Shown piece after piece: positions 1 through 64,000 of a DNA stretch of 64,000 nucleotides. Position 1 is the stretch's first letter; each line of letters starts with the position of its first letter. A model generated the notes under the pieces. It was not told the origin of the DNA and searched no databases. It saw only the letters and a program-made list of their open reading frames with translations. The position numbers and the translations under genes are program-made. Source of the DNA: Anthoceros angustus (Eukaryota > Plantae > Anthocerotophyta); the NCBI GenBank assembly GCA_010909165.1, contig VJWM01000173.1, positions 310,001 through 374,000 of the forward strand, written 5' to 3'.

Positions 1-1590
1 CCCAGCTGCTAAGGAAGGCCGCCGACACTGAGGCCTCCATGGCCAGCAGACCTTTGCCCCCAAAAAGCGATAGGAAGGGACGCCTGCCACTTTCGTGATT
101 ACCCGTCACCATGTCAAACGTTTCGTTGAACACACTCGATTATTTGTTGGCTACCTACCCTATGCTTGAATTTTGTCCTTGTAATTTTACAAAAATAAGT
201 ATTAATTAGCAAGTAGTCATTTAATCAAATATCTAGACATCCATTTGGTGCATATGTATCAGTAGTTCTTTGCATAGGCATTCCTTGAATTTTCTTACTA
301 TCTTTTGTTTATTGTATAGATAGAAACAAGATGAAGTATCATATGCTTGTAGATAAGTAGTATGAAGTTTGGGAACTTATAGGACAATCCCCCCCGCGAT
401 TGAGACTCACGGAGCTATGGGCAAAGGATTGTGCAAATGCCTACCACAGTCGTGAGAACGGGGTGCGCCTCCATCTTTCCTCGGAGGTGGCTTTCTTTCG
501 ACAGTGAGTATCCATCGTCTTACGGGTGCTGCTCGATGCTATTTACGGGACGACAACGAGCGCAGGAGACGTGGCGTCATAGGTACTAGTTGGAGGTAGG
601 CCTTTCCTCGAACCACGACATAATCAGGGCGATAACCTCATCTCAAAGCACAACATAATCAGGTCGTGGTAAATAGCTTCGGGTTTGGCATTTGGAAGCT
701 TAGCCCTTCCCGGCTCTTGGCCCTTCAGTGGGTTGTCCCCTCTCGTTTCGGTATAGATGACTTTTCCATTTCTTCTTTCTAATAAAGTCTCCATTGCCCG
801 TTACCCGTATGGACGGAAGTTCATACTCCCGAAAAGCCCACTTGGAAATTTATCTAGGTATCGGAAAAAGGAATTAAGTGGCGAGTGACAAGTGAGATGG
901 AATGTGAGGGTTTGATTCTCTCAAACCTCAAACATGTGACGCGACTAGGTAGCTCTAGTTTGCGCGTGTTGGCAAGGTGCTGGGCTCTGAGCCACACACA
1001 CGCGCACACAAACACACAACACAACGTTGGCTCGCCGCTGGAGTGGGCGCAGCGGCAGCGGCAGCTCCTTCGGACTCGTCTTGGGCTTGGTCTTCTGCCT
1101 TCTCTCTCCTGGCCCCTGCTAGGCCAGCCACAGGACCTGCGCGCTGCACGCATCCAGAGGCTGCCACAATCCCAGCGCAGGACCGGGACTCGGATCTCGC
1201 CTGCCCGCCTCCTGCCGCACCCGGGGGCATGCCGTGCCTCCCTCGAGTTTGAATTTCACGCAGGTGCAGTGCGCGGCTGTGCTCTGCGCCGGGAATGCGC
1301 AAGCCTACTGCGGCAGCTGTGTTGCGCGACCAGGATAGAGCGGGACTGTCGATCCGGGCACGGGCAGCCAGGCCGGTGACGTGAAATTGGCTCGGATCCT
1401 GGCTGCGGGGCCATGGAATTGGCGCGGGCCTTGTAATTACCAGATGACGGGGAAATTGGCGCCTGACTGACCGCTCTGTGGCGGGACAGGTGGATGACCG
1501 GCAGCTTGAGCGGAGATGCGAGGGACCGAACACACGGCTGGACACGGCTCTGGAAGCCGCTTGCATTCTCGCTCCCGTCTAACTTAATTG

Positions 1591-4500
1591 ATGTCGCAGA
1601 AAAAGAGGCTGAGCAGCAGTAGCAGCGGGAGTCCAAGTTCAGTCATGTTTTCCGCGACAAAGAAGCCCAAGCCGCAGCCGGTTGATCCTTACGACAAGAA
1701 TGGGATTGCGCATATTGGCGATGACCAAGACCTCATGCTTATTGACCTAAAGACGGAGGGTGGAGTCATGGCAAACACGGCAACCGCGGTTGGCCTGGGG
1801 AGTGCCACCGTCGGCTCTGGCACCACCGCTAATTTGTCCAGGAAGAAGGCCACTCCCCCGCAGCCGGTCAAAAAGCTGGTGATCAAGCCCTTCAAAGGTG
1901 TGTGTCTGATTGCCTTTGTTCGTGGTGAGACATTAGGTTGAAGTGATGCTGTGGCTGCTATGACTAACTTTACTGCCGGGATCCTGGACCTGTGTCCGGC
2001 TTGTGTTTTCTCACTCGTGCCGGCCTCATGTTTGGGCTATAGCTTGGGAGCGGACTGGTTCTCACCGTGGTTGAGTAATATGCATGATACAGCTGTGGTT
2101 GTGTCTTGCCGCTTTTCGTTTCACAGGTTTAAACTTGTTGTCATCTCCATGAGGCCTGCACAGTTAAAGAGAGAACGATTAGTACGTGTTTTGAACTGTA
2201 CCATGTTTTTCACAGATAAGCCAAAATTACCAAGCAATTTCGAAGACATTACTTGGCTCAAGATTAAGGAGGCTGTAACAGCCATTCACTTGAAGCAGCC
2301 TGTATCATGCAGCCTAGAGGAGCTGTATCGGGTGGGTTTTACGGAGGTTTACCACATCGATCTTGTTTTCTGTACTGTGCTAGATATAGTCCTAATACTA
2401 CTTGTGATTGGGGGTATACAGGCAGTTGAAGATCTATGCCTTCACAAGATGGGGGACAAGTTATATAGACGACTGCAGCAAGAATGTGAGATGCATATCA
2501 CGGACAAGTTGAGGTCTCTGGTGGGACAGAGTCCTGATGCTGTTGTGTTCCTCTCGCATGTTGAGAGGACATGGCAAGACCACTGTGATCAGATGCTCTT
2601 GATTCGGGGTATTGCACTGTATCTGGACCGGACGTATGTTATCCAAAATTCGAATGTTCGCTCCCTTTGGGATATGGGGCTTCAATTGTTCCGCAAGCAC
2701 TTGTCTGCTTTTCCAGAGGTGGAAAACAAGACCGTAACAGGTCTTCTGAGGCTGATCGAGAAAGAGAGGTACAGTCTGATTTTCAGAAGCTGAACATTAT
2801 CTGAAGGATATGAGTCTGCCTACCTTTTGGGCTTTGTTGAGGTGATTTGATGTGATGGGATTGCTTGTGTTTTTTTTTTTCTTGTGAGCAGGATGGGCGA
2901 GACAGTTGATAGGACTCTTTTGAAGCACTTGTTACGGATGTTTAGTGCATTAGGGATATACTCAGAAAGCTTTGAAAGGCCCTTTCTTGAGTGTACCTCT
3001 GAATTCTATGCTGCTGAAGGGACAAGATTTATGCAGCAGACTGATGTTCCGGATTACCTTAAGCATGTAGAGGTGAGCTCATCTGAAGATAAAGCGGGTG
3101 GCCCCCTTTGCCAGTCTCAAGAGTCTTTAAACTAAGGGGGGTGGTGTAATATATGTTGCAGGCAAGGTTGCATGAGGAGAATGAGCGCTGTCTTTTGTAT
3201 TTGGATGGCAGTACACGTAAACCACTGGTTGCTGCAGCTGAGAAGCAGCTTCTCGATCGACATACTTCATCTATTTTGGACAAGGTGTAGATCTTTTCTG
3301 TGCGCTTGTGGGGCTCTTACGTTTCTTTGATCACCTAGTGTGGAGGCTGTTTATCGAATGAAGTGGGCCTGATAATTCATATTGCTGTGGTGCACCAGGG
3401 TTTCAGTGTTCTCATGGATGGCAACCGTGTGGTGGATCTACATCGAATGTATGCTCTCTTTGCAAGAGTGGCTGCGTTAGAGTTGCTGAGGCAGGCGTTA
3501 AGTGCTTACATCAAATCAACCGGCCATAGCATAGTCATGGATGAGGAGAAAGACAAAGATATGGTTTCGTCACTGTTGGATCTGAAGGCGCGCCTGGACG
3601 TTATTTGGGAAGAAAGCTTTTCCAAAAACGAGGGGTTTGCTAATACCCTGAAGGACGCTTTTGAACATCTTATCAACCTACGGCAGGTTGGCTCAGTTTG
3701 TTTTGGTTGAACAGTAGCTTCCCTTCCTGTGACTTGGATGCAACCTTAATGCTTTTGTTTGTTGGAAACAGAATCGGCCCGCTGAGTTGATAGCGAAATT
3801 CATTGATGGCAAGCTAAGGGCTGGCAATAAAGGCACTTCTGAGGAAGAGCTGGAGGGTACATTGGACAAAGTATTGGTCCTTTTCAGATTTATTCAGGTG
3901 AGCTTCTGCTAGTTCTGAGGGTTCGCAGTCACCCATTGCTATGTGTAATAAGCCTGAGAGCAGGTGCAGGTAAACATGACGTCTTGTTTCTTTGCTTCAG
4001 GGGAAAGATGTGTTTGAGGCGTTTTACAAGAAAGACCTAGCAAAGCGGCTTCTTCTTGGGAAAAGTGCTTCAATAGATGCTGAGAAATCAATGATTTCAA
4101 AGGTACTTGCTTGTCTAATCTAACACCTGTGTTCGCGGTTATTGACCTTTTGGATCGTTTGTTTACCTGTGTTCTTTACTAAGTAAGGTACTGTGTAATG
4201 CTTTGTACAGCTCAAAACGGAGTGTGGAAGCCAGTTTACAAACAAGCTTGAAGGCATGTTCAAGGTAACACTTGTAATCCAGTGGTCCTTCTTTTGTCTA
4301 AGCTCCCATCCTTTTGGAAGTTCCAAGTCCCCAGTCATGTGAAAAAATGATTATGGTATTGCAGGACATTGAGCTTTCAAGGGAGATCAATGACTCATTC
4401 AGACAGTCTGCACAGTCAAGATCAAAGCTTCCTTCGGGCATTGAGATGAATGTACATGTGCTTACAACAGGGTGGGTGTTTTGACTTATCTGCTTCAGCT

Positions 4501-5919
4501 ATGTGAATGTCTCACCTATGTGCTTAGTACATGTCTCCGTGCGTTGTGATGTGCTGCAGGTACTGGCCAACATATCCGCCAATGGAGGTGCGACTTCCAC
4601 ATGAGCTCAATGTGTACCAGGTTAGCTACTGATCTGTTTAAGATAAACTGCAGTAATTACTTAAACGCATGTTTTTGTTCACTTATTATATGTGATTATC
4701 TGCCCCCCCTCTTCTCCACAGCCCCACACACACCCAAACAATCTAGTATGAGCTATACTTATTTGTAGAACTGAAGAGGTTGTGTTAGCGGATTTGCAGG
4801 ACATCTTCAAGGAATTCTATCTTAGTAAGCACAGTGGGCGGAGACTTATGTGGCAAAACTCATTGGGCTACTGTGTTTTGAAAGCGAACTTTCCAAAAGG
4901 GAAGAAGGAGCTTTCAGTATCCCTGTTCCAGGTGTGCTTAAGGTCCTTCTCCTTTGCATGGGAAGGCAGAAATGCCAGGTCTTAGCAACCAGAAGATTTG
5001 TTGCCTGTTTTCATTTGTGACTTGTACTCATATGATTGCAGACGGTAGTGTTGATGCTCTTCAATGATGGGCACACACTCAGCTTCCAGGAGATTGCAGA
5101 CGCCACAGCTATAGAAGATAAGGAGCTGCGCAGGACTTTGCAGTCCTTGGCTTGTGGCAAAGTCAGAGTCCTACAAAAGGTAGGTTGTCAAACCGGAGCT
5201 AGGCTCTAGTATCACCTTGGCCACATGGAGACCATGGATCTGACAAAGTTGTGGTGATCCCTGCAGCAACCTAAAGGGAGGGAGGTGCAGGATGGCGACA
5301 GCTTCATTTTCAATGAGGAATTTGTGGCTCCTCTGTTCAGAATCAAGGTAAGATGCTGGTGGGCCCTTGATGAGGAGGGAGCAAGTGTTATCGGATGGGA
5401 ATGGTGAAGCACTTACTCTTCTTTGTTGTAGGTGAATGCGATTCAACTGAAGGAAACTGTGGAGGAGAACACTAGCACCACTGAACGGGTATTCCAGGAC
5501 AGGCAATACCAGGTGAGTTTTGTGTTTAGCCCCATGGCATTTGTACTAGTAAGTATGCATTGTTGAAGGCTGGTTATGAGTGTAGGCTCTCAAAAGGGCT
5601 TGACAAACTACTGTCTTGTGTCCGTGTTGCAGATTGATGCCGCTATTGTTAGGATCATGAAGACCAGGAAAGTGTTGAGTCACACTCTGCTGATTACCGA
5701 ACTATTTCAACAGGTACATTCTAGAAAGGTCGGTGCCTGTACTGCAGCGCTGGTGACGGAAACGTTCTTACTCAAAGATGCTTCTGTATGTGCAACGCAA
5801 TGCAGCTAAAATTCCCTATCAAGCCCGCAGACCTGAAGAAGAGAATCGAGAGCCTGATTGACAGAGAGTACCTGGAAAGAGACAAGAGCAATGCACAAAT
5901 ATATAACTACCTGGCCTAA
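1591..5919 (+). CDS. CUL4: Cullin-4 (multi-exon)
   Basis: The exons read [117 protein letters not shown] (neddylation site) and end in YNYLA*. They are joined by GT-AG introns. Confidence 0.97.
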
Positions 5920-6465
5920 TTCTCCAGCACGGCGCAAGGTGTTGGTGCCACAAGCATTTCTTTTTGGCACGATGAGGCTGGATGTATGGTTATACCGAGG
6001 GTCAGCTCGGACACTTCACACCTGCCTGTGAGTGTTGCTTGAAAGTACAGGTATGACGAGATTCTGTTGTCGTAGCTTAGAGCGTCCTTGAGACCCGTCA
6101 AGTCTCTCCCTTCTCTTGCCTCCGGACTGAGCAGCAGTTCAAGCGGAGAAAGAAAGTTGTGCTGTGCTCTGGGTGTGGCTGTGAATATGACCTCTGCCAA
6201 GGATTACCAATCAGCCCGCGTGCCACATTACTGCCGTTTGCAGAAGGTTCGAATTTCCTCGTAATGCCCGCCTCCGCCTGTTGTGTAACCGTCCATCTCG
6301 TGCCATCACAGGTTCGTGCCAGATGGAGCGCCACGGGTCCGAGGAGGACGCGTCCCGACGCGAGGCCAGACGACTGGATCCGTAGAAGTCCAGTCGGATG
6401 GAACTCGCATGGTTGGTCCCGGAATCATCGAATCATCCCCACCCCATCCCGTCCCATCCCACCGC

Positions 6466-6700
6466 ACAGGCGCAGGCACAGGCGCAGGCACAGGCACAGG
6501 CACGCAGCCCTGGTTTGGAAGCGTATTCCCAATCCGTCCCGCGGGCCATGGGGCAGCCAGCTTAGCAAGCTCCACTCCCGCCTTCAATAGTAAAGGCCGG
6601 CGTGAGAGGTGTAGTTCTGTGGGCGGAGCCAGCTCGCCGCCTTGCGTGAGCGCACATGATCTGCAGCCCGATCCCGATCCCGATCCCGATCCCGATCCGA
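6466..6700 (+). repeat. Short microsatellites (GGCACA/GGCGCA)n and (CCCGAT)n upstream of the PITP gene
   Basis: Tandem hexamers are directly visible at ~6466-6504 and ~6667-6700. Confidence 0.8.
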
Positions 6701-7039
6701 TGCCGCCGCATCCCCTTCAGCTCCGGCGGTGGTGGGCAGCACGATCCGGCAGGCAAGCGCACTTTGTGGCTATGGCGGAAGGCGAGAAGGGAAGGCAGGG
6801 CAGGGATCCGCATCATTTGTAGCCTGGTGCGTTTGAATTGCGCGGGAATGATGCATTGGTCGGATCCGGCTGTCATGGCGGTGCAGCTGGTGTGTCTGGC
6901 GGACGTTGCAGGGAGGCGGATCGGATCCGGCAGTGTGTGTTGATTAGGGAAGAGAAATTGGCATCCGTCACCAGGGTAGTGTAGTGTAGCATTGCAACAG
7001 GTAGGAGGAGGAGGAGGAGGAGGAGCATTTCAGGCTGCC

Positions 7040-8647
7040 ATGGTGTGCATCTGGGAGTACCGGGTGGTGCTGCCCTTCACCCTGGAGGAGTACAAGATCG
7101 CGCAGCTGTACATGGTGGCCAAGTACAGCGCCAGCGAGTCCAACGGGAGCGACGGGGACGGGGTGGAGCTGCTCAAGAACGAGCCGTTCGAGGAGGAGGA
7201 CCGCAAGGGGCAGTACACGCACAAACTCTACCACTTGGCGAGCAAGCTCCCGAGCTGGCTGGTGGGGCTCTTCCCCAAGAAGGCTCTCATGCTGGAGGAG
7301 GAGGCGTGGAACGCCTATCCCTACTGCATGACGGTGCTCAAGTGCCCCTTCTTCTCCAACTTCCGGCTGGTGCTGGAGACCCGCCACATCGCGGACCGCG
7401 GCAACACCACCAACGCCCTGGATCTGGACGCCAAGACGCTCAAGAAGCGCATCGTGGACTTCATCGACATCGCCATGGACCCGGTGGACAACTACGTGGA
7501 GGAGGAAGACCCCAGCAAGTTCCGCAGCTCCAAGACGGAGCGGGGGCCCCTGGCCGAGGGCTGGCACCTCAAGTGCGAACCTGTCATGTGCGCCTACAAG
7601 CTGGTGACGGTGGACGTACCGTACTGGGGCTTCGGCTCCCGCCTGGAGAAGTTCATCGGCAAGACGGCCCAGCGCAAGATCTTCCTGGAGGGCCACAGGA
7701 AGTGCTTCTGCTGGCTGGACGAGTGGTTCGGGCTCACCATGGAGGACGTGCGGCGCATGGAGCACGAGACAGCCGAAGCCATCCGCCGGGCCAGGGCCCT
7801 CGCCATCGGGCGCCCGGAGGATCTGGATCCCTCCTCCGACAACGCGGGGCCGGGAGCTGCTGCTGAGGAAGACGAGGAGGCGGCTGCGATGTCGACTTCC
7901 GGGCAGCGGGAGGAGTCCGAGGAAGCGGAAGCGCAGGAGGTGCTGGCCCCGCTCATCAAGGAGCTGGCCACTACCACCAGCAGGAAGGACTACTCCAGGT
8001 CCAACTCCCGGGAGCTGGCCAGCCCGCGCCTGCTGCGGCCGCCAAGCCTGGTAGGGCCTTCGGTGGCTGTGGGGATCACCACGCTCTCGGCCTCGGAGCT
8101 GGAATCGGAGTCCTTCGTGACCGACCGCGCCACCCCGACCCCGTCCATGCGATCCCCCAGAGGCGGCGCCGCCGGGAGCAGCGCCTTCCGTTCCGCCAGG
8201 AGTTCCTTCGCGGAAGGCCCGTCCTCGTCCTCGTCCCCGCGCCCGCCGCAGCACGCCGAGTCGTACGAATTCTACCCCAGCCTCGAGTCCAGCGGGGAGC
8301 GCAAGACCAGCCTGGGGAGCTGGCACTCCAACGCCAGCACCAGCGGCATCGACAACTCCGAGGCCGATGTGGTGTTGCAGTGCGTGGACGTGCTGGACAA
8401 GGTGATTGCCTGGACCAAGGCCCGCGCTACGCAGCAGCAGCAGCAGCAGCAGCCTCCTCCTCCGTCCCCGGCCCCGGAGCTCACCTCGGTTGCCTCCGAC
8501 AACGACAAGGAGGAGGACGGGCGCGGGAGGAAGGCCAACGCTCAGGCCCCCGAGCCGGTCAAGAGCAGCACGCCCTTCAGTCTGGAATACTACGTCTCCG
8601 TGCTGGACAAGGCCGTGTCGCTTCTCACCAAACGGAGGCAACTCTGA
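7040..8647 (+). CDS. START-fold phosphatidylinositol transfer protein (IP_trans family) with a long low-complexity C-tail; intronless
   Basis: Motifs EYRVVLPFTLEEYKIAQLYMVAK, GVELLKNEPF, GQYTHKLYHL, EEAWNAYPYC, EEDPSKFRSSKTERGPL, MCAYKLV and FCWLDEWFGLTMEDVRRME match PITP alpha/beta/RdgB. The single ORF has a strong GC3 bias. Confidence 0.95.
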   Translation: MVCIWEYRVVLPFTLEEYKIAQLYMVAKYSASESNGSDGDGVELLKNEPFEEEDRKGQYTHKLYHLASKLPSWLVGLFPKKALMLEEEAWNAYPYCMTVLKCPFFSNFRLVLETRHIADRGNTTNALDLDAKTLKKRIVDFIDIAMDPVDNYVEEEDPSKFRSSKTERGPLAEGWHLKCEPVMCAYKLVTVDVPYWGFGSRLEKFIGKTAQRKIFLEGHRKCFCWLDEWFGLTMEDVRRMEHETAEAIRRARALAIGRPEDLDPSSDNAGPGAAAEEDEEAAAMSTSGQREESEEAEAQEVLAPLIKELATTTSRKDYSRSNSRELASPRLLRPPSLVGPSVAVGITTLSASELESESFVTDRATPTPSMRSPRGGAAGSSAFRSARSSFAEGPSSSSSPRPPQHAESYEFYPSLESSGERKTSLGSWHSNASTSGIDNSEADVVLQCVDVLDKVIAWTKARATQQQQQQQPPPPSPAPELTSVASDNDKEEDGRGRKANAQAPEPVKSSTPFSLEYYVSVLDKAVSLLTKRRQL

Positions 8648-8825
8648 CGGACTCATCCCATTTTTCCTTTCCCCGGGCTCAGCCTCAGCCTCAGCCTCAG
8701 CCGGGACCCGCTACTTAGCTAGCTAGGGTTGAGTCGCCGAAGCGCGGAATCGTGCACTCCGATTGTACGCGATTGATTGTTTGTGCAGCATTTTCTTCAC
8801 AGAGATTGTCTTGGATTCAACCAGG

Positions 8826-9025
8826 CACTCTCTCATTGCTCGCCTAGTCTCATCAGATGCTTTGGGAAGGTACCCACACTCTGATGAGCCGCTTAGTCTG
8901 ATCAGGTGCTTTGGGAAGACACCTACACTCTCATGAGCCGCTTAGTCTGATCAGGTGCTTTGGGAAGATACCTACACTCTGATGAGCCGCCTAGTCTGAT
9001 TAGGTGCTTCGGGTACCGACACTCT
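8826..9025 (+). repeat. ~49-bp tandem repeat, about 4 copies
   Basis: The unit CACTCTGATGAGCCGCTTAGTCTGATCAGGTGCTTTGGGAAGAYACCTA starts at ~8826 (degenerate), 8877, 8926 and 8975. Confidence 0.9.
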
Positions 9026-9847
9026 TCGGAGCCGGGCGGTCTCACAGGCGTGCTGTTGATGCGCACCCCCTGAACTTGCGAATTCCATAGATATAAGGTT
9101 GTCGATACGCCCGTCGGGGCTCGTTAGCCTTCCACCTGTACCATGGTGTGCCATAACCAATTCCCATGATAAGAAAATTCCATCCAAGTGGACTAAAATT
9201 GCTTGCCTTCTTCCGGATTGTTCTTGTTCCCCTAATTTCCTCTCATAGGCTTCTTTTATGTGACAAGGTGTTGCTAATTGGCAAGGCTTACAAGGTTAAC
9301 GGGTGGGTGGACGTTCCGGCAGAGTCCTTTGTGGGTTTTGTGATTTTAACGGTCTCATGCGTTGGATGACCGTTTTCTGCCTCTTTTGTAGAACCCTTGG
9401 GAGCTGGCCAAGGCCATTAAGGGTGTTTCTCTTTAGCCGGCTCCACTGAGGTGCTCGCGTATGCGCTCTCCCATGTCCTCCCATGGCACACTTCCCATCT
9501 TTGCATATATTTATAAAGTTTTCACGTTCCATTATTTCAAATTTACCAAGTACGATAATCCTGAGTGGATATCAAGGGCCTCATATCTACTAAGTACGGT
9601 GAAGGGGTAGTATACATACACCTACCCTCAAATCTCAACGGCCCAGATAATGGACCCCAGTACTTTATAGGAATGGTGGAATACTTTACTTGGTGCAGTG
9701 AAAAGAATTAGACTACCGGTACCTATGCACGTCTGTACACTTATGGACTGGGTATGTAAATGATAAATCTAATCTGGCATTCCCCCTGTAAACTCTGGTG
9801 CTCTCCAAACGGTAACGGAACAGCACAGAGAGCAGGCACATCGGAAG

Positions 9848-10000
9848 GCATCGTTCTTGTCCGTTCAACGTACAGCAGGTGCAGCCGAGCGTGATTGCTG
9901 CCTGCCGCCAGGTACAGTATGTACATAATTGCAGCATCGTTCTTGTCCGTTCAACGTACAGCAGCTGCAGCCGAGAGTGATTGCTGCCTGCCGCCAGGTA
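9848..10000 (+). repeat. Two-copy ~86-bp-period direct repeat in the DCL upstream region
   Basis: GCATCGTTCTTGTCCGTTCAACGTACAGCAG..GCAGCCGAG.GTGATTGCTGCCTGCCGCCAGGTA occurs at ~9848 and ~9934. Confidence 0.85.
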
Positions 10001-10360
10001 TGTAATTGCAGAAACGGGCTGGGCTTCCCAGCATCCTGGATTCTCGAGGCACTGCCTGTGCCATGTGCAAAAGCTCAGGGGCACTCTCCTCCTACCGCTC
10101 CATCGCCAATTCCTCTTTAGCTTCTCGTGGGTTCCTCTTCAGTTTCTCGCGGGCTCCATCTCCAGGCTTTTCAGTGGGCCAAATCCCTCAGGGCGGCAAT
10201 GAGAACCACCGGGCCTTAGAGTTCGGCTGAGCAGGACCAAATTCTGGATTCGTATTCGGACTACTCAGGTTTGCATGCTGGTCTCTTGCAGCACTAAGTG
10301 CTAAGTGGTTCAATTGGGCCTCTGTGGGTTGTTCCAAATCAATCATGAACTTGGTGTTTG

Positions 10361-13300
10361 ATGGGCAGCTCGCGGACAGAATTGGAGACTTTCACCTCTG
10401 AAATGGAGACGGAGGGCAGTCTTGGGAAGCGCAAGAGGGATGATAGTACCCATCCCACTGTTCTGGACCCTCTGAAGCGGGAGAAGCGTCATCAGCGCTC
10501 AGAGAGTAGGAAAAAGAAGCCAAGGTCTGAAGTCAAGGTGACGAGAAAGGAGGGCGGGCACGGGATTGATCTTGAGGAAGAGACGAAGCAGCTCGTCCCG
10601 TTAGACGCGGACTCTATTGCGCGGAGGCAAGTTCAGTGTAATCTTGTGAGCTGCAAGGAAGGTGAAATGGGGGGCTGACTGCAATTGCGTCGTGCCGGCT
10701 GCTGCAGGTATCAGCTAGAAATTTTGGAGATAGCCAAGAAACGCAATGTCATAGCCTACCTTGAGACAGGATGTGGGAAGACTCTCATTGCTGTGTTGTT
10801 GATAAAGGCTTTGGCACCTCGGCTGCGAGACCCGTTAAACAAGCGTATCGCAGTGTTCATTGTCCCCAAGGTTCTCTTGGCTGTTCAGGTAGCTACTCTC
10901 TTCCTTCCGCCGCAGCTCAGGCATGGACTCCATGTTTGTGGTGAGCTCATGTTGTTGGCTTGCAGCAACTGGGGGTTATCAGAGTTCATACGAGCTTGAG
11001 AGCAGAAGCCTACTATGGCGACAAGGGTGTTGATGGCTTTAGTCTGGATGACTGGAGGAAAGAGATCGAGACCCATGATGTACGCACATAATTTACTGGA
11101 GCAACCTTGCTGTGCTGGCCTTCTCTAGTGGCTTTATCTGAGTGTGTTCCCGTGTTCAGGTTTTGGTCATGACTCCCCAGGTGTTCTTAGATGCCTTGAA
11201 CGCGGCAAAGATTAAATTGGATATTGTTGAAGTTCTGATACTAGATGAGTGTCATCATGCAAAGGGCAAGAATCCGTATGCAAAGATAATGGAGGTAAAC
11301 ACCAAAATAATCGAAGTGTAAACACCTTGAATGTGCTTTGATTCAGAGACCGGAGGGTGATGGAGTTTCTTGCAGGAGCATTACCGTGCATCCCACTATA
11401 AACCGAAAGTCTTTGGAATGACAGCTTCTCCAGTTTCTCGAGGTAGGTCACTGGTGAAAGGGTCGTCAGATCTTCACTTATGCCTTCACCTTGGTAGTAC
11501 AAATCTAATGCTCTAAGGTGTTTCAGGGGTTAATGACATGCAGGACTGTGAGGTGAAAATAAAGGAGCTGGAACAGATGCTGGACGCCCAGGTCCTGTAC
11601 ACTCCTTATCCTTGACACGAGATGCATTTGTATAACTGATGAGCACCCTTCCCACTGAAGGCGTTTTGGCTGGAGTTTGCAGGTTTGCACACCAAAAGAC
11701 CGCCTAGGAGTGGAATCTTTTGCTCCGTCCCCGAACGAAATCGGGTACTATTATGAGGGTCCTGGCAGCGATCCTGACCCAAGACTTTCCGCCTTGGAGG
11801 AGCTGAAAGAGAGGGTAAGCATTTAAAAGTTACTGCCAGCGCTTTCTAAGGTGTCCTATGCTATGTCTCTGGACACATGTGAAGGGTAATTGTCCCTGCT
11901 TCCAGTACGCAGTGCTCAGTGTAGAAGAGTCCGGAGCATCAAATCACAGTGGAGAATATGAAGACGAGAAGATAGCTTCAAAAAGGCTCAAGAGCCACAT
12001 CTCCAGGCTCTGCGGATCTATTTTACATTGTGTTAAGGATTTGGGATACTGGTGTGCCATAATGGTATGTTTGTCTGCTTCAGCAAATGCAACTCATCCT
12101 GGTACAGCCCTGATATAAACTTGATGCTCTTTAGGTGGTGTCAAAGTTGTTGAAAGACAATGCACCTCCTATGACATTTGCGTGTTTGGATTGCGAATTC
12201 ACAAACTACATCATCAAACAACAAAAGGGGTTCCTTGCAGAGGCCCTCAAGCTTCTCCAATCTATCGTTGTACCAGGTGAAAGGCTGTGTTGCTTTGCCA
12301 GCTCTTCTTGGAGGCCTTACGTGTTAAACTTTGTCTCAAGCACCCCGATTGGAACTCCTTCAGGTGAACCTGGACAGGAACTGGTGAATAATCTTGTGAC
12401 CCCAAAGGTGCAGCTGCTTGTTAAGGTTCTGAAGGGTTACAGGTCGGTAACTCATCAGATCGAAAATTTGGGGATAGATTTCTCTATTCAAGAGATGATG
12501 GCATCCCTGTGCAACCTTCTCATGTCTCTGCATCTACCTCTTATGTCACAGGGACAGAGCAGATCTTCGGTGCATTGTGTTCGTTGATAGGGTTATTGAC
12601 ACTATTGGACTGTCCGAATTAGTCAATGCACTGAGTAGACTGGGTTCCCTCTCTTTTCTTCGGTGTGAATTTCTGACTGGTAATAGCGGTTCACATGTGG
12701 ATACTAGCACCAGCAAGCAACAGTCTGTCATAGCGGCCTTTCGGCTAGGCAAGGTTATTATCTGCATCTTCCTTTGATGAGTAATCTCAGACGATTCTGA
12801 AGCCTCACCCTCTAGTCTTCTGGCCCATTTCTGAGTTTTTGCTCTCTCTGAAGCAGGTGAATATCATAATTGCCACTGATGTTGCAGAGGAAGGCCTCGA
12901 TGTTCAAAGCTGCAATACAGTAATAAGGTTCGACCTGCCAAAGACGCCAATCAGCTACATTCAGTCTCGTGGACGTGCTCGTCAGCCAGGATCTGATTAT
13001 GTAGTTCTTCTAGATAGGTAAGAGAAACATGTGTAACTAATCAAGGACATACTTGATAATTCCAGAATTGTCTGTCATCTATGTATGCCCTTCTGGCCTG
13101 ACAGGAGGGCAGGACAGCTGGGGGATCTTCTCACGATGAAAGCCAAGGAGGGAAATATGAAGGCACTGTCCCTTGAGCGTGAAGGTCAGGCTCCCGACCC
13201 GACTCCATGCCCTTCAGATGCTGTCCTTCCAGAGTTTTACAAGGTGGAAACCACTGGGGCCATTGTCAATACCAGCTCCAGCGTAGCTGTTGTTTATCAG

Positions 13301-16300
13301 TACTGCTCCAAGCTACCTAAAGATCGGTATGTGGATGACTGCACATTCCAACTGATGGTTCCTAGGCTGTCCTTATGCTTTGCTTCTTCAATCCACTGGG
13401 CTATTGTCAGTACAAAGTGAAGCATAGCTCTTGTTCTTCAGTACTGCAGCAAGTTTCTAAACCAGATCAGTAGCGGATAACTTCACATTCCAAGTGATGG
13501 TTCCTAGGCTGTCCGTATGTTTTTCCTCTTCATTACAACTTCCATCTCTTGGTTCTGTTCAGATTTTACTTTCCAAGGCCAGACTTCAGCTTTTCTATGG
13601 CTGCATACAATCAACGCATTTGCACCCTCAAGCTACCTGCAAATGCATTGATTCATGAGGAAGTGGGCCCCCCGAGGAATAGTGCTGCTTTGGCAAAGCA
13701 GGTGGTTTGTCTGAAGGCCTGTGAAAAGCTGCACAAGTTGGGAGGCCTAAATGACCACTTGCGACCAGTCACAGATGCAGGGCCAGATAGCAACTTTGTG
13801 GACACGGGTGGCAATCAACCAAAGGGGAGAGGTACTTTGTAGCTCAATGTTGTGTGATCCAATTCTTTGATGACTCATGTCTCACTGACAATGCTTACTG
13901 TGTCGCAGGCATTACGAAGCAGAAAGAGCTCCATGCAACAATTTCAACCAAAGGCTTGGAAGGTTGTTGGGGCAACAGTAAGCATGGAGCTTCACTGTAT
14001 GCTTATATCATGACATTCACACCAACATTCTGTGAGGGGAAGGAGTTTGGTAATTTCGTCCTTCTGTTGGAGTCTGAGCTGGAAAATGATGCAGCTGAAC
14101 TAGTAGTCAAGCTGACCTTAAAAGTGGGCCAGATGGTGAACGCCACCTTGATTCCGGCCTCAAAAGTAGAGCTGGATGTAAATGAGGTGAGTTTATCACT
14201 GTTTTTTCGCTTGCAACCTTCTTGTGGAGAGTGCTGGAATGACTGGTTTCCAAATCGTATCCCCTGACAGCTCGCAGATGCTAAGAAGTTTCAGGAGGTA
14301 TTTTTCAATGGCATGTTTGCCAGACTAGTGGCCCGTTCACCAAAACAGGCTGGCTTTTCATCTTGGAAGGTTGATGACCTTTGTTTTTCCAGAGAAAGTC
14401 TGGACAAGCTGTGGGAACAGTCGAGGATGTACTTGCTGCTACCCTTGGCAAAAGTATCCAAGGAAATTGGATCAGCTGTGACAAAGGGATTACAGGCACA
14501 AATCAACTGGGAGTATGTGCGAAAAGGGGCTCATGTGGCAAAGTTTCTTGCTCATGAGAATGAAGTTGATGGCTTCTCCTCAAGTGACATTAGAAGCCTA
14601 AAGGATGAGAATGGGGAACAGGAACCAACGAAATCAAGTTCCAATGCCTCCGTACAGCTTGCTGATGGTGTGGTTAGCCTTGATCAGATCCTGGATACTG
14701 CTGTAGTCACTCGTCACACTGGCCGGATTTATTTTGTGACCAAACTCCTTGAGGGAACTAATGCCCTCACTGCATTTCCTACAAACAAGGGGCAGGAGCA
14801 TGTGGCGGAAAGCTCTGGACCGGTTCCACAGAAAACCTACGAAGATTACTTCAAAGAGAAGTATGTTTTGGCATTGCTGCCTTTATATGAGAGATGGCAT
14901 GTGCAAATTGCTGTACTTTTGTTACTGTTGCAATTCTGAAGGTCGTCATTGTGTCAGGTATGGTGAGACATTGAAACATGGCCATCAAGCATTCTTGCAA
15001 ACAAAGCATTCGCACCGTGTGCGTAACCTGCTCATACGCTCAGAGCAACTAGGTATGTGCTGGGGGCTGTCTATTTGTGCATAGGCTTCTGCTGTTACAT
15101 GATCATCAAGCTGATTGTCACTAACACCTGCATGTTGTGGGCAGTTGACGTGAGGAATGTGGGGAAGAAGGAACATAGATTTGCAAATATTGCCCCTGAG
15201 CTCTGCATATCTACAGGGCTACCACTTTCAATCTTCCATACATCATACTTAATCCCTTCAGTGATGCATTATCTTGAGGCACTCTTGAAGGCTAGCCAGT
15301 TGAGAAGGACAATATCATCAGCAATCTCTGATTGCCCAGGCATCCCATTAGCACGGGTACGTGAATGCACTAAGCCTGTGATGAGCAGGTCAAGTGCAAT
15401 GTTGTCTGATGTAAGTTCTTGTGCCTCTGCAGATTGTGGAGGCCCTGACAACCTCCAGGTGTCTTGAAGACTCATCGCTAGAGAGGTTGGAGCTGTTGGG
15501 CGATTCTTTTCTAAAGTATGCAGTCAGTCGATGTTTGTTCTTGGTATTTCAAAGTAAGCACGAAGGGCAGCTTTCAGCCAGACGAAGTCGAGCCATTTCC
15601 AACAGCAACCTGTATAAGCTTGCTGTTGCACGTCAATTACCTGTAAGGTTTTACTGCACACCCCGACTGTCCAAATGCTTTTGGACCCTATTGTTTCATA
15701 TCAATCATACAAGGATACCATTTTGCAGGCTTATATTCGGGATGAGGTTTTTGACCCAAATCGTTGGCTTGCTCCTGGCATGAGGAGAAAGTTTGAGGAG
15801 CTCTGCCATTGTGACCTTGCAGAGCTTCACGTCCCTGAGACTGGAGCAAAGTCTTCGGCAGACTCGTCCTGTGGTTTCCAGCACGGTGGCCTGAAATCGT
15901 TTAGGAAAGTTGGTAAAAGCTGTGTTGATGGTCATCGGTGGCTGTGTCTCAAGACCATGGCAGATGTTGTAGAGTCATTGATTGGGGCATATTATTTGTA
16001 TGGTGGTGAAACTGCTGCATTGCGTTTCATGAGTTGGGTTGGAATTGAAGTGGAATACGAGGACTGCCTAGTAGATGGGCTGCAGAAGCAAGCGTCAGTG
16101 AAACCAGAAGTGATTGAAAGTGCTGATTTAGCTCCTTTGGAGGCTCGCCTCGGGTACACTTTCAACAACAAAGCGCTTCTTGTGGAGGCAATAACTCATG
16201 CATCGCAGCAAGATGGAGTGGGCAGCCGCTGCTATCAGGTCAGCAACCAAAGTGGCAGTGGATTGATGACTGTAATCACTTTTTGTTGCAACTTCTGGTC

Positions 16301-18015
16301 TGACTGATGTTGGGTTGCCACTGAGTTGGAGTTGTGGTGGCTTTATGGACATTCTGAAGCGGATGGAGTTCCTAGGAGATGCGGTGCTAGATTTTGCGAT
16401 AACGAAGCAGCTTTTCACAGCTTACCCGGATCTGGCTCCCGGGCAGCTGACAGACCTTCGATCAGCTGCTGTTAACAATGGCTGTTTCGCCCGAGTTGCT
16501 GTCAAACATAACCTGCAGCACCACCTTCGGCATGCGTCAAGGGCACTTTTAAGCCAGATAGAGCAATTTGTATGGAGTATAAGTCAAGAAGGTTCTCATG
16601 CTAGAGAGCGTGTATGTGGATGGGAAAAGGAGAGCGGACCTAAGGTATCCTTCCCCTAGCTGCTAAGTCTTGTAGCAGTAAGCCAGGCTTTTGATGTCGA
16701 CATACTGATCTCTTGTTCATGGTAGGTCCTTGGAGACATGGTGGAGAGTATAGCTGGGGCAATAGCTCTTGACACTGGATTTGATCTGGACAGAACATGG
16801 GATGTCATGGAAAAGTTGCTCTCTCCGCTTGTTACACCAGCAACTCTCACTGTTCATCCTGTTAGGGAGTTACTACAGCTGTGCCAGACCCAAGGATTTT
16901 CCGTGCACACAGAAGTAGGTGGTCATGAGGACATGTTCACCGCCTCAGTGAAAATCTCTGATGGCGAAAGGACACTCACAGCTTCATCGACGACAACGAG
17001 TAGAAAGGCTGCTCGCAAGGATGTTTCACAGAAGCTACTGCGAAAGTTGCAGGTCGGATATTTCATGTGCCTCCTGCTCGTTGCTTTTTTTCATTTGCTC
17101 TTTGCAGCTGTATGGATCTGTAGCACACTAACAATATTGTTTGCTTAAAGCAGAAATATAGGCATCAAACAGGGAAGCTTTCCAATCCGAAGGACTGCCC
17201 GTTCCCTTCAGATTCAGGGTCAGAAGAGAACGCAGGAGAGCAATGCCCCACTGCTGATTCCGGTTCATCTCATAGGCACACAGAATTGCTAGTATCTCTG
17301 AATCAGGAGCTTTTGACCACGGACGAAACTCTGGTCCCAGTTGAGATACGTCGTGAGGAGGGTGCGACGAATGCTGATGAATGGGTGTCCATTGACAAGG
17401 ATCTTCACTTGGATGGAGATCAGGCACCTATTATGAAGAGGAAACTGGACTTTGGAGACAGCACTGATTCTGCTTCCGGTCTGGCCAACAAGAGGATTAA
17501 GCTATCAGCAGGCGATCATCAGCCGGTGCAGACCCATGCTGACATCAGCACGGCCAGTGCAGGTCTGGATGTGTGACCCAGTGGATCTATCATCTTCCAG
17601 TGAGCAAAGAACGAGGTTGAAAACTTATGGTTTTGATAGATTGCACTCTTTGCAGGTGAGAAACTACTAACAACTGCTTTGGACTCCGGACGAGCCAAGT
17701 CAGCTCTTCATGAGCTATGTGCCAAGAATAGGTGGCGTGGTCCGTCCTTCGCGGTCTTCAAGGAGTCAGGCCCTGCGCACCTTAAAAGGTATTGGGGCCT
17801 GCCTCTGTCTGCACTCACTCGATGGGCTTGATGCTGCTGCCACCAGGAAACCTGATATCTGTGTACTTACGTGCAGATTCCAATGCTCCGTCACGGTTGA
17901 TGTGCCTGGCGGTGGACCAACCGTTTGCTTAGGGACGGAAATGTCGGGCAAGAAAAAGGCTGAGCATTCTGCAGCATTTGAAATGCTCCAGAAGTTGAAG
18001 GTGGGCAGCCTGTAA
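10361..18015 (+). CDS. Dicer-like endoribonuclease (DExD helicase, Helicase-C, DUF283, platform/PAZ, RNase IIIa, RNase IIIb, 2 dsRBD); DCL3-like
   Basis: Motifs include [53 protein letters not shown]283 ([20 protein letters not shown]), [48 protein letters not shown] and PK|[12 protein letters not shown]. The dsRBDs read [11 protein letters not shown] and [16 protein letters not shown]|RF. The start may be 10361 or 10403, and the clade call is tentative. Confidence 0.95.
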
Positions 18016-20100
18016 CCCTAACGTTCTTGGACGGTGCTCCTTTTATCACTGCAGTCTAGCACCTGCAGAAGGAGGGGGACAAGGGCGAGGGAGAGGGAGG
18101 AGGGAACTGGAGGGGGCGGTGGGGGGTCTAAGGCCACTGGCATGTAGCCGTTTGATGCGCTTGTGCTGTATCAGTATTTTGACCACCAGACGTTCGCCCT
18201 GGCTCAAGGAGCTGTGGGGAAAACGAAACTGAAGACACTGCAAACCCGCTGATGCAGCATGAGCTCGAGGTGGAACAGGGGGCTGAGGACGCGAAGAAGG
18301 TACTCCCGAACCTTCATGCGATCCATGCTAAGGCCTCAGTCAACCTGAGGCGATATCATGACGTCACCCTGATCACCTGCAGCATGCCTCGCTACTCGTT
18401 GATTAAATGGCAAAATTGCAGAATTTGCACTCGGAGGCGCCTGTTTCACCAGAAGTGTGTCTGTGGCCACCACTACACTGAAAACTGTCATAATCCAGGA
18501 ACTGTGGATTTGATAGAAAACAAGGTGCAGCTTGCATCTGCCAGCTGAAACCTCACGGTGGCGAGTGCCCTTAGATCGCAAAGGATTGAGTCTCACGTAC
18601 AAGATCTCGATTCCAGGTCCAGTTTTCGTTCGTGGATTCGGATGCCTTGTCATCGTGAATGAGGCTTCGGGAATGGCTGTCCTCATTCCTGTTTGTATAG
18701 TTTCAAGATCCGCGCGGAACCACTCTAACAGCATCTCGCACGTTTTGGGAACGTGTTTCTACCTGTAACCGTATATCTATTATTTATCCTAAGGATTAAT
18801 CTGGTATTTATAATGTATAAATATTATCTAAGGTATATTACTAAGATAGGAATTTCGTAAACGGAAAGAGAACGGGTTGTCGTCCGTCTTCATGTTGGAT
18901 GGCTGCACGTCCACAAGCCGGGCTCCTGCCTGGTTTAGGTCTCTTCTTTGGTCTTCATGTATGCATACTCTGTATATCGTAACACTGAAAATGATAGATG
19001 AGTTATAGGAAGTTAATTTGTTCAATATAAGAACTAAGGGAGTGGAGTATGAGGTCTGCAATTCAATTTAAAATCTATTTAAGAAAAATAATCTTTTTAA
19101 ATGATTAAAATAACATTAAATTATGATTAGCATACAATTTGTGATGCATACAATTAATTGATGTCAGTAAACAGTTAACAATTAAACTAAACAACTAATT
19201 CAACTAAACATGAGGATTAGGGTAGCAAATTATTATGTACTCTTATTAATATGATTTCACATGAGAAACTAGCACGAGCCATCATATATCTTCATTCGTA
19301 TATACGGATACCAAAATCACGTTGGTAGTTTTGTGTTCAAGGACTTTCACTCAGGGACTTTGCTGCACCCTTCACAGGGATGACATTTGGATGTTGACAC
19401 ACATGAGCAATGTATAGCGACTGTTGGATGTGGTTGTAAGTACTGCAACCCTTGGTTGTTAGTGGCTGTACACAAAAGCTTTGAGAAGGAACATTCATGC
19501 AGGTTTCAAATTTAAAGCCACTGGCATTCAATGGGTTGTTCGATGCACTCGCCCCGTATCATATTTTTTACTTGCAGTAGCTTGTCTTCACTCCCTTGCA
19601 ATATAGGGCTGCAACCTTCAACAACTGCCTTAGGTAGAGGAGATAGCCTGCTGAGATGGAGACCCAACATGTTTTCAGGAAGAAGAATGAAGAGCCAACA
19701 TGAGTGAATTATCATGCTTGCATTACAATTAGAAGTAACATGCTTTCTAAGACAATGTTATCTTTTCTAAGTTATTTTATTAAAAAACTAAGTTGCTTAG
19801 GATTTAACACACAATTTATGGTATGCATAATTAAGTGAAATGAATAAAGAGTTATTGTTTAACTTCCATCTTAAAACTAAGGATTAAGGTCATTATTTAT
19901 TAATTAATTGATCATAAATTAAAAATAAACTAAAACAATACTGGGTACATGAGGGATAATACAGCTTCGTCCTTGCTCTTAACTTCAAGGGAAAAAAAAT
20001 ATTAAAGTGAGCAAAGTCTGCATTCAATAGTCGAGAAAAATTTATATGTTTGTACTATATATGTAATGCAACATGTCATTTAATCACCACAATTACCTAG

Positions 20101-21209
20101 CGCTGGTCTAATGTCAATATGGATGACATTATCTCTACAAAGGTTATAGATGAAATTACATCATTGCAAGAAACAATTGGTTATAATTTCCAAAATGTAC
20201 TACTTGTGCATAAAGTTTTCTACGAGCCGCAAAATCAAGAGAATATTAAGGTACATTAACTTCCTTCAATTTTTTTGCAATGTATTTTTACTATATTTTC
20301 CCCTAAATAAGGATCTATTTGATTGCAGTATCTTAAGCAATATGAGTTTATAGGGGATTTTGTGTTAAATTTTCCTCTATGAAAAATACCCAAGCGTACA
20401 TTCTGGCGTATTAAGTGATATGCGAGCAGCAGCTGTGAATAATGGCCACCTGGCTTGCGTTTGTGTCAAACAAGGTACAAGTGAGATACTTTGTGTACAT
20501 GCTATGTATACAAAAGTAGCGTTAAGCATAGCCAAACGCTATGCTTAATGCCTTCATATCTGGGATTACGATAAACTTGTTAAGGGTTTTCACTTGGCTA
20601 CGACTTGTGTGTTTGAAGGGCTTGCTGAATGCTTCCGTCATAGATTTCCGAATTATCATACATTGTGGAGAAACTAAATATTTAAGTGGAAGGAGATCAT
20701 ATACCATGGGGTACAATGAAACGACATCATGTATGTATTGTTTTTTTTCAATGTCATAATTTCAAATTGTCGAATAATGTTAAGTCCATAGATTAAGTTT
20801 TTGGGATCTTAAATGAGTTGTTACTAATCTATTTGATAAGAATATTAATATTATTATATGTGTAGATATTCGCCAACTATTATGAAAGTATTCTTGGAGC
20901 TATATATATTGACACATTCAAGTAATGAAAGCGATTATAAAACCGCTTTATTCTCGAATAGAGAAAGTCTCTCCATAGAACTTGCCACAAAATCCTGTTC
21001 GTATGGCACAAGAATTATGTCACCGGAAAGGTCTCGCATGGGAAGTAGACTACAAACTTTTAGACCATGGAACCACCAAGGCTATAGGAAGGGTGGTGGT
21101 CATTGCGAAGGGATGTCGACAAATTATAATGATCTACGAGACCAACCCACTTGTTGGTAAGAAAATAGCAAGGATAAATCTCGCACAAACCTTGCTACCA
21201 CAATTACAG
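20101..21209 (+). pseudogene. RNase III + dsRBD module 1 (DCL RNase IIIb/dsRBD1-like), disrupted
   Basis: Exons: 20101-20250 (SLQETIGYNFQNVLLV), 20329-20474 (YEFIGDFVLNF, frameshift, LSDMRAAAVNNGHLACV), 20619-~20730 (GLAECF..IPWGTMKRHH) and 20866-21209 (IFANYYESILGAI..NPVRMAQELCHRKG..KKIARINLAQTLLPQLQ). There are at least two frameshifts and an in-frame TAG. Confidence 0.8.
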
Positions 21210-21619
21210 GTACTTGTGTTGTACTTAATTTGCATAATAAAATTATTTTTTTATTAATTATATTAATATATGTTAATTATTATGAACAAATATTATGTTG
21301 CAGAAGTTACCTTATTTCAGGTTACCAGCTTTTGGGCAAAAAATTTCTAATATGCAGTGTAATTATTTTTAAAATTTTTCTTCTCATTCTAATTTTGGCA
21401 TGTTTTCTTGTAATATCTTCATATATATACCTAGAAATATTTTCTTTAATATTATTATGTACAAAGGAGTTAAATGTTTTTGATCTAACTTTTGAGCTAT
21501 TATGTGAACTAATATTTTCAATCTAACTTTTGAGCTATTATATGCAGTAGTAAGAGACAAAATGCAAATTGAAGCTTGAGCACAACCCAAAGATCTAAAC
21601 GAGGACGTAAAGAGACTCC

Positions 21620-22622
21620 ATGGAGGGTGTATTGAATTACAGATTTTATCATAAGGTTATTGCTCGAGATATTTATGGGCCTTCAAGTGACCCTCAAATT
21701 CAGGTTAAGGGCTTTAAGACTAATCTTATTTATTCCTATTATCAATATAGTATTATTATAAAGTTAACTTATCTTGCCTTTATGTTATAGCTTTTAGTTA
21801 GATCGTTGACGTTTAGGTAATTCATTATGTTTTTTTTCTCATAGTATTACTTATAAAATATTAACAAATCTAAGATTGCAGTACATGAAGCGCTTGGAGT
21901 TTTTGGGCAATAGTGTGCTTAGCTTTCTAGTATCCAAGCAACTGGTTCAAGTATATCCAAACGAAGATTCTGGGAAATTAATTGACTTGAGAGCAACAGC
22001 GGTAAACAATGGACACTTGGCAAATGTATGTCTAGATATGGGCATAGCACAATGTTTCAGTCACAAAATAGAGCACTACGATGGTATTGTCAACGACCAC
22101 TATGCAAGAAGGACTACAAGCATTACATGGGGAAGTCCAAAAAGGCATCAAGTAAGCTTATTTTATCATATTTGTTTCAAAAAGTTTGAACTTTTTTGTT
22201 TGGGTCCTAGATAGTGAAGCAAGACATGTTTCTTGGTTTAGATATTGGCAGACTATTTGGAAACTATCATTGGAGCAATATTTTGGGACACACAGTTTAA
22301 AGAAGAGAAAGTGCAAACGATTTTACGTCCACTTACTGAAATTATCACAAGTTGCAGAGTGCAAGACTTGGCAATGAACCCAGTTCGTCTTGTCCAGGAG
22401 GCATGTCAAGAGAAAGGTATCAACTTTGTTACAACGTATGAAAATCTGGTTGGCACTAAGTTGACGATGGCTTTGGGAGTTTTAACTGATCCAAGGAAGC
22501 CTCAAGATCTTTTATTGATGGAGAGATCAGTTCCTTCATCAAGTCGAAAGGCAGCACGTATAAATTTAGCTGAAAAGATAGAACCACATTTGCATGTAGC
22601 TGCTTGTGAATCTTTTGACTAG
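21620..22622 (+). CDS. RNase III + dsRBD module 2 (RTL-like); potentially intact 3-exon ORF of 244 aa with a catalytic D to N change
   Basis: Exons 21620-21703, 21882-22151 and 22242-22622 are joined by phase-0 GT-AG introns. The product reads MEGVLNYRFYHK..|YMKRLEFLGNSVL..LRATAVNNGHLA..|ILADYLETIIGAIF..NPVRLVQEACQ..SRKAARINLA. It may instead be part of a decayed larger gene. Confidence 0.6.
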
Positions 22623-24066
22623 TTTAAATTCTACGTTTATGAAGCTTGACGTGAAATACTAATCTCTTGTTTTCTAATGTGTTAGAGCTTAACAAATTAT
22701 AAACTGGTGAATTCAAGAATCCATTGTAAAGTTCACACTTCTGTCCTTGTTTATGCAAACATTTAAATGTTAAAGTTAATGTAATTGAACTTCTAACAAG
22801 TGAATTGCATCGTCAACAAATGAAAGGTACACTTTGATCTCATTTGGAAAAATTGGAGGAATTGTGTTCTCGAGAGCATAGAATATGGATAATCTATCCT
22901 CCAACTGCTCAAAGAAGAAGGTCCTCCAAATTGCAAAAAATAAGATTTGAAGTCATTTGAAAAAACTTATGCTCATTTGTTATCTATTTTTATTATTTTT
23001 ACTGTTATTCTTATAAAGGTTTACTTATATGATGAATATTGATGTACCAGATGGAGTGCGTAGGGGATTCAAAACCTAAACACTTAACCATTATACAAAT
23101 GCAAGAAGGACTACAAGCATTACATGGGAAGTCCAAAAGGCATCAAGTAAGCTTATTTTATCATATTTGTTTCAAAAGTTTGAACTTTTTGTTTGGGTCC
23201 TAGATAGTGAAGACATGTTTCTTGGTTTTAGATATTGGCACTATTTGGAAACTATCATTGAGCAATAGGGACACAGCTTAAAGAAGAGAAAGTGCAAACG
23301 ATTTTACGTCCACTTCATCAAATTATCACAAGTTGCAGAGTGCAAGACTTGGCAATGAACCCAGTCTTGTCCAGAGGCATGTCAGAGAGAAAGGTATCAA
23401 CTTTGTTACAACGTATGAAAATCGGTTGGCACTAAGTTGACGATGGCTTGGGAGTTTTAATCGATCCAAGGAAGCCTCAAGATCTTTTATTGATGGAGAC
23501 GCCCTTCATCAAGTCGAAAGGCAAAGACGTATAAATTTAGCTGAAAAGATAGAACCACATTTGCATGTAGCTTGTGAATCTTTTGACTAGTTTAAATTCT
23601 ACGCTTATGAAGCTTGACGTGAAATACTAATCTCTTGTTTTCTAATGTGTTAGAGCTTAACAAATTATAAACTGGTGAATTCAAGAATCCATTGTAAAGT
23701 TCACTTCGTCCTTGTTTATGCAAACATTTAAATGTTAAAGTTAATGTAATTGAACTTCTAACAAGTGAATTGCATCGTCAACAAATGAAAGGTACACTTT
23801 GATCTCATTTGGAAAAATTGGAGGAATTGTGTTCTCGAGAGCATAGAATATGGATAATCTATCCTCCAACTGCTCAAAGAAGAAGGTCCTCCAAATTGCA
23901 AAAAATAAGATTTGAAGTCATTTGAAAAAACTTATGCTCATTTGTTATCTATTTTTATTATTTTTACTGTTATTCTTATAAAGGTTTACTTATATGATGA
24001 ATATTGATGTACCAGATGGAGTGCGTAGGGGATTCAAAACCTAAACACTTAACCATTATACAAATG
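22102..24066 (+). repeat. ~1-kb tandem duplication (22102-23098 / 23099-24066)
   Basis: The two copies are near identical. The second has many 1-4 bp deletions in its 5' half, and the junction lies at the microhomology ATGC(G)AAGAA. Confidence 0.92.
22830..23090 (+). pseudogene. Degenerate DCL-type terminal dsRBD
   Basis: LEELCSRE..LLKEEGPPNCK|RFTYMMNIDVPDG..ECVGDSKP aligns with the [21 protein letters not shown]|[13 protein letters not shown]. It carries frameshifts, and the donor reads ATAAG instead of GTAAG. Confidence 0.65.
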
Positions 24067-24359
24067 CGAAGAAAGTCAGAGGAGTCTTCAAATCATCATC
24101 GAAAGAGGCTGAAAGTAAGTGTTGTGCAAATTTGAATTTCGTACAAGTTTGTTGAAATCGATTTGGTTTTAGACGTTACTTTTAAGAAGGATACAGTCTC
24201 TAAAATATATTTGATATGGTAAAAATGGTAAAACTTCTAAAATTATCATGACCTAAATCCTGCGTGGATTTTGTTTTGAGATGAACATGACATCCACTAA
24301 TGGACCTTATTGTTTGGTTATGAATCTACGCATCCGCATTCATGAGCACGGGCATCTTT

Positions 24360-24902
24360 CCCCAAAAATTTCCTATGAACACAAGGCTCGAGACCCTCAG
24401 CCCTAAGAGTTCGCATCTCTGCGGGAAAGAATTCCTACGCTCACAAGGCTCGGGACCCTCAACCCTATAGGTTCGTAGCTTTGCGGGAAAGCTACGCTCA
24501 CAAAGCTTGGGACCCTCAGCCCTATAGGTTCACAGCTCTGTGGGAAAGAATTCCTACGCTCACAAGGCTCGGGATCTCCAACCCTAAAGGTTCGTAGCTT
24601 TGCGGGAAAGCTAGGCTTGGGACCCTCAGCCCTATAGGTTCGCAGCTCTGTGGGAAAGAATTCCTACGCTTACAAGGCTCGGGACCCTCAGCCCTAAAGG
24701 TTTGTAGCTTTGTGGGCAAGAATTCCTACATAACGGCTCGGGACCCTTAGCCCTATAGGCTAGGGACACTCAGCCCCATAGATTCGCATCTCTGCGAGAA
24801 AGAATTCCTATACACATAAGGCTTGGGTCCCTCAACCTTATAAGTTCGCAGCCTGGTGGGAAAGAATTCCTATGCACACAAGGCTGGAGACCCTTAGCCC
24901 TG
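24360..24902 (+). repeat. ~62-bp tandem repeat array (about 9 full or partial units)
   Basis: The unit GGCTCGGGACCCTCAGCCCTATAGGTTCGCAGCTCTGYGGGAAAGAATTCCTACGCTCACAA repeats with starts at 24385, 24447 and onward. Confidence 0.92.
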
Positions 24903-25209
24903 CTTCCTATATAACCACAAAACAAGAAATTGCACAAACCTTTCAAATCCATTCTCATCTTGTCACAAGCTGAATCTGGCAAGCTTTGCCCCGATTCCAG
25001 TGGGTCTGAGCTGACTATCAGGCTTGCAATCCTTAATCCATGACTTTCGCCTCCCGCAACATCCTTGCAGATTTTTTTCTAACGGATCCAAAGCATGTGC
25101 TGCGACACCCTAGCTCCTCTTCCTACTTTTCTCCAGTAACAAAAGCCAAGCCTTTGCTTTACAAATTTCACTTTGATGTTCTAGCAAGTGCCTTTTCAAA
25201 ACACGATAA

Positions 25210-25540
25210 TTTTTGAAGGGGGGGAATATAGTAACCCCTTCTACGAGACAAGACCCTTGTCCTAAGAACACCTTTCCTAGAACAAAGATATCCTCTACTT
25301 GATAATGCGATACCCTTCGAGGTCATACCTTTGATAAAAGATGCACTTTCAAGTCTACACCGAGAACCGGAGCATGTGAGGGTGGGCCGTTTATGCTTTA
25401 GTAGAATGCATAGAGGGCTGCCATTTTCATATGTTTATTACAACCGAAAACTTTTACTTTCAAGTGGTGGAACACAACGAAAACAATCCTATACTAGCGG
25501 GAGTCTCATTTTAGTGGTTGTGAGAACATTGCAACAAACA
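25210..25540 (+). mobile_element. Possible LTR-retrotransposon 3' end (polypurine tract plus degenerate LTR start)
   Basis: TTTTGAAGGGGGGGAATA followed by TAGTAAC resembles a Ty3 PPT/TGTAAC junction. No second LTR or pol sequence is visible. Confidence 0.3.
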
Positions 25541-25699
25541 ACTGCTAAAAGAGGAAGTGGTCATCAACATCGGCAATAGTCCAGCGGTATGCCCGTGTGG
25601 AAGCGCGGAGAGGCGCCGCGGCGCCTCCTTCCGCGTGCCATTGTGTCCTCCTTCCACGCACTGTCGTGGCACTTCCACGCTTCCATCAAAATTCAGTGA

Positions 25700-25915
25700 G
25701 CTAACCCCGCAATGAAGGCTAACCTTAGAAGCAAATGCTGAAATCCAAATCGGCCAGATGCAGTCGGTCCAGTGTAGAGGTACTCCTTCCACGCACTCCC
25801 CACGTGGCACTTCCGAAATTGATAACCCCAGAAGCAACCTGGAATGAAGGCTAACCTTAGAAGCAAATGCTGGCAAATCGAGACTGCCGGTCGAGTGTAG
25901 AGGGTACTCCTTCGA
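25700..25915 (+). repeat. Two-copy ~132-bp direct repeat
   Basis: AATGAAGGCTAACCTTAGAAGCAAATGCTG occurs at 25711 and 25843, each followed by AGTGTAGAGG..TACTCCTTC. Confidence 0.8.
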
Positions 25916-27789
25916 AACATCTCATGTCACGGTGGACAAAAAGCGAGAGGGTAAGCTCAAGTGTGGTTGTACAACTCCTGCGAGTCAAAGTGCCAAGATA
26001 GTGATGATGACAATGCAGAGAAGTGGACCAAGTGATGGGAAGGATTGAACTACGGGGATGAGTGAAACCGAAATCGCTTTTTCCCGGGGTCCCGAGTTAA
26101 TGTTGTAAGTCAGTTCTTGATGTTCGAGTTAGGAAATACCTGTGGCTTTTTGTGGTGTCATAACAAACCACATTTTCCTTTCAAACCGAGTTCTGATCGT
26201 CCCTTCCGCAAGAACGGCCTTCCTCACCGTTCCTACTTTGCATTATTCCCTAGGTTCGAGTTTGCGACCATTCGATACAAACATTCGATGGAAAGTAGTA
26301 ACTTCTTGGTGACACCTTTTTTTGGTTGTTTTTCGCAATGCCTTCAAAACGCTGTTTTAGGGCCCATCAAAAACCCCCTTCAGAGATTATTTGCGGGAAA
26401 GCCCCCTTCGAGATTATTCACCCCCTTCAAAAATTATCATGTTTTAAATGCATCAGTCTTCTCTTTCAGCTTTTTCAGGTCTTCCATGAAAAGTGCCATA
26501 GGAACCCCTAGTAAACATGCAAAGTTGGCTTTTTTGTGATCAAAGGCATGTACATCCAAACATAAACCATAAATAATCAGCGGTTACATTGTACACTAGC
26601 ACACTACCAACAATCATTGCAACAAAGACTTATAAAAGGTGTGCGCGTCCACCGTGGACAGATTTCACAAGTCCTCCTACCACGACCCTCGAAGCAACAA
26701 ATAGCACACGGAACAACGTAATGCTACCTAAATATGCTTACTTGGCAAGATTGTGCTTGGGAACTCCATTCTTCCCACCTGCCACCAGTCTTCCTTCCTT
26801 GTGTCATGACTTGTGATGTCATTGACCAATGATGTTTGTAGTTTGTGAAAGCCTGTGACACAGTAGCTATATGACAAGGTGTGTGCAAGGCTGTAACTTG
26901 TGTATGAAACTATGCTTTGCAAGTGAACTTAGACAAACTGTTAAGATGCAATGTAAGAAGCACACCACGGGATCAAGTTTAATTAAAGGAATCACAATAT
27001 AAATAAAAGTTACTAGGAGATTAGTACCGGTTATTAAATTAGTAATTATTATATAACGAGACTAAGAACATCGAAGTTAGGAAATCGTTAGGGACATGCT
27101 TGAAAGTCAGTTTCTACGCAAAAGAAAGTATTCTTTTGGAAGTTCTTGCGCAAAGGCTAGAGTAGAACGATCTCTGTGCTCATCTTTTACGTTTTGAAAC
27201 TTTAATGCAAAATGGTAAGCTTGGATGTTCTAATCATTGATTAGAACATCCAAGCACAATACATAAGAAAACAGCGTAGAAAATATGATTCTATTGATAG
27301 AATCATATTTTTGTATTGTGTATTGTGTATTTGTTTGTGTATTAAATGCCTACATAAGAACACAACTTCGAAAGTTGTTAGATCAGCAAATAACTTCTCA
27401 GAGAAGAGAGCCCAGCACATTGTGCTTTCTTGCATATAATTATAGGCAAAGACCATAGTTATTAAACCACTTGGCTCCTGCATATGTCTTGGTGTCGCGG
27501 TCATTTTGACTCAAAGCAATTCATGCCAGACAGTGGAAAGGGACTGATCAACCCATTAACATGTCTTGATGCAAGACTTATTAAAGCACGACACCCGCAT
27601 GCTTTACGTTACTTTTTCCATTCCGATGTTGGCCACGTGGTACCCTTAGCTACCTGATTACCGTACAGCATATCAAGCATAGTTTGGCACGTTCCAAACC
27701 CTTCATTTCAATCTTTCAGATAGGTCCGACAACCTATTTTAGATATTTCTTATTTTTGATAATTCTGTCCTAGGCTTGCGAGTCATATG

Positions 27790-28330
27790 TTAAACAATGC
27801 CTCCTTAATGGTCCCACGCAACAATGAACAGCGCAAGTACACAAGGATATACCACAACATAGCCCTACTACTTGTATATAGCAGTGACGTTATAGTAGGT
27901 TTGATGCCATGCTATTCAGCTATGGAATCAAAGTGTTGCGACCCTCGTAGACCAGTCCCTCATGACCGAATGCCATACTAAAAGCCAAGTAAAGGTAGCA
28001 CCAACAGGCTGAATGCCAGCAACTAACATCTCCTCAAAACAAGCTAGTGCATGCCATGTGACCACCATAGACCAAGATATTAGGGCATTCCATGTCACCA
28101 CATCCTTTGTGTTCATGTTGTCAAAAGCCTGGCATGCATCTTCGAGTTCACGACATGTTGCATACATGTCCACCAGGCTGCGCAAGTCTTCACCACTACG
28201 CTATGAGCAATCCAATGTTTGACAATCTGTGAGTAGTGCAGCTGCCCGCCCTGCTGTAAGGCACCAATGCTTGCACAAGCCTTTAGAAGGCAAGTTGAAA
28301 TAAAATCAATGTTGCACTTGGCGGCTACTC
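27790..28330 (-). pseudogene. PLS-class PPR gene fragment
   Basis: Reads CLLKACASIGALQQGGQLH..SLVDMYATCRELEDACQAFDNMNTKDVVTWNALI..ALACFEEMLVAGIQP, with frameshifts and stops. Confidence 0.85.
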
Positions 28331-28399
28331 TTCGTGCCATCAGACAGCAGGAAGCCTCCACCCAAGCTGCGAGGCTCTGCAAGGCGCTGGGACATCTGT

Positions 28400-28940
28400 G
28401 GGCTACTCGGGAGTTTGTCTTTGGAAAAGGTGCGCCTCTGGCCCGTACTCACGACATTCAAAGGGTTGATCTGATTGGCGTCCTTGTTTCTAGAGCAACA
28501 TCGTAAGGAGGGATCAGAGAAAACCGGGAAGGTAGTATTGTCGCAAGTACAAGTCAGCCTGCGGAGGATCCCTTCAGGGGCCTGATGGGATTCCTTCCCC
28601 GTATCGCCCGCATCCATGTGTCCATGAACTTGGTCTCTCTCCCTTTTGAGGGCCTTCAGCGCATGGATGTACAAGACTCTTCAGTGGAGTGTTCTCGACA
28701 TAGGGGTGCAACCCACATCCTTGTTTGAATTTGAAGTCACCGGATTGGTTCATGGAGAGGGAGGCCCGATGCATCCGGTAAAGATTGCCCACTTGATGCA
28801 TATGCCGGAGCATTTATGGGGGATTGGATTCAGCAAGCTTTGATTGCAAAGGCAATCAAATCCTTTGTGGGGAAGTGAAAGGATGCCTTCACTCAGCTGC
28901 AGCGTAGGGGCCATCTCGCAATGGAGATGCGGCGGGCCCT
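28400..28940 (-). mobile_element. Degenerate non-LTR (LINE) reverse transcriptase remnant
   Basis: Motif relics occur in the expected order across frames: LSLPHKGFD (cf. LDFxKAFD), CIKW, SGDFKFKQGCGLHPY (cf. RQGCPLSPY) and CDNTT (cf. ADDTT). Confidence 0.4.
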
Positions 28941-29360
28941 ACCCGCGGAATACCTTTTGAGTCCCTACGAGTAGTAGGTGAAGAGCGTAGATATCCCTTA
29001 GGACTAGCCTTTTGGTGGAGCGTATGCTTTGGTTGGATAGATAGTGTAGTGCTTGGGGAGTGGTGGAGGGGATTCGCCTCTTCCCTCCCCTCTCAAATAC
29101 CCTCCGACTGACATAAGTTTTGTCGACGGTTAGACAAGTGCACATGGCAAGTTTGGTAGGACGCAGCAACCATAGGAGGTTCTGAGACAGGTTTGTAAAT
29201 AACCTTGATAGATATAGAGACGTTTACACATTGAAAATAAAGAAAACATATCGATAGCCAAAATGAGGCCCGTCTCCTCCATTTGTCCATACACAACAAG
29301 CGCCTCTTAGGCGAGTCCCAGCAATCACAGTATTCCATATGATCACATTCTTTGTGTTTG

Positions 29361-29405
29361 TATATATATATATATATACACATATATATACATATATATA
29401 ATATA
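29361..29405. repeat. (TA)n microsatellite
   Basis: Directly visible. Confidence 0.9.
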
Positions 29406-29414
29406 AAAATCTAG

Positions 29415-29500
29415 TGTGTCTTCCAGTTCATCACATTTTGCATACATGTCCACTAGGCAGGTGCCACCACTACGTTGTCCACTACTACTACATATATCCA
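29415..29500 (-). pseudogene. Short second PPR fragment
   Basis: GTCLVDMYAKCDELEDT is the canonical PLS-PPR motif. It is truncated next to the (TA)n tract. Confidence 0.7.
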
Positions 29501-31382
29501 TCAACAGGGGTGAGTAAATATTGATAATGAAAAGGGCTATCACTTGTAAGGCTTGATATGCGTGGTACCAAAACTTGACGTGCATGGGCTTCCTTTTCCT
29601 AATGGGAGGTTAGCCTTGGATGTACTTTGAAAGAAATGGATAGTTTTATATTTTATTTCATGTGAATATTGACTGAGTTCAACAACTCTTTATTACATGT
29701 GTATAAGTCTCTTGGAACTAACTTGTAACACTCAATAAGATTATTTATTTTATTTTCATCTAAAAATAATATAGCTATTTTAAATATCTCAGCAATGGTG
29801 ATATGAATAAACACTCATTACTTTATTGTATGGTATATCCAAGATAACAATCTTCAAGTTTATAATATACTCCAATCATGTTAGGACACTTCTTGGCTAT
29901 CAATTCATCATGTATGTATTGAATGCAAGTTTTACACTGTAACTTTGTGCGCATAGTTGCCTTCATAAACCCATCAGAACTCCAAGAGTAGCATGAAATT
30001 GTGATTGCAAGTGTAGCCGGTAACTGATTTCCACTTATGGAAAATTGAGTTTTATACTCCAATTTCTTTGGAAGGTCATTTGGGAATCTCAAGTATGCTT
30101 CGTGGGGTGCTTGACGAAGTGTTATAGTCAAAAGATTAATAAGTTCTGGGGAAACTAGTTTCCCTGCACATATAAAATCTAGCACATCCGTTTGAGGTGG
30201 GAGTTCTGGTCCATAAATTTGAGCTGATGTGTTACGAAGATTTCGATAGAAGATGAATATAATCATTATTAGGTTTAAGAAATGAAAAATATTTGAAGAA
30301 TTCATTATAAATGATAATAGATGGTGTAAAATATATAGAAGAAACTATAGAAAAATATTGTGCAATATATCAATCTATGATCTTTGCTTTGTTGGTCATG
30401 AATTGATTCACCAATTTGTACAAAATGTTAAGATCGATCATAAGAAACAGCTTGATCTTTGCTATCCAAATAATTATGATATTATGTGATTAAGGAAATA
30501 ATCATCATGCACTTCTTGTTCGAAATAGAACTTGAAAACCCCTCATACCTATAAGTTGTTAAAGGGATTTACCTCTTCTCTTGGTGCACATATCAAAAAA
30601 TAAACGTATCATAATATTTCACGTATAATTTTTATGCATATCATAAAGGTTATTTTTTTGATATTTAGATTTTTAATAGTAATAATAATAATTTTAATAA
30701 ATTTTAATAGTATTTTTTTGATATTTAGATTTTGATATTTAGATTTTTGATATTTTGTAGAATATATGATATATATATATTGTTAGTAATATATTCTACT
30801 TCATCTCGGAAGGAATCAAAAGATGCAATAAGTTCTACTATTTGATAAGAAAAAAGGTTAGAATACCTAATTAATTATAGAGACCTTAATATACTACCTG
30901 GACTTTAATAGACTATGTATTAAGATAGTCTGTTTAGAGGCTTGTTGAAAGCAATTCACTTAGGTCTGGAAATCGATCACTAGATGAACGGGGCTGTAAG
31001 AGGCTGCTACTTCGGCAGTGGTGGAAAACCCTAATGGCGAAGGACTGTCGCATGAACCATGAACAGAATGTCACCGTCGAGGATTGAAATTTGTGAAGGC
31101 TAAATACTTGGATACTGTGTTTCGAAGGGATTGGCTGGTCTGCTCTGAATAGACAAAAGAAATGAGAAATTGTATGCCCGTTTCCAGCGCGAGATTTGTA
31201 AGGACTAATAGGATATCGACAGGGCCTACAGCTTCGCAGGTTTTCCTAGATTACCGATCTTCTGCCTGCCACGTCTTATCCTGAGGCTTCATTTATCACG
31301 GCTTACGCACTTCGACTTCCCAGTCATTCAGCATTCAGCCATCCCGATTGTTCCCTTTGTTCTGAGCGCGAGGAGACTGACA

Positions 31383-32488
31383 ATGCCGCTCTTCCACCAC
31401 AAGGGCGCGGGCAATGATGGAGACGTCGAGTACGACGACACTCCCTACAGCGGTGGCTACAACATCGCGCTGTTCTACGGTGACATTCGGACATACTCGC
31501 CGGAGACTGGCTACGCGGAAGGAGGAGCTGCGGGTGGCAATTACCTCCAGGGGGATGAGGGCAAGGTGAGGCCATCGTACGGGAAGCCGGCCAAGCCGAG
31601 CTACCAGCAGGAGGAGCAGGGGTATGGAGAGGAAGGGGGATACGGAGGAGGTTACGGCGGGAGGAAGCCTAGCTATGGCAGATCGGAGGAGGAGGAGGAG
31701 GGGTACGGAGGGAGGAAGCCTAGCTATGGCAGATCGGAGGAGGAGGAGTACGGAGGGAGGAAGCCTAGCTATGGCAGATCGGAGGAGGAGGAGTACGGAG
31801 GGAGGAAGCCTAGCTATGGCAGATCCGAGGAGGAGGAGGAGGGGTACGGAGGCAGGAAGCCCGACTATGGCAGATCTGAGGAAGAAGAGGGATACGGAGG
31901 CTATGGCAGATCTGAAGGCTACGGCCGGTCCCAGGAGGAGCAGGGGCACGGCGGCTACAGACGGAATGAGTACGGTCAGGATGAGGGATATGGAGCACGA
32001 AGAACCGGATACGGAGAGTCCGAGGAAGGATATGTAAGCTCTTTGTGACTCGTATGCTTGTGTTTCAAGGGCCGGCTCGATCCATCAAGAAGGGCTCTGA
32101 GTTTTTCTTGGTCATCGAGCCGGCTGATGGATTGTCCCTTTTTTTTGGAACCTTTCCTTGTGTGAGGTGTGCAGTGTAAGTCCGTTAGAACGTGCTGTGT
32201 GGTGAGGAAGCTTAAACAGGTCCCTCTGCCATCCTCAGATGCAGCTGGCTGTGAAAAGATCGGAAAGCCATTTTGCAGGTGGAGTTGGAGATGGTCCAAG
32301 CTTGTTAACTTCCTAGCCGTTACTCTTGTCGGATGATGCATGTGTATTTGCAGAAGCAGCAGGATGGTAGTGCTGAACATAAACAGAAGAAGGAGAAGAA
32401 GAAGAGTGATAAGAAGGAGAAGAAGAGTCATAAGCATGATAAAAAGAAGAAGGGGTCAAGCCGTTCATCATCGGACTCCGATGCCTGA
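31383..32488 (+). CDS. At5g39570/PLDrp1-like Gly/Glu/Tyr-rich repeat protein
   Basis: The N-terminus EYDDTPYSGGYNIALFYG and tandem RKPSYGRSEEEE repeats match the family. The donor is at 32034. The terminal exon is 32354-32488, or alternatively 32524-32595. Confidence 0.85.
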
Positions 32489-33001
32489 GACGTAGCTCAC
32501 ATATGCTTGGTGCCATTGACTAGGGACGAGAGGAGCGCCGCCACGGGAGGCAGGAGGAGGTGGAAGAGCATCACCACGATAGGAGGCGGTGGTAGGGGAA
32601 TCTCTCGGCGTCACCTTGGACTGTTGGCCTGCTGAAGCATCAATGTTTTGAAGAGTGGCAAGGTGGAATGCAGCTTGGGTGTCGACAGACACGACGGGCA
32701 AAGTCATGTGTGAATCTACAAGTGGTCATACAACTATCCTGTTGTACACATTTGTATTTGTTTTATGTGTGACAAGAAATCGAATGAATCATTTGCAGTA
32801 CCTACTGTGCCTGGATTTCGAAAGACACTACGGGCAACGGCATGTATGAATCTATAAGTGGTCGTAGAACTGTCATGTCGTTCACATTTTCATTCCTTTC
32901 ATGTGTGGCGAGAAGTCGAACGGATCGATCATCTGCAGAACTCTCCGATGCATTTTGAAGAGGAGGTTCGAATTTCCAGAGAACTACATTCAGGGAGCAC
33001 A

Positions 33002-34960
33002 CTATGCTAAGGAGGCATACTTCATTCTTGTAGGCTCTTTGTTACCTAACCTCTTTCTCCTATCTGCTTCATACTCGGAGTAAGATCCTTCAAACCAAAC
33101 CGCTTTGGAGTCTCCCTCGAAGGCAAGAATGTGAGTAGCGATCCGGTCCAAAAACCATCGGTCGTGGGAAATGACCACTGCGCACCCCGCGAAGTCGGTA
33201 ATGGCATCTTCCAAGGCTCGTAATGTGTCGACATCCAGGTCATTGGTAGGCTCGTCAAGCAACAGCAAGTTCCCGCTCTTCTTCATCACCTTGGCCAGTT
33301 GCAGCCGATTTCGTTCCCCTCCTGACAAATTTCCGACCTTCTTCTGCTGGTCGGCACCCTTGAAGTTGTACCAACTGCAATAGGCCCGCGCATTCACCTT
33401 CCTCTCTCCCAGCAAAACCTCCTCGGCCCCATCTGTGATTTCCTGGAACACAGTCTTCTCAGAATCCAGCGAGTCCCGGGACTGATCGACGTACAAGGGA
33501 GCAACAGTGTCTCCAACCCTCAAGTATCCGGCGTCCGGGCTCTCCTGGCCCATGATCATCTTGAACAGGGTGGTCTTCCCTGCACCATTCCCTCCGATCA
33601 CTCCCACCACTCCGCCTGGAGGGAGACAGAAGTTCATGCCTTCCACCAGCACACGACCATTGAATGCCTTCTGCAACCCCTGAGCCTCTACGACAACGTC
33701 ACCAAGCCGCGGGCCGGGAGGAAGGAAGAGGGACTCCAGCTTCTCAGCTTTCTGATACTCGCTAGCTTTCTGCAGGAGCTCGTCATACGCTCGCTGCCGT
33801 GCCTTGCCCTTCTTCTGTTGGCCCTTGGCGTTCTGCTGAATCCATTCAAGCTCCCGTTGGATAGTTTTCTGCAGTGCAGACTGCTGCCTTTCCTCAGATC
33901 CCAGTCTCTTTGCCTTGGACTCCAGCCAAGCAGAGTAGTTGCCCTCAAATGGGATGCCTTGCCCTCTGTCCAGCTCAAGAATCCATCCGGCAACATTGTC
34001 AAGGAAGTAGCGGTCGTGGGTGATGGCCACCACCGTGCCCTTGAATTCTGCTAGATAGCGCTCCAACCACGCGACAGCCTCAGCATCCAGATGGTTGGTT
34101 GGCTCGTCCAGGAACAAAATATCAGGGCTCTGTAGCAGCAGGCGGCAGAGAGCCACCCGTCTGCGCTCCCCCCCGCTCAGATGCTGCACTAAGGAATCTC
34201 CAGGAGGACAGCGGAGAGCATCCAGGGCCCTCTCCATTTGCCGTTCAAGCTCCCAGCCGTTGCACGCATCCAGAGCGGTCTGCAACCTCTCCATCTTGCC
34301 CATAAGCTTGTCTATGTCTGCTGTCTCGGATGCCATGTCCACACTCACTTGCTCAAACTCCTGGAGCAGCTGCCGTGTCTGAGCAAGTGCAGGCTCGATG
34401 TTCTCCATCACAGTGGCTCCATCATTCAGCTCCGGCTCCTGTGCAAGGTATCCCACCCGGATGCTCGGATCCAAGTACATGTCTCCATCGAAATTAGTGT
34501 CCACACCAGCCAGGATTTTCAAGAGCGTGCTCTTCCCTGCTCCATTGGCTCCAAGCACACCAATTTTTGCTCCCAAGTACATGCCAATGTTGATGTTCTT
34601 GAGCAGCTCCTTCCCCATGGGTGTAACCTTCCGCAGATTCCGAACACTCAGAATGATCTGCCTGGTCTCATTGGCATAGGCTGAACCCTTCTCTGCAACC
34701 GCTGTTCCTCCGCCACCTCCTCCACTCCTTTCCTTGGGCACCGTGGTACCAGCTCCACCTCCAGATCCTCCCTTCTTCCCCTTCTTTGCCATGCAGACAA
34801 CCCTGAGGGAAGTCTTGCTCCAATTGCCTCTGCCATTGCCGGAGATGGTCGGCCTGCTGCACAGCAAGCGATCTCCATGCAGCAAGGATGAGAAGGGAGG
34901 TGCCTTGCCCTTCGATACCGCGGCCCCAGGCAGACAGCAGCTGTGTCCTGCGGCCGCCAT
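33002..34960 (-). CDS. ettA: ABC-F ATPase EttA/ChvD type with a probable plastid transit peptide; intronless
   Basis: Motifs: KIGVLGANGAGKSTLL, LSGGERRRVALCRLLL..LDEPTNHLD, HDRYFLDNVAGWILELDRG.GIPFEGNYS, ELEWI..KGQQKKGKAR linker, PPGPRLGDVV and HDRWFLDRIATHILAFEGDS. The N-extension is Ser/Arg/Ala-rich and ends RVVCMA. Confidence 0.93.
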   Translation of the reverse strand: MAAAGHSCCLPGAAVSKGKAPPFSSLLHGDRLLCSRPTISGNGRGNWSKTSLRVVCMAKKGKKGGSGGGAGTTVPKERSGGGGGGTAVAEKGSAYANETRQIILSVRNLRKVTPMGKELLKNINIGMYLGAKIGVLGANGAGKSTLLKILAGVDTNFDGDMYLDPSIRVGYLAQEPELNDGATVMENIEPALAQTRQLLQEFEQVSVDMASETADIDKLMGKMERLQTALDACNGWELERQMERALDALRCPPGDSLVQHLSGGERRRVALCRLLLQSPDILFLDEPTNHLDAEAVAWLERYLAEFKGTVVAITHDRYFLDNVAGWILELDRGQGIPFEGNYSAWLESKAKRLGSEERQQSALQKTIQRELEWIQQNAKGQQKKGKARQRAYDELLQKASEYQKAEKLESLFLPPGPRLGDVVVEAQGLQKAFNGRVLVEGMNFCLPPGGVVGVIGGNGAGKTTLFKMIMGQESPDAGYLRVGDTVAPLYVDQSRDSLDSEKTVFQEITDGAEEVLLGERKVNARAYCSWYNFKGADQQKKVGNLSGGERNRLQLAKVMKKSGNLLLLDEPTNDLDVDTLRALEDAITDFAGCAVVISHDRWFLDRIATHILAFEGDSKAVWFEGSYSEYEADRRKRLGNKEPTRMKYASLA

Positions 34961-35192
34961 GCCCAAACTTTGAATCTCTCAACACAATCCTCGCTTCACA
35001 TAGGTGTTGTGGGTGTCTGGGTGATGAAGGTCCAATCAGGTTGAAGGAGGTCTCTTTTTCTGGAAGTTTCTGTAATTCCTGCAGTAAAATGCGAGTTGTA
35101 CAAGCTCGAGGTACAATCTAGCCATCCACAGCCGCATTTGGCACCGTCTTTGACAGGGAAAGGGTTGAGAGTTTTAGCTCAGATTTAGCTGT

Positions 35193-36124
35193 TCAATGAA
35201 GATTTAGTTTCCGGGCAACAGTCTTCAAAGGAATCGGGTCTCGTTGAGAGTAAGCTATCAAGCAGGCCACGAGGATGGCAAGAACCCCAGCGAGGGCAGA
35301 GAAGACAGTGGCTTTCCCAACAAGGGAGGAATGGGAGGGATTGCCAGCGGGTATCTGCCACAACACTGGCTCTGGCAGGTTCTTTCCCCAAGACACGGGG
35401 ATGTGCAGACCTAGCCGCGATCCTTCGTTGCGAGGACGGTTGCACAGCAGTGAAACTTCGTCCGGCAAATGGATGTGCACAGAAGAATGGCTTTCAGTGC
35501 TCACAGCCTGCCAGAAGGAAAGAAGAATATGAATACCCATCCAGGGAAGTCTGGGAAGCTGTGTTCACCAGTGGTGCGCAACGTACCGGGTAACGTGCAT
35601 GTAGTGGAAGATTGATCTCTGCTTGCAGAAGAACTTCATCCTTGGAAGATCTGTCCGACTTGGTAGCTGCTGTCTGTACCTCAACAACGCATGCGTCAGA
35701 CCGGGAAGCAGGTTGCTCCAAGTTCGTGTCGCCCGACACACGAGCGCGCTTCACAGCTGATCATCACTGAAGGTGAGACATGTTATGAAATCTCAGCACA
35801 ACGTAACACAGATTTCTTCACAGAAGGATAGATACCTCGTGTTTGCTCCAACCTCTGAAGCTCATACGCATCTGCAAACAGAGCGTTAGGAAGAATTTCC
35901 AGAAGGACAACATCGCACTCCTGCGTGGTGTTGGAGGGCCAGTTTCGCACTCCAATTTTGAGGATTGTGTGGAGCTGCCGGTGAGCTCCACTGCCTTTCA
36001 GTTCCCTCACAACATGATGTGCCGTCGCATGTGGTGATTCCTCTACAAAGCCAGTACCAATCTTTGCCAAGACAAGAAGCAGAAACGCGATGAGCTTCGT
36101 CCGGATGCACCAGGCCAGCGCCAT
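35193..36124 (-). CDS. PIG-X: PIG-X/PBN1, GPI mannosyltransferase I subunit (complete 3-exon copy)
   Basis: A signal peptide is followed by RELKGSGAHRQL, LLEILPNALFADAYEL, GDTNLEQPA, LPLHARYP and WQIPAGNPSH, then a C-terminal TM helix. Confidence 0.88.
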
Positions 36125-38040
36125 TGCAATCCTTGGAAGGCTAGAACAGATGCATTTTAGGTTCAAAGATGCAAGAACTGTGAACCGTTGAACAGGCGTG
36201 GAGCAGGTGTCGTCCTGATGCAGTTCGTCTCTTGCCACGCAGCAAGCCGGCGTTGGTGGCAGAAGGAAAGAAGAATATGAATACCCATCCAGGGAAGTCT
36301 GGGAAGCTGTGTTCACCAGTGGTGCGCAACGTACCGGGTAACGTGCATGTAGTGGAAGATTGATCTCTGCTTGCAGAAGAACTTCATCCTTGGAAGATCT
36401 GTCCGACTTGGTAGCTGCTGTCTGTACCTCAACAACGCATGCGTCAGACCGGGAAGCAGGTTGCTCCAAGTTCGTGTCGCCTGACACACGAGCGCGCTTC
36501 ACAGCTGATCATCACTGAAGGTGAGAATCTCAGGCACAACGTAACACAGATTTCTTCACAGAAGGATAGATACCTCGTGTTTGCTCCAACCTCTGAAGCT
36601 CATACGCATCTGCAAACAGAGCGTTAGGAAGAATTTCCAGAAGGACAACATCGCACTCCTGCGTGGTGTTGGAGGGCCAGTTTCGCACTCCAATTTTGAG
36701 GATTGTGTGGAGCTGCCGGTGAGCTCCACTGCCTTTCAGTTCCCTCACAACATGATGTGCCGTCGCATGTGGTGATTCCTCTACAAAGCCAGTACCAATC
36801 TTTGCCAAGACAAGAAGCAGAAACGCGATGAGCTTCGTCCGGATGCACCAGGCCAGCGCCATTGCAATCCTTGGAAGGCTAGAACAGATGCATTTTAGGT
36901 TCAAAGATGCAAGAACTGTGAACCGTTGAACAGGCAGGTGTCGTCCTGATGCAGTTCGTCTCTTGCCACGCAGCAAGCCGGCGTTGGTGGCAAGAAGGGA
37001 AAGCATACGGAGGTATGTGAGTACATGGGCGAAAAACTGCCCGCGAGTCTATATCCTTTTGAAATCATGTTTTTACATTTTGAATTGCAGATTTGGAAAC
37101 CCTGCATCCTAGAGACTAGCATGAAGCAGCTTAGGCTGCACTCAGGAAAGAAGAATATGAATACCCATCCAGGGAAGTCTGGGAAGCTGTGTTCACCAGT
37201 GGTGCGCAACGTACCGGGTAACGTGCATGTAGTGGAAGATTGATCTCTGCTTGCAGAAGAACTTCATCCTTGGAAGATCTGTCCGACTTGGTAGCTGCTG
37301 TCTGTACCTCAACAACGCATGCGTCAGACCGGGAAGCAGGTTGCTCCAAGTTCGTGTCCTGACACACGAGCGCGCTTCACAGCTGATCATCACTGAAGGT
37401 GAGACATGTTATGAAATCTCAGCACAACGTAACACAGATTTCTTCACAGAAGGATAGATACCTCGTGTTTGCTCCAACCTCTGAAGCTCATACGCATCTG
37501 CAAACAGAGCGTTAGGAAGAATTTCAGAAGGACAACATCGCACTCCTGCGTGGTGTTGGAGGCCAGTTTCGCACTCAATTTTGAGGATTGTGTGGAGCTG
37601 CCGGTGAGCTCCACTGCCTTTCAGTTCCCTCACAACATGATGTGCCGTCGCATGTGGTGATTCCTCTACAAAGCCAGTACCAATCTTTGCCAAGACAAGA
37701 AGCAGAAACGCGATGAGCTTCGTCCGGATGCACCAGGCCAGCGCCATTGCAATCCTTGGAAGGCTAGAACAGATGCATTTTAGGTTCAAAGATGCAAGAA
37801 CTGTGAACCGTTGAACAGGCGTGGAGCAGGTGTCGTCCTGATGCAGTTCGTCTCTTGCCACGCAGCAAGCCGGCGTTGGTGGCAAGAAGGGAAAGCATAC
37901 GGAGGTATGTGAGTACATGGGCGAAAAACTGCCCGCGAGTCTATATCCTTTTGAAATCATGTTTTTACATTTTGAATTGCAGATTTGGAAACCCTGCATC
38001 CTAGAGACTAGCATGAAGCAGCTTAGGCTGCACTCGGGGA
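35513..38040. repeat. Tandem triplication of PIG-X 5' region and exons 1-2
   Basis: Three near-identical units (~35513-36263, ~36264-37145, ~37146-38040) join at (G)GAAAGAA microhomologies. The extra copies lack exon 3 and carry small indels. Confidence 0.9.
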
Positions 38041-38210
38041 AAGAATCAAATTCGCTACGGAGGTATCTACAATCAGTAGTTCACCTGGAAACTTGTGACA
38101 GAAACCTGCGTCTTGGCCTGCCCAGTTTTTGTCGACGAATCTTTGTGACAGCAGCTCACCCAAATGAGTCTGCAAAGGATGGGCACAGACTTTTCCACCG
38201 CATTGGTATT

Positions 38211-40642
38211 TTACCGAGGCCTTAAACCACGAGGACCACGTTTGGACCCCCGCTTGCCTGTCGACCCAGAGCTACCATAACCGTAGTTCTCATCCTCGTA
38301 TTCCTCCAGAAATCCTCGCCTCCCTATGTAGCTAAAGGTAACATCTCGGTCTGCAATGGCATCCTTGTCTGGGACATAACCTGGAGGACATAGTTGCATC
38401 AGTTCATCTTCCAAGCTGCGGCATAAGTGTTTGGACAGAGAAGGCAGTGGGAAGACAGAACAAACCTAGCTTTGAAGCCCAGTTGTATGTCTCCTGGATG
38501 TCCACCATGGAACCCTTGCCGCCTCCAAGTATTGGCAAATAGGAATTGTTGTAGCCGCTTTCCCAGTCCCCATCTAGCCTTCCACTAGAGCTGCTATCGT
38601 ACAATTTTCTTTCGATTACTACTTTAAACTCGTCACCTCTGGTCCGGACCTGTACAGCAAATGCAGAGACGTCATCATGTGGGGAGACATAAGAGGAGAC
38701 TGCCCGCCTGAAGAAGTTCCGCACCACAGCTTACCTCGACATACGGTTTTTTCCCATGAAGCAGACAATCAACACTTTTGTCAGTCTGCACCACACAAAC
38801 GTAGTGAAACAAATTCAGAATGTGAACTATCCTCAGGAAGTGAAACAAGGCACGGTGTGTAATACTTCAATTCACTTCACCTGGTGGGCAACCCAGTGAC
38901 TCCGCTCTCTCATTTCTATCAACAACGGAAAGGTGGGTGGAGCTTTCCTCTCCAGAACACTCTTCTGTGTGCCCCTAGCTCGGGCTTCTTCATCTCCGAG
39001 AGTAACAGTTTGAACACCACCAACCTGAACATAAACAGTCGAGAATGTGACTACGTCCAGCGGTAGCGAAACAGATCCCATCTCATAGCACAAGCAGTGC
39101 GCAGTAGGAAGGTATACCAAATCACATAAAGTAGGGTTCTTGATGATGTTCTCCAGCTTCTGGCCGTGCGCAGTCCCGACAAGCATAACTCCTCTTTCAG
39201 CAATTGTGCGGCATGCTAAGGCTTCAGCTTCAGAGCCGATCTCATCGACGATGACAACTTGAGGCATGTGATTCTCCACAGCCTCCACCATGACTTTGTG
39301 CTGCATGGAGGGGTCCGGCACTTGCATCCTCCGGGCACCGCCAATGGCAGGATGAGGAACATCACCATCACCCCCGATCTCATTGCTGGTGTCCACAATC
39401 ACCTGCACATCTTGGTGGCAACAACTCAATCAGCCCACCGAATACTCCGTGAAACCAACAAATCCCAAAATCAGACCACCCTTGCACAAACTGCTTTACT
39501 CACCACCCTCTTGTGCAGCTCGTCCGAGAGCACTCTGGCAATCTCCCGAATCACAGTCGTCTTCCCAACTCCAGGCCTGCCCCCAAACCCACGGGTCAGG
39601 TCACACATCCTGATCACTCATTCCGAGCACAGAAGGCAAGACCACGACCCACCTCCCCAGAAACAGGATGCTCTGGCCCGCGTGCAGCACATCCCGAACC
39701 ATGTCCACATGGCCAGTCACGGCCCGCCCCACCCGGCAAGTGAGACCCACAATCTGCCCCTTCCGACTCCGAATCGCAGATATCCGATGCAACGTGCCCT
39801 CAATTCCCGCACGATTATCCCCTCCGAACTCCCCCACCGCAGACTGCGCAGCCTGCAGATCCTCCCTGGTGATCTGCTCAGCAAAGCAACCAAACTCCGT
39901 AAGCATCAACCTACCATAACCCAGCCACAACCCAATCCCCACAACCCGGATCAACCCAACATACCTCCTCATCCCGGAGATACTCCCCCTCTCCATCTCC
40001 AAGAAACCGAGCCTCAGGCCGTCTGCCCAAGTCCAACACCACCTGTGTCATCACCACAACAAAGCTCCCACTTTCACTTCACGCATTCCCCTCCTTCCTT
40101 CCATACCCACATCCCGACAACCCAAACCCAGATCCAGCAAAAACGCATCCTCCCATCCACGCACCTCCAGAAGCTCTGCCCGGCGAGCATGGCTCAGCAA
40201 ATTCTCCCTCAAGTCCTCCGGCAGAACCTGCCACACCGAAACCCACAAGCCTCGGTAACACGACAGCCCACCATCCGACTTTCCCGCACCAAGCTCACCC
40301 AACTCCTCACCTGTAGCAGCATGTCCAGATCATCCCGCACCAGCACCGCGCCCTCCTCCACGCCACTCTGCCGGGCATCACTCCCGCTCTGCAGCAGAAA
40401 CAGGCCAAGGCCGGGGCCGAGCCAGGCCCGAATCCTCCTCCCGGACGCAGTCAATCCCAGCCAGCAGGCCACCCTCCGCCCGCCCCGAACAAGGCCCCGC
40501 CACCCGCCCACCGCTGGAATGCGCGGCCGGGCGGCACCGAACCCGACCCAATTCGAGACGCCTCCTTCCACGGCCCGGATCCGGCCCGGACGCCGCCGCC
40601 GCTGCTGCTTCCGGACCAGACGGCGCTCCTGTGCGCGTGCAT
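38211..40642 (-). CDS. Ycf45/SPD1-family P-loop (AAA+) ATPase, probably plastid-targeted; 5' end uncertain
   Basis: Reads [84 protein letters not shown] and LERKAPPTF. Confidence 0.9.
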
Positions 40643-41273
40643 TCTTCCACCCAATTCGCCAGCCCCGACAGGGGTGGAGGGGAGGCCGGAGGCGGAGCAG
40701 CCCTCTCCTACCCAGCTGCTGCGCCGATTCCAGGCGCCCCGGCGGCCTGGGGAGCGGGCTGCCGCAAATGCATCAGCCAGGCCCCGGTGCGAGGCCGGCC
40801 GGCTGCAGTTGCACCCTGCACCCGGTGGCGTTGGAGGAAGAGGCAGACACTCACAGCGGCAGCAAACAGCAGCGGCAGGAGTAGCCGGGACAAGGCAGGA
40901 ACAGACCAGAGGAACAGACTGTGCAAAGGGACGTTCAGAGCAAGGAACAGTATGCGGGTGGTGAAATTGTGCTGCTGCAAAGGCAAAATGGGCCAGCGCC
41001 CAGTAAGGTGTCCCTGCCGGGTTGGGTGGTATCCCGGAGGAATGTGCCAAGCCGGGATGCCAGGTGGGCGCAGCACACCACCCTGGCAGGTGGGCACGCC
41101 CGCAGCTTGGACTCGGATGCGCACAGACGACTTGCACTGCCCGCAAATCAACCACGCCCTGCGCTCACACCAGCTGCAGACACGCATATTCTTCTTGGGC
41201 GTGAGCGGGAGGAGGAGAGAGAAGGATGCTTGATGGGGAACAAAATTTTTAAACTCCCTCCATCAGACGTGAA

Positions 41274-41347
41274 GCTCCCGTAGCTCAGTTGGATAGAGCA
41301 TTGGTCTTATGAGCCGAAGGTCGCGGGTTCAAGCCCCGCCGGGAGCA
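41274..41347 (+). tRNA. tRNA-Ile(UAU), intronless
   Basis: The acceptor stem is GCTCCCG/CGGGAGC, the D-arm is TAGCTCAGTTGGATAGAGC, the anticodon loop is CT-TAT-GA and the T-arm is GCGGGTTCAAGCCCCGC. Confidence 0.95.
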
Positions 41348-42010
41348 AGTTCTGCAAGACACTTCTTCGACGACTTTATTGCGAGCGCTTTTCAACCAAT
41401 CAATTTGAAAGGTATAGTGGCTGAGTTTTGCGAATCACGTGTCATTGCCGCAGAGCCACGTGATAGTGCGATCCGACCCGAGTACGCTATTGGTGGCTGG
41501 GGACCGGCGGCCCAGCTTGCGTCTCCAACCACTCGGTGCTTCGTGGTGATGATTCAGGAAGGAACCACGGATCCCGGGCCCTCCGTGCCTGATATTTCTC
41601 GAAGGAAGTTAGGTGGACAACGGGGAAAAGAAAGAGCGACACGGTACTGGCCTGATGAGAGCATCTGAGAAGAATCGTGTTGTGTCCGAGCTACGGCATC
41701 TGCTGTGAGAGGGAGGACAAGGACGGCACAAAATGTCAAGTTGGCAGGCCAGAGAGAAAAGGGTAGGGGGATTTGGTCTTCAGGGATTGAAACGGTGACG
41801 AGGCTTGGGGCCTTCTTGCACGTTACACCACCTTAATCAAGGCCTGTGAGGTGGTAGACTAGCATTGCGGTCGGGCATTTCTAGAAAGAATGAGCTGTTG
41901 CAGTTATGTGGTGCGATTTCGTCGAAATTTGAAACTCCGCATCAAAAAAACCGGCTGTGGGAAGGAATCTGGATGACTTGGGAGTAATCTCTTGCTGGAA
42001 ATGAACAATC

Positions 42011-42040
42011 CTAGGGTTTTGGGGAAGCTTAAACCCTAGG
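42011..42040. promoter_or_regulatory. Inverted pair of telo-box-like motifs upstream of TIM13
   Basis: CTAGGGTTT (42011) and AAACCCTAG (42032) lie 60-90 bp before the ATG. Confidence 0.4.
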
Positions 42041-42100
42041 CACCGCTGGTGCCGTTCACTAATCTGCTCGCACCTTGTGCCACTTGCATCCACGGCGGAG

Positions 42101-42462
42101 ATGGATCCCTTCGCGTCTCCTTCGTCGTCGTCGCGACGGCCTCCCTCTACTGAAGACCTCATGGATGCTTTCAAGGTGCAGATGGCTCAAGCATACGCGG
42201 AGAAATTCTTTTCGGTGAGTGCCTTCTGGTGGAATCTTTGTTGCAAAGCTGGGCTCTGGTATGAGATTGCAGTTGGGATGATGAGGTGAGTGTTTTCTTT
42301 GTGGTGCAGACCATTCGAGAGAAGTGCTTCACCAAGTGTGTTGCAAAACCTGGGTCTAGTCTTAGCAACAGTGAGAGTAGTTGCGTCTCTAGATGTGTGG
42401 AACGGTATATTGAGGCCACAGGTATTGTGAACCGTGCCGTGTTCTCAGCCATACCTCACTGA
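42101..42462 (+). CDS. TIM13: Mitochondrial small Tim chaperone Tim13 (2 exons)
   Basis: LMDAFKVQMAQAYAEKFFS|TIREKCFTKCVAKPGSSLSNSESSCVSRCVERY contains the twin CX3C motif. Confidence 0.93.
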
Positions 42463-43595
42463 AGGGCTTGTTGACGATGGTCATTGAAGTAGTTCAGTCT
42501 TTGTTCTCTGGGACCAAGTTGCTCCTTGGTGCCACTTTTGCTTGCCTCTGAAAGTTCCTTGCGGCTATCCCTCGTGCACCGGAGATTCGATGTTCTGTGG
42601 CGAACCAGATTTGCACCGAGCTTTGGGCAAGTTTTCCTAACGGTTCAAACCTGTCCTTGGTGAGGAACGTAGCCGTGTGGAATGGTGATATCACCTGCAT
42701 GCTGCAGGTTAGGCGAGCGTCACACCCACAAGCACAATTTTGTGTCACTTGGAGCTTCGCGATTGTATGTCATTACCAAAGTGAGGAGGTTGATGAGTCC
42801 CCTGACACAAGGCATCTCGGCTGTTGTTGATGTCGCCCAATGCTGCTGGAGAATGGGTGACAGGATTTGACGGTTGCCGCCACACCGATGAGCCGTCTGA
42901 AGGCTGCCAAGGTCCAGGAACAAGTGCACCCACCGAGGTTTCAACTCCTCGTGTATCCCCATTGCTCAATACTTGAGATACTGCGCCTTTTGTTCCCAAA
43001 GAAGCTGAATCAAGTCACCTATTGCTCCTTGTCTCAGCCGTCGCGGTTGAGTCTGTTTCTGTCAACACTGGCCTTGTTCACAACGATCGTGATGCTGATC
43101 GAGGGCTCTTGTCGCATGGAGTGTCTGCCTCGGGAATCATCGTCTGCAAGCTATCAGCTTGCAACGTGTTGTGATACGTACTACGGCAACAGAAGCAGAC
43201 ACCAATAACATCAAGCAGGCACACGAGATCTTTCCTTGGTGATTACGCAGCCTCGAGATGTTCTTCACTGTTTTTCCAAAACTCTAGTCGGCACGACGGG
43301 TAGCGTGGGCACGGCTCAATGTGTAGTGTATCTGGTCAGGATGGAACCGAATATTTGAACAGGGTCTCTCCAGTGCGGAATCACTGTTTACTGTGATGTT
43401 GCATACTGGAAATCCTACATGGACGATACTCCCTGAAAGTTCCTAGACCCCAAGCTCCAGAAGACGACAAGAACAGTGCAATAATCCAGAATACATCTGT
43501 GTCCTGCCGGCACGCACCCAAGTGCCTAAGAATGCTATTTAAGGATCTTGCTACCACTACCCCAAGCTGATTCAACTAGCAGGGCTTGGATCAGA

Positions 43596-45303
43596 ATGGA
43601 GATTTTCAGGCACGTCGCGGTGCCCTTGCTGGCTATAGTTGTAGGCCTTGTGACGATCCAATGGCTTATTAGTAAAGACAAGCATCGATTGCGAGCTCCT
43701 CCTGGGCCGAGTAGATGGCCAATTCTTGGCAACATCCCGGCGCTGGCCGGGAACCATCCTCACATTTCCATGACCAAGCTGGCTGTCGAAAACAAATGGC
43801 CGATCATGTCGTTGCAGATTTCCAAGATAAAGATGCTAGTTGTTTCCACACCAGAGTTGGCCAAGGAGGTGCTCATCAAGTCTGGCATTGCATTCGCTTC
43901 CCGAAACGTCAACGGCACCAACTTCGCTGTCAAGGCATTGCTAGAAATGCCGCCAGACTCTGGCAACTACCGGGCTGTTGCTGGATCTCCTTACGGCCAT
44001 CAGTGGCGGGTGAACAGAAAGATTCTCACAATCGGGTTGATCAAGATGATGAAGTACTACGGTGATCGGTTGCTCTTCGAAGAGGTGAACAAGTTCGAAA
44101 ATTACGCAGATAAGAATCAGGGACGGGTGTTGAATGTGAGGGAGTCGTTGTGGAAGATCCTGGCAAATCACAACCTGCGGTTTCTCTTTGGCAAGAGGTT
44201 CTCTTATGATGATCCGGATCTGGATGAGCTCGTTCAGATGAACGAAGATGTCGGCACCTGCTTGGGAAAGGGCGCAGTTGTGGAGATGTTCCCCATCCTG
44301 GCTCCCTTCCACCGCAAGTGGGAGAAGCTGATACACAAGGTTGTCAAGCGGAAGAATGAAGTGCTGGAGGGCTTAATCGAACATCGCAGACAGTGAGTGC
44401 AGAGCAGCTCCCTCCTTTGCATCTTGTCATCTCTCATCTTGTCTTCAGAATTGGCTGATGATCCCTTGACTGAAACTGTACATGTGTGAACGTTGTGACC
44501 TTGCGAAGGTTGGGGAAGAGTGAAGAGGACTGGTACTTTGTTGACACAGTTCTGGAGGGCGAGAGGCTTGGGGAAATCGATCATGAGGACACTATCCGCA
44601 TCTTGGATGAAGTTAATTTGGCAGGTAGGCATCGAATTGGCATCGGCTTTCCGTATTGATCCAATCCAGGTCACCTTTTCATTCAAACGGAAGCCTGAAA
44701 ATTGGATGCTTGGAAACAGGAAATGAGACCACGGCTTCTACAGTAGAGTGGGCCTTTGCGGAGTTGGCAAACCGTCCCGAGATCTACCGCAAAATACAAG
44801 AAGAGATGGACCAAGTCCTAGGAAAGGGAGTCCCTATTCGAGCAGGAGACATCGAGAGGCTCCCGTATCTGAGAGCCTTTGTGAAGGAGAACTTCCGAGT
44901 GCACATGCATCTGCCTCTTGGATTGCCTCATGTGAATCAGGAGCCCGCAAAGCTCGGAGGTTACGACGTTCCCAAGGATTCGGTGGTGCACATCAACAGC
45001 TACGCCATTGCTCGTAATCCGCAAATCTGGCCGGAGCCGGAGAAGTTCGATCCAGATAGGTTTCTCCGGGAGGATGTGGATGTCACGGGGCAGGACTGCC
45101 GGCTTCTGCCTTTCGGAGGCGGTAGGCGGGTGTGCGCGGGGATTCCCCTAGCGCTTCCCCAGGTGCATATCCTCATTGCCCGGGTGGCGCAGAGGTACCA
45201 ATTAGTCATTCCAAATGGCAGCCAGACTCTTGAGATGGCAGAAGAGTTTGGAGTCGGAGTGAGAAAATTGAATCCCTTGAAGCTGGAACTGAAGAGGAGA
45301 TGA
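43596..45303 (+). CDS. Cytochrome P450, divergent CYP73 (C4H)-like, 3 exons
   Basis: Motifs: PPGP hinge, VVSTPELAKEVL, I-helix VNLAG|NETT, KENFR (ExxR), FDPDRF and heme motif PFGGGRRVCAG. Exons are 43596-44392, 44509-44624 and ~44720-45303. Confidence 0.92.
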
Positions 45304-45889
45304 GGGCACTGGCCCCAATTTGAAGCATCCTCGTCACCCTTTGCTCAAGGCAGCAAAAAATCAACAGCCCTGTTGATGTGAACTGGATGGCAACGCCAAT
45401 TCCAACTCATCCAGAGACTGAGGAATATGTTCACTTGTTCTTAGCTCATGCCTTACGCAAACTAGCTAGCCCTTTCATCCCTTCTTGCTGTTTACACTTT
45501 AGCTCATGCCTTATCACTCTTGTTACTAAGAACGGAGAACACCAGTGTTCTTACCACACGCAATCAACGCAGCAGGGTTTCCGTTGAGTTGCAGATCAGT
45601 GGATGTGTTGTTGGAATGTGTGTCCAGTGCGTGATATTTGCAGCGCCTGAACGTTAGGAGGCAGGCCTTAGTACAGCCCACAAGCGTTGCACGAGTTTAG
45701 GAGGGCTGCAGTCTGGTCCAAACACACAGTCTCATCAAGATTGCACCATCTAACTCACTTCAGACGCCGACTTCAAGGACGGCTTAACTCATTACACCTG
45801 GCGCACCTCGTGGCGGCTGCTGGCAAGGCCAAGTGTTCATTGTTGAGCAGGATCCTGCGTCACCCCATCTCCAGAGGCTCGGGGCCCTT

Positions 45890-46075
45890 GTACTGCTGTT
45901 TGTGTGCATCCGAGGCTTCGACTTCCTTGCACTTCCATTTACTCATCCGAATTTCTTCACAGTTGCAATCTTTGCCAGCAGGGTACTGCTGTTTGTGTGC
46001 ATCAGAGGCTTCGACTTCCTTGCACTTCCATTTACTCATTCGAATTTCTTCACAGTTGCAATCTTTGCCAGCAGG
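45890..46075 (+). repeat. 93-bp tandem duplication just upstream of the remorin-like ATG
   Basis: TACTGCTGTTTGTGTGCATC..TCTTTGCCAGCAGG occurs twice with few substitutions. Confidence 0.9.
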
Positions 46076-47236
46076 ATGGCTCAGGCGCAACGAGAAGAGC
46101 CGGCTCTAGTGGCCACCAGAAGGAACCCCCCGAGTCCAAAGAGTTTGACTGAGACAGCACGGGCCGACTTCCCTCGGGATCTGCCAGAGCAGACGAAAGC
46201 CAGTGGTGGAAAAGTTCCCCCCACAGTCCCTGAGGGCAAGCCCGCGGTTGCGCCTCTGAAACACGACGACGGTGTAGGATTGAATCAGCCGAGAGACAGA
46301 GATGACACCACTCCAGACAAGATTACAAAGGACCACCTAGCCAGCCCGGCTGGCTTCGCCAGGACAGGCCCGATCTCGCCCACCCAGAAGGGGGTGGCAT
46401 CTCCTGGCACTAAGTCTGTGAACGAGAAGGCTCAGGCTTTTGCAGAGGCACACCAGGAGAGGGTCAGGGCTGAGGCCATGGCTTACTTGGAGTCGGAAAC
46501 TCGAAAGCTGGAAGCCCGGGCACAAGGTCTTCAGGTGAACTAGACGCTTGGGGTCAATTCTGATGAATTCGCAGGCAGATGTCGTCGGTGTTTCTTGTAT
46601 CTCATGTTCTTCGGATCATGTCATTCAGGGGAAAGCGGAAAAGCAAAAATTGCATGAGGAGGCCAAAGCACTAGAGAAGAAGAAGAAGGAAGAGATGCGA
46701 GCTGAGAACCTGGTCGCGCAAGCACAGGTAAAGTAAATGCCAGCATGCTCCAAGACGAGGTTTGTGTGTTATACGCCCCAGTACTGAACCTGCTTATGAC
46801 GGTCTGACAGATGGAAGCAGAGAAGATCACCAACAAGGCGAAGGAGAAAGCAGTGATAATCAAAGCTCGTGCGCATGAAGAAGCAGAGAAAGAGATAGCC
46901 GAGGCGAAGATTCGAGCTGAAAGGGTAAGTTTTGAACTTCCGCACACAAGTGCGCGCTCCCAATATTTGGCATCTGTCCTCAGTTCCTGGGTAAAGGGGA
47001 GAGGTGGTCCTGCCCACGGTCTTTCTTTTTCCTTTATAGCAGATCAATGACAGCATGAGGGACTGTTGGGTGGTGGGGTAAAGCGTGAGGCCGAAATAGC
47101 AGAAGAAAAAAACAGGGGAATAGCTGAGTTGAACGATAAGGTTGAAGGAATGAAAGTGACAGGAGAGCTCCCTCCACAAAACCACAAAGGCTTCGTCCAG
47201 AAAGTGAAAGACAAAGTTAGCGGCCGGCATCATTGA
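46076..47236 (+). CDS. Remorin-like protein (disordered Pro-rich N-terminus plus coiled coil)
   Basis: AMAYLESETRKLEARAQ (cf. AWEESEKxK) is followed by K/E/A-rich coiled-coil exons, KVTGELP (cf. remorin TGxxP) and the tail KGFVQKVKDKVSGRHH*. Confidence 0.65.
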
Positions 47237-47502
47237 GAGGGTCAGTTCTACAAGCCATTTGAATAGTCTGTACACTGCTCTGTTGAAGTAGAGTACAGCA
47301 ATACCATGATCACATGTTACTTGAAGTTTACGGGGGTCTAGAACTTGAGCGTAGGCAACCCCACCATGTGCTTGATACAGTCGCTCGGTGAAGCACGAGT
47401 TTTTTCTGTAGAAGAAAAGGGCAGACAGTTAATGATCCTTGCTTTGTGTGGCCGGATGGTAACAGGCAATAGCAGAGGCCGATGAGAAGAAGAAGCGGGA
47501 CA

Positions 47503-49837
47503 TAGCAGAAGTGAAGGACAAAGTAGAGCAAATGATTGCAGTGGGAGAGCTTCCACACAATCATAAAAGTAAGCTTCACAAGATCGCCGATACACTGACC
47601 TGCAGTTGAGGACCTGAGCGGAGGAATCTCTTTGGAACAAGTGAAGGCAACACTTGCAGCAGCCGTTATATCAGCAACCTTCGAGGAGGAATTATGATAG
47701 ACATGATCCAAGATAGCCAGCATAGGGTTTTATTTAAGAAATTGAAATTTCTCTCGTATACGTTTCAAAGCTATATTGTCATTGCTTGCATCTCGAGGCA
47801 TGTACCAATGATCCTGAAGCTTTACATCTATATCCCTGCTACAGAAGGCGCCAAGTAAAATTTATCAGTTCATGTTTCTCAACATGTATCCTCACTCGAG
47901 CATTTTGGATCACACACCTTCTGAAGCTGAGAACTTGAAAGTTTCGTCGGAGTTCGGCAGCGTGAGCTTTAAGGGTGTCCTGAACGTAAGGCCTTCCTAC
48001 AGTCCTTTTGGAAGCAGCCACAAGTAGATTTTCCAGCGATCCATGTTGCTTCATTAGTTTGATCGCCGTCTTCTTACCAAACTGTGGATTGAACTCCCCG
48101 AGACCTGGAACATTGTCACTAGGGTCCCCCATCATCGATCCTGCAAAGGGGAGCAAAGTACATTCAACACACATGCCAAATCCGGCAAATATGGTGCAAC
48201 AAAGTCAACTGGCGAGGAGAGGATAAGTAATAACTCTAGCACTTACGAAGCCCGAGTTCAAGTCTTGGATCATAGTCATGTTGATCAAGGTACTGCTGAA
48301 GAGTGTAGAAAGACCATCTTCGCAGCTTCGGGATTGGTAACACCATTTGCACCTTCTCAGATAGCAGCTGCCTAAAATCCATATCCGGTGACGCGATGGC
48401 AACTTTCAGTCCCCTGTCCAAAGCTTGCTGCATTAATGTATACCACGTCATCTGCTTCTGCATCTTCAACTTTACAACCTGCATCCATCATTCACAGGCG
48501 TTTTACAGTCCACCCAGTGGTCAAGGGGACCCGTGATGGAAGACACATAAGCAAACATTCCAGTACGAAAGCAGTAATTACCGGTACATTGCACTGGGCC
48601 AGGCATTCAGTGATCAGAGGAAGAGCTTCCCGTATGTCAACGTCAAAGGACCCATATCTGTGAGAAGGCACAGCAGAAGTGAAGGACAAAGTAGAGCAAA
48701 TGATTGCAGTGGGAGAGCTTCCACACAATCATAAAAGTAAGCTTCACAAGATCGCCGATACACTGACCTGCAGTTGAGGACCTGAGCGGAGGAATCTCTT
48801 TGGAACAAGTGAAGGCAACACTTGCAGCAGCCGTTATATCAGCAACCTTCGAGGAGGAATTATGATAGACATGATCCAAGATAGCCAGCATAGGGTTTTA
48901 TTTAAGAAATTGAAATTTCTCTCGTATACGTTTCAAAGCTATATTGTCATTGCTTGCATCTCGAGGCATGTACCAATGATCCTGAAGCTTTACATCTATA
49001 TCCCTGCTACAGAAGGCGCCAAGTAAAATTTATCAGTTCATGTTTCTCAACATGTATCCTCACTCGAGCATTTTGGATCACACACCTTCTGAAGCTGAGA
49101 ACTTGAAAGTTTCGTCGGAGTTCGGCAGCGTGAGCTTTAAGGGTGTCCTGAACGTAAGGCCTTCCTACAGTCCTTTTGGAAGCAGCCACAAGTAGATTTT
49201 CCAGCGATCCATGTTGCTTCATTAGTTTGATCGCCGTCTTCTTACCAAACTGTGGATTGAACTCCCCGAGACCTGGAACATTGTCACTAGGGTCCCCATC
49301 ATCGATCCTGCAAAGGGAGCATTCAACACACATGCCAAATCCGGCAAATATGGTGCAACAAAGTCAACTGGCGAGGAGAGGATAAGTAATAACTCTAGCA
49401 CTTACGAAGCCCGAGTTCAAGTCTTGGATCATAGTCATGTTGATCAAGGTACTGCTGAAGAGTGTAGAAAGACCATCTTCGCAGCTTCGGGATTGGTAAC
49501 ACCATTTGCACCTTCTCAGATAGCAGCTGCCTAAAATCCATATCCGGTGACGCGATGGCAACTTTCAGTCCCCTGTCCAAAGCTTGCTGCATTAATGTGG
49601 CTACCACGTCATCTGCTTCTGCATCTTCAACTTTTACAACCTGCATCCATCATTCACAGGCGTTTTACAGTCCACCCAGTGGTCAAGGGGACCCGTGATG
49701 GAAGACACATAAGCAAACATTCCAGTACGAAAGCAGTAATTACCGGTACATTGCACTGGGCCAGGCATTCAGTGATCAGAGGAAGAGCTTCCCGTATGTC
49801 AACGTCAAAGGACCCATATCTGTGAGAAGGCACAGCA
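47503..49837. repeat. ~1.17-kb tandem duplication of the 3' part of the exonuclease gene
   Basis: 47503-48672 and 48672-49837 are near identical, with the junction microhomology AGCAG(G)AAGTG. Confidence 0.92.
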
Positions 49838-50400
49838 GGAAGTGGCTTGTACTTTATACGTTTTTCTTTGTAAGTTGGCAGCAAACTCTTTCGAAATTCA
49901 TTCCCTCTTTCTCCATCCATGACCTGGTTAGAGAAGTATCTTGATAAACCGCAAAACTTAAAACCTCAACTTGCAATGGTGGAAGCAAGCAAATCTCACG
50001 GTGCCAGCAACAGACCAAGGGACAGCGGAGTTGATGGTCAGCATTTGCTTACTGCAATGACAGGGTCTCCGTGGGTGACTTGAAGAAACAGCAACCTTAT
50101 CCACTCCACCAGAGCGGATGGCCGAGGCTTGTTCCCATCATAGCACAGAGGGTGCACATCAAGCAGGAAAATCTTCGTTGCACCTCTCTTCACTCTCTCC
50201 ACTTCAAGATCCCTCCCTATTGATTTTATGCCAGAACTCTGCCCCGTCCCCAAATCGGCTCCACAAAGCTCCAGACTGTTGCATACTGGATCAGCCCGTA
50301 TGGCCCTGGTACTGGACACCGCATTCCGACAGCCCAGCTGCCTGCGCTGCGAGGGAGCAGCAAGGACAAGGTTGAATGTAGGAGCTCGCAGCTCGGCCAT
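48898..50400 (-). CDS. Organellar 5'-3' exonuclease/flap nuclease (Pol I 5'-exo family), At1g34380/OEX2-like
   Basis: Motifs: IFLLDVHPLCYDGNKP..DPVIAV|MDGERGN..LLPTYK, EADDVVATL, ASPDMDFRQL and GDPSDNVPG..FGKKTAIKL. This copy has a 1-bp homopolymer deletion near 49295 that the duplicate lacks. Confidence 0.88.
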
Positions 50401-51057
50401 GGCTGAGACCCGACAGATCGTCGACAGCAAATGAGAGTCTGTGTTTGGACTGTTTGCGTGTGTGAACACATTAGGGCTTTGGTTTTCCTGTTTAAGCCCA
50501 GTCGACTCGCCTGTTGCCGTGGACGACGTGCGGGCCTTGGCCTGCCTGCCTCTGTCGTCTTCCAAACGTGGCTCTTCACGCCACTGTCTTTCAAGGCATT
50601 CAACTGAGGAGAGCTTCTCATGCTCATTTCCGGTGCTGCTGAGGTGACATTTTCGATTTCTGCCTCACATTTCAGGGCGTGACGATCAGTGCATTGTGTC
50701 GTCTAGTTGCTTCTGGTCGGACGAGTAGTTTACTGCAGTACTGTTTGTTCTTGGTGCCGGCGACGTGTGTTGTTCCCGTACTACTCTAGAAACGATGAAG
50801 GTGATGGTAGAGCTTACAGATTCATTCAAGCAGGAGGCGAGGTCTCGACTCCGGCGCTCAGAATTTTTTTTTTCGTGAATTTCTGATTCCTATTGTCTAA
50901 TATACGTTTCTGTTTGGAAGTGTACATTGCCAGCCAACATACAACCAGAAAGGCATTCTGGCTGGTTCCATCTGGAAATTCTCGCTTTTGCTGTAGTCTA
51001 ACTGATTGGCCACTCTCTGTGGTACAGGGTAATCAATTGTAGCCCATCTCGCAGCAG

Positions 51058-52323
51058 ATGGCGGGAACGGTTGCTGCGTTTGTTCAACCCACATCCAGTC
51101 TGGCAAGGTTTCAAGTAAACGGAGAATGCAGCTTTGAGTGTCGTCTGAGGAGCCTGGGAGGAGGGAAAGTGCACAGTCGCAAAGATGGGTTATCTTCCAG
51201 GATGGCCTTCCATTCAGACTCAAGGCTCTACAGTGCTCCCCAGCAATGGACAGAGAAGGCATGTCCGGTCTCAGTGCATGCCTTGCTTGGCGACCCCGGG
51301 CAACCCGAGGATGAGGACGGTGGCAGTGATGAGACGTCATCCAGTGACTCTACGCCTAGCGATGTAAGTCCAGTCCTGTCTCGCTCACCCTGTTGAGAGT
51401 TGTGGCGCTCATCTGTTTGTAAAGATGATATAGCGTTTTGAGCCACCAGAAAGTGTGAAGGCAGGTCTGAACAGAAAGACTGGTCAAGAAAAAGGTTGGT
51501 CATTGCAGCGGAGGGCCTAATAGGTTTCTCTTCTGCCAGGTAAATGCCGAACTGTTTCGAAAACAGATGGAGCAGATGATGGACAATGAAGATGCCTCTT
51601 TTGGTGGAAGGGACTTAGCCAAACTCATTCGGAATAAATATGGGAGATCCTATGATGTTCAGTTGATTAAAAAGGTGCGGTCTTGTGAATGCCAGATGCC
51701 ATGTATATCTACCTGTGCCAGTTTAGATGCCTATCGAAGGCAGAGATGCTTTGCAGGAGTCGGTTTTCTATAATGTCCTTGTCTTCCGTCTTAGCGAGCA
51801 CTTCAACTCTTCCATGCCAACCAGTGCAGGAATTTATGGGACGGCAGCTACTAGCAATGAACATCATGTGGAAATATCGTGAGCAGGTAACGTATAAATA
51901 CATGTGGAACATTCTCTGGCCCTCTCCAGCCAAGACTTACGGTGCTGATAACCCCATGGCTCGCTCATCAAAGTCCTGCTGATTCTAATGCTTTATTGCA
52001 GCTGCTTGTCTGATGATCCAGCGCTCATTTCCTCTCACGGAGGAAGAGTATTTGTCACATCTGGACTCGGTTGCAAACCTGCTGAGAGGCTGGGGCGCAG
52101 TGTCATACATTCGTACTAGTCTTGCGAAAACTAAGGAGAGGCCCCGCATAGGGAAGGTAAGTTCTGGCAGTCATGGGTTCCAGCAGCTGCAGTTGCTAGT
52201 TTGAACCCCCATTTCCTCGGCTTTTATTCAAGGCTCATTGCTTCTGTTGCTTCGCAGGCCGTGAGTATATTCATTGATCTAGACGAGTCAGGTGGCCGGG
52301 CTAGGGAATGGATTTACAGGTGA
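51058..52323 (+). CDS. DUF3067 family plastid protein
   Basis: Reads GGRDLAKLIRNKYGRSYDVQL..MNIMWKYREQ|RSFPLTEEEY..KERPRIGK|AVSIFID..AREWIYR*, with a transit-peptide-like N-terminus. Confidence 0.92.
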
Positions 52324-52850
52324 AGGAAGTTTCTCAGTCGCCAGTCCATGGTTTCTCAAAGCTGCAGAGAATCCGGGATGTTCTGCTTGTCAGGTTCCTG
52401 TGTAACATAGTGTTTCGTGTAACATTAATCTCATTCCGTAAAAGGCCTAAAGTTCTTGTAGTCAAAGACCATCCCGGATAAAGCTCTTCCAGGCTTCCAC
52501 TTTTCGCACCGCTACGCATTGTTGACAAAATTGGTCAATCCTTCGCGCAAAATCTGCGAAGGTAGTGAACAACAGTGTTCTTCCTCAGATTAGAATGGAG
52601 CTCTGCAGATTTCAACCGATTGGCACAATCAGCTCATGATCTCCTCCGGGATCCTCGAAATTGGTGGGCTCTGTGAAGATTGAAGCATTTCATGCTGTGC
52701 TTTGTTTTCCATATTGTTTATGAATCCATCTGCGCAATGCAGTGCTAAAAAATGTGGCTTTCTCTTGATTCAGTTATTCTGAGGCAGAGGAAGTTGTGAA
52801 CGAGCTGTTGCCTGCTCGTGGACACAGTTCTGTGAGACAGGAGGATTGCG

Positions 52851-53852
52851 ATGGCTGCAGCTGTTCCTTCCATGTCCATTGCATCTGTTTCTTTCCCGAC
52901 TGTGCGATGCAGCGACCGACCCACGGCTTCTTGCTCGTTCAAACCGCTCTCTGCACCTTCCTGTTCATGTGTTGATTCTCAACTCAGGGGTCTCGGGTTG
53001 TCCCGACGTGGGAGGTTGTCGCTGGGGTCGGTGAGATCGGTGTCGGGCACATTGTGGCTGGGTGAGAAGCTGAAGGGGAGGATTGCTACCCCATTACCGC
53101 GTGGAAAAGGGTTCCAGGTGGTTGCGATACAGAACGATATCATCAGAGGTTTTGTCTCTGCCTCTGCGCATTGCAGATGTACTTCGTGTTTCTCGCATAG
53201 TGATGAGGTGGAGGAAGGCCACGTATGCGAGATTTTTCTGCGGGCTTTGTGGGAAGCTGATTTTCGTCTATCGTTTGTGGCAGTTCTGGGTTCTGTTTTG
53301 AAGGCTGGACGGGAGGGATTAGACGCCGGCACAAGGCTGATACCCGTGAGATCCTCTGGAACGCAAGGCACCAAGTCATAATGTCACGAGTAGCTGTTTG
53401 TGTTGTCTGACGTGTTGCTTCTGCCAGGAAGCTGTCCCAAGGCCCCTAGCTCAAGCAGGAGTGGCGTTGGTTGCGCTTGTGGTGTTATCCTTCGTGTTAC
53501 GGTCTCTCTTTTCCACTCTCATTTTTGTTGCGGTAAGCTCTTATTTCTCTCGATCCACTTCCCTTAACGGAGCAGAGCCATGATTGATTCTTCAGCCTTC
53601 TGAGTGATATCTGGTCTCACGTGCCTTGATGTGTGATGTATATGTGGGTGATATCTGGTCTCACGTACCTTGATGTGTGATGTATATGAGCAGGCCGTCG
53701 GAGGTATATGCTATGGAGGAGTTCTCTATCTTACCAGGGGTGGCTCGAGCTCTAGTGGAGGTGGAGATAGTGCGGGGGCCAACGGTGCCGCACGTCGATC
53801 AGACTCCGAGGCAGTTGAAGAAGCCCGGAGAATAATGGAGAAGTATAAGTAG
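52851..53852 (+). CDS. Small plastid-targeted membrane protein of unknown function (4 exons)
   Basis: A transit-peptide-like exon 1 is followed by KAGREGLDAGTRLIP|EAVPRPLA, two TM segments and a C-terminal EEARRIMEKYK*. The GT-AG splicing is coherent. Confidence 0.8.
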
Positions 53853-54261
53853 TCTGCTCGAAACACCTCAGTGACCACAAGAGAATATGTTTGGAAAACT
53901 TCATTCCAGGTGATTATTCCTGTACGCCTACCCAATGATGCTTTCTTGTCCTTGACACCTTTAGGAAGTAACTGAGGTAATAGGATTGCATAGCGGGATG
54001 AAAACGGACCGTTTTTCAACCGCACCCTGTATGTATCATATGTCTGAGAAAATAGTTCTGAGGGAAGCAATTCCACCTTCCTGATTGTTCGACGATTCAA
54101 GCAGCCAACGTCATGCAGTTCAAAACCTGTCAATTGGCTACTGATTACATGTTGTATGTCTCGGCACATTTCTGTGCTCTGCATGTTGTCGACACTACCT
54201 CCCCTATCATCTTTTCACATTCTAGCTAGTGAAAGATGAAACACGTTCCCCAGCCAAGTGC

Positions 54262-57200
54262 TTAGAATCTTTCTTGCGTGACAACTATTGGCCGTGCTTC
54301 AACATGCTCTCTCGCAAAATAAGGCCCCCTCCGGACAGCCGTATCCATCTGTTTGCCACCCACAGAAACGGTTGTTAGCCTCCTGGCCACCTGACAGACA
54401 GACGGCACATGAAAAGGAGCACGAGAGGAGCCACTGGACAAGCACCTTGTCCAGAGTCTCAACCGGAAAAGGCTCCCCTCTCTGCACAGCTGCAGTTAGA
54501 GCCGATGACATTGCCACGCACGCCGCATGGCGCCAATCCATACCTGCTCTCGCGCCCAAGTGTTTTAGAAGTTGTTAGGACACATCATTGGACCACGTTG
54601 CCAAATACCCCCAAAGGAAACTTGGGCCATGATACTCTACCTTCTTTGAGCGTCTCTGTATGCGCATCTGCCACAAGATCGACCAACTGTGGGTGAGAGC
54701 TCAGCTCTCGGAGACACCATATCCGGGCAACAAGCACGGTGATTAGCCGGTAAGTCTGCAGTGAGACGATGGGTTGCCAGTTCAGCTCCCAATCCACCCA
54801 GTTGCAGTAAATCCACAAATACTTTTAGATCGGACGTGCAAATACCGCAATCCTGATGTCTGGGGCTTGCTGTACAAGAGACCAAACCAAACCCTGCATA
54901 CGTCCACAGTAAAAAAGTTACGGGCTGAAATGTGCTAATAATGCTGAGGAGACATGGTCCGCAAAAGCACAAGGATTCACATACCGATGGTGTTTGAGAT
55001 GAACCACTAGTTGCTTCGTAAATAAGATTCCGGACAGAGTTCTCTGCCTGCTCACTCAAGAGTGGTGACTCTGTTCTCTCTGTCCCAAGAAGGGATGCAA
55101 GAGCATGAACTCCAGCCTGCTTATCAATCCACAGCATAGGTCAAACGAGTGACGTGCAAACTACCTGCTAGCTGCGGCAGTCTCCTCAGTTACTACATAC
55201 CAACTGGATTCCTTGTCGTCCTTTAAAGGCAGCTTCAATAATTAATCTTGCAGCTGGTGTTGCACCAGAAAGCAGCAACTCAGCTCCTTCAGAATCTGCA
55301 AAACTTGCTTAGTCAGTCACGGTTCAAGCAATCTGTGTGTGAAGGCTGTACTACACTACAGAGAACGGAGCATAAGAACAATGCAAGAAGAAGAAGGTAT
55401 GAACCTAAGAAAAGATTGACATACGTGCTCCAATCTCTCCAAGAGAATCCAGCACAATCTCTTGCTCATTAGCGACCTCAGTTGAAGTGCTTTCAGTGGC
55501 CTTCAGCCTCTCCATGTTCTCATCAATCGCCTGCACCAGACCTTTAATATAGCCTGTACACCACACCCACAGTTGATATGTTACCACGCAGGACAAATAA
55601 ACAGTATATGTTTACCTCCTCCAGGTACCTGATTCGATGACTGGTGATCTGGCGGCATTAGATACTAGCCGGGCACCCACTGAAATAGCTCGAGCCCGGA
55701 TCAGAGGATCTATTGTAGGATCTCTGCAGGAAACCATCCTCTCAGTTCCCTGAGGAGGTAGCTCTACAATATCCATGGAGCACTACAACAACATCTCGAC
55801 ATACCTTATGGTAGACGTGAACCGTTCAATCAGGTTTCCTCCACAAAGGAACTGAATGCCAGAGACTGTTGATGACAGCTGTATCATCAAAGCTCAAAAT
55901 CACTTTGCAAGCTTGCAAGGAGCAACAATGAACTTCTTCCAACACAAGCTGCACTGCAGCTCAGCAAGAGAAATCGGCCAGACTTCCAAACAAAAGCACA
56001 CCTGATGAAGAAGCTCCAGAGCATTCATCTGGGCAAGAATATCATCCCCGTTGTCAAGTTCCATTGCTAGCACATCTAGAACCCCAGACTGTTGTATTGC
56101 AGATGCAGCTGCTTCAGATATTCCAAACATTTTTTCCGCAACTGACAGGGCTCTAATCCGCACCTGCAAGGCAACGGAGAACTGACCGTGTTATTTGCAC
56201 CTTCCTCTGGCCTTAAAAGATCACAATGTCTTTGGTACATCAAAAGTCATCACCAAAACAAGATCAGGTTGTTAACAAACTTGCCAGCGCAGAGCCACTC
56301 AAAGCCATTTGCTTCAGGCTTCCAGCACCAGCTCCTTTGTCCGTAAAAAGCAGCTTCTGTAGTTCCAGGAATCCTTATATCTTGGGACTGGCCAATGAAA
56401 AGCATGGCCCCCAAAAAGCCAGCAGACAAGAACCTCTTACCAGACCTTCCGGAAACTGGGTGAGCTGCAGCAGTGCTTCTGCAGCTGCCGCTGCAACAGC
56501 ATCATCCCTGTACATCCAGTAAATACTTTATATTGCCAGTTCTTTGCAAGCTTGACACGATTTCAACCACAGGGCTGGACTAGAGGTGCACCCATCAGCA
56601 AGTGCCATCATCAAGGGCTGCGCTAAACCAGCACGCGCAACTGCCTGAACTGCTGCCCCTCCGTCCATATTGCTTTGTTCCAGCAACCTTGAGATCTGAT
56701 AAAGCTACCCTACAAGGTGAGTCCCAGACCCCATGCAAAAGCAACTCACCCGACAAAGAAAACTGATTTGCATTAGCATAGACAAGCTGCTCACAGCGAA
56801 ACAGGCAAGTCGCCTAACAAGAGGAGATGTCGCTGTCAAACCAAGACTTGCATAAGGCTGCAACACAAAAGAAATACCAGAACAAACCAAGCTACTGTAA
56901 GATTTCTGGATCAAATTTCCAAGACCAGCTGACAGGAGCTGGTGAATCACGCCAACCTGCACCAATCCTGGCATTGCAAGGAAAGGAATATCGGACTCAC
57001 CATTGCATAGACAAGTAAAGTAGCTCCGTAGGTTGTTTTGAAAATCCTCTCAAGGGCATCCACCACAGCACTCTCCAAGCCAGGAACATCTTCATCCTGC
57101 TGCAGAGCCCTCTCCAAAGTGCTGACAAAACAAAACAGCTTCCACAATTAGGTCACGCAGCCCTAAACAGGCCCAACCCAGGTGCACTCCCACCCAAGCA

Positions 57201-57474
57201 GGTAGACCACCAAACGACCCAAGAATGCAACACCGCACCTGAAGATCACTGGCAACGGGAACTGGTCCAAAAACTCCTTAGCAGACGCATCCGACAACAC
57301 TCCTGCCCACATCAGCCCACCGACCCTGACGTCGGTCAGGTCCGAACCCAACGCCGCGGACCCAGCAAATCAATTGCAGCAAGTACGGGTACCTGGATAA
57401 CCCGCGAAATGGGAAGCCGCAGCAGCGAGCAGAGCTGCGTCCACAGCTGGCTCCGTCTGCCAGTCCAGCCCCAT
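54262..57474 (-). CDS. 26S proteasome assembly chaperone PSMD5/S5b (Hsm3)-like ARM/HEAT-repeat protein
   Basis: Multi-exon. Reads AASHFAGYPG|VLSDASAKEFLDQFPLPVIF, VVDALERIFKT, SPLVRRLAC, VRIRALS, DDILAQMNALELL and C-terminal AVRRGPY..EARPIVVTQERF*. Confidence 0.85.
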
Positions 57475-60114
57475 GTCGATGACACGCTCTCCCTCGCGGG
57501 GACAGGGAGGAATCTCAAACCCCAACTCCACCCGACACGTCCTGCCCCCAAAAATTCCAGCCTCAGCCCGCTTTAGCGATTAATCAGCGGCCGGTGCAGT
57601 GCAGTGCAGTCTGAGATTGAGCTCCTGCGAGTCCGGGAATGCAACCGACCAACGTCACACCTCGGACCTGGACACGCAGGAGTCAGTGCGACAGGATTGC
57701 TGAGTGGGGAAGGGTTTGGAAACACGGACAGCAGGTGGCAGCAGGACGTGGCGCCACATCCTGCCTGCCAAGTCACTGCCTCATACGGCTAAATATACGC
57801 GCTAAATCGGAAAGCCCGAATCTGGTGGAAATTCCGGACCCCATCCGACCCGGTTGCCGGAAAGCGAGCCCCTTCTCCCTTCCAGTCCGGTTGATGACAA
57901 CAGTGATGCAAGCGAAAGTGTGAGACCCAACCAGCAGCTCAAACTATGTTCCAGCTTCTCGGCGTCCCTGCTTTGCGTCATGCCAACCACAAGCCTCCCG
58001 GAGCCTGCTCCTGCTGCCTGTTCCCGGCCTGGAACAAGATTCTCTTGTGCCAACTTGGACCATCCAGCATGTGCCATAATTATACAAATGTGGCAAGTAC
58101 AACACTCCACCCAGATTGCATCCACAACCTCCTCCATTTCTACACCTTTTTTACTCATCCCCCATCCCATTGGTCTCGGCTCGCTGTGCTACCAAACACT
58201 CCAACAATCCATTGCATATCCTCCTGAAATCCTGGCCACTGTTCAAGCAGGCCAGATCACCTTTTCCACCCAGAGATTAAATCACCTAGTAGTGTTGAAA
58301 ATATGTATTTATTGAAAATACATAATATTATTCAAAAAAAAAGGAGGATGAAAATACATACATACTAATCAAACTTCCCAGTTGTTGGATCCCACGGCGT
58401 ATGAGGAATATTATAATGGTAGGTATATAACTGAAAGATCTAAAATAACGGCCATTTGCTAGAATAGGGAATAGGTAAAGGTAAAGAAAGGAGTCAAAAT
58501 GAGGTCTCCATTGAGGATTATGTATAACTCAAGGAATGTGTACTACATACATTGTAAAGCTATGTCGTTCAAGTTACGCTAACTATTATGCGGGCCTGCA
58601 TTCCCCAAAATATTCCATCAATTATTAGAACTTGAAAATATGTAGATAGTGAAAATAAAAAGAATCTATAAATCTACAATGAAGGGATATGCTCCAGGGA
58701 TTTTCACCATTATATTCAATGCTTGCTTGTTAATTCATGTAGTAATAACTTCCTTTAGACATTTAGTGAGAAATATAAATATATTTTATTTTATTTCATT
58801 TATATGAATATTAAATATTTTTAGAAAGCTCCACTTGTTTGTGACCCATTAGTTGGGGTCAAAGCTCAAATCCCAAGGCAAATGAATCCGGGGAATATAT
58901 TTTGAATATTCAGATATGTATTTGCCTATAATTTCAATTGTTGTTCCAAGTTTGCTTTTTCTCTCAAAAGAACCCCTTTTTTGGAGAGCTCCATGAAAAG
59001 GCGTGCATGCCTTCTCTTTCCACTCATCTTCATCTTTGGAAGCTTCAATAAAAACCAAAGAGCATGATAGAGTGGGAAGTAGGAAGACCAAGTTTGTTGT
59101 CTTCCCTCTAGAACACGACATGGCTCCACCCATTCCACTCATATTATAAAATGTGGAAAACCTTACTTGTCCAAGTATATACCAATAATAACCCTTCACT
59201 TTTGTGATTTCCCAAGTCCATTACCACCAAGACATGTGTAGCCCACATAATCAACATCAAAACTTGTGTCCTTTGGTATGACCTCCTGACTAGAAGTGAG
59301 CAATTGTGCCATGAAAGGACTCTTTGTTTCATGAACTACAGCACACATTCCCTTCACACCCCTTATTATGGATACCTGCAATCAATGTAGTGTACTTCAC
59401 TCCACTCCATTCCACTCCACTCGCTCAAAGGGCGCCAGGAGAGTGAGTTGTCCAGTGCGGGCGTTTTCTGGGTGCAAAAGTCCTTGTTTCGTGTCAATCA
59501 CAGTTTTCAAGATGTAGGTTAACTTTTAATTAGTTTTTATAGAAATAGAATAATGAATCTAAAAGTTTTAGGTGACCACGATTAGGTGCTTAGTTAGTAC
59601 AACGAAATTAATTAGCCCACTAGCAGCAGCTTCGGGAGGCGGTGGAAGGTGCATGCTCGAGCTCGAAATGGAGTGGAGAGCGGGGGGGTGTACGATACGA
59701 CGGGAGACGGGCAGGGACGGGCAGGGACGGGCCACCCACAACATGGGCATGCATGTGTCAGAGCAAGGCATGCCGTGGGCGCATGGCATACGGGCGCGGC
59801 GGCGGCGAAGTGGGGCGCATGATGGGCATGTATGACATCGCATCCCGTACATACATGACATGGAGCACGGGTTTGGGACTGGGACCTTTGGATCCCGGGG
59901 CGTAATTTCTTTTTGGGCTCGTGCGCGTGGTAACGACCCATGATAGCGTGATGATTTGGAGAAGCGGGATGAGGAAGCGATGGCGGAGAAGCATCCGTGG
60001 AAGGTTCCTACGCACACGCGGGGGCCAAAGAGCCTCGGAGGAGTGGGTCCCCGCCGGGCGGGTGAAGGCCCCCGGGGCCCGCCACCCGTGGGCGGGCCCC
60101 ACCCGTGCCCGCGG

Positions 60115-60165
60115 TGCACTGCACTGCACTGCACTGCACTGCACTGCTCTGCACTGCACTGCACT
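60115..60165. repeat. (TGCAC)n pentanucleotide repeat
   Basis: About 10 units are directly visible. Confidence 0.9.
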
Positions 60166-60255
60166 TCCCCCCGGGCCGGGCCCGGCCTGGGCCGGTCCAG
60201 GGCCGAGACCGAAGGCCCTGGCCCCAGGCCCCGGCCCCGACCCCAGTGTGGGCGG

Positions 60256-60275
60256 TGACGACCGGGCGCGCGTCA
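60256..60275 (+). promoter_or_regulatory. as-1-like element (TGACG..CGTCA, centres 12 bp apart)
   Basis: The sequence is TGACGACC-GGGC-GCGCGTCA. Further TGACG/CGTCA half-sites lie at 60334, 60392 and 60861. Confidence 0.45.
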
Positions 60276-61483
60276 TCGGACTCGCGCCACGCTCCTGTCA
60301 GGCGGCGCCCGGTACGCGTGACAGGCAACGGCGTGACGCACGCTTCCTCGGCCGCCGCGCGCTTCGCCGCGCCGTTCCGCGGCGGGCCAACCGTCATCCG
60401 GCCGGTTAGGCGCGGGCTGGCCGCTGGAGCGGGAGGCCAGGAGGGCGCGCCCGGGGCGCAGGACTGTTGACCCGGGGTGGCTTTGACTGACACTCTCCCT
60501 ACCGCCGGCTGGTGCCGTGGCCCGGTGGGCGGTCGCCGGTGCCCGGTCCGCGCCCGGCCCGGCTGGGCTGGGCTGGGAGGAGGAGGCGAGGAGTATGTGG
60601 TGGAGTCGGCGATGGTGGGTTGCGGGCGATGTGATGACAGCAGCAACAGCAAGAGCAAAGCGCAGCAGAAGCGGGCGCCATGGCAGCCGGAGCAGGAGAA
60701 GCCGGACGAGACGCGAGTGCGAGCCGTGAAGAGGCTGCCTCCCGCCAGTCCTTCCCGCCTGCTGCTCTGCCTGTCTGCTGTGCCTGCCTGTCTGCGTTGC
60801 CTGCCTGCTGCCTGCCTGCTGCCGCCTGCCTGCTGCTGCCTGCTGCCCTGCTGCAAGCGACGTCACCTTCGGGATGGCTGTCCGTGGCGCAGCAGGATCA
60901 CAGGCGCCGCTTCTTCTCTGAGGGCGACGTCTGCGCGGGGGCCCCTAGATATTGTGCTCACCTCCCTCCATCCGTCACACAAACAGTCTGCTCCCCGCTC
61001 TCTCCCCCGCTGCCGCCGGCGCACACACTTTCACGCAGCGCCACCACCCTGCTTGCATAAAACACAACTCCCGCCTCCGCCCCATCTTCTTCTCATCACC
61101 CTCACCCTCACCCTCTTCCTCCTCCACTTCCCCCACCTCCTTTGCTCCCCTTGGAGTAGTTTCCAGGAAGCTTCGTCTCTTCTTCTCCCACTGCCTTGCC
61201 CCTGCCCCTGCCCCTGCCCCTGCCCCTGCTCCTGCTCCTGCTCCTGCTCCTGCTGCCGCCCGGAGAGGGGAAGAGGAAGAGGTTGAATCTGCTCTCTGGG
61301 CGCTGCATTTGGATTGCCCGGGCCGCCTTGCTGCTGGGCACAGGGATTGGGCCGCCGACCATATTCGGAATTAGGGGGGATTCGGGAGGGAGCGGGCCGG
61401 GGAGTGCCCGGCTGCATTCTCTCAGCAAACCGCGCACCTCGGGCCTGCGAATTGGGGATCAGGGATGTGGTGGCGGGGAGCTC

Positions 61484-63493
61484 ATGGCCAATAACAAGGT
61501 GCTGCGGACGGCTCCAGTACCGGCCTCAGCGACTTCCGCCCACTGCATGCACAGCCTTGCATCTTTGCTACCTTCGCCGCTCATGTAATGGCTCTGCAAT
61601 CCTAATTCCTGCTCTCTCACACGCCCCTCTCTGCTGCCGCTGCCGCTGCCGCTGCTGGTGCTGGTGCTGGATCATTCATTGCCTGCATTTCCTGTGTCCG
61701 GGAGGTCAGCTCATTGCTTTCCATTTCGTTGGCTTGTGTCTCGGCTGGGTTCCTGGGTATTAGTGTGTCCCTGCATCGCAATTGTGTGCCCAGCTTGTGT
61801 CGAGCACTCCTGGAGCATCCAGGTGCTGGGAAGGAGGTTGCTTGCTTGCTTGCTACCACACTTGCTTGCTTCCTCTCTTGCTTGCTTGCCAAGTACTCTT
61901 TCCAACTGCACAACTCCTGCCAATTCCGAAACGGTCCTGGAGACCAGGCCCCGCCCTGCTCTCCACTCAAGACTTGTATTTGGCGGTGCTCGGGTCCTGC
62001 TCCCGATGCTTACATTGTTTCGATGCTTGCATTCAGAACGACCCTTGCCACGGAGACTACCAAGGATCAAGCAGCGGCTTACGACCTCTGGGAGCTTGAG
62101 CAGCCCCTCACCTTAAACCTGGACGAAGATCTGGATCTCCAAGATAGAAGTGTGTCATCCTTCGCCTTCCCCTCGACACTCCCTCCCTCTTTCTCTTCTG
62201 CGATTTGTGCTGCTGCTCATGGCCGTGTCTGGGCTGGTTTCATCATCTTCGACTCTCGTGTGTCTGTTGCAGACTGCTCCTCCGCCTCCCGACCAACCCT
62301 CAACATCTTGCCATCCGGTCCTATCCGCTTTGACAATCTCACAAAGGTGATCACATTCTGCTCTCCCTTTTCCCTTAACTGCTTGTGCCTGCTGCAGTAT
62401 GCAACGCAATGTTGCTGCCGCCGTCTCTGATGTGGGTGGGTGCTGCTCTGTCTGGCTTGTCCAGCACCAACAGCAGCCGTCCTCTCAGGTGACGTCTCCT
62501 TCTGCAGCAAGCACGGATTCGCGATCGGCCCAGTACATCCCCTCACGGAGAGGCTTAGAATCCCCTTCAAGCCGCCGCTTCGAGCCTTGGGCTGATTCCC
62601 GCATGGCGGACAATAGCCCACGCACCGACACCTCCACTGACCTGGAGGCTGATGTGAAGGTAGACAATTGGGTAAACGGTCTTGCTACCTCCTGGGTTCA
62701 CCATTGCCATTGCCTAGTGTAGTGAAAGTACCCCGCGTTTCCTTCCCCTTCCTCTCTTTGCACCGCTATCTTCTCTCATTGCCTCGCTTTGGCGTGCTTC
62801 AGCTGGAGGACGGACACCACGGAGGCCAGCAGGGCATGACCAATAACTCCGACCTCGAGGCCACAAAGCATGGAGACTCCAAAGTGAGTGCTGGGAAGCA
62901 AACAATGTGATGCCTTCCATGACAAGAGCCTCCTTTGCCTGGACTGTTATCTCATTTTCTGCTTTGCCATTGTCCGTTTGCCCGCCTCTCTCTCTCAGGC
63001 TCTTAGGCGCTTAGCTCAAAATCGGGAAGCTGCACGGAAAAGCAGACTCCGAAAGAAGGTCCGGCCCTGCACTTGACCGATTCTGTCCTGCTGCTTTTGG
63101 CTACAAGGTTTTGGGTCTCCTGTCCTCATCATGAAGCTTGCGGGGTGATGTACAGCAATACGTGCAGCAGCTAGAATCCAGCCGGATCAAGTTGAATCAA
63201 CTGGAGCAAGAGCTTCAGCGTGCCAGACAACAGGTGAGTTAGTGGATGCATTTGGGTCGGCTAGGAACTCGTGGTGGGCTGCAACATGCCATGGCCAGAA
63301 GGACTGAACTGGCCATGCATCGCAAAATGAAAATGAAGCAGGGGCTGTACATTGGAGGGGGAGGCTATTCCGGAGAAGCGAATCATGTGCTGGGTGCAAA
63401 CGGCATCAACGGAGCTATCAACCCAGGTAAGTGCTCCTGTTTGTGTAAGGAGATGCAGGACATGCTTTGTCTGGACATTTGTCACAATGCAGT

Positions 63494-63562
<69 letters not shown>

Positions 63563-64000
63563 TCTCGTCTCTGGGCTTATAAAATCGAAGGTGGTGACAT
63601 CAGGTGCTGCGCAATTTGATATGGAGTACGCCCGGTGGGTGGAAGAGCAACATCGGCAGCTGTGCGAACTCAGGGCCGCCTTGCAGGCCCACGTGGCTGA
63701 CAACGAGCTCCGAGGCCTGGTGGAGAACGGCATGGCCCATTACGAGGAGATCTTCCGCCTCAAGAGCATTGCTGCAAAGGCTGATGTCTTCCACCTCGTC
63801 TCCGGCATGTGGAAGACGCCGGCGGAGAGATGCTTTCTGTGGATGGGAGGTTTCCGGCCTTCCGAGCTCCTCAAGGTGCATAATAACCCTTCCCACACTT
63901 CCGTGTAGCCAGCACCAGTGTCGTCTTCCTTTCTGTTTGCTTCAGCAGCCTCGGGTGCTGATGAACCCAAATCCCGCTGCTGCAGATCTTGATCCCCCAG
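61484..64000 (+). CDS. TGA: TGA-type bZIP transcription factor (group D), runs off the window end
   Basis: Reads MANNKV.., AYDLWELEQ (cf. FGELEE), RPTLNILPS, MADNSPRTDTSTD, RRLAQNREAARKSRLRKK, YVQQLESSRIKL and the DOG1 domain FDMEYARWVEE..WKTPAERCFLWMGGFRPSELLK. Confidence 0.95.
63492..63561. repeat. (GTC)n microsatellite inside a TGA intron
   Basis: About 23 GTC units are directly visible. Confidence 0.95.

What the first reader, a model, noticed from the sequence alone, without database searches (positions are those of the whole stretch)
20101..24120. Cryptic Dicer-derived RNaseIII-dsRBD-RNaseIII-dsRBD-dsRBD locus directly behind the DCL gene
Seen: 2 kb after the DCL, on the same strand, AT-rich exons splice into two RNase III+dsRBD modules plus a terminal dsRBD. 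They share motifs with the adjacent DCL C-terminus (LRxxAVNNG, PVRxxQExC, SRKAAR, KExGP..RF..DVPxG). They also share its intron positions (PK|VLGD = HQ|ILAD, LQ|gt, K-R|F; the intron before RxEF is within three codons). No helicase or PAZ is present. Known: plant RTL proteins are helicase-less RNase III+dsRBD proteins; Arabidopsis RTL1 suppresses siRNA production and RTL3 has 2 RNase III + 3 dsRBD. Inference: an independent, local birth of an RTL3-like gene by partial DCL duplication and module doubling, forming a linked Dicer/Dicer-modulator pair that is now partly decayed.
Basis: partly seen in the sequence, partly recalled or inferred. Interest (0 to 1): 0.85.

Follow-up and report, generated by a model that had tools for sequence, protein, structure and literature searches.

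The report
Dicer-derived mini RNase III gene cluster
Just behind a plant Dicer gene lies an AT-rich cluster of short Dicer-like "cutting domain plus RNA-binding domain" genes, one broken and one still readable but lacking key catalytic residues. It belongs to a small gene family also found in a related species, so it is not a one-off local invention.

Summary
From 20119 to 24152 (+), 2.1 kb after the DCL stop codon, a 33% GC block holds RNase III + dsRBD units with no helicase, PAZ or RNase IIIa.

- **M1 (20119-21209)** is a pseudogene with at least 5 lesions.
- **M2 (21620-22595/22622)** splices cleanly into an open 236-244 aa frame (P about 3e-8 by chance). It has K and N at two catalytic acid positions.
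- **The terminal dsRBD** is only a decayed remnant.

The units share three or four intron positions with DCL genes of four species. Two angiosperm RTL genes lack introns at those positions. Residue characters favour DCL over RTL, 11 columns to 3. A Dicer origin separate from canonical RTL1-3 is therefore supported, although trees cannot settle it (AU p about 0.4).

"Local, independent birth of an RTL3-like gene" is only partly supported:
- A related species (SRR33208241) carries the same AT-rich family at a locus with no DCL upstream.
- Earlier scan notes report further copies in this genome.
- M1 and M2 are only 35-40% identical, and each has its own ATG.

No expression or read data could be obtained. 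The scan had already noted M2 (s1-680477) and sister loci.

The parts
16128..17052 (+). Context: RNase IIIb + dsRBD1 exons of the adjacent DCL gene (exons 16128-16238, 16360-16644, 16726-17052). The whole gene is about 10358-18015.
   Evidence: PF00636 65 bits and PF00035 26 bits. Exon ends checked. PDB matches to AtDCL3/1/4.
18771..24150 (.). AT-rich block (34% GC) that carries the locus, set between roughly 48% GC DCL sequence and 45% GC repeats.
   Evidence: Composition. CpG o/e is 0.56, not lower than in the DCL gene (0.45).
20119..21209 (+). Unit M1, a decayed RNase III + dsRBD1 pseudogene. Pieces: 20119-20250 | 20329-20376, frameshift, 20378-20473 | ~144-nt insertion | 20618-20674, stop, 20686-20730 | 20866-20919, frameshift, 20922-20975, stop, 20979-21209. 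The signature keeps D45 but has Q at E38 and N at D114.
   Evidence: Frame map, piece translations, splice sites, tblastn to DCL IIIb.
21620..21703 (+). Unit M2, exon a. It holds the ATG and the N-terminal helix of the RNase III domain; the donor is CAG|gttaag.
21882..22151 (+). Unit M2, exon b: the RNase III signature exon. It has K at E38, keeps E41, and has N at D45 (E. coli numbering).
   Evidence: PF00636 47.7 bits. PDB hits to the IIIb domains of AtDCL3, DCL4 and DCL1. Alignment.
22242..22622 (+). Unit M2, exon c: the RNase III C-terminal helices (D114 and E117 kept) plus dsRBD1. There is a donor at 22595|gt; if it is unspliced, the frame ends at the stop at 22620-22622 (244 aa in total).
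   Evidence: AF2 pLDDT 90 with a dsRBD fold. Foldseek hits to AtDCL3, Dicer IIIb-dsRBD and TRBP. phmmer. Open frame in 0 of 20000 shuffles.
22847..23079 (+). Remnant of a second dsRBD: 22847-22876 and 22905-22940 in different frames, a lost donor (ATAAG), then 23017-23076 followed by a stop.
   Evidence: Short collinear matches to DCL and RTL2 dsRBD2. Junction sequence.
22102..23098 (+). Tandem duplication, unit 1 (997 nt). It runs from the last 50 nt of M2 exon b to the middle of the last dsRBD2 exon.
   Evidence: the repeat finder D2-D15. Alignment A1.
23099..24063 (+). Tandem duplication, unit 2. It holds a copy of exon c (23232-23566) with about 16 small indels and a copy of the dsRBD2 remnant (23812-24041). 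The last ~350 nt are 100% identical to unit 1.
   Evidence: Alignment A1. Frame map.
24045..24152 (+). The original 3' end of the last dsRBD2 exon (alpha-2 region, SSSKEAE-type motif), after an in-frame stop.

Best explanation
The locus is a tandem cluster of a lineage-specific family of helicase-less 'mini-Dicer' genes. Each ancestral unit was RNase IIIb + dsRBD1 + dsRBD2. The family most likely arose by genomic (intron-retaining) duplication of the 3' part of a DCL gene, and it is distinct from the canonical angiosperm RTL1-3 genes.

Shown:
- The cluster holds one dead copy (M1).
- It holds one copy (M2) whose three exons splice into an open 236-244 aa RNase III + dsRBD frame.
- It also holds a decayed second dsRBD and a recent 997-bp partial duplication.
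- The same AT-rich family, with the same exon structure, occurs in a related species at a locus that is not next to a DCL.

Inferred:
- M2 stayed open along a long branch, so it has probably been under selection for most of its history.
- If it is expressed, it would dimerise through its RNase III domain and bind dsRNA through its dsRBD.
- It has K and N in place of two of the acidic metal-binding residues, so it would cut poorly or not at all. It would act as a dsRNA binder or decoy, or as a partner for a catalytically intact relative, and not as an RTL1-type siRNA-destroying nuclease.
- The family may have been founded at this exact spot from the adjacent DCL. That is possible (roughly 35-40%) but not shown. 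If it happened, it predates the split from the related species.
For: Domain identity.

Lesions and open frame:
- Lesions in M1 and clean ag/gt sites around the M2 exons.
- M2 frame open in 0 of 20000 shuffles, analytic P about 3e-8.

Family in a related species:
- A phmmer search of 1.84 billion proteins finds only 5 hits. The best two (35-40% identity) come from Logan sample SRR33208241.
- Those contigs are AT-rich islands (35-40% GC) in GC-rich flanks, with one and two modules.
- The same sample holds the syntenic Cullin-PITP-DCL block.
- All five modules form one clade, support 95-100.

DCL-type gene structure:
- Shared intron positions in M1, M2, L001_B and L002 and in the DCLs of the window, L003, L006 and L007.
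- 15 of 25 DCL IIIb fragments from other samples match exactly residues 37-133 of the query, which is the same exon.
- RTL2 and RTL1-like genes of angiosperms have different introns.

Residues:
- 11 columns shared with DCL and not RTL, against 3 the other way. 5 shared only with the window and L003 DCLs, against 1 for L006 and L007.
- Catalytic mapping.
- In AtRTL1, D96A and E92W abolish cleavage, and E89A/D96A abolishes siRNA suppression (PMC4687873).

Other copies: earlier scan notes report further AT-rich RNase III-dsRBD genes in this genome.
Against:
- Sequence trees do not resolve the origin. The family is sister to DCL IIIb with only 75-90 support. AU tests reject neither family + RTL (p 0.40) nor family + adjacent-DCL lineage (p 0.39).
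- Only two angiosperm RTL genes were checked for introns, and no RTL from a non-seed plant was available.
- The first shared intron is offset by three codons.
- Identity to the adjacent DCL is only about 30%, and the DCL's ~190-aa linker between its dsRBDs is absent.
- The frameshifts in M1 and the indels in duplicate unit 2 could partly be assembly errors in AT-rich sequence.
Confidence: 0.55

Rival explanations
1. The whole locus, M2 included, is a non-functional relic. It is a decaying tandem array of pseudogenes with no present role, and the open M2 frame is a survivor that lost function only recently.
For: - M1 has at least 5 lesions.
- dsRBD2 has a frameshift, a lost donor site and a stop.
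- Duplicate unit 2 is full of indels.
- M2 lacks two catalytic acids.
- L001 in the related species is also damaged in both modules.
- The AT-rich composition fits drift towards mutational equilibrium.
- AtRTL3, the known double-module RTL, has never been seen expressed (PMC2275086, PMC4687873).
Against: - M2 has a terminal branch of about 0.7-0.9 changes per site, yet it has no stop or frameshift in 236 codons of 40% GC sequence (P about 3e-8), and all six splice sites are intact.
- L002 in the related species is equally open.
Confidence: 0.3
2. One reading: one RTL3-like gene (RNase III-dsRBD-RNase III-dsRBD-dsRBD), born here by partial duplication of the adjacent DCL followed by module doubling, forming a linked Dicer/modulator pair.
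For: - Adjacency (2.1 kb) and same strand.
- DCL-type introns.
- Residues shared with this DCL's lineage, for example the W before the PK|VL intron and the PVR and SRKAAR motifs.
- M1 and M2 pair in the tree, 91-94 bootstrap.
- By my rough estimate, chance adjacency of a handful of such loci to a handful of DCLs in a genome of at least 120 Mb is unlikely.
Against: - Each module has its own ATG. An in-frame stop precedes the M2 ATG, and no phase-compatible acceptor exists there.
- The family clade includes another species' modules, so the origin predates that split.
- L001 has two modules with no DCL upstream.
- M1 and M2 are 35-40% identical, so the doubling is not recent.
- The M1+M2 pairing carries a long-branch warning.
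- There is no evidence of any modulator activity.
Confidence: 0.12
3. The units are fast-evolving members of the canonical plant RTL1/RTL2 family, and their position next to a DCL is a coincidence.
For: - In the 1.84-billion-protein search with exon c, the only named hits were angiosperm RTL2/RTL3-like proteins, and no DCL reached E 1e-3.
- The architecture equals RTL1/RTL2.
- The AU test does not reject family + RTL (p 0.40).
Against: - The intron positions differ from RTL2 and RTL1-like genes and match DCLs.
- Residue characters run 11 to 3 for DCL, including VNN in place of the RTL STEKL motif.
- The best tree places the family outside the RTL clade (93/86-89).
Confidence: 0.1
4. The AT-rich block is an assembly artefact or contaminant joined to the DCL contig.
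For: - There is a sharp GC step at about 18770.
- Duplicate unit 2 differs from unit 1 almost only by small deletions, a pattern typical of unpolished long-read sequence.
Against: - An independent short-read assembly of a related species shows the same kind of AT-rich RNase III island embedded in GC-rich flanks on a single contig.
- The genes carry plant DCL-type spliceosomal introns.
- A second AT-rich island lies at 29-31 kb in the same window.
Confidence: 0.03

Closest known systems
Arabidopsis RTL1 (RNASE THREE-LIKE 1)
   Same: One RNase III domain plus one dsRBD, with no helicase or PAZ, and of similar size (289 aa against 236-244 aa for M2).
   Different: - RTL1 needs E92 and D96 to cleave, and E89/D96 for siRNA suppression (PMC4687873). 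M2 has K and N at the E89 and D96 equivalents.
- The RTL1-like gene examined (Cannabis) has introns at other positions.
- The tree places M2 outside the angiosperm RTL clade.
Arabidopsis RTL3 and other double-module RTLs (for example the Lactuca, Gastrolobium, Humulus and Nicotiana proteins found here)
   Same: Tandem repetition of RNase III + dsRBD modules. In the tree, modules pair within each species, so the doubling recurs independently. AtRTL3 is likewise not detectably expressed (PMC2275086).
   Different: Here the two modules are separate units, each with its own start codon, and one of them is dead. They do not form a single open frame. The intron pattern is the DCL type.
RNase IIIb-dsRBD C-terminal region of plant DCL proteins (AtDCL3 7vg2, AtDCL1 7eld, DCL4 9kby)
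   Same: Best sequence and fold matches. Shared exon boundaries and motifs (VNN, PVR, SRKAAR).
   Different: No helicase, DUF283, PAZ or RNase IIIa. No long linker between the dsRBDs. About 30% identity. Catalytic substitutions.
Aquifex aeolicus RNase III D44N (PDB 2ez6)
   Same: M2 carries the natural equivalent of this laboratory mutation, Asp to Asn in the signature motif. The entry appeared among the fold matches (rank 18).
   Different: It is a bacterial enzyme and an engineered mutation. That the mutant is catalytically impaired is from my own knowledge and was not tested here.

Membership tests
Plant RTL1-3 (canonical RNASE THREE-LIKE) | RNase III domain plus at least one dsRBD, without helicase or PAZ | tested here: met
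   PF00636. dsRBD fold. No helicase, PAZ or IIIa remnants.
Plant RTL1-3 (canonical RNASE THREE-LIKE) | Groups with the RTL1-3 clade, apart from Dicers (Comella et al. 2008, PMC2275086) | tested here: inconclusive
   The best trees put the family beside DCL IIIb (75-90 support) and the RTLs apart (93/86-89). AU does not reject family + RTL (p 0.40)..
Plant RTL1-3 (canonical RNASE THREE-LIKE) | RTL-type gene structure: signature in exon 1, introns after ...LDEKV and before IFRDLLEP, and none at PK|VLAD | tested here: not met
   Handroanthus RTL2 and Cannabis RTL1-like, compared with the window units. Only two RTL genes were examined.
Plant RTL1-3 (canonical RNASE THREE-LIKE) | Intact catalytic acids (E..E...D and D..E) | tested here: not met
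   M2 has K and N at E38 and D45. M1 has Q at E38 and N at D114.
Dicer-like (DCL) | Helicase, DUF283, PAZ and two RNase III domains in one protein | tested here: not met
   tblastn of all upstream DCL pieces against 18016-26000 gave no hit at E 0.01 or better.
Dicer-like (DCL) | Exon boundaries of the RNase IIIb-dsRBD1 region | tested here: met
   Same phase-0 introns in the window, L003, L006 and L007 DCLs and in M1, M2, L001_B and L002. The first intron is offset by 3 codons.
Processed pseudogene / retrocopy of a DCL | Loss of introns | tested here: not met
   Introns are retained, with ag/gt sites.
Class 1 (bacterial-type) RNase III acting as a homodimeric nuclease | Single RNase III domain + dsRBD with all catalytic acids; dimerisation | tested here: not met
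   The architecture is met for M2, but two acids are replaced. Dimerisation was not tested.

The most novel reading that the evidence does not exclude
A plant lineage outside the angiosperms independently invented its own RTL-like family by duplicating in place the 3' end of this DCL gene. Members such as M2 (and L002 in the related species) persist as catalytically disabled RNase III-dsRBD pseudo-enzymes. These bind or sequester dsRNA, or pair with intact relatives, and so tune the output of the neighbouring Dicer.
Probability: 0.15. Interest if true: 0.7.

Novelty: new variant of a known kind. Interest (0 to 1): 0.45.

Why it matters
Helicase-less RNase III-dsRBD proteins (RTLs) are known regulators of plant small-RNA pathways, but their origin and their diversity outside angiosperms are poorly charted.

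This locus suggests that such proteins can arise more than once from the 3' end of Dicer genes. It keeps Dicer's intron pattern as a footprint. The copies then spread, double and lose catalytic residues.

If the open copy is expressed, it would be a natural 'dead RNase III' dsRNA binder sitting next to a Dicer. That would give a testable case of enzyme-to-decoy evolution in RNA silencing. If it is not expressed, the locus is simply a well-preserved record of gene birth and decay.

Tried and rejected
- **Short-protein searches.** The search for homologous proteins with the M2 signature-exon ORF found nothing, because the length filter excludes full-length relatives. This says nothing about absence.
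- **Sequencing runs.** Neither expression nor the assembly of the 997-bp duplication could be checked.
- **Organism.** Exact look-ups of window proteins found no record.
- **Earlier findings.** The search of earlier findings by sequence and by words was blank.
- I redid the step with coordinates only.
- **Transposon carriage.** No TE domains in flanking ORFs. No terminal repeats around the block.
- **Methylation-driven decay as the cause of AT-richness.** CpG o/e in the block (0.56) is no lower than in the DCL gene (0.45).
- **Positional orthology of modules (M1 = L001_A, M2 = L001_B).** Modules group by species instead.
- **Synteny of L001 with the window.** No shared flanks.
- **Island behind the orthologous DCL.** The L003 contig ends about 100 nt after the DCL stop, and it shows no end overlap with L001 or L002. 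Whether the orthologous DCL is followed by an island is unknown.
- **Joined M2 model.** The joined (spliced) model was not sent to any search or fold tool. Searches and the fold were done exon by exon, by reference. Exon translations were concatenated only inside scripts, from coordinates, for alignments, local BLAST and trees.
Full report
**Setting.** On the + strand the window carries a cullin gene, a single-exon PITP gene (7040-8644; PF02121) and a DCL gene (about 10358-18015). The DCL stop codon is at 18013-18015. From about 18770 the GC fraction falls from roughly 0.49 to 0.33 and stays there until about 24150. The finding lies in this AT-rich block.

**Anatomy.** A three-frame map, Pfam, tblastn with the DCL's own C-terminal exons and a splice-site check give the following picture.

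*Unit M1 (20119-21209)* has the exon pattern a | b | c, but it is broken:
- a frameshift at about 20377;
- a ~144-nt insertion (20474-20617) with no acceptor site;
- a stop at 20675 followed by a frame change;
- a frameshift near 20920;
- an in-frame stop at 20976-20978.

*Unit M2* has three exons: a 21620-21703, b 21882-22151 and c 22242-22595.
- All three are flanked by canonical ag/gt sites and all are in phase 0. Together they give an open 236-aa frame.
- If the last donor is not used, the frame is 244 aa and ends at the stop at 22620.
- Exon b scores 47.7 bits on PF00636, against a cutoff of 27.
- Exon c is not recognised by Pfam as a dsRBD. An AlphaFold2 model built on a 12-row alignment has mean pLDDT 90. 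It shows two RNase III helices followed by alpha-beta-beta-beta-alpha.
- Foldseek's best matches to that model are AtDCL3 (7vg2), mammalian Dicer IIIb-dsRBD and TRBP dsRBDs.

*Downstream of M2* there are only remnants of a second dsRBD. These are four short collinear matches (E 0.05-0.25 each) in three frames. The expected donor reads ATAAG instead of GTAAG, and a stop follows at 23077.

- Unit 1 is 22102-23098 and unit 2 is 23099-24063.
- The two units are 96-100% identical.
- Unit 2 differs from unit 1 almost only by about 16 small deletions in its first 660 nt, and it is identical over its last 350 nt.
- That pattern is odd for neutral decay and may reflect unpolished assembly. I could not test this.

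No helicase, PAZ or RNase IIIa remnant exists between 18016 and 26000.

**One gene or several?** Each module begins with its own ATG, at the start of the RNase III N-terminal helix. Three codons upstream of the M2 ATG there is an in-frame stop. No acceptor there is compatible with the phase-0 donor that ends M1. The locus is therefore better read as tandem single-module units, each ancestrally RNase III + dsRBD1 + dsRBD2, than as one RTL3-like gene.

**Is the M2 frame chance?** No. The coding sequence is 40% GC. None of 20000 shuffles lacked a stop, and the analytic expectation is about 3e-8. M2 also sits on a long terminal branch of 0.7-0.9 changes per site. An open frame kept over that distance argues for selection during most of its history.

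**Catalytic residues.** Residues were mapped in an alignment with DCLs and RTLs and are given in E. coli numbering.
- M2 has K at E38, keeps E41, has N at D45, and keeps D114 and E117.
- M1 has Q at E38 and N at D114.
- In Arabidopsis RTL1 the equivalent D96A and E92W changes abolish cleavage in vitro. The E89A/D96A double mutant no longer suppresses siRNAs (PMC4687873).
- An RTL1-type nuclease role for M2 is therefore unlikely. A role as a dsRNA binder or dimer partner is the natural inference, but it is untested.

**Relatives.** A phmmer search with exon c against 1.84 billion representative proteins returned only five hits.
- The best two (35-40% identity over the whole exon) are unnamed ORFs from one Logan sample, SRR33208241.
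- The next are angiosperm double-module 'ribonuclease 3-like protein 2/3' proteins.
- The two Logan contigs are AT-rich (35-40% GC). The longer one (L001, 8.9 kb) is an AT-rich island between 50-57% GC flanks and holds two modules. Its module A has all four acidic positions replaced. Its module B has canonical residues but a stop and a frameshift.
- The shorter contig (L002) holds one open module.
- The same sample also contains the syntenic Cullin-PITP-DCL block (L003). Its DCL IIIb exon is 68% identical to the window's. The sample is therefore a related species.
- L001 shows no DCL within 3.7 kb upstream and shares no flank with the window.
- L003 ends about 100 nt after the DCL stop, so what follows the orthologous DCL is unknown.
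- Earlier notes of this scan list further AT-rich RNase III-dsRBD genes in this same genome, one of them about 101.7 kb beyond the window. I could not read those loci.

**Origin: Dicer or RTL?** *Sequence trees* covered RNase III + dsRBD1 and used 40 and 44 rows. Exon translations were concatenated from coordinates inside scripts.
- The five AT-rich modules form one clade (95-100 support) with a long stem.
- The angiosperm RTLs form another clade (93/86-89).
- The family is sister to DCL IIIb with weak support only (90/72, then 75/68 with four DCLs).
- AU tests reject neither family + RTL (p 0.40) nor family + the window/L003 DCL lineage (p 0.39).

*Gene structure* is more telling. M1, M2, L001_B and L002 share the following with the DCLs of the window, L003, L006 and L007:
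- a phase-0 intron just before the signature exon, offset by three codons;
- a phase-0 intron at PK|VLGD = HQ|ILAD;
- a phase-0 intron after dsRBD1;
- in the remnant, the phase-2 K-R|F position of dsRBD2.

Of 25 DCL IIIb fragments from other samples, 15 match exactly the span of that signature exon. By contrast, a Handroanthus RTL2 gene and a Cannabis RTL1-like gene have no intron at any of these positions. Their introns fall after ...LDEKV and before IFRDLLEP.

*Residue characters* agree. The family's majority residue is shared with DCL IIIb but with no RTL at 11 columns, including VNN in place of the RTL STEKL motif. The reverse holds at 3 columns. It is shared only with the window and L003 DCLs at 5 columns, against 1 for the other two DCLs.

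I read this as good, though not conclusive, support for a DCL origin separate from canonical RTL1-3. It gives only a hint that this DCL's lineage was the source.

**Local birth?**
- *For:* the locus lies 2.1 kb behind a DCL on the same strand. That is unlikely by chance for a small family in a genome of at least 120 Mb (my estimate).
- *Against a recent or private event:* identity to the adjacent DCL is about 30%, with no DNA similarity. The DCL's long linker between its dsRBDs is absent. The family clade contains another species' genes. Members sit elsewhere in both genomes.
- If the founding duplication happened here, it is old, and the family has since dispersed.
- Modules group by species rather than by position. 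Doubling therefore recurs, as it does among the angiosperm double-module RTLs in the same tree.

**AT-richness.** CpG depletion is no stronger in the block than in the DCL gene. No transposon domains or terminal repeats flank the block. The cause remains unexplained. The related species shows the same contrast.

**Limits.**
- Only two RTL genes were examined for introns.
- No DCL paralogues of this genome were available.
- The spliced M2 model was not submitted to any database or fold tool. Those steps were done exon by exon, by reference.

**Verdict.** This is a new variant of a known kind, of moderate interest.

Noticed in passing
window 24373-24926: Minisatellite directly after the locus: five copies of a ~110-119-nt unit (itself two ~62-nt subunits), 65-87% identical and richer in GC than the locus.
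   Followed up: no
window 29000-31000, ORF 29823-30305 (-): A second AT-rich island (29-37% GC) with an open 160-aa ORF that has no Pfam match. AT-rich islands holding odd small genes may be a feature of this genome.
   Followed up: partly
window 31383-32048 (+): A 221-aa ORF made of Gly/Tyr/Glu-rich repeats (five or more GRKPSYGRSEEEE-type units). No Pfam match.
   Followed up: partly
window 35783-38014 (-): Three tandem, nearly identical ORF copies (239, 158 and 201 aa) sharing a ~150-aa block, which points to a recent tandem duplication of an unknown gene.
   Followed up: no
L001:3463-6269 (Logan SRR33208241): The related species has a two-module AT-rich island. Module A has all four catalytic acid positions replaced and ends early. 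Module B has canonical residues but a stop and a frameshift.
   Followed up: partly
L003 (Logan SRR33208241) against window 5107-17000: The gene order Cullin-PITP-DCL is conserved between the window and the related species, with 65-81% DNA identity in exons.
   Followed up: partly
Proteins P0003, P0005, P0010, P0012, P0014, P0015, P0039, P0059, P0121: Among angiosperm double-module RTL proteins, the two modules of one protein are usually each other's closest relatives. This implies many independent module doublings (Lactuca, Gastrolobium, Tripterygium, Nicotiana, Asparagus). The exceptions are Humulus/Cannabis, where the doubling is shared; Macadamia, whose two modules group only within a Proteaceae clade; and Trapa, whose modules fall apart in the tree.
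   Followed up: partly
window 23099-23760 against 22102-22760: Duplicate unit 2 differs from unit 1 by about 16 small deletions and very few substitutions, then is 100% identical for 350 nt. This looks more like residual long-read error than evolution.
   Followed up: partly
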